A stretch of 64,000 bases of DNA from Octopus vulgaris (Eukaryota): contig OX597819.1 in the NCBI GenBank assembly GCA_951406725.2, positions 103,602,001-103,666,000 of the forward strand, written 5' to 3'. Shown in pieces: positions 1 through 64,000 of this stretch. The translations under genes were made by a program, and so were the position numbers. How positions within the stretch are numbered: position 1 is the first letter of the stretch; each line of letters opens with the position of its first letter. The notes under the pieces are model-generated. The model saw nothing but the letters and a program-made list of their open reading frames with translations. It was not told the origin of the DNA and did no database searches.

Positions 1-245
1 GTGTGCGTGCATGTATGTGTGTGTATAGTTACAAAAATATATCGTTGCAAATATATATCTTTCATCCTTGGATGTATAGATAGTTTAGTGTTTTTATGAA
101 ATTCACTTCACAGACACGCGGTATCTGGTTCGATTTCTCTGCATTGCATATCAGATGAATTTTACAGTAAATATAGGCTCGAGAACATAATGTTACAGAA
201 ACTTGATAGAAATTGTACGGAAGCTTGTTGTATGTATGCCTATAT

Positions 246-912
246 GTTAGTTAGTTAGTTAGTTAATTTGGCTCAAAAGCAAATAGCAAGGCCATGTAGG
301 GGGACATGGAGTTAAGTACAGGGTGGTGTTCATGTAAAGAGTTCAGGCCACTTGAGGTCAAGGGAGGCTTTGAACAAAGCGGTCGTCGGCATCTTCACCA
401 TCTCGTCTGGCAGCTTGTTCCACGGATCTGCAACCCGGACGGAGAAAGCTCCTCTCCTTCGATTGAGATGAAATCGTCGCAGGTAGAGCTTTTCGGAATG
501 ACCCCGCAGCCCGCACTCTGGAGCAGGAGTGAAGAACAGCTCTTTCGAGAGGTTACACTTTCCGCTTATGATGTTGTGGGCGAGAATGAGATCACCACGG
601 CGGCGGCGTTTTTCAAGAGAATAAAGGTCGAGCGTCCTCAGCCTTTCTTCATAGGACAAATTTTTGAGACCATGAACCATGCCGGTAGCCAGCTTCTGGA
701 CTCTTTCGAGATGCTGTATGTCTTTGAGGAGATAAGGAGAAGAGGCTTGAATCCCGTACTCCAATATGGGTCTCACCAGCGTGACATAGAGTGGTAGGAA
801 TATGGCTGCTGTGAGCATTCCAAATGACCGTCGAATCAAGAACAGAATTCCGCGTGCTTTGTTGGCAGCATGGATGCACTGGGCCGAAGGCGAAAAGGAG
901 GAATCCACCAAT
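246..912 (-). mobile_element. 5'-truncated CR1/L2-clade LINE: RT C-terminal region, 3' UTR and (TAAC)n tail
   Basis: ORF 330-998(-) contains LYVTLVRPILEYG..ASSPYL.KDIQHLERVQKLAT..LSYEERL..L..LEKRRRRGDLI..RGH..FSVRVADPWNKLP, typical of the CR1-group ORF2 C-terminus. (GTTA)n at 246-265 is the tail. Confidence 0.9.
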
Positions 913-960
913 ACATACATATATTTGTGTGTGTGTGTATGTGTATGTATGCAAGTATGT

Positions 961-1172
961 ATGTACGTCGGCATTCGCCATGATATATCCCTAGCCACTA
1001 CACATTCTTTATTTTCTCTCCTTGTTTTCTGTGTCCCTTTCTGTAGAAGAGCGTAGGCTCGAAAAGTTAAAGACTTTTTTCATTTCCCGAGCGTTAATCT
1101 AATACACCTGTTTGTTGTCTACACCACCTGTCTTCGTCTTTTGTTTGTTTGTCTTTTGTGAATTATCCCCTA
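961..1172 (+). mobile_element. Penelope-like terminal-repeat fragment with a variant minimal hammerhead motif (1037-1072)
   Basis: CTTT-CTGTAGA-A-GAGC gtag GCTC-GAAA-agtt-AAAG. A related copy lies on the minus strand at about 32450-32570. Confidence 0.5.
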
Positions 1173-1253
1173 TATACGTATATACATATATATGTATGTA
1201 TGTATACATATATACATGGATATATATATGCATACATACACACACACACACAC

Positions 1254-1302
<49 letters not shown>

Positions 1303-1583
1303 AGAGTATAAAAATTTGTGATATTGCATATAGCTACAATATCATGAGTCCTTATGATGAGGTAGATAAGCTATAGCAAAAGTCATGGTTCATCGGACAC
1401 AACCGTTAAGATAAGACTATTATAACATTCATATAAATATGCGCATTAAACCTACTGGAGTTTATCTGCCTTATGTTTCCATACTTGCTCGACGAAGATC
1501 GTTCTAATAACCAGTTCTCACTACAGTAGATTCACCTGCCCGGGATCAAAGACTTGGAATTTACATTCTCATATATCTGAGCG

Positions 1584-2670
<1,087 letters not shown>

Positions 2671-3297
2671 AGTGTGTTTGTATAATCATGTGCGTGTATG
2701 TATATAGCATATATTCATGTTTTTATGGCGAAAAGTCGTTCTAGTATATGTCAACCAATGAATACATATTTATATGAAATGTGTATTGAAATACATATCC
2801 TTGTAAGCACGTCTATATCTGTTCACTTATATTTATACGATAGGCTTTGTTTATATTACACCTTGCTACATAAATTTGAATATTAATGCAGATGTACATA
2901 GATATATATGTCATCTCGTGTATCCATGCGTATGGAAGTACTGCTTGTACATAATCCAAAAGATGTGGCGTCCAGATCTCAATTTGTTTTTTATGGCTTT
3001 GCATGTCTGCATATTTGAATTCGTATGGGTGTTTTTCTTATAGTGTGTGTGTATGTGTGTATTTATATATATATGTGTGTGTGTGTGTGTGTGCTTATGT
3101 GTGTGCGGTATGTGTATCTGTGTGTTTGACCATTTGTCGATGTATTTGCTAGCCTATATGCGCATGCATGCATTAATAGGCAGGAAGGGATGATGTAATG
3201 CCTGGAGTGAATGGCAGTCGGACTATATAAAGATGAGCAGAGATGCAACAAATATGAAGCTGAAATAACAACTACAACAAAAGCAACAGCGACAGAA

Positions 3298-3308
3298 GAT
3301 GGTGATGG

Positions 3309-3350
<42 letters not shown>

Positions 3351-3432
3351 CGACGACAACTACGACGACGAAGATGATGATGATGATGACGATAACGGCG
3401 ACGACGACGAAAATAATGATGACGATGATGAT
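3298..3432. repeat. (GAT)n/(GAC)n trinucleotide microsatellite
   Basis: Visible simple repeat. Confidence 0.9.
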
Positions 3433-4503
3433 AAACAAAGATCAACAAAAATGACAAACTTCAAGCTAAATTTAGCCTCCCGAGAATCAGCAGTCTTGAA
3501 GAGTAAACATCAGATTGAAGAGTGATAACCGAAACGCGAAGAAGAAAAAGTGAAACAAAACACCAGAAAGCCACGTCAAAGACAGCACCTTAATGAATTA
3601 TGAACGAGAGTTCAGCTGTTGAACAACATGGCCAAACAAGAAAATATGAAATTTTCCATGTCATATTGTCAAAGAGCACACTGAAGATTTGACATATTCC
3701 CGTGTCTCTGGCGTCATCAGACGCTTGGGATTATAAGCCGTGAAATGGAGAAATTCAGCCGATAACATCCTCTTATCTTTCTCTCTTCCTTTCTTCGATT
3801 CTTTCTCTTTCTCTCCCCGCCTCTCTCGGTCTTTCTGCTTCTTTTTATTTATTTATGTATTTGTTTGTTGTTGATGTTGATTTCACTGAATGCCCCAATG
3901 GAATGGTTTTGATGGATTAATATTTTCCATGTTCCCTCTTGTTTTCGCTTTCTTTCTTTCTTTGATTGTATATATGTATTTGTGTGTGTATGTGTGTGTC
4001 TGTGTCTGTATGCGTGGCTTCTTTCCAATCTTTAAATTCCCTCCCTTTCTTTCTTTCGATTGCTAAGATTTTTCAGTCCTTTTTCTTTTCTCTATATCTT
4101 ATTTTGTCCTTTTGTCTATTTTGGTTTTATTTATTTATTAAGTTAGTTTTGTCCTGATTTTAATAGTCATTTTTTTTCTTTCGAAATACACCTCATCGCT
4201 ATAATCAACACTAACGTTTATTAACCGTCATTAGTATGACCATCAGTGCCACCATCACCGCCAACACTGCCGTCTTCATCAACAACTTTCCACTAACGCT
4301 ATGAACGAAATAAACTTCACCTCATCAAATCAACGAGATATTACCAATGTACTCGGTCGATCTTTTATACATTACAGCCGAACATCACTTAAATCACAAA
4401 CATCTCTCGTTTGAAAATATAAATGACAACAATGGATAAAGTAAATAATATATGTTAACAATAGAATACACCTGATACAATCTGCTGGGAGATAATAATA
4501 ATG

Positions 4504-4567
<64 letters not shown>

Positions 4568-4586
4568 TAATAATAATAATAATAAT

Positions 4587-5000
4587 AGTTGTTTGACCTT
4601 AACCAGTTGAGCATGTCCCTTATTGGCTGACGATATGTGCATCTCTGATCACGAGCAGAAGTAGTGGGGGAGCATCATAGCCATGTGTTGAGAGGGATTA
4701 TTTGGGGTTTGAATAATTCACCTCTGGAAACATGGGTGGTTCTTTCAACATCCTTAAACAACCCTTATTCAGGGACCATATGAGCGGGATGGGCTACTCA
4801 ACCTGAAGAAAATTCTAACTGGGCCCCACCTGCAAGGTCATATGCTGTTTATCTTGATATGAGATCACCATGTCGCGCACATATGGTTGTGATGCATGTG
4901 CCTGGTGTTCCCTTATCAGACGGGTAGTCATGATGGGTATACTGGGCTTCGTATATTTCACCCCAGTGTCACTTTGATGGCATGAACTGCTCTCTCACTC
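4587..5000 (+). mobile_element. Retroelement 3' fragment embedded in (AAT)n, possibly a Dong/R4-like LINE 3' UTR
   Basis: A closely similar, longer copy lies at 35497-36046. Both end at ...CTCTCACTC followed by AATAA and are flanked by AAT-type repeats. Confidence 0.65.
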
Positions 5001-5060
<60 letters not shown>

Positions 5061-5062
<2 letters not shown>

Positions 5063-5245
5063 AGTTATTGTATACAGTGCTCAGGTGCACCACAACTTGT
5101 CAGAAAGTGTGTATAAAGTATATGCAGTAATTTACAAATGTCTGGAAAGCGAACAATGTATGAGTCAGATACATGCTTGTATGTATGGAGGGGAGGAAAT
5201 CAGGTGTTGTGTTGGCGAATCTCAGAAAGCATGGAAGTTTTGAAG
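5061..5245 (-). mobile_element. Probable LINE 3' end with (ATT)n tail
   Basis: Non-simple sequence abutting the (AAT)n tract. The minus strand reads FKTSMLSEIRQH..stop followed by UTR-like sequence. Weak support. Confidence 0.35.
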
Positions 5246-7991
5246 TCTACTCGATCAGGGCTGACATTGATCTAAAAGGTCACACCAAAATATCATCGGA
5301 CATGACAACTGTAAGGAAAGCTAGCAAGAAATAAGACATAAACAGTGCCACAAGAACAACGCTTGAACGAGAGAACTGATTCTTCCTCAAATTATATTCT
5401 ACGGATTTGACGAAAGAGAAATGCATTGCAGCTTCTAGTTACTGGCTTAAAATATAAACAGAATGGTCACAACTCGAACACCTTTGACCATAAGTTTGCT
5501 CTCACTACGATCACAACTGATATGCCACTAAAGAACAACAACAATCACAACATTGATAGCGCCAGTTTAACTTACGTGAGGTGCCTTGACTCGTGATGGA
5601 ATTGTAGGAAAGCCGTCGTGTCATATGGCATTTATTAAACATTTTCAACCTTTCGGAGCTCACCCTATACACATCAGAAAAACAAGCAACTTTTGTACCC
5701 GAAACACTGAATGCGAGATAGAAGGAAGGAAAGATCGATCCAGTTCAGGACTAGTACATTGTTTATTGACCTTAAAATGCGTAAACGCAAGTTTGACTTC
5801 AGCGGCGTTTGAACTCATAATATAAGGAGCTGGGACGAAACGCTCAAGGCACTTTGTCTGACACTCTAAAGACCTTACCAACTTAACACCCTAACTTTCA
5901 GCATCAGCGAACAGTAATCTGAGCCAGAAATAGAGATCCTATGAGGCTGCTCAACCTTCTAGAAACAGCAGCCAATTTTCCCTTAATTCATATTTTATCT
6001 TAAATTTTTTAAAAAACATATCATATAATGTAGAGCTAGATTTCACTCAACAGATGTGCTGGTCGTGAATGGAATACTCTCCATTATAGATCTGCTCGGT
6101 CGTAGTTGACATTGGCTAAACAACAGCAACTATAAGTAAAACAATTACCCCAGCAACGTTATCGACAACAGCTAAACACTTGCACCCCAGATCACTTGGT
6201 CAAAGCAATAAATAACCCTGCATGTAAATTTTTATGTGGTTGCTATTCCTGCTAGAAACTACAAATAAATCTTCCTCAAACCCCTCTTGTTTTTCTTAAG
6301 CGAATGATGTAGTCTGGTTCGCTAAACTTAAAAGCAAGGCAAGCTCATAACGACATGAATACTTTTGGTCATATATAAATTCGATTAAGGTGCACATGTG
6401 CTTTAGCTAACTGTTTAAAATGTAACGAATAACAAGTCTCCCACAAAACAAATGAAATTCTTACCCGTGTTTAATGAGACTAAATAGAGACTTTAACCAA
6501 AAAATCTATATTTGTAATGGTTTACGAAAAATCATTTTAATTTAATTAAATCTGGCGTTTTCCCGCCCTATTTTCATTCCTCGGTGTTACTTTGAGCGAT
6601 ATTGAGCTTGCCAGGGGAAATACTGGTCTCAATATTAACACATATGTTATGATAGAATAAACAATAATATTGGAAGCTTAGGTACACTAAGGTATGTAAC
6701 ACCATCGCCATCAACATTATAAGAACTCAAACTATAACTTCTACAAACAGCATCAGTTGACATCAATGCTGTTAGCAAAAAGAGTATAGAGCTTCACTAG
6801 TAACAACAATAACTCACTATTACATAAACAAGTAGTACAAGCATCACTATTACTACTACCACTTTGGAAACAACATATACTACTACTGCTATTACGACTA
6901 GTACTACCACTACCACTAGTACTACTATTACCATTGATGCTATTACTTCTACCACCACTACTACTGCCGCTACTTCTGCTGTTGCTCTTACTGCTAGATC
7001 TAACACTGGTGGTGGTCCTCCTGCTCCTGTTACTGCTACAGACTTATACAGCAAATAACAACATCTTTATCACTAACATCATTACAATCACCAACACTAT
7101 CACTCCGCTACAGCACTATCAACATTGTTCTGACCACAATAATCATCACTTACAAACATGAACATGACCATAATCTCCACCAACATCAAACCTGTCGCCA
7201 CCACAGCACCTCCACAACACCAGCAACACAACACTATCACCATCAACGTAACCAACATTACCGCTATTGCCACAAACATGATTACAGTCTCCAAGATCAC
7301 CACTGTCGTCATAACTCTTATTACCACCATGACCACCACATGTACAACTACAAAAGGAAACACCTACGCCAGAATAATCCGTACAAGTAACACAACTCAC
7401 AACTCCAGCCACTGTTATAAAAAGCATACAACTAATTATACCAACTCTACCAACATCGAAATTAGCTTGTCTCCCTCTATTACGCTCAGCAACATACATT
7501 GGTACGCATAACACCACCACCTACACTGCCATCATCAACAACAACAACACCACCACCTACACTGCCATCATCAACAACAACAACACCACCACCTACACGG
7601 CCGCCGCCGCCGCCGACGACGACGACAACAACAACAACAACAACAACAACGACGACGACGACGACGACGACAATATTTCGAGTAAAACATGCACAATTCC
7701 TCAGAGATTTCGCAACTGTCATGTTTCTTTCCACTGATTCATGTGATGAGATGAGTGTGTGGGTATGTGTTCGCGTGTGTGCGTGTGTCTGTGCGTATGT
7801 GTGCATGTGTGTGTGAGGGAGAGATGCGTGATGTTAAAAGGAATGATAAGAGTGGGAATGTGAAAAAAGAAAATAGGTGAAAGAGAAAACGTGAATGAAG
7901 TGATGCTTAAAGTGAAGTATAAGTTAGAAGGAATAACACTCCGTGGGAGACAATTAATATACATGTGTGTGTGTGAGTGTGTGTGTGTGTA

Positions 7992-8027
<36 letters not shown>

Positions 8028-8311
8028 CAAACATATCTATATACACATGTATATACATACATATGTATATATATATACACATATATGGATACATATATAT
8101 ATATACATACACATATATGGATACATATATATATATACATACACATATATGGATACATATATATACATACATACACATATACGGATACATATATATATAT
8201 ACATACATACACATATATGGATACATATATATATATACATACATACACATATATGGATACATATATATATATACATACATACACATATATGGATACACAT
8301 ATATATATATA

Positions 8312-9147
8312 CTAGCAGAATTGCCCGGCGTTGCTCGGGGCTGAATTACTTGAAAGTACTGTTAATGATTGCACTGAATGATGATGATTATTCAGGCAAA
8401 TATTGATATAAGTTTACGCTGGGAGATAAGGACTTAACGATCAAACGTGTGCCATTGCATTGTTTTGGGGGAACCAAATTTCTGATGAGCATTATAGGGG
8501 CACCAACTTTAAGTTTGAGAATGTGTGGTGGTAGTCCGGGGTGCTCAAAGGAATTGAGTACCTCTATTGGATAGTTGATGACGTCCTCTGGGTCAGGAGT
8601 TGTATCGATAGACTGATATACATAGACTTCCCCAGGAATGAGTTTTAGCATTTCATCATTAATATGGTGAACAGTTTTATTCCTCGGGGCCAGTATAGCC
8701 TTTTTGCCAATCCAATCCATATTCTGATAATTAGCTTGTAGATCTTGGAACACTGCATCAGAAGGCGTCTTAACAATGGTACAAATGGAATCGATGGTAA
8801 TATTACCATTTTCATCCCCTGGTATTTTGCCTTCGCCAAGTGCAATGAGGGTGTGAGGAAATGCTGCTGATGTGATATTACGTCGCATATGAGCACGCAT
8901 ATTGGTGTGAAGTTTGAGAGTTACTTCCCTTAATTTTAAAAAATGCATTAAAATGGGAAAAAATGATGGTAAATTATTTGTAAAATCGTAGACTCATCGT
9001 AGACGCGCACTAATACCCAGAAGGGCTCGATATGAATCACGACTATAAGATACTCGGTTTTGGTTAAACTGCATCGCAAAATGTGGGAGTAGTTAGGAAT
9101 CTAAATCGGAGTAGACAGACACACAACCTTTCTTTTATATATAAAGA
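8312..9147 (-). mobile_element. Non-autonomous Helitron carrying a PIF1-helicase fragment
   Basis: On the minus strand: 5' A|TCTTTATATATAAAAG, 3' hairpin CCCGAGCAACGCCGGG then CTAG|T. The ends are shared with the copy at 21209-21601. Confidence 0.92.
8388..8925 (-). pseudogene. Helitron RepHel PIF1 helicase internal fragment
   Basis: LHTNMRA..AILAPRN..VHHIN..YPIEVLNS..PGLPPHILKLKVGAPIMLIRNL..CNGTRLIV are PIF1-family motifs. No Rep domain and no Walker motifs are present. Confidence 0.9.
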
Positions 9148-9968
9148 TTTTCGTCCTAAAAAACTTTGTATAGAGTGAATGGTTACCTCTATGGAAATAT
9201 ATACACACACATTATACATACATGTGTGTATAGATGAATATATAAATACATTTAAATATCTATATACACTTTTGGACGATCTTTCTGCTTCTTAGAGATA
9301 ACTTTAGATGTTATTTTCGTCCTAAAAAACTTTGTGCGGAGTGAATGGTTGCCTCTATGGAAATATATACACACACGTTATACATACATGTGTGCATAGA
9401 GGAATATATAAATACATTTAAATATCTATATACACTTTTGGGCGATCTTTCTGTTTCTTAGAGATAACTTTAGATCTTATATTCGTCCTAAATAACTTTG
9501 TATGGAGTGAATGGTTACCTCTATGGAAATATATACACACACATTATACATACATGTGTGTATAGATGAATATATAAATACATTTAAATATCTATATACA
9601 CTTTTGGGCGTTCTTTCTGTTTCTTAGAGATAACTTTAGATCATATATTCGTCCTAAATAACTTTGTATGGAGTGAATGGTTACCTCTATGGAAATATAT
9701 ACACACACATTATACATACATGTGTGTGTCTATATACACTTTTGGGCGACTGCTACTTAGAGATAACTTTAGATGTTATTTTCGTCCTAAAAAACTTTGT
9801 GCGGAGTGAATGGTTACCTCTATGGAAATATATACACACACGTTATACATACATGTGTGTATAGATGAATATATAAATACATTTAAATATCTATATACAC
9901 ATTTGGGCGATCTTTCTGCTTCTTAGAGATAACTTTAGATGTTATATTCGTCCTAAATAACTTTGTAT
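9148..9968. repeat. Tandem array of about 5 units of ~166 bp (one unit shortened to ~134 bp)
   Basis: TTCGTCCTAAA recurs at about 9150, 9317, 9483, 9648, 9782 and 9948, with near-identical sequence between. Confidence 0.92.
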
Positions 9969-10154
9969 GAATTGAAAAAGTAAATGAATTGAAATTCTAA
10001 AAGAAAGGAATTTGTTTATATACATGTGTAAAATGGCAAATGTTTGTGCAGTTGTCCGATCGAACTGATGTATTATAATGAATAGTCCTTCTTCTTGTGA
10101 ATATTAATTTGATTAATATGAACTGAAAACCAGTGGTGTAGCATAGGTGATCTT

Positions 10155-10216
10155 CTAGCAAAAAGGATGACCAGTCTGAATGGGTCGTCCCTGTCACACA
10201 CACACACACACACACC

Positions 10217-10259
<43 letters not shown>

Positions 10260-10847
10260 GCACACACACACACACACGTTAGCTTACAATGTCTGTCAAC
10301 AATTGACACTGTCGTATATATTAGCGTGTCTATGTGTCTAAAGAGGAAGTGGGAGTAATAGGCAGAGTAAAGGCTTCAAAGTGAAATGTTAAAATATTGA
10401 GTTTTCTCGAATTTTGTCTTAATTGGGGGTGAAATTGAAAGAAATTTTGTATGGCATGAACCAATGGAATTTCTTGGAAAAATCATAGGTAAAGTCTAAT
10501 TGAAGAAATTGTGTGAGGAGTAAATCATTATGTATTTATATGTTTCTGTTTGCTGCTTTCTTTTTAAATATTACATCTAGTTTCACTTTATTCGTTGCAC
10601 ACTGTGTGTGTGCGTTTGCGTGTGCTGTAAACCAGACTAAGAAAAGCATTTGACATACACACCAGAATGTGAGTTTTCTGTAAATTTTGCTTAATTGGAG
10701 TTTAAATTTTAAAAACTGGACCTGGCATGACCCGATGCATTCTACTCTTAAAAATGCTAGGTAAATTGTAATTGAAGAAATCCTATATTGTAGATTTCTA
10801 TAAGTTACAAAGGGAGGCAGATAAAATCTGCCTTTTATAATAAGAGA
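10155..10847 (-). mobile_element. Non-autonomous Helitron-like element
   Basis: On the minus strand: 5' A|TCTCTTATTATAAAAGG, 3' imperfect hairpin GGACGACC..GGTCATCC then CTAG at 10155-10158. Confidence 0.6.
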
Positions 10848-10940
10848 TATATATATAATTCCAAGAGAGTTAGAAGTTGTGAATCCAACCGACTAAGGGA
10901 TAATATCTACCCAATATACTGCTAGTAGAATACCCGTTTA

Positions 10941-11309
10941 GGATCTTTTCTTTTTGAAAGCCAGATTTTCCTAGTTAACTAAACAATTTGAAACTTCGTA
11001 TACTGGTAGAATGTGTCAAAAGAAAACATAATTGTAAACCAAAATGAAAACGGAATTGTAATTTCTAAGTTTAACGTTGTTTAAAAATTCGAATTTTAAC
11101 CAATGATATTCTTTCTTTCGGCCTCATATTATTTACTGCTTCTCAAAATATTGTTACTGTGACGTAAACAGCTATTTTGTGACGTAGTTAACGTAAACAT
11201 GTAAATAGCTAACTAAAATGTAAACATCTCCGCTTATCATAAACTTCGTGGAGTATATATAAAATTTGTGTAGATCCTAAATAGCTACACACACATGTAT
11301 ACAAACATA

Positions 11310-11354
<45 letters not shown>

Positions 11355-12029
11355 CTATACACACATATTCTAATGCATATGCATATATGTGAATATATTT
11401 ATAATGTGTGTGTATTATAAATGCATACATTATATATATATAAAAGATGTTTACATACAATATATATATGTTATATACATCTACATGTATATGTATGTAT
11501 GAATATATAAGTACCACAGAATTTGAATCAAACTGTTTTGATCCATACATACACCCACACACACACACCAACACTACCATCCATGAGACATCCTAACATA
11601 ATCAATGCTACTACTACTATCATCATCATTATCATCATCATCCACTGCCGCCACCACCACCACCACCACCTCTACAAAAACACCAACACTATAATTGCTG
11701 CCATCATACACATCCACTGTCACCACTACCACCACTGCCATGATAACCACATCTACCACAGCTGTTTGCTTACTGCTTACCCACTCACAAAATAGCTATC
11801 TACGTCACATTAACACTATGCAGCTAATAATTTCAAATGAAAACAGACAATATGAATGGTTAAAATTCGCAGATTTAAACTACGTTTAAACTTATAAAAT
11901 ATATTTTTGTCAAAAAAACTAGTTGAAATTATTGTTTTCTTTTGACACATTCTACCAGTATACGAAGTTTCAAATTATTTAGTGAACTAGAAAAATCTGA
12001 AAAATCTGGCTTTCAAAAAGAAAAGATCC
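10941..12029. mobile_element. Non-autonomous long-TIR (foldback) DNA transposon with GGATCTTTTC termini
   Basis: GGATCTTTTCTTTTTGAAAGCCAGATTTT at 10941 and its reverse complement ending at 12029. Imperfect inverted homology extends about 240 bp. Confidence 0.85.
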
Positions 12030-12140
12030 GGGTTTGGGTTTTAAGGTTAGGGTTTTAGAGCTAGGTTTTATGGTTAGGGTTTTAGAGTTAGGGTTAGGTT
12101 TGGGGTTTTAGGGTTAGGGTTGGGATTTAGGATTAGAGTT
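12030..12140 (+). repeat. Degenerate (TTAGGG)n-like tract
   Basis: GGTTAGGG, GGTTTTAG and GGTTTGGG variants directly after a TIR tip. Confidence 0.7.
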
Positions 12141-12623
12141 ACGGAAACAAGCGAGAAATGAAGAAATTGGAGGTGGAGGGGTAGGGGCAAACATTTTTTT
12201 TCCGAAAATAGTTGCTGAAATCAGGAAATTGCCGAAGAAGGACTTTCACTTTTTCATGAGCGGCTATCGAAAACGCTGGGGTTTTAATTTGACAAAAGAA
12301 AATACAAAAATGGTGGGCTTTTATGCACATATGTACTAATGGATATCATATATATGTACAAAATGAAACTTGAGATTTCGAAAGAAATTGTGATGTGTGC
12401 CACTATTTTCCTTTTCACATCAAATTCCAATATAATCTGAAAAGTATTTATAGCAAATTTCATTAAAAAATACCCAAGTTATGAGGAAACAAAGTCAACT
12501 CATGTGAATTTCCCGAAACCCCTCTTCCTAACCACAGAATCTTTTTAAATATCAAATTCCTATGTAAGCGAAATATACACAATCTAAAACATACCGTAAA
12601 TCCTCAAGTATAATCCGCATTAT

Positions 12624-13265
12624 TTAGCGTGTGGTATCTACGAATAGTAGTACCCTCAATATAATATAAATGAATATTTTCAAAGAGGAAGAATTTACGG
12701 ATTTTTTCTCTTACGAGGTTTTTCACGCTGACTACTGATAATTTCTTTTAAAGATTTTATCCTCAATTGTTAATTTATATTTTTCACCGGAATAGTTCAA
12801 TACTGAATTTTTATTCCGACTAGACAATTTGTTACCGAAATGCATTGCGAATAAGCCCGCCATTTTCATAGATATGTAAAGATAAACATTCGTACATGCT
12901 ACGACGAATTCTACGGTTGGCTATCGAGCTTGTAATGTTATGTTTTTTCTTATATTTCTTGAGTTTGTTGCATTGATGAACATGAAATGCATATTCTGCA
13001 TTAAATGCGAAATCACATGTGATATGTAACTGAATTCTTTTTTAAAATGATGTGTTTTGAAGTTTTGCATTCGGTAAAATTTTGTTTATTTTTAGTAGTT
13101 TTGACCGCATTGGTCCCTCTTAGCGTGTGGTATCTACGAATAGTAGTACTCTCAATATAATATAAATGAATATTTTCAAAGAGGAAGAATTTACGGATTT
13201 TTTCTCTTACGAGGTTTTTCACGCTGACTACTGATAATTTCTTTTAAAGATTTTATCCTCAATTG

Positions 13266-13270
<5 letters not shown>
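12624..13270. repeat. ~150-bp near-identical direct repeat (12624-12774 and 13120-13270)
   Basis: TTAGCGTGTGGTATCTACGAATAGTAGTA...GATTTTATCCTCAATTGTTAAT occurs twice, about 496 bp apart. Confidence 0.9.
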
Positions 13271-13323
<53 letters not shown>

Positions 13324-13325
<2 letters not shown>

Positions 13326-13553
13326 CGTAGGAGTGACTGTGTGACAAGAAGTTTGCTGCCTGGTCACTAGGTCAAATAGATTTGGAAGATGGAAACTGAA
13401 AAAAACCCGTCGTATATACGTGTTTGTGGGCCGGAGGGGGCTAGCTTCGTGCTTGTCCAAGACAACCGCTTGTTGACTTCCTTTCCATCCCCGCAACTTA
13501 GAAGTTCGACGAAATTAACCGATAGAATATGTCGAATGACTGAGACAAGTAAA
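13324..13553 (+). mobile_element. tRNA-derived SINE family A, internally deleted and diverged
   Basis: GGCGTAGGAGTGACTGTGTG head, GGAAACTGAAA..CCCGTCGTATATA core and AATGACTGAGACAAGTAAA tail match the other family-A copies. Confidence 0.75.
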
Positions 13554-13788
13554 TGTTTTTTTAGATATATCGTAGTAATATCTAATGTAGTTGTGGTTTA
13601 CGACCAGTCAGGACGTTACCATTGGTTTCACACTTTTTATACTCTTAGCAATATAGACGTCTCCCACTGCTAAGAACGTAAAAGGCGCGAAAGCAATGGT
13701 GACTCCCTGACAAGCCATACCAGCCACATAGTTTCGGGTTCATTCACACTGCGTGGCACCTTAGAACCTAGATTCAAAATTCTACCAG

Positions 13789-13834
13789 AACACCTGATGA
13801 AGGCTGGAGAGTAAATCAGCCGAAATTTTGTGGT
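13789..13834 (+). ncRNA. Minimal type-I hammerhead ribozyme motif (PLE-type)
   Basis: AACAC-CTGATGA-A-GGCTG(10 nt)CAGCC-GAAA-tttt-GTGGT: intact CUGANGA and GAAA core, 5-bp stem II, stem I with one mismatch. Confidence 0.6.
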
Positions 13835-14647
13835 AGCAACAAACAAGACGAGGACAAATATCCGTCCAATGTAAAAAATGTAAATATTGTACAGAATTCC
13901 TCATCTCTAAAATATAGAGCAATTTATGATTGTTTCAAAAATTCCATGTTGACTTAATCTTGCATCGTGTTTTTAAACGACTCCACAATTAATGATGTAG
14001 TCATATCCGTTGTACAGATACCCCGTTCATAGAAATGATCCCTCGCAACTCTCTACAAAAAATAATATGCTGAAGTGTTTGTCTACCGCTTAAATATAGT
14101 ACATTAATCAATGTTTATAGTGGACGGCACAGCGGTCACGTTTATAAACATGATTGAAGATAAGTTAAAATGAATTTGTAGAAATAATTGTAAACTATGA
14201 AACAAAAATAATAACGCAAACTCCACTCTTCAGTGTTTATCATTTTATACTCAACAATAATTTGTGGGTTACCAGCTTATTGGGAGTCTTTTCCCCATTT
14301 AGTCATTGTCCGTAGAAGCACTTCTTCCCTAGGCAAGCGCCTGGATTATTTTATCCCAAGTCTCCTGTAATATACCTCCCTGCGCGCGCGACCGAGTGTG
14401 GGTGTGTTCAACTGACACAGTCGTTAACTTGGGTTATTTATTTCGCCTCTTTGCTTTGTGAGTTCAAATCACGCCTAAGTTAACTTCATCTTCATATTCT
14501 CAAAATAACAATACAGAGAAGATTCGTGGAATCTAGTAGTATCTAGCAGTATCTATTTCGGATCCCTATATTCTGAGTTCAAATCCCACCTACTATCAGC
14601 GGAAAAATAAAAGGGTCCTTCTTAGAAGAAAATCCGTTGGTAAATGT

Positions 14648-15030
14648 TGGAAGCACTCCGTCGGTTATGACGATGAGGGTTCCGGTTGATCCGATCAACG
14701 GAACAGCCTGCTCGTGAAATTAACGAGTAAGTGGCTGAGCACTCCAGAGACACGTGTACCCTTAACGTAGTTCTCGGGGATATTCAGCGTGACACAGAGA
14801 GTGACAAGGTCGGCCCTTTGAAATACAGGTACAACTGAAACAGGAAGTAAGAGTGAGAGAAAGTTGTGGCGAAAGAGTACAGCAGGGATCACCACCATCC
14901 CCTGCCGGAGCCTCGTGAAGCTTTAGGTGTTTTCGCTCAATAAACACTCACAACGCCCGGTCTGGGAATCGAAACCGCGATCCTATGACCGCGAGTCCGC
15001 TGCCCTAACCACTGGGCCATTGTGCCTCCA
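14648..15030 (-). mobile_element. tRNA-derived SINE family C, full length
   Basis: Minus-strand head GGAGGCACAATGGCCCAGTGGTTAGG (A box) and GGTTTCGATTCCC (B box). Near-identical copies at 16349 and 18582. Confidence 0.9.
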
Positions 15031-15473
15031 CTTATAGAACTGTAATACATATGTAATGTAAAGGATAGCTCCTCTCTGAATACCTCATTTGTGGATATTT
15101 CATCTTTAATTATCTCGTCTATGGATATCCCATATGTGGATATTTCGTATGGGGGTATCTCTCTTGGTAATATCTCTTTTCTGTACGATATCTCTTTTCT
15201 GTACGATGTTATATAGACATCTATGAGATATCTCCCACGCATTTGTTTTTGTAGCGGAAATGAATCGTAATGATGATACGAGTACGAATATAGATAGCGT
15301 GAAACTTGGAGTTACTAATTTTAAAAAATGTGTATGCGTGCGCACTCGAGTGCGTGCAAACGAAAGCATATATGTATGTATATGTGTATATATGTATGTA
15401 TGGATGGATGGATGTGTGTGTGTGTGTGTGAGTGTGTATATGAGTGTGTGACTACCTAGACAGACAGACAGAC

Positions 15474-15516
<43 letters not shown>

Positions 15517-15517
15517 C

Positions 15518-15561
<44 letters not shown>

Positions 15562-15764
15562 TTCTTTATTAGCCACACAGGGCGGAACACAGAGGGGACA
15601 AAATACAATGTAGAGCTTTTCTTTTCGGTGAAAAAAAGAGAAAAATAAAATTCTGATCAAAAGGGAGCGTAAGACAAAAAAAAAAGACAGACAGACAGAT
15701 AGACAGACGGCCGGACAGATAGATAGACAGACAGACAGAGAGACAGACAGACAGACAGAGAGAC

Positions 15765-15843
<79 letters not shown>

Positions 15844-16059
15844 AGGTCGATGCAGGGAGGATCACCACCGTAAATATAAGCCACACACAAATATTCGCAA
15901 CAACCGCACACATAAAGAGAAGAAAGAAGGGAAAAGAAGTAACTCCTGGGCGACGTAAATTCAATAACAACAATAACAATAATTTCATAAAGTATGCACG
16001 TCAGCGGCACATATCATAAAGTATGGGTGCCAGCGGCACATATCATAAAGTATGGACGT

Positions 16060-16348
16060 CAGGATCTCTTTAACATCGATCCTTTCTCAGCCAGACATAA
16101 TCTGCACTTTCTGCTGCTATTAAAGTACGCTTTACATTTCTCTAGAATCCTCCACTTTATGTTATTCTTGGTGACGCTGTCTTTCAACGACCATACGTGC
16201 TTGGCCAGGGTTGTGGAATTACATCTCTCCTAGATGCTGAAGGACTTGTGGTTGTTATAGCAGGGTCTGAAGGGGCCTTCAGTTGCTCCAATGTACTTTC
16301 GCACGTTTGGTTGTCTATTTAATCCTATTGCTGTTACCTTTACCTCGA
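16060..16348 (-). pseudogene. Penelope-like GIY-YIG endonuclease remnant
   Basis: Minus-strand translation: RKYIGATEGPF..YNNHKSF..NSTTLAKHVWSLK..IKWRILEKCKAY..KCRLCLAEK, with one stop. Confidence 0.85.
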
Positions 16349-16732
16349 TGGAAGCACTCCGTCGGTTACGACGGCGAGGGTTCCGGTTGATCCGAATCAA
16401 CGGAACAGCCTGCTCGTGAAATTAACGTGTAAGTGGCTGAGCACTCCACAGACACGCGTACCCTTAACGCAGTTCTCGGGGATATTCAGCGTGACACAGA
16501 GAGTGAGAAGGCCGGCCCTTTGAAATACAGGTACAACAGAAACAGGAAGTAAGAGTGAGAGAAAGTTGTGGCGAAAGAGTACAGAAGGGATCACCACCAT
16601 CCCCTGCCGGGGCCTCGTGGAGCTTTAGGTGTTTTCGCTCAATAAACACTCATAACGCCCGGTCTGGGAACCGAAACCGCGATCCTATGACCGCGAGTCC
16701 GCTGCCCTAACCACTGGGCCATTGCGCCTCCA
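16349..16732 (-). mobile_element. tRNA-derived SINE family C, full length
   Basis: Same sequence as 14648-15030. Confidence 0.9.
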
Positions 16733-16916
16733 CTCTCAGAAATGACAGCTTGCATCAATAGGCAATGAAATCTAGTTTCTATGCAACGATTAGTAATCTT
16801 GTGGTTGTTGATTAGTGTTCCTGCTGCTGCTGCTGTTGTTAGTAGTAATAGTCATAATCATTGTTCGACCGTGGTCGAGACAATGGAATTTACTATGTTA
16901 CACACACACATACATA

Positions 16917-17827
16917 CAAGTGTCTTCTGCTATAGCCCTGGGCCGACCAATGCCTTGTGAGTGGATTTGATAGACGGAAACTGAAAGAAGCCCGTCGTAT
17001 ATATGTATATATATATGTATGTGTGTGTATATGTTTGTGCGTCTGTGTTTGTCCCCCTAGCATTGCTTGACAACCGATGCTGGTGTGTTTACGTCCCCGA
17101 CAATTAGCGGTTCGGCAAAAGAGACCGATAGAATAAGTACTAGGCTGACAAAGAATAAGTCCTGGGGTCGATTTGCTCGACTAAATGCGGTGCTCCAGCA
17201 TGGCCGCAGTCAAATGACTGAAACAAGTAAAAAGAGTAAAGAGTAAAGAGTAAGCTATTAAGACGAAATCAATCAGTATGAAGGGATTGTGCGATCAGGG
17301 GACATGGTTCCAGGTTCATTCCTACTGCGTGGCACCTTGGGCAAGTGTCTTTTACTATAGCCTCGGGCCGATCAAAGCCTTGTGAGTGGATATAGTAGAT
17401 GGAAACTGAAAGAATCCCGTCGTATATATGTATATATAAATAGGCATAGGAGTGGCTGTGTGGTAACTAGCTTGCTTACCAACCACATGGTTCCAGGTTC
17501 ACTCCTACTGCGTGGCACCTTGGGCAAGTGTCTTTTACTATAACCTCGGGCCGATCAAAGCCTTGTGAGTGGATTTAGTAGACGGAAACTGAAAGAAGCC
17601 CGTCGTATATATTTTTATATATATGTATGTGTGAGTATATGTTTGTCCTCCCAACATCATTTCACATGCTGGTGTGTTTACGTCCCCGTAACTTAGCGAT
17701 TCGGCAAAAGAGACCGATAGAATAAGTACTAGGCTGACAAAGAATAAGTCCTGGGGTCGATTTGCTCGACTAAATGCGGTGCTCCAGCATGGCCACAGTC
17801 AAATGACTGAAACAAGTAAAAGAGTAA
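16917..17827 (+). mobile_element. Cluster of three SINE family A copies (16917-17252 headless, ~17292-17430 partial, 17443-17827 full)
   Basis: A box TGGCTGTGTGG, B box GGTTCACTCC, CORE-like CCTTGGGCAAGTG, internal (TA/TG)n and AGTAAA-type tail. Confidence 0.9.
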
Positions 17828-17909
17828 ACTGACATCTGACTGTTCAAAGAACACTTCAAAAGTTATTAGTAGCGGTGTCTCTTGAAAATAGACAAAGTTT
17901 GATGTCGTG

Positions 17910-18320
17910 GAGTAAAGATTATTTGCCAACATAACATGGCAGTCCTGGTTTAGGATGAATGTTGCTGTAATTTAGCCCCAGGAGACATCGTCTGTGTCCT
18001 TATATTTTCGAACAAGGGAATCTAGCACCCCCCCCCCCCACTCAGCTCAAAACAATATCTGTGTATCGCGAATTTGGCAGCGCCACCTCTAGCCGAGCAA
18101 TTATTCTGTGCTAATGAAGGGAAATAACCCGGAAATCGCAATACACAGATATTGCTTTGAGCTGAGTGGCGGGGGTGGTGCTAGATTCCCTTGTTCGAAA
18201 ATATAAGGGCACAGATCGTGTCATATAGCCAGCTGGAGACGATGTCTCCTGGTGCTAAATTACAGCAACATTCGTCCTAAACTAGGACTGCCATGTTATG
18301 TTGGCAAATGATTTTTATTC
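17910..18320. repeat. Foldback element: ~160-185 bp inverted arms around a hammerhead-like centre
   Basis: TTTGCCAACATAACATGGCAGTCC... at about 17922 mirrors ...GGACTGCCATGTTATGTTGGCAAA ending at about 18308. The left arm has a ~24-nt deletion. Confidence 0.9.
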
Positions 18321-18375
18321 CTAAGTACTGTTGCTGAATATCTCTCGTTGTGAGATTTACAAATAGTAATTTTCT

Positions 18376-18580
18376 AATTTGGTGTCTTGCTGTTGACAAT
18401 TACCGGCAGAAAAAGAGTTTAGCCTCAAACAACACTCATGCTGTCATGGTTGCTACATTAGGGGATGATGCTCTAGTTTTATCAACAGTGTAAAAATGGG
18501 CAGCTAAATTTAGGAGGAGAAGGAAAAGTCTGGGAGATGATCCAGCTTCTGGACGTCCTGAAACTGCCTCCACTGAGGAC
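18376..18580 (+). pseudogene. Mariner transposase N-terminal HTH remnant
   Basis: MVATLGDDALVLSTV*KWAAKFRRRRKSLGDDPASGRP (mariner W...F..G..SLED..RSGRP motif), truncated by a SINE. Confidence 0.8.
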
Positions 18581-18581
18581 A

Positions 18582-18966
18582 TGGAAGCACTCTGTCGGTT
18601 ACGACGATGAGGGTTCCGGTTGATCCGAATCAACGGAACAGCCTGCTCGTGAAATTAACGTGTAAGTGGCTGAGCACTCCACAGACACGCGTACCCTTAA
18701 CGCAGTTCTCGGGGATATTCAGCGTGACACAGAGAGTGACAAGGCCGGCTCCTTGAAATACAGGTACAACAGAAACAGGAAGTAAGAGTGAGAGAAAGTT
18801 GTGGTGAAAGAGTACAGAAGGGATCACCACCATCCCCTGCCGGAGCCTCGTGGAGCTTTTAGGTGTTTTCGCTCAATAAACACTCACAACGCCCGGTCTG
18901 GGAATCGAAACCGCGACCCTACGACCGCGAGTCCGCTGCCCTAACCACTGGGCCATTGCGCCTCCA
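18582..18966 (-). mobile_element. tRNA-derived SINE family C, full length
   Basis: Same sequence as 14648-15030. Confidence 0.9.
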
Positions 18967-19030
18967 CGTTCCCTACATACTGATGGATGGCAGATGATTG
19001 ACAAAAAATCAAAATATCCAATGCTATTCG

Positions 19031-19062
19031 TATTAGGTTGGTGCATAATTATTGCGGCTTTT
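19031..19062 (+). mobile_element. Solo mariner-type TIR
   Basis: TA|TTAGGTTGGTGCATAATTATTGCGG resembles the Hsmar1/MADE1-type TIR. Confidence 0.6.
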
Positions 19063-19131
19063 TTTTTTTCAATAAATTTTAGTCAACAAAAAATTTAAAC
19101 AAAACGCTAAGCAGAAATAGAAGTTGATGAT

Positions 19132-19922
19132 GAAGGCAGCGAGCTGGCAGAAACGTTAGCATGCCAGGCGAAATGCTTGGCGGTATTTCGTCTGCCGTTA
19201 TGTTCTGAGTTCAAGTTCCGCCGAGGTCGACTTTGCCTTTCATCCTTTCAGGGTCGATAAATTAAGTACCAGTTACGCACTGGGGTCGATGTAACCGACT
19301 TAATCTCCTTGTCTGTCCTCTCTGTGTTTAGCTCCTTGTAGGTAGTAAAGAAATAGGTATTTCGTCTGCCGTTATGTTCTGAGTTCAAATTCCGCCACGG
19401 TCGACTTTGCCTTTCATCCTTTTAGGGGCCGATTAAATAAGTACCAGTTACGCACTGAGGTCGATATAATCGACTTAATCCGTTTGTTTATCCTTATTTG
19501 TCCTCTCTGTGTTTAGCCCCTTGTGGGTAGTAAAGAAATAGGTATTTCGTCTGCCGCTACGTTCTGAGTTCATCTTCCGCCGAGGTCGACTTTGCCTTTC
19601 ATCCTTTCGGGGTCGATTAAATAAGTACCAGTTACGCACTGGAGTCGATGTAATCGACCTAATCCCTTTGTCTGTCCCTGTTTGTCCCCCTCTATGTTTA
19701 GTCCCATGTGGGCGATAAAGAAATCAGAAACGTTAGCATGCTGAGCGAAATGCTTAGCGGTATTTTGTCTGTCTATGGGTTCTCAGTTCAAATTCCGCCA
19801 AGGTCTATTTTGCTTTTCATCCTTTCGGGGTCGAAAACTTAAGTACCAGTTGTGTACTGGGGTCGATCTAATCGACTGGCCCCCTCCCACAACATTTCGG
19901 GCTTTGTACCTCGAGTAGAAAA
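19132..19922 (+). mobile_element. tRNA-derived SINE family B, tandem array of about 4 body units
   Basis: Head GAAGGCAGCGAGCTGGCAGAAACGTTAGC. GTTCTGAGTTCAAATTCCGCC...AAGTACCAGTT repeats at about 19200, 19375, 19560 and 19780. Confidence 0.9.
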
Positions 19923-19948
19923 TATTCTATGTCGTACTTAATTTCACT

Positions 19949-20070
19949 AAGAACTATGTTAAGAGTACACGGGTCTGTGGAGTACTCAGCCACTTGCATG
20001 TTAATTTCACGAGCCGTCTGTTCCGTTGATCGGATCAACTGGCACCCTCTTCGTCATAACCGATGGAATG
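19949..20070 (+). mobile_element. Diverged 3' fragment of SINE family C
   Basis: AGAACTATGTTAAG..CTCAGCCACTT..GTTAATTTCACGAGC..TTCCGTTGATCGGATCAAC matches the family-C tail. Confidence 0.75.
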
Positions 20071-20099
20071 CTAGTTACACACACGCACACACACACACA

Positions 20100-20150
<51 letters not shown>

Positions 20151-21208
20151 ATCGTAAAAATGTCTGGTCTGAAAAGAAGGCGTTTAAACCGGATGTATCC
20201 TAGGAACAAGAAATCTCATAGGAGCATCGTCTCTACCAACAGCATCAATGGCGATATTGCTGAGGGTGTGGTAGTAAACTGAGCCCACATCATCATCTTT
20301 AACATGTCTCACAGCTAGAACCTTTTACTAAATATTTTATCCAATCATTTATCGCCAGAATTGCAGCTTCTACATGGGATCACATTCTCATCAGACATTA
20401 ATTTACACAAGTTGAAAAAAGATATCATCTACATTCATATTAACAGTTTAGGAAAGCCTGCAGATGTTCTCTTGCTCGCAATTTATATTCATACAAATAA
20501 GAATGTCTAACAAAGGTACATAGCCAAAAATTTTATAGGAGGAAATAATGTCAACTATATTGACCCACTCCTTATCTAGTGTTTTCTTTCATTGCCCACA
20601 AAAAAAGAGAAATGTGAAGTGTGTTGACAATGCTAACTAACCCTTTCATGACTTAAATTCTGATAGGTAAACTGTTTCATTAAATCTCTAGGTCCAGTTT
20701 AGCATACAGTAAACGTGGCCATTTACAATTTAGTATGCTATCTGTTGCCAATTCTAGACCATAGCTCTAACCCTAACATAAACCATAACAAGGCATAGTC
20801 TACATAGTTACAAGCAGATAGACACTCTACTGACCTTCTCACCTTTATCTCATAATTTTGTTGATCCAAACACCTGATTAATAATTAAAGAAAGTAGCTA
20901 TTTTACTAAGACTGTTCAAATTGATTATGTGTATTTCATTGGGAACATGACTATAAAAGAACTTAGCATCAAATTTGATTTCAACTTACATTTTCCACAG
21001 CTATTCTAACAACAGTGTAACAATACTTCTGTAACCTCTCAGAGGAAACATGACTCCTCATTCACTCCTCTCCACCCTTCATTTAAGGTTTAAGAATAAT
21101 TCTATAATTGTTGTAAACTGGAATGGAACTTACTCTCTTTCTGCTCACATCCATTCTCCATTTAATGCTGCTTGGTTTGCATCTTTTAGAGATATAGATT
21201 AGATATAA

Positions 21209-21601
21209 CTAGCAGTATCGCCCGGCGTTGCTCGGGTTTGTAAGGGAAATAACTATATAAGCATTTTTAGAGAGTTATAGCAAAAAAATAGCAAAAAAAT
21301 GCATTAAAAATGGAAAAAAATGATGGTAAGTTTTTTTTTAAATCGTTGACTCATCGTAGACATTTTTAGAGAGTTACTTCCCTTATATAATAGCAAAAAA
21401 ATGCATTAAAATGGAAAAAATTATGGTAATTTTTTTAAATCGTAGACTCATCGTAGACACGCGCTAATACCCAGAAGGGCTCGATATGAATCACGACTAT
21501 AAGATACCCGGTTTTGGTTAAACTGCACCGCAAAATGTGGGAGTAGTTAGGAATCTAAATCGTAGGAGACAGACACACAACCTCTCTTTTATATATAAAG
21601 A
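21209..21601 (-). mobile_element. Short non-autonomous Helitron (same family as 8312-9147)
   Basis: A|TC...hairpin CCCGAGCAACGCCGGG...CTAG|T, with an internal duplication. Confidence 0.9.
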
Positions 21602-21639
21602 TAAACTCAAAGAGCAACTAGAAAGTGAAAGTTGTATCT

Positions 21640-23624
21640 AACTTAGGATGTCTCATAGATAGTGGTGGCAATGGTGTTGGAGGTGGTAGATGTGGTTATC
21701 ATGGCAGTGGTGGTTGTTGTGTAGTGGTGACAGTGGATGTGTATGATGGCAGCAATTATAGTGTTGGTGTTTTTGTAGAGGTGGTGGTGGTGGCGGCGGC
21801 AGTGGATGATAATGATGATGATGATGATAGTAGTAGTAGTAGTAGCATTGATTATGTTAGGATGTCTCATGGATGGTAGTGTTGAAGACATTGCAGAGTG
21901 TAGTGGTGGTGAAATTGGTGATTTTGAATATGATGCTGGTATTGATCTTGGGGTTGTGGTGGTGGCATTGGAGGTTGTAGTAATGGTTGTAGTGGTGGTT
22001 GTGAAGATGATTCTGATATTGATAGTCTTTGCATTGAGGTAGTGGCAGAGTCAGAGTAAATAATAAGAGCCCAGTTAACACAAGATTCTTAAATTTCGGA
22101 GATCATAAGATAGGGAGCAAGAAGTTAAAAGTTCCAATACTGGCCCAATACCTACACCCCAGATTCTTCAACTATTTTATAAGAAAGGGGTTAATGGCAG
22201 GATAGGGATTCAGCTTTAACATAAATTGTATAACAAAAAATACATAAATAAATTACTGCTCCGACGATGTAATTTTAGTATGTGTGTATGTATGTATGTG
22301 TGTGTGTGTGTGTAAGCAATGCAAACAATGGAAAATAATTTAAACACTCATTTTCTGATGTCTAAGGATGGATATTTATGCGTATGAATCTTTTTCTTTT
22401 TATTTTCTTTCAAATATAATTCTAGGGAACTGAAAAAGCTGTGTACGATGCCAAGCGAATTTAGCTATTTACGATGAGCGGATGTTTATGTTACAAACGA
22501 ATCTGTAGGTCTGTTTACATGTTTACGTTAACTACGTCACAAAATAGCTGTTTACGTCACAGTAACAATATTTTGAGAGGCAGTAAATAATATGAGGTCG
22601 AAAGAAAGAATACCATTGGTTAAAATTCGAATTATTAAACAACGTTAAACTTAGAAATTACAATTCCGTTTTCATTTTGGTTTACAATTATGTTTTCTTT
22701 TGACACATTCTACCAGTATACGAAGTTTCAAATTGTTTAGTTAACTAGGAAAATCTGGCCTTCAAACTGCAAAGATCCAGTGTTTAGTTACAAAAAGTTA
22801 CGATAAGCGGATGTTTGATCTGATGTTTACATTTTCACAAAATAGCTGTCTACGTCACAGTTAACACTATGCAGCGAATAATTTCAGATCAATACAGACA
22901 ACATGATTGGTTAAAATTCGCAGATTTAATCTACGATTAATGTCATAAAATAGATTTTTCTCAAATAAACAAGTTGGAACTAGTGTTTTGTTTTGAGACA
23001 CTCTACCAGTACACGAAGTTTCAAATTATTTAGTTAACTAGAAAGATCTGACGTCCAGGCGACGAAAATGAAAAGATCCTAAACACTTTCAAACTTCGTG
23101 GAGTAGTCTTCCGCTTATCGTAACTTTTTGTAACTAAACACTTTCAAACTTCGTGGAGTAGTCTGAGTATATATAAAATTAGTGCTTTAATTATTTTCCA
23201 TTGTTTGCATGTAAATATCCGCTTATCGTAAACAACTAAATTCGCTTGGCATCGTACACAGCTTTTTCAGTTCCCTAGAATTATATTTGAAACAAAATAA
23301 AAAGAAAAAGATTCATACGCATAAATATCCATCCTTAGACATCAGAAAGATTAGAAATGCAACAAAAATTTAAAATACCGTATCTTTACCTTTCAAACTT
23401 CGTGGAGTATATATAAAATTTGTGTAGATCCTGAGTATATATAAAATGAGTGTTTAAATTATTTTCCATTGTTTGCATTGGTTATGCATATATTTATTTT
23501 ATACACACACACACACATGTATACAAACATATGCATATATATATATACACCTATATACACATATTCTAATGCATATGCATATATGTGTACATATTTATAA
23601 TGTGTGTGTATTATAAATGCATAC

Positions 23625-23690
<66 letters not shown>

Positions 23691-24335
23691 GTTTACATAC
23701 AATATATATATATATATGTTATATACATCTACATGTATATTTATGTATGAATATATAAGTACCACAGAATTTGAATCAAACTGTTTTGATCCATACATAC
23801 ATACATACACACACACATATATACATACACACATACTAAAATTATATCGTTGGAGCAGTAATTTATTTATGTATTTTTTGTTATACAATTTATTTTTAAG
23901 CTGAATCCCTATCATTAACCCCTTTCTTATAAAATAGTTGAAGAATCTGGGGTGTAGGAATTGGGCCAGTATTGGAACTTTTAACTTCTTGCTCTCTATC
24001 TTATGATCTCCGAAATTTAAGAATCTTGTGGATGATGATGATAATGATGATGATAGAAGTAGTGGAATTGATTATGTTAGGATGTCTCAGTAGTGGTTGT
24101 GAAGATGATTCTGATATTGATAGTCTTTGCATTGAGGTGGTGGCAGAGTCAGAGTAAATAATAAGAGCCCAGTTAACACAAGATTCTTAAATTTCGGAGA
24201 TCATAAGATAGAGAGCAAGAAGTTAAAAGTTCCAATACTGTCCCAATTCCTACACCCCAGATTCTTCAACTATTTTATAAGAAACGGGTTAATGGCAGGT
24301 TGTATACCAAAAAATACATAAAGAAATTACTGTTT
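21640..24335. mobile_element. Rearranged copies of the GGATC-TIR foldback transposon (TIR tips at 22778 and 23079)
   Basis: 22515-22778 is the near-identical inverse of 10941-11205. 21640-21885 inverts 11570-11760. 23395-23830 repeats 11245-11560. 22036-22300 is inverted at 23810-24030 and repeated directly at 24090-24330. Confidence 0.85.
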
Positions 24336-24515
24336 TATTCTTTGACAACACGTGTTTCATGAGGTACATCCTCGGGTTCCTAAACCACACCTTGTTTCCC
24401 TGGAACCCCTCTCAAGATGCCACCCCAATCATCAAACCCTGTTAGTGTGTGTGAAGAGACAGAGAGAGTAATGTGTGAAAGAGAGAGATAACTGAAATGT
24501 TTTTACTCGGTGTAT

Positions 24516-27091
24516 CATCATCAACATCATCATCATCATCATCATCATCATCGTTTAACGTCCGTTTTCCTTGCTAGCATGGGTTGGACGGTTCAACCGG
24601 GATCTGGGAAGCCAGAAGGCTGCACCAGGCTCCAGTCTGATCTGGCAGTGTTTCTACAGCTGGATGCCCTTCATAATGCCAACCACTCCGTGAGTGTAGT
24701 GGGTACTTTTTACGTGCCACTGGCACAGGTGGCAGAGGGGTCTGGCATCGGACACGATCGGTTGGTGCTTTTTATGTGCCACCGGCACAGAAGCCATTCG
24801 AGGCGGGGTTGGCATCGGTCACGTTCGGATGGTGCTTTTTTATGTGCCACCGGCACAGAAGCCAGTCGAGGCGGCACTGGCAATGGCCACTGGTGCCAGA
24901 GGGGTCTGGCATCGGCCACGATCGGTTGGTGCTTTTTATGTGCCACCGGCACAGAAGCCAGTCGAGGCGGTGCTGGCATCGGCCACGTTGGGATGGTGCT
25001 TTTTATGTGTCACCGGCACAGGTATCACAACTACTGTTTCCATTGATATTTGGTTTGATGTTCATGTACATGCACTTGACTCAACAGGTCTCCTCAAGCA
25101 CAGCGAGATGTTCCGGGATCCAAGGTACTTTGAATGGGCAGGGGGTATGCGGAACTGGTGCCGGAAGCATCTCGGGTCTTAGTAGTCACAGTACATCTCC
25201 AGAGATCTCGGTCCTTCGCCATTGCCTCAGTGAGGCCCAACGCTCTGAGGTCATGCTTGCCTACCTCATCCCATGTCTTCCTGGGTCTACCTCTCCCCCT
25301 GATTCCTTCAACTGTTCGGGAGTGGCACTTCTTCACACATCTCTCCTCATCCATCCGCAGTACATGACCATACCATCGCAAGCGTCGCTCTTGCACACCG
25401 CATCTGATGCTTCTTATGCCTAGCATTTCTCTCAGGGTGCTTACACTCTGTCGTGCATTCACACTGACATTACACATCCAGCGGATCATGCTAGCTTCAG
25501 TTCTTTCAAGTCTACGCATGTCCTCTGCAGTCACGGCCCATGTTTCACTGCCGTGAAGCATGGCAGTTCGCACACATGCATCATACAATCTACATTTCAC
25601 TCTGAGTGAGAGACCCTTTGTCGCCAGTAGGGGTAGGAGCTTTCTAAACTTTGCCCAGGCTATTCGTGTTCTAGTGGTGACACTCTCTGAGCATCCACCC
25701 CCACTACTAACTTGGTCACGCAGGTAGCGGAAAATATCAACTACTTCTAGTTTCTCTCCCTGGAGTGTGATGGAATCTGTTTTCTGAGTATCTGTGGTGT
25801 CTATTGTCCCTGTGCATCTGCCGCACATGAAAGCTATCTTATCTGTTAATTTCCCTTTAATGTTGCTGCACCTCTTGTGCGTCCATAGCTTACATTGGGT
25901 GCATCTTATGGAGTTTCTACCTACACCTTTCCTACAGCTCGAGCAGGGCCACCTGCCCGATGGGGTGTGTGCTGAGTTCGCCTTTCTGCATACTATAACT
26001 TTGGTCTTCGCTACATTTACTCTAAGGCCCTTTGATTCTAACCCTTGTTTCCACACCCGAAATTTCTTTTTTAGTTCCGGTAGTGATTCTGCTATGAGGG
26101 CCAGGTCACCAGCATAGAGGAGCTCCCAGGGGCAACCTGTTTTGAATTCCTCTGTTATTGCCTGGAGGACTATGATGAATAAAAGGGGACTGAGGGCTGA
26201 GCCCTGGTCTACACCTACTTCTACCCGGAATTCTTCACTATATTCGTTGCCAATCCTAACCTTGCTGACAGCCTCTCTGTATAGAGCCTGTACATCCCTT
26301 ATTAGCCATTCGTCAATCAACAGTTTCCGCATCGACCACCAGATAAGGGATCGGGGAACCCTGTCAAAGGCTTTCTCCAAGTCCACAAAAGCTATTTCGA
26401 GGGGTTTATCTTTAGCTAGGTACTTCTCCTGCAGTTGTCGGACCAGGAATATAGCATCAGTGGTGCTTCTACCCAGCACAAAACCGAACTGCATCTCATC
26501 TAAGCAAATTCTCTCCCTAATGAGATGGGTTATGACCCTCTCTGTGGCCTTCATCACCTGATCCAACAGTTTAATACCCCTGTAGTTATTTCTATCTAGA
26601 GCATCACCCACCCTTGTAGCAGTTGACTATGGTGCTGCTACGCCAGTCATTGGGTATGACTCTATTATGAACTACCTGGTTAACAATACGGGTGACTAGG
26701 CCATAGCCCGCATAACCAGCTGTTTTAAGCATCTCAGCAGTGATACCTGATGGGCCGGGGACTTTACCTGGTTTCATATCCTTAATTGCCTTAACTACGA
26801 GGGAGCTGTCTATTTGGATAGCTGGTCCCTCTACTGGGTCAACATTTGGCAGGCCCTCCTCCTCCCATTCATTCTCCACATTCAGCAGTCTTTCATAATG
26901 GCTTCTCCAAGCCTCTTTCTTTTCACCAACATTAAAAGCAAGTGCCCCATCATCCATGCGGACACATTTCTCTCCTGTAACATCACTATTTTCTCTCACA
27001 CACTGTCTATCAATACGAAATACCTCAGTTCTTTGGTCCTCACGTCGCTGGACATTGGCAAACTTCTTCTTTTCTGCTATATCTTTGGCTA
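24516..27091 (-). mobile_element. 5'-truncated RTE-clade LINE with (GAT)n tail
   Basis: RT ORFs 26604-26999 and 25094-26611 (frameshifted) contain NYRGIKLL, QFGF, FVDLEKAFDRVPR, QGSALSPLLF, LLYAGD and RRLRWYGHVLRM..GRGRPRKTW. The 3' UTR has ~60-bp tandem repeats. Candidate TSD TGTAT at 24511 and 27092. Confidence 0.95.
25094..26999 (-). pseudogene. RTE reverse transcriptase (frameshift near 26610, catalytic YADD changed to YAGD)
   Basis: RT motifs as above. A Cys/His-rich PHD-like insert reads WPCSSC..CTQCKLWTHKRC..CGRC. Confidence 0.92.
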
Positions 27092-27101
27092 TGTATATGT
27101 G

Positions 27102-27133
<32 letters not shown>

Positions 27134-27550
27134 TGTATGTATGTATGTATGTATGTATGCATGTATGTGTGTGTGTATGTATGTGTATGTATGTGTGTTT
27201 GTGTATGTATTTGTGTGTATGTGTGTGTATGTGTGTGTGTGTGTATGTATGTATGTATGGCCGATTCAGTGTTTACATTATTTCGAGTTAAAACGAAAGA
27301 TTGCCAAAAAAAATTTTGTTTATATCTTCGATCACTGTCATTATTCCATTGAGTCAACCTCATTATTTTCTACATAGCAAAGGTAATCTTTCGTTTTAAC
27401 TCGAAATAATGTAAACACTGAATCGGCCATACATACATACACACACACACATACATACACACACATACATACACACACACACATACATAGATACATACAC
27501 ACACACATACATACATATACACATACACCGAGTAAAAAATTTCATTTATC
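27092..27550. repeat. Inverted repeat including microsatellite arms
   Basis: GGCCGATTCAGTGTTTACATTATTTCGAGTTAAAACGAAAGATT (~27259) is inverted at about 27385-27428. The flanking (TATG)n and (CATA)n also mirror. Confidence 0.85.
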
Positions 27551-27734
27551 ACGGAAAGGTCTACTACAAACGAAAGATTGTCAAAGATAAAAAGTTACAG
27601 AAATAAAAGTTACACGAATAAAGTAAGGATTAAAAATCACAAAAAATATACGAAAATTTACAAAAACTAAGTTAGTTATATAATATATAAGTTTAATATA
27701 TAAGTTAGTTAATAATATATAAAAAATTTCAGTT

Positions 27735-28005
27735 GTGTTTACATTTAACATGTATGTTTAGTACGTCACCAAATTGGTGGTCATGTCTATTGAGACGGAG
27801 TAAATAATATCAAGCCGAAAGACCGAATACTATTGGTTAAAATTCTAATTATTAAACAATGTTAAACTTAGAAGTTACAATTCCGTTTTCATTCTGGTTT
27901 ACAATTAAGTTTACTTTTGACACATTCTACCAGTATACGAAGTTTCAAATTGTTTGGTTCAGTAGGAAAAATTTGAAAAAACAGGCGACGAAAATGAAAA
28001 GATCC
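27735..28005. mobile_element. Diverged right-facing end of the GGATC-TIR transposon
   Basis: Homologous to 22515-22778 and ends ...GAAAATGAAAAGATCC. Confidence 0.85.
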
Positions 28006-28779
28006 CCCGTTTATTAATACACAAGTGTCTGTTCATTGCATGGCATTTACATTACCGAGTGTAATGAATGGATATGGGTAAAAAGTTATTTTACCCTTAA
28101 TTTATACAGCAATAAGTAAATGGAGGGGATCAAGAGGCGGTATTCACCAACGTTTAGATATTATACTATGTCTATTTATTTATTTTTTAAAAAGACAATT
28201 ATAACAATATAGATACATGTATAACATATTATGCTTTACATATATAATACATAATATATAAAAATACCAGTAATTATTAAAATATATAACGTAGAGCATA
28301 GAAAGTAGGATAATATCTTATAGCTTTTCAGCCAAGAGGCCATAGTACTCCATTCTATTTTTTATTCCTCCAGTGAACTGAAGTATTTGGTAGATAAGAT
28401 TAAGGTACTTGGGTGTGTCTCTGAGCTTCGTCAGAGAGTTTAGAAAGTTCATAGAGTTACACTATAAATATAGATACGTACATTTATACATACTTCTGCA
28501 TATACATACATATACATAAATATACATAAACACATATACATATATTTAAATGTATATGCATATGTATAGGCATACAAAGGAATCAATTATTATTATTAGG
28601 TTATTATATATTATTCTTATTAGAGAAAATATAAACAGAGGTAAGAGAAAGTTATTAAAAGAGAAATAATAGTGCAATTTAAATGTATCTTAAGATACAT
28701 TATTGTAGTTATGTAGGAATGAAAAATTCTATATATGAGGAATACATACATATATATATACATATACATACACACACAT

Positions 28780-28818
<39 letters not shown>

Positions 28819-30539
28819 CTTATATATTTACGTAGAAACATACCCATTGGTACATACGTATTACATGTGTTGAAAAGGGAGTATTATTGCAGCAGTTCGC
28901 ATTATTCTTTTTATATAATTTTAATATTTATACACAAAAACATATATATTCATATAAACATGTGATATGTTTTCTACTGAGGGCTTTTGACAAAAGTCCA
29001 CAATAAGTGGGTTATAGTTTATATTAATACCTGTGATATTAGTTGGTACTACGAGTAATAAATTTCCAGGTATTAATCAATATGCTTTATCATTTTCCGT
29101 TGTTTTTTTGTTTATCGAGTAGCTGAAATCCTGCGGGAAGTGGGGAGAGTGTTTTGTTCAGTCCCGTAAGCTAATTGGTCATCTATTGTTTTGAAAGGCC
29201 ATGACTTTGTTATGGTTGGTTAATGGATAACCGATAACTTAAAACAAATTAGGTAAATATATATATACATATATATAAATTTATATAAATAAAACAAAAG
29301 CAAAATGTAGATGAATTCATATATGTATATATGAATTTTAGGTTAAAGTGATATTACTAAGGGGATATATATTTAATATACTGCATATGAAATATGTTAT
29401 AACAAATTTATTAAAAAAAAAACGGTATATAATATTCCATGTATCTGTTTAATTAGGGGAATCATTTATATATTTACTAACTCGTATGGGTAATATATGG
29501 TTTAAAATATATGTTGGAATTTATTCGGACCAACTTCAATTAAGGGACAAAATATCAAATGTGACTGTAAAATTTGTTCCACTAGGTTGTCATTTATCGT
29601 TAAAATTATGCTTAAAAGGTATTCTCCGATAAAGTGCATTAATTGCAATTCTCCATGCAACAGTGTTTAGTTACTAAATTAATGAACCAACTCAATATAT
29701 ATCTTTATATATTCTCTCCACATGAGCCAACTCAATATATATTCTCTTATATATATATACCTACATATTACTAAATTGTTGTTATTTATCGCTACAGTTA
29801 TGTTTAAAATCTATTTTATCTGACAAAATGTCTCAAATGCGAGACTCCATGTAGTAGTGTTAAGTCACTTAATTAATAAAACAATCAGTCATTCAGTTCT
29901 TTATAATATCTTCCCTCCTATTTATTCAGATAATTACTTTTAATGTTATATGTAAGAGGTGTGGTGGTGGTGGTGGTGAGTTTAGTTATAAATAGAACAA
30001 AGGTAGGTGACTCTGGTTTAATTAGGTCTATAATTATAAAACAATATACTCAAAAATTTAGGTTCATTATTCAGCCAATCAATCAACTTATCAATCAGCC
30101 AACTAATTAATTAATTAATTCATTAATTAATCAATGTATTGGTTCTGTAATGGGGTTGCATATCAATGTCTGTATCCAAATACGTACATATGCATATACA
30201 ATACTTATATATATATTTACAACCATATATATATACACAACCATATATATATATATATACAAACATATATACACCTATACACATACATATATATATACAC
30301 ATACACATGTATATACCCACACACATATAAGGTACCAGCAGAAAAAAAAACAAATACATATCTATCTAAACCTATATATATATATATATGCATACATAAA
30401 TATATATATATCTGCATAATTATCACATATTATATAATACAATACAGTATAGCAACAATAATAATTCGAATATTGATTATTTATCACAATATATTTCAAC
30501 AATGGAAAATTTTTATCCATCACGCTAAGTACCATTAAA

Positions 30540-31714
30540 ATCAACATATTTTTGCCAATGAGTTACAAGTTTGTTTAGTCCGGTAATATAAAAGTCTGGA
30601 GTTCTGGAGCTGAAGAACTCTTTGAACGCACGTTCAGCATCGGTTTGATTTATGAAATCTGTCTCTCGCAGGAATCCGTCAAAGTACTTGAAAAAGTGGT
30701 AGTCATTTGGAGAAAGGTCTTGGGTTGGGGAAAAACTTTATAGGCAAGTTCCCTCAACGTCGAGAGAGTTTAGTGAAACGTGTAGTCGAGCATTGTCATG
30801 AAGAATGAATGGCCTTATTCTGTTGACAAGCCTGGGACGGGGGAGTAGCAGTTTTTCGTTCATTTCGGCAATTTCATGGCAATATACTTCTGCAGTGTTG
30901 GTTTTTCCGGGTTTTCAGAAATTATAGTGGATGAGTCCAGTAGTACATCAATTAACAGCCACCATAACCTTCTTTTTGAAGAGCTCAGGTTTAGGGAAGG
31001 TCTTCGGTTGTTTCATTTAGGTCCAGCCACTGCGATTAACGTTTTATATTATTGCACAGAATCAAATTTTCATCCCAATTTATAATGGAGCTGAAAAATG
31101 GATCGGTCAGGTTGTGGAGAAAAAGCGACGAGCAAATTTCATATCTGCGCGCATTTTCTGATTTTCATTCAAATCCTGTGGTACCCATTTGTCAAGCTTT
31201 TTTGATTTTACGGTCGCATCCAAATGGTTGCAGGCAGTTTTCTGGCCAATTTGATGTTCTTTTGCCAGTTCTCGAGTGGTTTTATGTAGATCTTTCTCAA
31301 TGATGGTCTTTAATTGACCTGCATCAATGATAAATGGGCGTCACTACGCTCACGATCTTCAAGGCTCAGATCTCCACAGCGAAAGCGTTTAAATCATTTT
31401 CGAGCTGACCACTCACTGGTCATTTCCTCACCAAACGTTTCATTGATATCGCGAGCAGTTTCAGCTGCTTTACCTACTTTTTAGAAGATGAATAGCAAAA
31501 TTACACAAATATCGTGCTCTTACAGTTCCATTTCCGGTGATTGTAACAACGGGGAAAAGAATTTCAATGTTGATTTATTGATGCATTTGGGCAAGTCTAT
31601 GTCTGTATTATCAGACAATTGCAAAAAAATGTTTGATAAAAATTCAAAACTGCAAAAATCCGGTACAAATTCTTCATAGTTCAAAACGTTGCTTGCTTTT
31701 TACTCAACCTGATA
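30540..31714 (-). pseudogene. Degenerate mariner element and transposase
   Basis: Minus strand: GKAAETARDINETFGEE..FKRFRCGDLSLED, ILHDNARLH and DLSPNDYHFFKYFD. TIR-like TATCAGGTTGAGTAAAAAG near 31714. Confidence 0.88.
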
Positions 31715-32449
31715 GGTTCATTTCAAAAATAGCTTTTTGTCAAATGACATAATCCCATACGTTTGCCTTCTTTTTTTTTTTCAGTGGTATTAGGCTATGA
31801 ATTGATTTGAGGTTCCTTTGACTGCTATTTCTAGCAGAAAACGTGACGACGTTGGGGCTAAGCTATTGAAACTTTGTCGTTCCTTCTATTGTTCAGAGTA
31901 ATCTAATATTATTATTTGTTTCTAATGCAAAGTTGTAGCTTTTTTGTTTTGTTTTGTTTTTGATTTTCTATTTTTTGAAAAAGCAATTGATTTGCACTTT
32001 CAATTTAGAACCCTCAGACCATATTCAAGAACAAAATAATAAAATATTCATGTCTTTTGTTTCCGAATCCTCCTGTCTATAAAAAAATTCCCAAGAATAT
32101 TTCATGCATGCTACAGGAATGTTATGTTATTATGTCATCATATTATTTCAACTATAAAATCACAAACCTTGACGATAGGGGGGAGCAAAAGTCGATGGCT
32201 GTACGTGCATCCTTCAACTATTTTTTCATCCAAAGGGGTTTCTTTGCAACCCATTATTTACATGCTTTTATCTATAATTCTGTGTGATTCAAGATATTCC
32301 TAAAACAGAATTAGTTCACTTGTCTCAAAAAATTATAAAATTCTTGTGATATCAACGATGTGTGTGTGTGTGTGTCTATGTGTATGTGTGGGGGAGTGTG
32401 TGTGCAAAATTATGGTCCAAAACGATGCAAAAATAAAAACGAAAAGCAG

Positions 32450-32570
32450 ACGACAGACAGGTGAGGGAAGAATAAACAAATATGAAAAATGGAAGAAGTC
32501 TTTGATATTTCGAGCCTACGCTCTTCTACACAAATGGATGGGGAGAGGAAACAGATAGGGAGAGAACGGA
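32450..32570 (-). mobile_element. Second copy of the PLE-like terminal repeat with variant hammerhead motif (32500-32534)
   Basis: Minus strand TGTAGAAGAGCGTAGGCTCGAAA is identical to 1042-1064. Confidence 0.55.
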
Positions 32571-32726
32571 ATTAGAGAGAAAAAACGTGTCTCCATTAAC
32601 GGTTGCAAAGACAAACACAGACATATAGAATCTTAGTTTGTGCATGCTTTCATATATATATGCATACATATGTACATATACATACATCTATATATATAAG
32701 TATATATATCTATATATGTATGTATG

Positions 32727-32769
<43 letters not shown>

Positions 32770-32772
32770 GTG

Positions 32773-32879
<107 letters not shown>

Positions 32880-33262
32880 GTATGTATGTTTTTATGTATG
32901 TATGCATGTATGTATACTCTGGTACATACGCACATGTACTTAAATGTCTTAGCACACATATAACCCAAGTCATATGATCATATTTAATATTTGACGTATT
33001 TTAAAACATTAACGTGAAGACGTGAAGATACATGTTTTACTAAACAGTCTGCATCTATGCCAAGAGTGTCTCCCGTAGGTTCAGCAGATAAGTTATGATT
33101 TAACAGTATAATGATTTAATAGCAAATAAGTAATAATTTAACAGTAGATTCTACCCAACCTTGATACTGTAATTCTGTACTTTTATACCCAATGTCGGTG
33201 ATTACAATCATAGTTTCCATAGATTTGAATAACGTGTGCTTTCGTATGTAATCGTGTATATG

Positions 33263-33311
<49 letters not shown>

Positions 33312-33317
33312 GTCTAT

Positions 33318-33379
<62 letters not shown>

Positions 33380-33592
33380 GTCTATACACATATACATATA
33401 GATACACATACACATAGGCATAAACAGAATCAGTACACTATAAACTTTAAATTGCGCGAAAAAATGTTCCAATCGCTTAATCAACAGCCTTGTTTTATTA
33501 TAAAATTATTTGTGTTTGTATGTATATATGTGTCTGTATTTATGTGTGTGTATATCTATGTGAGTGTGCGCGCATGCGTGTGTCTATGTGTG

Positions 33593-33932
33593 AAGGCGCA
33601 TGGATCAGTGGTTAGAGCGTCGGTCTCACAATCATGAGGTAATGAATTCGATTCCTGGATCCGGCTTTGTGTTGTGTTCTTCAGTTCTTGAGCAAGGCAC
33701 TTTATTACATGTTGAGTTCACTCAGGTGAACTGGAGCAACAGTTGCGATGTCACTGGTGCCATGCTGTATCGGCTTCTGCCTTAACCTTGGATAACATCG
33801 GTGATATAGAGAAGGGAAGTTGATATGCATCGGCGACAGCTGGTTTTCCATAAACAACCTTGCTCGGATTTGTGCCAATGAGAGTAACATTCTAGGTGCA
33901 ATCCTATGGTCTTTCATGACCGAAGAAGGTCC
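33593..33932 (+). mobile_element. tRNA-derived SINE family D
   Basis: A box TGGATCAGTGGTTAGAGC, B box AATTCGATTCC, core TTCTTGAGCAAGGCACTT. Confidence 0.75.
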
Positions 33933-33953
33933 TCATATGTGTGTGTGTGTGTG

Positions 33954-33995
<42 letters not shown>

Positions 33996-34797
33996 ATCAT
34001 ATCAAAGGGAAATGGAAATTAATTAAAATTTTCATTTCAAGTGGCATAACGTGTAAAAATTTAGTCCAAACACTATGCATTAGTCATAACATACAGTGTA
34101 CTTTTAAACACATGAGGAATCCACTCATGGGATTAAACACGCTAGAAAGAACAGCTAGGTTCTATAACCACAAAAATTAGGGATAAAATGCGACAGGAAC
34201 AAAATGAAAAAATAAAAACATTTTACCATCTAGATTCCTGGACCAATTGGTTTCTGATTTTAGTTTAGCAAGTAAAATAACATATACTCGCTAGGTGAAA
34301 TCGTCCTCAGCAAGAACACCTTGGGTTAAATAAATAAACACGAGGCGATCATACTATGTGCCTCTTGTTTATACATCGTAATTTTTTTCAAAATCTACTA
34401 CGCAGCCGTAGCCATTCGCCGGCAATAAAAAAAATTTTGCGGTTATGGAACCTAGACGTTCATTTTGGTAGGAGTCTGTTGTGTGTCTACCTCTACATGT
34501 GCGTAGGAGAATGGTCAGTAGAAAGGTGTTTAACTAGTAGTTTGAAGTATGTGTGTGCGTGTGTTGGTATGTGTGTACGTGTGAGGTTGTGTGTAGGCTG
34601 TGTCTGGAGTAAATGTAAATGTGTGTGCGTGTGCGTCCATGTATGTATGAGTGTGTTGTGTATGTATGAGAATGTGTTGTCTGTGTATGGGAGGTATGTG
34701 TGGGTTCATTTGCGTGTGCGTGTGTATGTATGTGTGTGCGTGTGAGTGTATGTGCGTGTGTACATGTGTGTGTATGTATGTACGTGTGTATTTTGTG

Positions 34798-34865
<68 letters not shown>

Positions 34866-35496
34866 TGTATGTATGTATATATAGCTCTTCTTAAATGTGG
34901 ATGATGTGTTGGACCACAAAATATTGTGATTGTTACTATGACAGAAACTTGCATTTCGGCTTTCGAGACAGAAACACTCAAGTTTACATGGCTTGCAGTG
35001 TGATAAATCACCCATCTATGCACTTGTGCATAGATGGGTGATTGGCCTTGTACATAGCAGACGCCCGGAAGCTGGAGGTAGCAGCGATAGGCATAGAATA
35101 AGGAGAGAGGGTATATCGATTACATCGACGCCAGTAATCAGCTGGTACTTATTCTATCGACTCAGAAAGCATGAAAGGCAATATTGTCCTCGGAAGAATT
35201 TGATCTTAGAACGTATAGACAGACGAAATGCAGCTAATAATAATAATGTGATGGACTCAGCTTTTGCCAAACGATCTGCATAAATGATTTGCTTACAATG
35301 ATCAAATATTTATTAGCTCGCTCTAGCCGTCAAATCGACGTTGCAGGTGCACGATGTACCAGGCCTCAGGTGTCGAAGTGTTCGCCGAATAACGTGAGAT
35401 GAAATGTTTTGCTCAAGAACACAATACACCTCCCGGTCTAGGAGTGCAACACTCTAACCACTAGACTATGCGTCAATAATAATAATGATAATGATG

Positions 35497-36046
35497 ATGC
35501 AGTACCAAGCAGTGGCCCTCATGGCTCCTGATCTTAACTGGTTCGAAGTGTTATCATGTACATTGTTTTGTCTTGGTATAAGAGATGGGCTACAGCAAAT
35601 ATTCTGCTCACTACCACAGATTTGCTTGTCAGCTGTTTGACCTTAACCAGTTGAGCAAGTCCCTTAGTGATTGATGATTTGTGCATCTTTGATCACGAGC
35701 AGAAGTAGTGGGGGATCATCATAGCCATGTGTTCAGAGGGATTCTTTGGGGTTTGAATAATTCACCTCTGGAAACATGGGTGTTTCATTCAACATCCTTA
35801 AACAACCCTTATTCAGGGACCTTTTGAGCGGGATGGGTTACTCGACCAGAAGAAAATTCTAGCTGTGCCCCACCTGAAAGGACATGCGCTGTTTATCTTG
35901 TTATGTGAGCACCATGTCACGCACATATGGTTGTAATGCATGTGCCTAGTGTACCCTTATCAGATGGGTATAGTCATGATGGGTATACGGGGCTTCGTAT
36001 ATTTTACCCCAGTGTCACTTTGATGGCATGCACTGCTCTCTCACTC
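35497..36046 (+). mobile_element. Longer copy of the (AAT)n-embedded retroelement 3' fragment
   Basis: Homologous to 4587-5000 with the same 3' end and AAT-like flanks. Confidence 0.7.
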
Positions 36047-36262
36047 AATAACAATGATAATAACAACAACAACAACAACACTTTGTGCTATAGGGGAAAA
36101 GACTGAAATGTTGCGAACAGGGGTTAGTCGATTTCAATGACTACAGAGCTTAAATGATACTTACATGATGATCCTCAAAACGATGAAATGATGTAAGGCA
36201 AAGTTGACCTCGGTAAGATTTGAACTCAACACCTCTGACAGAAATAATGATATATATCTTAT

Positions 36263-36304
<42 letters not shown>

Positions 36305-36306
<2 letters not shown>

Positions 36307-36534
36307 TCTTTTTTACCCACAAGGGGCTATACACAGAGGGACAAACAAGGACAGACAAACGAATTAAGTCGATTACATCGACTTCAGTGCATAACTGGTA
36401 CTTAATTTATCGACCTCGATAGGATGAAAGGCAAAGTCGACCTCGGCGGAATTTGAACTCAGAACGTCGCGGCAGACGAAATACGGGTATGCATTTCGCC
36501 CAGCGTGCTAACGGTTTTGCCAGCTCGCCGCCTT
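36305..36534 (-). mobile_element. SINE family B
   Basis: Reverse complement of the 19132 unit. Confidence 0.88.
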
Positions 36535-36540
36535 TTATAC

Positions 36541-36588
<48 letters not shown>

Positions 36589-37039
36589 GTGTGTGTGTGT
36601 TGCATACATATATATTTCTATATACATGCATATATTTCTATACATGCACACATTTATGTATGCATATATATATATATATATACATATATATACGCATATA
36701 TATATATGCACATACATATATATTTACGCACACACTTACACAAGTATGTGTATGTGAGTGTGCGTGTGTGTCTGTGTGTGCGTGTGTGTGTGTGTCTGTG
36801 TGTGTGTTTGTGTGTGTAAATATATACATGTATGTCTTATTTTGTGCACTCGTGAATAAATAAAACACAATCGAAGAAAAACATGGATATGGGATGTTGA
36901 ATCTCTGAGTGAAGCAGTGTTTTTGCTGATGGCACTGGAGGAGAGGCGCGGTTTTTCGTCTCCCTTAAAAGTTTCATCTCTAGACTTCCGGTTTAACTCA
37001 GACGCCTTCTTCAGGTCAGAATACCAAGATGGCACTTAC

Positions 37040-37125
37040 CGTAAATATATTTCTGCTAGGATGCTTTCGAATAGGCGGGAAATATCAATAGGCGGAACAG
37101 ACATTCCATCAAGCCAGCTAACCAT
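37040..37125 (-). CDS. Candidate first coding exon of an unidentified gene (MVSWLDGMSVPPIDISRLFESILAEIYL/R)
   Basis: AAAATGG start context, upstream in-frame stop, non-repetitive protein-like sequence, and a consensus donor CG|GTAAGT at 37040/37039. No homology confirmed. Confidence 0.35.
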
Positions 37126-38759
37126 TTTAGGGCGATGGATTGAAATATTACCGGTTTTTGGATGGCATAGAGGTGGTGGTAGTGTTATTGCTGTTGTTGT
37201 TGTTTATGTTGTTGTTGTTTATGTTGTTGCTGTTGTTGTTGTTGTTGTTGTCGTCATTGGTGGTGGTGGTGGTGGTGCCGTGAAATTTGAATGTGCTTCT
37301 TTTGAAGAGAGGTGGTGAGGATAACAGTGATGATGTAGGTATTTCTATTTCAATGGTGGTGGTAGTGATGGTGGTGGTGTTGAGGATTGGGTGTTGCTGC
37401 TGTTGCTGCTTGTGGTGGTGGTGATGTTGATGATGGTGGTGGTGATAGATTTAGTGAGGATGATGTTCATAGTGCTATTTTTTTTTCTTTTTGCAGGTAT
37501 GGTTTATGTAACGGTGGTAGTGTTTTTTTTTTCAATAAATGCGGTTGTTGTGCTTATGGTGGCGTTGTTTGCGCATGGAGTGATCTTGGTATTAGTGGCA
37601 GCTATGGTTGTGCTTAAGGGTTGCTTAATGAGGAAGTGGGTATGATTTAGTGATTGAGTTTGTGGTGGTGTTGGTTGTACTTTGGATGGTGTCGATTGCC
37701 CTCTGAGTCTCGTTGGTTGCTCTTGTGGTGGCGGTAATTGCGCTTGGGGAGGAGTTGTTTGCGCTTGGGGTGGTGGTGTACAAGTTTGGTAGAGTTAAAG
37801 GTAGCTTTAATGAAAGTGATGCTTGGAGTGATGACAATGATGATGCTGCAGTACTTCTGGTTGTTGTGTAGTGATGATAGTCTTTGATGATAATGGTAGA
37901 GGTTATGGTACTATTAGCTACTATGTAATACCTTAATGAAATTTGATGTAAATAAAGCAGAAAGTGAAATGAACTGGATGGCTTCACCTTTATCAGCTAG
38001 TTCACTTCTGTCATGATATCCAAAATGGGTTTAATATTCTACCAGTTATTATTATTTATTTTTTGCGTAATACTGTCAACGAGCTGTTGTTTTATTTGTT
38101 CTAATTCCTATCTTTTTGCCAGATCATGTAACAATTGAATGCATTTTCAATATATCCCTCGACCTGTATAAACATTTCTGCTTTAATTTAATTTCATTCA
38201 TATTTAAGATGCATTATTACACCCTATATTCGATCACATCACTTGTGTCAACAAGCGTTTAAAAGATAAATTTGTACTCGGCAGAATTCTAGCTCGTGGA
38301 CATCTGTAGTTCTATCTTAACGACTGTGCTCTATTTTAACGGCTGTGATGGATCTGAACACTTTCTGGATATCATTTTTCAAACTATCTAAAGATATTAT
38401 CATTTCATTATATTTACACTACTATCCTTTGACTCCGTATTTTGTCTTGGCATTAAAGCATTCCAGTGCTCTCAAGTGAAATTACTTTTCACTCAGGTCC
38501 AAATCGTACGAGTACTCTATCTATCCCATACTCCCAGTCACTGTTCTGCACAATCCCAACATTACAACTATTACATAATTCTGAGACCACAGAAAAAATC
38601 CCTTCTAGATTTTGTATATTTAGTAAACTATGTAAATCTGTTCTGTAAATATATAAATATTTATATACTTATATTTCTTTCATAAAGGTCATCATGTACA
38701 GACAAATAAAAATAAGCGAACGTTGGCTGAACAGACATTTTGGATAGAAAAGGTTGAAG

Positions 38760-38825
38760 TGTGCTTTGCGACTCGAACTCACGTCTCCTGTATATATAAC
38801 AGGCGTTCTACCATTAAACGAAAGC
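38760..38825 (-). pseudogene. tRNA-like remnant or SINE head
   Basis: Minus strand TTTAATGGTAGAAC (A box), CCTGT-TATATAT-ACAGG arm and GAGTTCGAGTC (B box). Lacks U33 and a good acceptor stem. Confidence 0.45.
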
Positions 38826-39022
38826 AATCTTTCGAATATCTATATTCGTTGTAGAAACTTTATACTTGCTATTCTGAGGTTATTCGGATTTTACAAATCA
38901 TCAAGGTAACATGAAATAGTATTCTGAAACATTGGTACTCGAAGTTCGCCACGCACAACTAGAAAGAATAGTTCTTCCTATTCACGTTCTGTTGAAAATT
39001 TATAAAATTCTTATAACGTCAG

Positions 39023-39061
<39 letters not shown>

Positions 39062-39471
39062 CATACTACCTAAACTACCCTTCCCCCCTACATCGCACCT
39101 TCCATCCCTAATACTATCACTAACCTCATTACTAACCCAAACACCGAAATCTATTTTCTCCTCCCACTACTCTCTATCTAAACACCCCCAGATTCTTCCT
39201 TATAATACACTTAGTTCTTCAAAACATCAATCTATCTTTAAACATTATTTTCTCAAAACCTCAAGTGTAAAATACTTTAAGGAAGACGGAGGCTGGTGCT
39301 ATCCTATGGTGGACTCGTAAAACTCTTATTCAACCACTTAATTCCTCATATCATTTCTATTCTGTGTACGTCAAACTTTTTTTATATGTATTCATATGTA
39401 CATTTTTGGCATTAAATGTATTTAATATCTTTTGTATATCAGGTGGCCAAGCTTGCTTGTCCTTACTTTTA

Positions 39472-39525
<54 letters not shown>

Positions 39526-39554
39526 TGTATGTGTGCGCGGACGCGTATGTGAAT

Positions 39555-39594
<40 letters not shown>

Positions 39595-39685
39595 TTGCGT
39601 GTATGTGTACGCGTGTGTGTGATTAATTATATAAATATATATCATATATACAATTATATATATATATATATATACATACATATAG

Positions 39686-39745
<60 letters not shown>

Positions 39746-40374
39746 GTATGTATCTATGTATGGAAATATCTATGTATGTATCAATCTATCTCGCAACACA
39801 CAAACATACACAGTTATACACCCATACACATTAATGTAGATATCTGCATCCATATGAAAGTGGATGTGTATGTATGTATGTATCTATGTATGTATGTATG
39901 TATGTATGTATGTATATATATATATATATGTATAAGCTAATATGAGTATTTGTGTTTTATTCATATGTATTTATGTGGTGAAATTTTAACTTCCACTTTG
40001 TTATACATTAATGCTTACATGTGTGTGTATGTAATTATGTATATGTGTGCGTGTGTGCATCATTGTTTGTCTGTTAACGTTTATATGAATGCAAATTTGT
40101 GCATTTACATAAGTGGGAGCGATTGTGCGCGCACGCGCTCGTATTTGTGTCTCTCTATTTGTGAGTATGGGTATATATGTGTAGATGAAATATGGTGTCT
40201 GTTCCAATCAAGCGCTTCCAGTTTTATTACGAGTGTACGAATATATAAAGGAAGGAAAATGGCTACTTGCTGACTTGAAGGGAAATCGAAATGAGAACCA
40301 TAACAGGATCAACAACAATAACATCAGCAGCAGCAGCAGTTACAACAACAACAACAACAACAATAATAATAATC

Positions 40375-40412
<38 letters not shown>

Positions 40413-40413
40413 C

Positions 40414-40460
<47 letters not shown>

Positions 40461-40473
40461 GAAAACGATAAAA

Positions 40474-40516
<43 letters not shown>

Positions 40517-40693
40517 TGATAACAATTAGCCTATATAGAGTATGTTATTTTATAAAATCGGTTTTATCAGGAATTTAATTCCCAGTAGGATATCCGATAC
40601 ACAGGCCATTTCTAGCACATTTATTCAGCATGAATACAAGGATATATTTTTTTGCATATACTTCTAAATAAGTTCTGTTTTAACACACACACA

Positions 40694-40747
<54 letters not shown>

Positions 40748-40802
40748 CATATATATACATATTATATATATATATTATATATATATATATATTATACATA
40801 TA

Positions 40803-40858
<56 letters not shown>

Positions 40859-41189
40859 ACACATCTACAGTGATGTGATTGTATCATTCATATGAAGCGT
40901 GTACAATGTCGTGAATGCTTCCAGGAATGATTAGCAAATATAATACCAACAACATATACAGCTCATCCTCACTGATTACGCAATATTTTAAGGTAATCTG
41001 CCAACATCGGACTTGAAAGATCAATTATTGTTAAATGCCAGCCTGGAGGGAAAAGATGTAAGAAAATAAATGAAAATAAGTATCTCAAACGCACAAACGC
41101 ACGCACACACACGCACACATACACACATATACTCACATACATATATATAATCTTCTTATATATAGTTGAATATACATAAATTTTGTAAG

Positions 41190-41229
<40 letters not shown>

Positions 41230-41610
41230 ATATGTATATATAATATATATATATGTATATATATATATATGTATGTATATATGTATATATAATATATATA
41301 TATGTATATATATATATATGTATATATGCATCTTTTGTTTATTTCCGTAAACCTGCCTTCGTCTTTTGTCTATTTTCATAAAGCTTACCGTTATATATAT
41401 ATATATGTATGTGTGTATGTATGTATTTTTATATATATACATTATGTACAAAATGGGACAAGAACGCAAAACATCCAGATAGACGTTACAAAGAAAACAA
41501 GGACGGGTCATTCGAACTTTTCTTTCCTCAGTCAAGTATCAGATTATATTCGCAATTTCGGCTGATTATACTTGCGATTGCTCCAATCTGGCCAAGATTG
41601 ATCGATAGAT

Positions 41611-41644
<34 letters not shown>

Positions 41645-41858
41645 AGACAGACAGACTGACAGATAGGTAGATATATGGATGATTGATATGTATAATTATA
41701 TTAATTATGCATATTGCAATGTAAAGCTCTTGGTTTGTGCAAAGTTATTCGAAACACATGTAAGCTAAATCAATTGTTGATGATTCATCTTCATTTCACA
41801 CGCACGAACAAAAGGCTCTATTAAACTTACCACTTTGTCAGAAGCTTTCTATTTTCGT

Positions 41859-41932
<74 letters not shown>

Positions 41933-42009
41933 ATTCGTAAAGTCTGTAAATTATGGAGAAGTGCGAAACAAATAGGTCTTTTATTAATAAATGCAAATTT
42001 TTGACAAGA

Positions 42010-42200
42010 GGGCAGCCTGGGGGAAGGGTTTAAGTCGATTGCATCAACCCCAGTGTTTCACTGGTACTTAATTTATCAACCCCGAAAGAATGAAAGACAA
42101 AGTCGACCTCGGCAGAATTTGAACTCAGATCGTAGCGACAGGCGAATTATCACTAAGCACCCCGTCCAGCATGGTAACGGTTCTGTAAGCTCGCCGCCTT
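42010..42200 (-). mobile_element. SINE family B, diverged
   Basis: CTGGTACTTAATTTATC..GAATGAAAG.CAAAGTCGACCTCGGC..TTTGAACTCAG..GCTCGCCGCCTT. Confidence 0.8.
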
Positions 42201-42262
42201 GGTCATTTTTAATAATAACAATGATTATATATTATATATATAATATGTGCTCCTTCTAAAGC

Positions 42263-42693
42263 GACTAAACCTAAGCTGTTGACTGAAAAAAGATGGGCTA
42301 AGCCACTAGCAATTGAACACGACATCAATGTTTACATGGCTCTGAACGTACCTAATTTAACCACATAACCCACCCATCGTTTTCAGTCAATTTTTATGTA
42401 TAGATAATTTTAGTCTTGTGTATATACTTATAAATTTGTAAACAAACCCGAAAGCTGTAAATTATGGACCTATCTGTGTCGCTCTTCTCCGCAATTTACA
42501 GCCTTCGTGTTTGTTTCAAATTTACAAGTAAATGCACAAGGCTAAAATTATCTATACATTAAAATTGGCTGAAATTACTGGGTGGGCTGTGTGGCTAAAA
42601 TGGGTACGTAAGGAGCCAAGTAAGCATTGATATCGTATTTAATTCCCAGTGGTTCGGCCCATCTTTTTTTCAATCAATTGTTTAGGTTTCGTT
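42263..42693. repeat. Old foldback/MITE: ~205-bp imperfect inverted arms with a ~20-bp spacer
   Basis: For example TGTATAGATAATTTTAGTCTTGTG (~42397) versus CACAAGGCTAAAATTATCTATACA (~42535). The arms align along their full length. Confidence 0.88.
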
Positions 42694-42749
42694 AGTTGCA
42701 TCTAGATCTGTGGTAAAATTTGAAGGTATGAAAAAAGTGGTGGTTGCAT

Positions 42750-44330
<1,581 letters not shown>

Positions 44331-44667
44331 AAGTAATGGATAGGTTGAGGTTAGAGAAGAAGTTGTGTAGATCTTTCCTGATTCGTTATAAAGATAGTTT
44401 TATTAACGCACATGGAACTAATAACTGCACACTATCCATTTGAAATAGCAAAATATGTACTCCCATCGAAATTTACATACATGGACAAGAAGCCTCTCTA
44501 TCCATTCTACACAGCACATTCCTTGGATAATGGCACAGCAACTTTAACATCCAACATATAGTCTTATTCTCATATCTCTCTTTATATTTCCAGTGTCTCT
44601 CCCTTTCCAAAATAACTTCTTATATAATGAACTCTACTATTTCCTTCTATTGAAATTCTCTCATCTC

Positions 44668-44715
44668 GTCTCTGATGATGTAATATCTTTTATATCCCTG
44701 AAATAGCTGTAAGAC
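44668..44715 (+). ncRNA. Minimal type-I hammerhead ribozyme motif (PLE-type)
   Basis: GTCT-CTGATGA-(degenerate stem II)-GAAA-TAGCTG-TA-AGAC: stem I GTCT/AGAC, near-palindromic stem III and a GUA cleavage triplet. Confidence 0.65.
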
Positions 44716-45587
44716 TATATCTTTCTCTTTATAAATGTCCTAGAAATATCACACTGCCTTGGATTATTCTCTCACTTTTTTTTAACATATACACACTCAC
44801 ACACGACCTGTATCAGACTCCTCACTCATATCACTCATACTATTATTGAAACGGAAGTCTAACAGCGGTCCTTTCTTAGCACTTATATAGACTTACCTGC
44901 CTTTTGGGTCTCCTGGATACTAAAAGCTCTCATATATATATATGTGTGTATATGTATATACATATGGATATGTATATATATATATATATATATGAACACG
45001 GTGGCACAAACATCAGCTCTCTGTAAATGTGTACATGTGTATTAGATTCGGAGTATATTGTGAAAGGTAGAAATATTGATAGAGCGTACTCAACACAGTG
45101 AGAAATTACATAAATATTTTCCAAGTCGTCTGTATAAACTGCTCAGCTGAATTTGACGTTAGCTTTGATTCTATCCAACAGTTATATGAATTAAATAATA
45201 TTCACAAGAATAGTCATCCATTTATTGTAAATTTGAATACGATTCGTGTTCGACTGAGTAAAACAATGAACAGCTTAATAAATCCAACAATTATGTGTCT
45301 GATGTTTATAAGATATAATCACATTTATTTGATATGACGAGCATAATATTAGTTTCCAAATTTAGCATATGGGTAGCGATTTCGGGAGGAATTATAAAGT
45401 CAACCTCCGCAAAATTTGAACTCTGTACGTAAATTTGGACATGCCACAAATCAATTTGCCCGGCATCATAAAGATTCTGCCAGCCGCCTTGATAACGAAT
45501 ATAATATTAACATCATTCGCACATAGTTCTATAAACGGGCACCACATGTATCCATCAATGAGGCTGAGTTGTAAATATGGAGTCTTT

Positions 45588-45701
<114 letters not shown>

Positions 45702-45719
45702 ATACATGCATATATATAT

Positions 45720-45788
<69 letters not shown>

Positions 45789-45824
45789 CAGATATAGATG
45801 TGTATTGATATATATATATATATA

Positions 45825-45916
<92 letters not shown>

Positions 45917-45975
45917 TAGATAGACAGATATATATGTGTATTGATATATATATATATATATACGTACATATATAC

Positions 45976-46014
<39 letters not shown>

Positions 46015-47759
46015 CATATACACACACACACACACGCACATTACATATATACATATTTATAAGTATGTATATGCATATACACCTGTGCCTATATAAGCAC
46101 GTAGCTAAAGAATATATACATGTGTGTGAGTGTGTACATGTGTCCTGTGCGTGTCTAAGCATACACATAACACAGAATACGTTTAAACAATCGCAGCATG
46201 ATATCTTTTTGTGATGTTTTGAAGTTTGCATTTTTTTGACAATTCCCATGCATGCATGGAATTTAATTCCTGAATCTAGCGCCACTAAAACACTATATTG
46301 CGGACCAAATATAACATGGCACTGAATTCATAGCAAACACATTTAAACAGCACTTAAGGAAATAGCAATAAATTTGAAGGAAATGGGAAAAAATAACCAT
46401 CACCCTGTGAGCCTTTACTGTTTTATTGTTTTGATTTTCTGTTCTTTTACTATGTATCCGCTGTTTTAATGCGTATATATATGTATATATATATGTGTGT
46501 GCTTGTGTATGAATGTGTGTGTATGCATATGTGTGTGCGTGTGTGTGAGTGTGTGAGTGTGTGTACATACTTACGTCTGGATGTATTTTTGTATGTGAAC
46601 CATGCATGTATGCATGTATATATATGTGTGTGTGTGTTAGTGTGTGTTTGCGTGTATTTGTATGCGTGTCTGTGTGTATATGTATATATGTATATATGTA
46701 TATAAGTGCGTATGTATATGTATGTGTGTGTGTGTCCGTGCGTGTGGTTATGTCTCTATAAGTAGATATGTATATATACACTGGCTCATCTGGAAAAGCA
46801 GCTTAGACCCCGCTACATGTCTAAATTCAAGAACTGAACTTTTTGGTTCATGTCCACATATGGCTAAACATTTGTTACGTTTTTGCCCCCCACCCCAAGA
46901 TCACAGATAGAACCTGGTTTTTATATTATGTCCACGTAAAAGCATTTTATCTCACTATATTTTATATAAATTTTTTACATATTTTTTACATATTTTTATA
47001 TATGTATTTTTATATATATTTTTTGCTTTATATATTTTACATATTTTTTCTGTATTTTACATTTCACCATGCATTTATCTTCTGCACGTGTGTATATAGG
47101 CAAATATATATGAAAGTTTTTGTGCATGCATGGGCATATATACGTGTGCGTATGTGTATGCGTGTACACGAGTATGTATATATGTACATGTATATGTACA
47201 TGTGTAAAGTTGCATATATATGTGGGAGTACATGCATGTGTTTCACGCGAGTATGAGTGAACATATGCATATATAGCATGTGCGTATTTAGACGTGTATT
47301 TGAATATTATTGTGCAAGTGTGTGAGTGGGCGCGCGTGTGTGGATAGGTTTATGTGTACATGCATGGTTGCATATATAGGCGTATGCGTGGGTGGGTGTG
47401 CATGTATGTTTTTCACGCGAGTGTGAGTGAGCATATGGATATAGGCACCTGCACATGGATGTGTGGTGTGCGCGCATGTGTATGTATGTACATGCGCGCA
47501 TACGCGATTTCTATGTGCATTTTTATTTTTTTAATTTCTCCCCTTCGGTTTTTACCCCTTATTTAGCGGTCATTCTAATAGCTCTTTTGTCTTAATAACG
47601 GTCAGTTACATAGTAATTTCCCTTTGTTTAACAGTCATTTTCATAGCATTTTGGGATATTTTTCTACACCAAGCATCTGAAGTGACTCAGCCTGCACTGA
47701 TTGATGCAACGCAACAAGGTGCACAATATCCTAAGGGACAAATGCAGGATGTGTCTAAA

Positions 47760-48244
47760 CGAACGTTGTGCGGAATAAAGATTTGAAATAGATCCATCTT
47801 CCGTTTTCTTTATCAACTATAAACTCAACGAACACTGCAGATTTCCTGATATAGTTCCAGCGCTAGAAGAAAAACGATCGTCTTTGCTTTGAAGACGAAA
47901 GGTGTTCTTCCATCAGGATAATACTTAGCCACACGCAACAAGAATGACATTCGAAAGACTGGAGCAGTTTGAATGTAAAACGATGCCCCACCCACCATAT
48001 TCGCCGGACATTGCCCCATGTGATTATCATTTATTCCACAGTCTTTTGAATTCTGTAGACGAGGTCAGAACAGTGCAGGAGAAGTATTTTTCGTCATAGA
48101 CAAGTGAATTTTCGAAGAGGGGACTTGCAAGCCAACTAGATACATGGAAAAGCATGGTAGAATATGAAGAAGAGTATATTTTACATGAAAAAAGAACTTT
48201 ATTTAAATATGAAATAAACAGCATTTGTTGAATGACCCAGCATA
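47760..48244 (+). pseudogene. Degenerate mariner 3' half with TIR-like end
   Basis: SPDIAPCDYHLFHSL at about 48001-48045 (mariner YSPDLAPxDYHLF motif). TIR-like TTGTTGAATGACCCAGCATA at about 48225. Confidence 0.75.
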
Positions 48245-48270
48245 TATATACATATATATATATATATATA

Positions 48271-48830
48271 TCAATATCTATAAATCTGAAATGCAAAAAG
48301 TTTGTTTGTCTGGTTCTGGCATTGGAACGGGTTAAAGGCCACTAGATCCCGTCGGATTGACTCCAAAATTGACAGGGACATGTAAAATGAGGTGAGGATG
48401 AGAGTAGGCTAAATTAAAAATCCCTATCTTAAAAGGTGTCGTTGCTAGGGCAAAAAACGCACACTTTGACAAGTCTCCTCTCATTCTTTTATGTATATGT
48501 CTTCCTCCGTTTCTCTCTCTTTCTTCCCTTCCCTTCACTTTCCTCTATAACGTCGTTTCACAGTGTCTACCACCCTTCCCTTTACTTTCTCTCTATAACG
48601 TCGTTTCACAGCGTCCTATATCTGGCTCCGGGGCCTTCGACAGCGCTTTCACGCTCTCTCTCTACGTCTGTCTGCATTCATAGAGAGAATTATCATCGCC
48701 ACGACGACCACCACATAATCATGAGAACAAATATTATGAATCAGATATTTATTGGGTTAATTTATATATGTGTGTGTGTGTGTGTGTTCTATATGTAAAT
48801 ATGTACATATATAAAAAGTGTATATATCTG

Positions 48831-48862
<32 letters not shown>

Positions 48863-48926
48863 ATTTGTATACATTTATTTATATGGCACACTCTTACCCG
48901 CGCGTAGAGCGGGTCACCTTCAGCTA

Positions 48927-48927
<1 letters not shown>
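48271..48927 (+). mobile_element. Non-autonomous Helitron (a different family)
   Basis: 5' A|TCAATATCTATAAA and 3' hairpin ACCCGCGCGTAGAGCGGGT followed by CTAG|T. Confidence 0.75.
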
Positions 48928-48978
<51 letters not shown>

Positions 48979-49242
48979 GTACATGTTTCTGTGCGCGTGA
49001 ATGTATCTCTGCTTGTGTTTGTCCCCTTCTCACTTAATAACGGATATTGGTTTCTTTTTCTCCCCATGACCTAGCGATTGGATTAAAGACTATTAGAATG
49101 AGTCTCACACCTAAAATCAAACACTATTGAGGTCAATTTGTTCGACTAAACCTTCAAGGCAATGCTCAGTATTAGCGCAGTCAAATGACTGAAGTAAGTA
49201 TGCGATAAAAGAAGAGGGATACGTTGTGAAAATAAATATACA

Positions 49243-49397
49243 GGCGCAGGAGTGGATGTGTGGTAAGAAGCTTGCTTCCTAACCACATGATTCCGGGTTC
49301 GGTCCCACTGCATTGCGCAAGTGTTTTCTTCTATAGCCTCGGGTCGACCAAAGCCTTGCGAGTGGATTTGGTAGACGAAAATTGAAAGAAGCCCGTC

Positions 49398-49438
<41 letters not shown>

Positions 49439-49677
49439 TGTATGTATGTATGTATGTATGTATGTATATGTATATGTTTGTGTGTCTGTGTTTCTCCCTC
49501 CATCATCACTTTATAACCGATGGTGGTGCGTTTACGTCTCCGTAACCTAGCACTGCGGTAACAAAGACCGATAGAATAAGTACTAGACTTACAAAGTATA
49601 AGTCCTAGGGCCGATTTGTTCGACTAAAAGCGGTGCTCTAGTATAACTGCAGTCAAAATGACTGAAACAAGTAAAAT
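49243..49677 (+). mobile_element. SINE family A, full length (degenerate neighbours at ~49000-49200 plus and ~49815-50010 minus)
   Basis: GGCGCAGGAGTGGATGTGTGGTAAG head, GGTTCGGTCCC B box and GACTGAAACAAGTAAAA tail. Confidence 0.88.
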
Positions 49678-50387
49678 AATTTTTAAAATGTCATATATCA
49701 CCACTTCTTTTTAACATTAAGCATATCGGTTTTCTCCCCTTTTGTAAAATATAATGCAACAGTTATCAAGGACAATAACACATATAACAAAGCACTTTTC
49801 AAATTCGGGTATCTTTTATCTTTTCCTTAGACTGAAGCCGTGTTGGAGCACCACCTTGAAGGATTTTTAGTCGAATGAATATACCCTAGTACTTATTGTT
49901 TTAAAGCCTGGAACTTATTGTATTGGTCCCTGTTGCCGAATCGCTAAATTACGAGGACATGAACACACCAACACCGATTGTGAAGAGGTAGTAGAGGAGG
50001 AACACAGACACGGAGGTACGAACGCATACATGCACAAACGCACGCACACACGCTCGCATACATACACCATATACACACACACACACAAACATATATAATA
50101 TAAATTCACAACAGGTCGCTAAAGATCCTTAGAAAGATAAGAATCTTATTTTATAATAATGTTAAGTGCATAAACACCTCCTCCTTTGAAGAGTAATACT
50201 CTATTCTTACTGTTCAGTATTACAACGATGGTATCAAATTTAGAATATATAATAAGGAGTAAGTCACGAATAGAAAAAAAAATAGAATAATAAGGTACAA
50301 TTCGACATATGCTTTAAGTAGTCGACAAAACGTCAATATATTTCTAAATAATGTAAGTAAGTAATTAGTTTAGTTGTAAACTATAGA

Positions 50388-50543
50388 TACCTATTTCTTT
50401 ACTACCCACAAGGGGCTAAACACAGAGAGGACATACAAGGACAGACAAACGGATTAAGTCGATTATGTCGACCCCAGTGCGTAACTGGTACTTATTTAAT
50501 CGACCCCGAAAGGATGAAAGGCAAAGTCGACCTCGGCGGAATT
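50388..50543 (-). mobile_element. SINE family B 3' body
   Basis: Matches the reverse complement of the 19380-19540 unit. Confidence 0.85.
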
Positions 50544-51053
50544 TTTACTTGTAAACTATAGATACCAGAAGAATTTGGATAGCAATAATGCAGAAGATAA
50601 CTACAGTAACATCAAAAACGTAGAAAGTCATCTGTTTTATTGCAACAACGTGATCTTCTTACAGCCTATGATTTCCTAAGGCTTTAGTTTATCAGATATG
50701 GCTTACTTAAGCAGAGCTGAGGCTCTGCAAATAGTAACTGCAAATAGGACTTATTACAGCTCTTTATTAATTAAAAATTTGCGTAATATTTCACAACTAC
50801 ATTCTGGACTTTAGAGGAAGACAATATTAACAATAATAAAATCAAATTTATTACGAATTCTTGCAGGGTGTTCGGATTCATGGAGACGTCTATGAAATAT
50901 TCATCCGATATTTATGTGTGGTATATTTGGAGCAAACTCTGGAATTCGTTTTTAACTTTCTTCCGTTTATTTCAGAATATTCGCTAGACAGTTTGTTTCA
51001 CTGCATTAATACCATAGTAATTTTACACAATAAACGTATATACATACATACAT

Positions 51054-51111
<58 letters not shown>

Positions 51112-51559
51112 GTATGTATGTATATATGTATGTATGTATGTATGTATGTGTGTATGTATCTAAGAGGAGCGAGTGTGTGTTGGCGTCTGTTTTCATATAC
51201 ACCTTTGTATTCGTAATGCACCTTGGGTAAGTACACCAAGGGATGGGAGCCTGATGTTTTGCATTGCATTTCAAGCAACCTGCATAAGTGAGAAGGCAGG
51301 AACCCTCTAAGCACTGGACCAGATTTGGGAGATCCATGTAAACCCTAAAGTTACTTAATTCAAATTCGTTATTCTATGCCAATGTCGAATTGTATAATTT
51401 TAAAGATTTTTAGACCATTTAGCAAATATAACGTTATATATATATGTGAGTGGAGTGTATGCAGCTGTGTGTATGTACACATATAAATGCATACCAATAC
51501 ACACATATACATAGCCCTATATAAATGTATGCGTCTATATACATTTAATGATATATATG

Positions 51560-51597
<38 letters not shown>

Positions 51598-51649
51598 TAT
51601 ATGTTTATAAGTATATACATATATGTATACATATATGTATACATATGCT

Positions 51650-51694
<45 letters not shown>

Positions 51695-52269
51695 GTGTGT
51701 ATGAGTGTGTTGATATTTCGGTTTCCGAAGTGATGTTGTTGTTGTGGTTAATACTAACGGAGCGTTTTATTTACTTTATTGATTTATTCGCATTATTTAG
51801 CTATGAAAACTGTTTCCTTTCATCTGTAAGTCAGTGGTGTATTTAGAAGTATTCCTACTTTAGCATTTACCCTTCACACAACCAACCAGTTTCAACTTCT
51901 GATGCTTCTTAACTTCTTTATTCACTCTGCCTCAGCTCTGCTTAAATAAGCCATATCGATCAGCTGTAATTTCAATCTGTACCAATTAGCAACATCCCTC
52001 TCTTCACTAATTTATTCCTCCTCCCATCTCTCACATCTTCACCAACTCTATTTCATTTATTTTTATTGTATTTCTTCATTGTTTCTTTTCTATACTATTT
52101 ACAGTACATTTCTTTCCTTTTTTTTTGTTTTTTGTTTTTTTGCTCTGAAACCTTAGCTTCCCAATTTCAATAAAACAAACAAAGTAGAGAACGGCAGTAT
52201 AAGTAAACAAATATATAAATAAATAAATAAATAAATGATGTTGATACTAATACTTCTACTACTACTATT

Positions 52270-52353
<84 letters not shown>

Positions 52354-52681
52354 AACAAAAGGACTAAACGAAAAACAATAACATAAAACACTAACCAAAT
52401 ATAAACTACATCGGTTTTTTTTTTTTGCTCTTGTTATGTATATAATTGTTGTTCAATAATTACTAATTACTAATCTAGTTAGCAACTGGAAAATTTTCCT
52501 CAGTCACACAATAACAGCAATAACAAAAATCAAATCCCTAAAAAAAAAAACATACACACACACACACACGCACAAAAAAAATAAAAACAATTAAAATTTA
52601 CATTTTTGTTAGTTTTGTCAGATGGTTTGTTTCAATATTTGTTGGATTTACTAATTGTCATCATTATCATCATCACCGTTA

Positions 52682-52756
<75 letters not shown>

Positions 52757-53414
52757 CATTATTATTATTATTATTGGTATTTAATTTTTTATATAATTCA
52801 TTGTTGGAGTAGTTTGTTTTACGATATTTTTCTGTGTCGTTTATTTTATTTAATTATATTTGTGAGTTTATTTTTTCGGGTTTTTATTATTATTTCTTTT
52901 GTCTGTGATAACTTACTAGCTTTGTCAACTAATATAACTGCTGAAAAATAAAATAATCTCCGATACAGTGAAAAGGAATAATGCGGTAAAGAAGATATGT
53001 TTGAAAAGAAAGGAAAACGAATATAATATAAGAAGGAAATATAGTATTTAGGAGAGAAAAAGTAGGAAAATGGAGGATACAGAAATAAAGGAAAGAAAAA
53101 TGTAAGCAAAGGTAAAAGAAAAGTATATAAAGAGTAGATGGAAAAGGAAAGAAAGAATGAAAGAAAGAAAGAAAAGTGACACGATAGACAGCAGAAAAAC
53201 AAGTATTCAAAGATGGAATGCAAAATGTAAAACGGAACGTACCAGAAAATGTATTAAAGTAACAAAGAAATTAGAGGAAAGACGGGGAATCAAGTGATGT
53301 GAAAGGAAAAGAAAATAAAGAGAAGAGAAAAAAGGAGAATATGTTGAAAGTAGGTGAATGCAAACAGGAACAATATATCTGCCTACCAATATATATATAT
53401 ATATAAAAATATGT

Positions 53415-53772
53415 CTTTTACTTCTTATTGGCTTCAGTCATTTGACTGCGGTCATGCTGGGGCACCGCTTTAGTCGAACAAATCGAACCTTTTTTGAAGC
53501 CTAGTAGTTATTTTATCGGTGTCTTTTGACAAACCGCTAAGTTACTGGACGTAAACAGAGCAGTACCGGTTTTCAAGTGATGGGCACACACACATACACA
53601 GACACACAAACATACACACATTCACATAGATTTATACCTACCTACATACATACATACATACATACATACATACATACATACATACATACATACATACGTA
53701 CATACCTACATACATACGTACATACATATATATATACAACGGGCTTCTTTCAGTTTCACTCTACCAAATCCA
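53415..53772 (-). mobile_element. SINE family A, diverged and headless
   Basis: TTCAGTCATTTGACTGCGG..CCGCTAAGTTAC..ACGGGCTTCTTTCAGTTTC..CTACCAAATCC. Confidence 0.8.
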
Positions 53773-54509
53773 GTCATATACACACACACGCACACAGACA
53801 CACACACACACACACACACACGCACATGTATATATATATATAGCGTCCACTGTCCATCAATGTACTATTATTCATGTGGTTGTAACATATCTCTTGTGTA
53901 TCTGCAGTGTACATATAATGCACATAAGAAACAGACCAAATGTTGTCCCGGAAGTGACTTGTGAGAAAACAAGTTCGATCGTTTGGTGGGGGGGTAGTAG
54001 TGTGGGGTAGTGGGGTGGGGGTGGGGGTCGTCGTAGTGGTCGTGGTTTTCCATTTGGGAGGGCTCGCAACCTGCTACATTCCGAGATTAGAATTCCTCGC
54101 CACTTATATATGAAAAAGTGAATATAACATTTATGACATTCATTGATTTTGCAAATAGCCACCCGATTGAAAAGATTGAAAAGAGGCCCAGTATCTTCTG
54201 CTGAGGCAACGCTAAATTAAAATAGCCATCTATGTATCATACTTCAGCGAGTTACAGAATAAAAAAAGGAGCTGCTAGGTTATTTAAGGACGGCGGCAAA
54301 AGTTGAGAAAGCTGTTGTGCAGTCGTGTACCCCATCTATGATTTATAACAAATGGAGGTGCTTACATAAAATGGCTATTTTATATATACCATACGGCAGC
54401 TCCCCTGAATTTACCTCCTATATTGCATCAAATGGCAAATCCAGTCCCTCTCTCTCTCTCTCTCTTTCTTTCCCGCTCGGTTGCTCGCGCTCTCCACCCC
54501 ATATTTATC

Positions 54510-54700
54510 TTTGGTTTTCTTAACCAGGAAAATACGTGTCTACTTTCTTCATGATTTCGGTCCCCTTCACCAAACAAGTGCGTCTCACGTAGAGCAACAA
54601 TATCAGTAGTATAACTTAATAGTTCCTCGGCAACTATCGTAGTTCTCTTTGCCAGTCTCATTCTAATATTTCTAATAGCATGTAAATATTGCGGCAACAT
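54510..54700 (-). pseudogene. RTE-type APE endonuclease N-terminal remnant
   Basis: RNIR...KRTTIVAEELLSYTTDIVALRETHLFGEG...VFSW resembles the RTE/BovB WNVR..RRTALVAREL..Y.IDIAALSET motif. Confidence 0.7.
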
Positions 54701-56148
54701 AATTTCTTGTACGTTAATATCTGTTTTCCTAGTATTCGGCCAACTAGTAAGTATAGAGCCGTCAGCTGCGATAAACTAACTAGCAAACAATTTATGTTGA
54801 CAAGCCATTTTTGTAACACCCTTCCTAGAGCTATCTATTATTTGTGAATACACTATCGCCCCAAAATGTCTGCTTATAGTCAGGAGTTTCCTCGCAAAAC
54901 GACTAGGGCCATAAAATGCATGAGAATAACTGAGAAAATTCATTGCGCTCCCGTAAAATTTTACGACTATGTACTGATAACATGTTATGTCAGAGAGTAT
55001 GACCCTTTGACCATCGCTTACGACTAAAGACAAGTAAAGGCACAAAATAAGGCACAAAAACTGCCAGCACGTTAATTTTGTTAAAAAAGTACATGTTTGG
55101 AGCCGTCAAACTAGCAATAATCCAAAAGGAATATGTGGTTATTCTTCTATTCGGAGATGAAGTTGAAGAAAAGCATAACATATCCAGTTCAGAAAGGCAA
55201 AGCAAAGTAAATGCTAAAAATAACATGGCTATCTCTCTGACGTCACATATCACCAAAGTCGTGAAACGAGTCACCAGAGAGAGAGAGAGAGAGAGAACTA
55301 AGAGAGATTAAGAAATACTTATTCTAAGGTGTACATACACACAAGCACACTGACAATAAATATAGCTTTCGCCCAAGAGGCTAGCAGTATAACTTTGTGC
55401 TGAGACAACTGCATAAGTTTTCGCACAGGCAATATATTTCGACTTAAGTACCAGTTCCGCACTGGGGTTGATCTAATCGACTGGTCCCTCTCCCAAAATT
55501 TCGGGCATTGTACTAGAGTAGAAAAGAATAAATATCGACTTTAAAAAGGCTTTTGATAAATTCAGCTATGAGATAATGCGCCAAAATATACGTGATTTTT
55601 GTATAGATGGGAAATTATGATGGTGCTGTATGTCATTTTACAAAGCAGAATTAGATGATTCCGCCCGCAGGAAATCTGGGAGAGAGAACTGTTTTGTGAG
55701 CATTAGAATTTGAAGTGCCTCTGATAGGCATGCCCTCAGTTGTATAAGCTACCGCACTTACTAGCCACGCTTATGATACAAATATATCTCGGGCAATTAA
55801 GAAAACTTTGTCGTCGCTTACCTACAGCAAGAACTTAATGAAAATCACTAACGGCCTGAAGAGAACAGCAAATAGTTTAAGGTTGGAACTTTTCAAACTC
55901 TTCAACATTAACTTATAAAATCCATTACTAATATACATAGGATCTAGAAGGATTACAATTGGAAAACAATTGGAAAATCACAATAGGTCCATAAACTGGG
56001 TAAATGTGAGTAGTAACACATTCTTTTCATGTGAATATTGCCAAGAAGGCAACGATGTGGACAAGGCGGCTGGCGAGATTGAAACTACGTATGTATATAT
56101 ATATCTATATCCACACACACATATATATATGTGTGTGTGTATACATAC

Positions 56149-56423
56149 ATTGCCAACTAGATGAGGCAGTCCCACAGAGGATGACGCTACTGTTGTTTTA
56201 GCCCCAGGAGGACATCTACTCCAGCTTGCTAACGACACACTGTGTCCGATTAGTATTTGCGAGGGGAAATCATCGTTCCCATGTCTTGCCTTACGTGATA
56301 CACATAAAACCTCGCAAATACTAATCGGACACAGACAGTGTGTCGTTAGCAAGCTGTAGATGTCCTCCTGGGGCTAAAAACAACAGTAGCTTCGTCCTCT
56401 ATGGGACCGCCACATCTGGCAAT
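56149..56423. repeat. Foldback element: ~115-bp inverted arms with a ~45-bp spacer
   Basis: TTTAGCCCCAGGAGGACATCTAC..CTGTGTCCGATTAGTATTTGCGAGG is mirrored by CCTCGCAAATACTAATCGGACACAG..GTAGATGTCCTCCTGGGGCTAAA. Confidence 0.9.
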
Positions 56424-57244
56424 TATATTTTACGATTCCATACTGCTACAGTTATTTCTCGTTCAGAGATATAATATTGCTATATATATATACAGACACA
56501 CACACATTGATATATACATACACATACAGACATTCACATATACATACACATAAAAGCAAGTACAGGTACATATAAAGTGAGCATCTTTACAGGTGTTTAT
56601 ATATGTATGTTTGTATATTTATGTTTGCATACATGTACACTTAAGTATAAGCGTGTATGTGTATACGTGTGTCTGTATGTGTGTGTATGAGTGTGCATGT
56701 TTTTGTGTATGTACATGTAAATACACATGTAACGCACACACATATATTTGCGCATACATACACACGCAGACATACACACGCAGACATACACACGCAGACA
56801 TACACTGAGACACGTCTAAATATTAATTTTTCCTGTCCAGACAGATGGTACCCTAAATGTAACTAACGAAGGCTCAACCATCTCATTTTCCACTGACGTA
56901 TCTCAGGCCCCACCTTGCTGTGACAGGTCATTGATCCTAAATGTCATTTGTCAACGGACAAAATTACTTTTTCCCTTCTCTATATATCATCATTTTTGGA
57001 GACCTTTTCCTAATTTACAATATCTCTGCTACTACAGCCTCTACCTTCTGACTTTTAATGAAAATTTGTGTTCCGTTTTGTTGTCATTTTATGACTTTTT
57101 GTTATTTTTGTTGCTATTGTTGATGGCGGGGGTAGAAGCTGTGGTGATGATGTTAGTGATGATGGTGATGGTGATGATGCTGTCAGTATTGCTGTGATTT
57201 CTAATGATATTGCCACTTGTGTAATTTATTGTTAAAGATAACGC

Positions 57245-57281
<37 letters not shown>

Positions 57282-57348
57282 TTGTTGTCATCGCCTTTAT
57301 CAGCATTCTCAGCCACGTCAATACGAATAATTATTGCTATCGCGACAG

Positions 57349-57395
<47 letters not shown>

Positions 57396-57599
57396 TCGCT
57401 AATATCATTAATAGTATGCGCACCGTTAGAAGCAGCATTATACACACCGCAATTATTTTCATAAACATTATACAACGAACGTCGTGCATACAGAAAAAAG
57501 CAAACGAGCACACATATACACTTACACACATGGTGACACCCACTCCTATTCAGCATCAATATCGTGATCATCATCGTTGTCATCAACGTTATTTTATAG

Positions 57600-58977
57600 T
57601 TCTTTCTAATTTCGACAACTGCCCAGCAGCTTTGAAGGGAATGAACGGAAAAGTTGAATCTGGTGGGATTTGAACTCAGATCGTTGAGCCGAAAGAAATG
57701 TTGCTAAGAATTTTGAATGACGCACTAACGATTCTATTGGTTCACTGTCTTAATAATAACCAGAAGAAGAAGAAGAATCGTTAGTGCGTCGGACAAAATG
57801 CATAACAGCGTCAGTTTATTACTTTCTCCTTCGAAATCCTTCGGAAATCAATTCAAGCTTTCAGAGACTTTTACCTTTTCACAATCGATATAAAAATGTA
57901 CCAGTGTCGATGAAATCAATTTGTTCCATTTTTTCAAAATTGCTACTCTTGTACCAGAATTGGAAAGAATTATTATCAAATTCACGTCAGCAGGATTTGA
58001 AACCGAACTTAAAAATCGTGAAACATAAGCTACAAAGCATTTTTATGACATCCTAGTCTTTCTACCGGCTCGCCACCTTCTTTTATGTTATAATAGTGTT
58101 AAAATTGATTTCAAATTTTGGCTCAAGGGTAGAAAGTTCCGAAGAGAGTTCGAGTCGATTACATTGACTCCAGTGTTCAACTGATACTTATTTTATCGAC
58201 TCCGAAAAGATGAAAGACAAAATCGAGCTCGGCGGGATTTGAACTCAGAACGTTAAGAGAGATCAAGTGCCGCTAAGCATTTTGCCAAGCATGCTAACGA
58301 ATCTGCCTTCTCAACGTCCTTATAATAATGGTTTCTAGAGCGCCGAAATAGGAGAATCGTTAGCACGTCGGGCGAAATGCTTAGCGGTTTTTCGTCTGCC
58401 GTTACCTTCTGAGGTCAAATTTCGCCGAATTAGAGATTGCTTTTCACCCTTTCGGAGTCGATTAAATAAGTACCAGTTACGCACGGGTGTCGATGTAATC
58501 GACTTAATCCCTATGATTGCCCTTGTTTGTCCCCTCTATGTTTAGCCCCCTGTGGGCAATAAAGAAATATATAATAATCTTTACTTTTATCGGCATAAAG
58601 CCTAAAATTTGGTGGGAGGGTATCAGTCGATTACATTGATCCCAGTGTTTCACTGATACTTAATTTATCGATCCCGAAAGGATGAAAGGCAAAGTCGACC
58701 TCGGCAGAATTTGAACTCAGAACGTACCTGCAGACAAAATACCTATTTCTTTACTACCCACAAGGGGCTACACATAGAGGGGGCAAACAAGGACAGACAA
58801 ACGGATTAAGTCGATTATATCGTCCCCAGTGCGTAACTGGTACTTAATTTATCGACCCCGAAAGGATGAAAGGCAAAGTTGATCTCGACGGAATTTGAAC
58901 TCAAAACGCAACGGCAGACGAAATACCGCTAAGCATTTCACCCGGCGTGCTAACGTTTCTGCCAGCTAGCCGCCTTC
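57600..58977. mobile_element. Cluster of SINE family B copies in mixed orientation (-, -, + at 58353-58568, - at 58590-58977)
   Basis: Family-B motifs recur on both strands. Confidence 0.85.
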
Positions 58978-59415
58978 GCCCTCCTTATAATAATGATGAT
59001 ATTGAAGATAAAAAGAGAGCGGATAATATGATGTGCGCTGGATTCCACATGTGAACTCAGCGTATTGCAATAGGCATTCATTGTTAGTAAATATGAATAT
59101 GGCGTCCAATCTGTGTCTTTTGGCGGAAATTACGTCAGTTTGTTCATATGTATGAATAAATCGAAATTTCACACAAAAATATATCTAAAGTCCATGCAGA
59201 AAAAAGCAACGAAAAACAAGTGTATACAGAAAAAGACAATGGTAAGTCTACAGAGAAATCTAATTCTTTTAATTCTATCTATACATGTGTATATATGTAT
59301 GTGTGTATATAACCACATTTGGATCGTTAGCGATTTTCTCCTCCGTCTTCCTTTTCTCTTCGACTTTCCTCCGTCTCCTGGTTTCTGACGAAGAGCTTTG
59401 CTCGAACCCTAGCGG

Positions 59416-59446
<31 letters not shown>

Positions 59447-59469
59447 GCTGCTGCTGCTGTTGTTGTTGC

Positions 59470-59515
<46 letters not shown>

Positions 59516-59973
59516 GGTGGTGGTGGTGGTGATAGTGGTGGTGGTGGTGGTGGTGATAGTGGTAGTGGTGGTGGTGGTGGTGGTGGCGGCGGCGGCGGCG
59601 GCGATGACGGTTGTGTTGGTAGTGTTGGTGGTGGTCGTGCTGGTGGTAATGGATGTTGATGATGTCGGTTTTTCTTTAATCTGGTTTGATGTTGACAACA
59701 GTCGTAGTAGAAATAGTTGTATTGGTTAAAGAGGCAGTGGATGGGGTTATCTTTGTGTTTGTAGCAGTGGTTTGAGTCAGTGGACTGGCGGAGAAGGAGG
59801 CTTCGTGGGTCAAGCTCTACCTAATGATAGTAGTAATATTGGTGGTGGTGATCTTGGTAAAACTAGTTGTAAGTAGTGTGAAAAAGTCTTAGTGATTTCA
59901 TCGTAGTTTTCGTAGACGTAGTAACTTTGGTGCTACTCTAGTTAGTGCTTATAAAGATTGCTTCATTGAAGAC

Positions 59974-60032
<59 letters not shown>

Positions 60033-61024
60033 GTGATGGCGATGGTAATGATACTGTTGCAGCTAGTGTGGTGGTGTTTGTGGTGGCGTTAGTTTTGGTG
60101 GTGGTGGTGGTGGTGGTGGTGATGGTGCTGGTGGTGTTGGTGATCGTTGTCATCGTGGTAGTGGTGGTGGTGGTGGTGGTGGTGGCGGTGGGGGTGATGA
60201 TAGTTGATGGTTATTGTATAAGCGGCGGTAGAATTATGGTGGTGATTCGGGTGCTGTTTATCATTTACGACAGTAGTAGCTGCAGTGACATCAGCAGTGG
60301 TTGTAGCGAATGTGGTTGAGATGGTGACGGTTCGGGTGTTGATGAGATTAACAGAAGTGGGTACTCATGGTGGTTGCGTTGATGGCGACGATCGTGAAAA
60401 TGGTAATGGTGCGGATGATGGCTTTGAACGTGTTGGTGAGATGAGAGCGGGGCTGTAGTCGGCGGTAATTAGTAGTGGTGGAAGTGGTGATGGTTACGCT
60501 GGTGCTGGTGTTGGGAATGATGAGTTTGTAGTAATTCATTTTCTCTGTTTCTGTAACTAATTGTGGTATCTATCAGTCGACCTGTATGTATTGTATTGTA
60601 TGTATGTATATATGTTTGTATGTATGTATGTATGTATGTATGTATGTATGTATGTATGTATGTATGTATGTATGTATGTATGTATGTATGAATCTATGCA
60701 TGAGGTGTGTCTATGTATGTTTGCGTACATGTGCATGTGCGTTTTTAATGTCTATGTGCGTTTCCTTGCAAACACATGCATCGTGTGGGCGTACACCACG
60801 TGTGCCTGTCCACGTGTTTGATTTGATGTTCAATTTTCAATTTTCTTTCTGAAGTGATCCATCATAGAGGGTGGGATGTGCTGTCAAGCACTGTCTCACA
60901 CGCACACAAATGCTAACATAAAACGTGTGCACACATACACACGTACACTCATACATATACATAAACACATACTCATCTTTCATTTTCCCTCTTGTTTTTC
61001 CGTCTCTCCTTCTATACATCATAA

Positions 61025-61074
<50 letters not shown>

Positions 61075-62106
61075 ATGGCTATATAAAAATGTCTATATAT
61101 ATGCATATATGCATATATATATATATTTATATATATATACAATCAAAGGCATATATATAAATGCATATATTTGTGAGTGTGTGCCTGTCTTGTGTTTAAT
61201 ATCTACTTTAACATGTGCTCAGGCAAAGTGAAACTCGCACAAATACGTATGAACCATTGTGAAACCTTAGGGCGCACGCACACTTTCCAATATGCACCGC
61301 CTTCTCATCACACACACACATACACACACACACACTTACAAGCATATGCACACGCATGCGCATTGTATAAACTTGCACTCCAAAACACAAGCACGCACAC
61401 ACCCAAGCATACGCGCATGCACACGTACATAAATGCTGGAGTACACATACCCTAATAGAAACCAATAGGAAGAATATTATAGCTAGACATCTACATGGTC
61501 ACTGCATGCATTAGAAATAACAACCAAATCTCACATAAATTATACCCGTGGTCTAAAGGAATGACGACAAAATAGAGAGTTTTGGCTTAGATACACAATG
61601 TATGCAAGTCAATAATTTTGGGATATGAATGAGTGGAATAATTATGATCACAGACTGGAATCAAGCGACGGGTAAGCAACATCGCCCAAGAAAACTTGTA
61701 TACACAAGCAGAAAACATTACATCATACATGCGGAAACACATATACAGGCATACAAACAAATATACGTAAAAGTCCATGTACAAACAGGCACAAACTACT
61801 GCGCGTATCATGAGCATGCAGCCGATTTTTTTCTTATTTTCCCCCGTTTTCCTTGTCGATTTTTCTTGACAAGCGACAACTGTCCGAAACGTCGACATTT
61901 CTAAGACATTCATTATCTCGATTGTTTGTTTCGTAATTTGCCTAACGGTATTAGCCTTCGCTATATTCTTTCCATTATAAGAGACTATGTTGTAATCTTT
62001 GTGAGATTTCACTGGTATCTCTCGCAGGTTAATTTTTCACTTACAGTCGTTCAAACTGATCCATCTAGCGATCGTTCAATTTTGACTGCGAATATGAATA
62101 CGTTTG

Positions 62107-62146
<40 letters not shown>

Positions 62147-62219
62147 GTGTGTGTGTTGATTTAGAGTTTATTATATATATGTAATTGTATATAATTGCAG
62201 AGAATATTTTTTTTAGTGT

Positions 62220-62645
62220 GGGTGGGTGTTGAGAAGGTTGCTTCTCAACCACATAGCTCCGGGTTCAGTCCCACTGCATTGCAATTTGGACATCTTCTAC
62301 TATAGCCTCCGGCCGATCAAGGCCTTGGGAGTGGACTTGATGGAGGGAAACTAAAATAAGTCTTACGTATATATATACACATATATATATACACACACAT
62401 AGGTAAGACATCTTTTAGTTTCCTTTTATCAAATGTGTGAGTGTGTGTGTGTGTGTGCGTGTCTTTGAGCCAGTGTTTGTCCCGCACCACCGCTTGACAA
62501 GTAGTGTTGGTATGCTTACCCCGCGAACCATAGAGTTCGGCAAAAGATACCGAGAAAATAAAGTCCTGGGGTCGATACATTCCACTAAAAAATGCCGAAG
62601 GGCTGTGTCCCAGCGTGGCCGCAGTCCAACGACTGAATCAAGTAT
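62220..62645 (+). mobile_element. SINE family A, diverged
   Basis: CCGGGTTCAGTCCCACTGC, CTTCTACTATAGCCTCCGGCCGATCAA, TTCGGCAAAAGA and AGTCCTGGGGTCGAT. Confidence 0.8.
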
Positions 62646-64000
62646 GAGTGAGTTTTTAAAATTTTAAATATACATACGTACACACATACTTTACATATAT
62701 ACGTACACGCATACATAATGTATGATTAAATATATACACATATTCGTATATATCAATATATATACATATACATGTCTGTCGTTTATTCGTCTTCGTGATC
62801 TTACTGATCTCATTCTTTGGATTGAGGATTTACTCGGACACTGATTGGAACAGCTTACTAAATAAGCCATGCCGATTTAAATACTTACTTTTAACTGTGG
62901 TGAATATTTGTTTCCACGCCTTTAGGCGAATAATTTCTACGAATTTTAGAGATCAGTTATTAACATATGAATAATATATTATTAGAATCCAATAGCCATA
63001 AGTAGAATGAATTTATCTATGTATAATCTTTGCCTGTTTACTGTTTCATACATACATAAAGCAAGACATACAAATCTGCACGTATATAGATATAAATGCC
63101 TTCTTATTTACTTATTTACACACACACACTGAAAGATAGTGAGCAAAGGAGAGAATTAATTTTATCAACAATAAAAGAATGTTCATAGGAATGTATTGGA
63201 TATAATATATATAATATTCGAGAAAGGACTATTGTTAATATTGGCTATCGTTCATGCCACGTCACATATCACAAAACCCATCAGTGATCAAATGTTTGTT
63301 ACTGTGTCCAGCACGTCTTACATATTCGTATATTGTGTGTGTAATACTAAATTCTGTTTCATATTTTTAACGAGACATGTAAAGTTATGAGATTATTGTA
63401 GCTGATATTTCAGGCAGGTCGAATAAACATTTTGACAAAACGTATTTGGAATAACATTGTGAAATGTGGCCTTGATTTTGCATGACATTATAGTTAAATT
63501 TTAGGGAGATTCTGGTGTTAGTGCTGGCAAGTTGAGCGAACGTGTAGAGGAGAATAGAAATGGCTGAAACCCATATATTATAATCACTGGAAACGAATAA
63601 ACAGAGGCTTTAACTGAAAGAGGCAGCGGCCATATTTCATTTCATTATCAAGGCCTTTCGGGATGCCATTAGCAGGCATTATGAAATGGAAACTGGCCAT
63701 AATTGTATAAATTACGGGAGCCTTGTGTTCGGGTTGTTCGCTGGTAACGGCACGTTGAAGACACAAAAGAGATGATGCGGGTTTCTTAGAAGCGCATATA
63801 TATAATTATATATGTGTGTTAGTCAATGTGTAGATATCTCAGTGTATTTAAGTTTTAGCCTGTGTGTATACGTTACTTATGTATGCATGTAAATGTGTAT
63901 AAATTGCGTGTGTATGGATGTATAAATATATGCATGTTAACTAAATTATTTCTGTTTGCGCATGTCTAAGGAAGTGTTCGGATAATTCTATCACCTATCT

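What the first reader, a model, noticed from the sequence alone, without database searches (positions are those of the whole stretch)
10933..28013. 17-kb composite DNA transposon defined by an exact 8-bp target-site duplication
Seen: CCCGTTTA|GGATCTTTTC at 10933-10950 and GAAAAGATCC|CCCGTTTA at 27996-28013. The window has five TIR tips of this family (10941, 12029, 22778, 23079, 28005), and the nearest pair, 10941/12029, has no TSD. Both outer ends carry the same subterminal type. Known: an 8-bp TSD with GG termini fits Merlin best, with Mutator/foldback as an alternative. Inference: non-autonomous ends cooperated to move or insert a large block of unrelated genomic DNA, now containing SINEs, a Helitron, PLE and mariner debris and an RTE LINE. 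Some of that cargo may have inserted later. No transposase is encoded inside.
Basis: partly seen in the sequence, partly recalled or inferred. Interest (0 to 1): 0.72.

Follow-up and report, generated by a model that had tools for sequence, protein, structure and literature searches.

The report
Two giant transposons fused, then inserted
This 17-kb insertion is two large non-coding jumping elements of one Merlin-linked family joined end to end, likely welded by a misfired transposase reaction that flipped 301 bases and left a mirror-image 8-base scar, and probably moved afterwards or beforehand as one piece; its contents are shared with other copies of the family rather than freshly captured host DNA.

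Summary
The 8-bp duplication is real. Uninterrupted copies of the flanking older repeat hold one 8-bp slot (24 of 38 loci), so 10941-28005 is one insertion site. The cargo reading is wrong: 88% of the block lies colinearly in other members of a family of 6-27 kb non-autonomous elements with 8-bp TSDs. The block is a Type I element (10941-22778) fused to an internally deleted Type II element (22779-28005). The first 301 bp of the Type II left end are inverted. Both inversion breakpoints are exact TIR tips followed by one 8-mer in opposite orientation (AGTGTTTA / TAAACACT): the signature described for reversed-ends transposition in maize. The junction is unique in the genome. The family TIR sits about 500 bp ahead of a broken Merlin (PF12762) transposase at two loci. 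Most likely: reversed-ends fusion plus macrotransposition by the outer ends (0.65); assembly in place is not excluded. Read data neither confirmed nor refuted the junction. The scan had noted small Merlin-like MITEs in this genome before, not this family or this junction.

The parts
10847..10932 (+). Left part of an older dispersed repeat that was split by the insertion
   Evidence: Contiguous with 28014 onward in 24 of 38 paralogous loci
10933..10940 (+). Outer TSD, left copy (CCCGTTTA)
10941..22778 (+). Type I large non-autonomous element (11.8 kb), a deletion derivative of longer copies such as a 27,355-bp copy with TSD CAAGTTTA
   Evidence: Colinear with A_C9, A_C10, C4x and others, 90-98% identity
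10941..11208 (+). Type I left TIR arm
   Evidence: 99-100% identical over 270 bp in the 40 scored of 1255 candidates; 97% inverted match to 22511-22778
10941..12029 (+). Core 1.1-kb MITE inside the Type I left end; free-standing copies elsewhere have their own 8-bp TSDs
   Evidence: L003, L005, L006, L022
11785..12029 (-). Internal TIR arm; 94% identical over 245 bp to the TIR ahead of a Merlin transposase pseudogene in L351
12030..12625 (+). Inherited Type I interior starting with a degenerate TTAGGG-like run
   Evidence: Same continuation in 20 other scored copies
12624..13276 (+). Young repeat with 157-bp direct repeats, private to this copy, standing where paralogs have several kb of other interior
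13269..22778 (+). Inherited Type I interior (SINEs, simple repeats, Helitron-like piece at 21366-21602) and right end
   Evidence: 17436-22778 is 96% identical to A_C9; further blocks
22511..22778 (-). Type I right TIR arm, now internal; tip has one substitution at position 9
22779..22786 (-). Internal TSD, inverted copy (AGTGTTTA = reverse complement of TAAACACT), directly after tip 22778
22779..23079 (-). Inverted first 301 bp of the Type II left end, ending in its TIR tip at 23079
   Evidence: Inverted relative to C30, C49, R_C2, C8a and others; un-inverted it aligns colinearly to C30/C49 apart from a 1-bp gap and one 67-bp insert
23080..23087 (+). Internal TSD, direct copy (TAAACACT), directly after tip 23079
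23110..23164 (+). Second unit of a private 55-bp tandem duplication (first unit is split by the inversion)
23110..24030 (+). Rest of the Type II left end
   Evidence: 99% to C30/C49 over 23110-23500; 92% over 23110-24030
24028..24030 (+). Junction of an internal deletion (about 6.6 kb relative to C8a) with 3-bp microhomology GTG
24028..28005 (+). Type II right part, inherited
   Evidence: 94% to R_C15 over 4 kb
25097..27272 (-). LINE fragment with reverse transcriptase, inherited with the Type II element
27790..28005 (-). Type II right TIR arm; first 24 bases identical to tip 23079, the same pair of tips as in R_C15
28006..28013 (+). Outer TSD, right copy (CCCGTTTA)
28014..29717 (+). Right part of the split host repeat
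   Evidence: 81% to L265 over 28006-29717

Best explanation
The block is a fusion of two large non-autonomous elements of one Merlin-linked TIR family, likely joined by reversed-ends transposition and likely moved as one 17-kb (or larger) macrotransposon by its two outer ends. Shown: two parent element types, an inverted 301-bp Type II left end, exact tips at both breakpoints, an inverted 8-bp duplication there, and a direct 8-bp duplication at the outer ends in a split host repeat. Inferred: a Type I element lay just left of a Type II element in the same orientation; a transposase supplied in trans paired the facing ends (Type I right tip, Type II left tip), dropped the DNA between them and inserted both tips at TAAACACT about 290 bp inside Type II, which flips the intervening piece; a second reaction using the Type I left tip and the Type II right tip made the CCCGTTTA duplication. 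The order of the two reactions is not resolved.
For: Inverted 8-mer directly after tips 22778 and 23079: 1 of 17 same-orientation tip pairs tested in about 967 kb shows this, the window's; chance per pair about 3e-5. Un-inverting restores a normal Type II left end (92-99% to C30/C49). Tips 23079 and 28005 share 24 identical bases and are the tip pair of the intact 18.1-kb element R_C15; tips 10941 and 22778 are the usual Type I pair. The layout matches the reversed-ends inversion model in PMC8225341 (passages read: loss of the inter-element DNA, inversion from one end to the target, 8-bp TSD at both breakpoints). Size is no obstacle: 13 of 19 large copies (6.2-27.4 kb) have exact 8-bp TSDs. 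Mixed ends work: A_C8 (17.4 kb) has a 10941-type and a 23079-type tip with an exact TSD. Facing ends occur: 920 bp apart at A_C10. Ac macrotransposons of 10.3 and 28 kb move or excise (PMC9910405 passages). Merlin link.
Against: No donor or sister copy of the fusion exists in this assembly: both internal junction patterns occur once, and none of the 19 large copies has a Type I left end with a Type II right end. So movement of the fused unit rests only on the outer TSD, which the in-place rival explains as well. A private 55-bp tandem duplication at the target must be assumed to predate or accompany the event. The inverted piece is 6.6% from its nearest full-length match among the 19 while its neighbour is 0.8% from C30, so the direct parent was not sampled. 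No intact partner transposase was found; the TIR-linked Merlin genes have stops. 2 of 19 large copies have no TSD and 2 have two mismatches.
Confidence: 0.65

Rival explanations
1. Built in place: a Type II element inserted here first and made the outer TSD; a Type I element later inserted into its left end at TAAACACT in the opposite orientation; the 12.1-kb piece between the Type II left tip and the Type I left tip was then flipped (cut at both tips and re-joined, or a three-ended reaction).
For: Gives the same sequence letter for letter. Tips 23079 and 28005 are a matched Type II pair. No second copy of the fusion exists.
Against: Needs two clean tip-to-flank joins without a new TSD or footprint. 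Homologous recombination between the arms is excluded beyond the first 10 bases, because each arm is of one type from base 11 on. No such flip is described in the passages read.
Confidence: 0.17
2. Double insertion at one target: Type I and Type II inserted one after the other at the same CCCGTTTA, then reversed-ends transposition removed the 8-bp spacer and fused them in place.
For: Explains the outer TSD and the internal scar without moving 17 kb.
Against: The family shows little target preference: the commonest of 155 distinct tip flanks occurs 3 times and is an internal sequence. No tandem pair sharing a TSD was seen in the fetched loci.
Confidence: 0.08
3. Gap-repair or template-switch chimera: an element excised or broke here and repair copied pieces from two different family members, as described for single-copy Pack-TIRs.
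For: Family interiors are mosaic and internally deleted; PMC8277862 abstract reports gap filling for single-copy Pack-TIRs.
Against: Repair gives no reason for both breakpoints to fall exactly on TIR tips with an 8-bp inverted overlap.
Confidence: 0.06
4. Assembly error joining two elements.
For: No public contig bridged 22778/22779 in 4 runs.
Against: That test cannot show absence (filtered short contigs, possibly other individuals). An error would not be expected to create an exact inverted TSD at two tips or to rejoin the two halves of one host repeat.
Confidence: 0.04

Closest known systems
Maize Ac/fAc reversed-ends transposition (RET) inversions (PMC8225341, passages read) and Ac macrotransposons (PMC9910405, passages read)
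   Same: Two same-orientation elements, facing ends used together, inter-element DNA lost, inversion from one end to the target, 8-bp TSD at both breakpoints; outer ends defining a larger mobile unit.
   Different: hAT superfamily in plants, seen as fresh mutations; here a Merlin-linked family in an animal, read from a fixed sequence, with the target inside one of the two elements and only 301 bp inverted.
Merlin superfamily (PMC8101967, passages read)
   Same: 5'-GG termini, 8-bp (rarely 9-bp) TSD, long TIR arms within the 24-462 bp range, DDE_Tnp_IS1595 transposase next to the same TIR at other loci.
   Different: This copy encodes no transposase; the family's copies reach 6-27 kb and carry nested internal tips; the passages read do not describe such large non-autonomous or composite copies.
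Multicopy Pack-TIRs of animals (PMC8277862, abstract read) and the Drosophila foldback-flanked composite TE (PMC6431247, passage read)
   Same: TIR ends carrying kilobases of other DNA and moved in trans.
   Different: The interior here is debris of other repeats shared among family copies; no host gene fragment was found in the window block; the unit comes from two whole elements, not from filling one.
VANDAL21 alternative transposition in Arabidopsis (PMC12312487, passages read)
   Same: Closely spaced same-family elements rearranging at their facing ends.
   Different: Somatic, plant, Mutator-like; TSDs were not fully resolved there.

Membership tests
Merlin superfamily | TIRs begin with 5'-GG | tested here: met
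   All five tips and the tips of 19 large copies begin GGAT
Merlin superfamily | TSD of 8 or 9 bp | tested here: met
   13 of 19 large copies exact 8 bp, 1 with 9 bp inside a CA run, 1 with one mismatch, 2 with two, 2 none; 18 of 27 small tip pairs exact 8 bp, 3 one mismatch, 1 9 bp, 1 two mismatches, 4 are internal tips of larger copies
Merlin superfamily | TIR length 24-462 bp | tested here: met
   Arms of 181-268 bp
Merlin superfamily | DDE_Tnp_IS1595 transposase in the element itself | tested here: not met
   None in the block; it is non-autonomous
Merlin superfamily | DDE_Tnp_IS1595 transposase in a relative with the same TIR | tested here: met
   L351: TIR 94% to 11785-12029, then a Merlin gene with stops about 520 bp in (PF12762 26.6 bits, just under the 27 cut-off for the part before the first stop; genome search scored it over the cut-off). 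L364 has the same layout, colinear at 85-92%. L356 (36.6 bits) has a more distant tip 1 kb 3' of its ORF. No complete element with both TIRs, TSD and an intact ORF was found. Other Merlin families here have unrelated TIRs.
Mutator/MULE | MULE transposase next to the same TIR | tested here: not met
   0 of 30 MULE (PF10551) loci of about 3.3 kb matched the TIR arms; 36 further matches were not cut out
Reversed-ends transposition product | Element tips exactly at both inversion breakpoints | tested here: met
   22778 and 23079
Reversed-ends transposition product | New TSD at the breakpoints, inverted relative to each other | tested here: met
   AGTGTTTA / TAAACACT
Reversed-ends transposition product | Progenitor allele with two facing ends and inter-element DNA | not testable with these tools
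   Only one assembly; public contigs were too short in repeats
Macrotransposon (composite moved by outer ends of two elements) | Outer ends from two different elements share one TSD at a site that is otherwise empty | tested here: met
Macrotransposon (composite moved by outer ends of two elements) | The fused unit is seen at a second site or seen to excise | tested here: inconclusive
   Junctions unique in this assembly by exact pattern; cut-and-paste need not leave a copy
Pack-TIR | Captured non-transposon host sequence between the TIRs | tested here: not met
   88% is family interior; the four gaps are a young repeat, simple repeats, SINE-rich DNA and the inversion; no host Pfam domain. Non-coding host DNA captured long ago by the family is not excluded.

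The most novel reading that the evidence does not exclude
Octopus Merlin ends grow giant non-coding elements (6-27 kb, at least dozens of copies) by repeatedly pairing with neighbouring ends, and this locus is a natural germline fossil of reversed-ends transposition followed by macrotransposition, a route so far shown mainly for plant Ac/Ds; the same reaction aimed at distant targets would be an engine of inversions and translocations in the octopus genome.
Probability: 0.4. Interest if true: 0.68.

Novelty: new variant of a known kind. Interest (0 to 1): 0.5.

Why it matters
Alternative transposition is a proposed source of chromosome rearrangement, but natural, base-exact footprints are mostly from plants. 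Here both scars (inverted internal TSD, direct outer TSD) survive in one 17-kb unit of a Merlin-linked family. It gives a simple, searchable signature (two same-direction tips followed by reverse-complementary 8-mers) to count such events genome-wide. It also shows that repeat annotation which masks the SINEs, LINEs and microsatellites inside these elements one by one will overcount independent insertions, because they were copied together inside 6-27 kb DNA transposons. Three paper searches listed no Merlin or mollusc case of reversed-ends transposition and one no giant non-autonomous Merlin; these were listings of an open-access library, not proof of absence.

Tried and rejected
1. 'Unrelated genomic cargo': rejected. 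2. 'CCCGTTTA is a preferred flank': rejected. 3. MULE partner: 0 of 30 loci. 4. Transposase inside the large copies: 52 representative ORFs from 40 fetched 10-kb stretches gave LINE, Helitron helicase, mariner and weak hits, no Merlin or MULE; a 14-member ORF cluster without Pfam hit looks like a LINE ORF1 zinc-knuckle protein by eye. One large copy (L292) holds a distant Merlin remnant at 33% identity, not counted as evidence. 5. First 30 Merlin loci: TIR hits at 4 of 30 were nested or unlinked copies; the best-conserved Merlin families have other TIRs. 6. Read evidence: Logan contigs are 30-100 bp in these repeats; one search was uninformative (the raw-read run laid nothing) and one search found no contig across 22778/22779 in 4 runs, which is no evidence either way. 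7. Rfam: only sub-threshold miRNA matches to hairpins and simple repeats. 8. IS26-type replicative inversion considered from recall and the listing of PMC4471558: it would leave two inverted copies of one element at the breakpoints; here the tips are of two different elements in the same orientation. 9. PMC2553603 and PMC9339288 (primary macrotransposition papers) were not held. Zisupton/KDZ, hAT and P partners were not searched genome-wide. Supplements were not read for any paper; the repeat library of PMC13282606 could hold consensus sequences of this family.
Full report
Observation. The window lies in G000:C6 of a 2.8-Gb genome; earlier scan notes call it an octopus, which fits SINE motifs that I recall. 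The flanks are two halves of one older repeat: searches with each flank alone gave 38 other loci, and in 24 of them (23 distinct places) the two flanks meet across exactly 8 bases, mostly CCCAATTA and never CCCGTTTA; 10 matched neither flank and 4 matched both without adjacency. Both window copies carry the same derived letters, so they were duplicated from one site. CCCGTTTA is not a favoured flank (2 of 155 distinct tip flanks, both the window's).

The family. The left arm has 1255 candidates genome-wide, the 40 scored all 99-100% identical. Small copies of 1.0-1.4 kb have 8-bp TSDs (18 of 27 tip pairs exact). Many copies continue past the inner tip. I fetched 10-50 kb around such copies and chose 19 large ones in which both ends lay in the fetched DNA; copies whose second end was not reached, a near-duplicate (C49) and small copies were left out. 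The 19 are 6.2-27.4 kb; 13 have an exact 8-bp TSD, one a 9-bp TSD in a CA run, one has one mismatch, two have two, two have none. They fall into Type I (ends like 10941 and 22778), Type II (ends like reverse 23079 and 28005) and hybrids with a Type I left end and an inverted Type II left end (A_C8, exact TSD; the same right end in C3z and C3w). Interiors are a patchwork of LINE, SINE, Helitron, mariner, hAT and satellite debris shared between copies.

The block. 15,039 of 17,065 bp are covered by same-strand hits of at least 600 bp and 90% identity in these 19 copies; the gaps are 12626-13268 (a young repeat), 15033-15684 (simple repeats), 16902-17301 and 22779-23109. Substitution distances to the nearest copy are 0-2.4% for 11 of 12 test segments and 6.6% for the inverted piece. 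With the rate of 0.0036 per million years quoted in PMC13282606 (parts 1-2 of 3 read), that suggests a few million years at most; this is inference. So 10941-22778 is a shortened Type I element and 22779-28005 a Type II element with an internal deletion at a GTG microhomology. Tips 23079 and 28005 share 24 identical bases and are the tip pair of the intact element R_C15.

The internal junction. In Type II copies the left end reads tip, arm, then the sequence of 23110 onward; in the window 22779-23079 is turned round. Tip 22778 is followed by AGTGTTTA and tip 23079 by TAAACACT, its reverse complement. Turned back, the sequence aligns colinearly to C30 and C49 (92-99%) apart from a 1-bp gap and a 67-bp insert made of 12 bases and a private 55-bp tandem duplication. 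Of 17 same-orientation tip pairs in about 967 kb, only this one shows the pattern. The junction pattern occurs once in the genome. PMC8225341 (passages) describes this outcome for reversed-ends transposition: DNA between the facing ends is lost, the piece from one end to the target is inverted, and TSDs flank the termini at the breakpoints.

Mechanism. Most likely (0.65), inferred: a Type I and a Type II element lay in tandem; transposase paired their facing ends and inserted them into the Type II left end; another reaction with the two outer ends placed the compound at CCCGTTTA, before or after. For: sizes up to 27 kb move, mixed tips work, facing ends occur (920 bp apart), and Ac macrotransposons are described (PMC9910405 passages). 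Against: no second copy, no parent allele, the 55-bp duplication has to be assumed. The main rival (0.17) yields the same letters without moving 17 kb: Type II inserted here, Type I nested in its left end, and the tip-bounded 12.1-kb piece flipped cleanly. One genome cannot separate the two.

Superfamily. GG termini, 8-9 bp TSD and arm length fit the Merlin definition in PMC8101967 (passages; it also lists Merlin as abundant in an octopus). I looked at 50 of 150 PF12762 matches with their flanks and 5 more relatives of one of them. At L351 a TIR 94% identical to 11785-12029 is followed about 520 bp later by a Merlin gene with stops; L364 has the same layout. Most other Merlin loci have no such TIR or other TIRs, and no intact partner was found. 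0 of 30 MULE loci carried the TIR. The block works like a non-autonomous Merlin; membership rests on relatives.

Reads. Public contigs were too fragmented; no contig bridged the junction in 4 runs, which shows nothing either way.

Novelty. Each ingredient is known: non-autonomous TIR elements with cargo (PMC8277862 abstract), composite units (PMC6431247 passages), reversed-ends transposition in maize, rice and Arabidopsis. Searches (listings only for most hits) showed no Merlin or mollusc case and no 6-27 kb non-autonomous Merlin; subscription papers and repeat libraries were not searchable. The scan's own notes held small Merlin-like MITEs and a Merlin foldback in this genome and nothing by sequence or by these words. 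Verdict: real, a new variant of a known kind, interest 0.5.

Noticed in passing
window tips 10941/12029 and 23079/28005; R_C15, R_C4, R_C4b, A_C4, A_C3, A_C6b: Within several elements the two tips are identical for 23-39 bases (103 in A_C4) although the arms behind them are of different types and tips differ between elements; this looks like tip-to-tip conversion or repair. Other copies share only 10 bases and still have TSDs.
   Followed up: partly
L324-L327 (G000:C4:74259482-74286836): A 27,355-bp non-autonomous copy with exact TSD CAAGTTTA, the largest seen; colinear with the window's Type I part.
   Followed up: partly
L111-L112 (R_C15), L127 (A_C8), L351: A 114-bp tandem array (about 11 kb in R_C15) is carried inside family elements at three sites, so these elements spread a satellite.
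   Followed up: no
L351:2352-3730, L364: Merlin transposase pseudogene directly behind the family TIR; candidate decayed master element. Relatives with longer open frames at C29 and C21 showed no match to the TIR arms within the 3 kb fetched.
   Followed up: partly
L201, L203 (also L339, L343, L347): Other Merlin families: a 1.6-kb element with GGCAC(A/T)GTCATG TIRs, exact 8-bp TSDs and open frames of 316-320 codons; others with different TIRs.
   Followed up: no
window 12624-13276: Young repeat (99-100% copies) with 157-bp direct repeats; copies occur in tandem and inverted arrangements; here it replaces several kb of Type I interior.
   Followed up: partly
L328-L332 (G000:C3:65582001-65632000): Two Type I left ends facing each other about 44 kb apart, with a large inverted duplication of interior (13269-14647 twice, opposite strands); possibly another rearranged compound; TSD not checked.
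   Followed up: no
L194:8051-8127: Two tips of a related TIR family facing outward 75 bp apart around a palindromic spacer, 630 bp upstream of a 298-codon Merlin frame.
   Followed up: no
window 27146-27527 and 17909-18321: Long imperfect hairpins inside the inherited interiors.
   Followed up: no
window 8391-8993 (-): Helitron-type Pif1 helicase fragment left of the insertion; 8913-9148 matches 21366-21602 inside it at 91%.
   Followed up: partly
L116:1-1359: Open frame with KH and FXMRP1_C domains a few kb outside the R_C4 element; possibly a retrocopy of a fragile-X-related gene.
   Followed up: no
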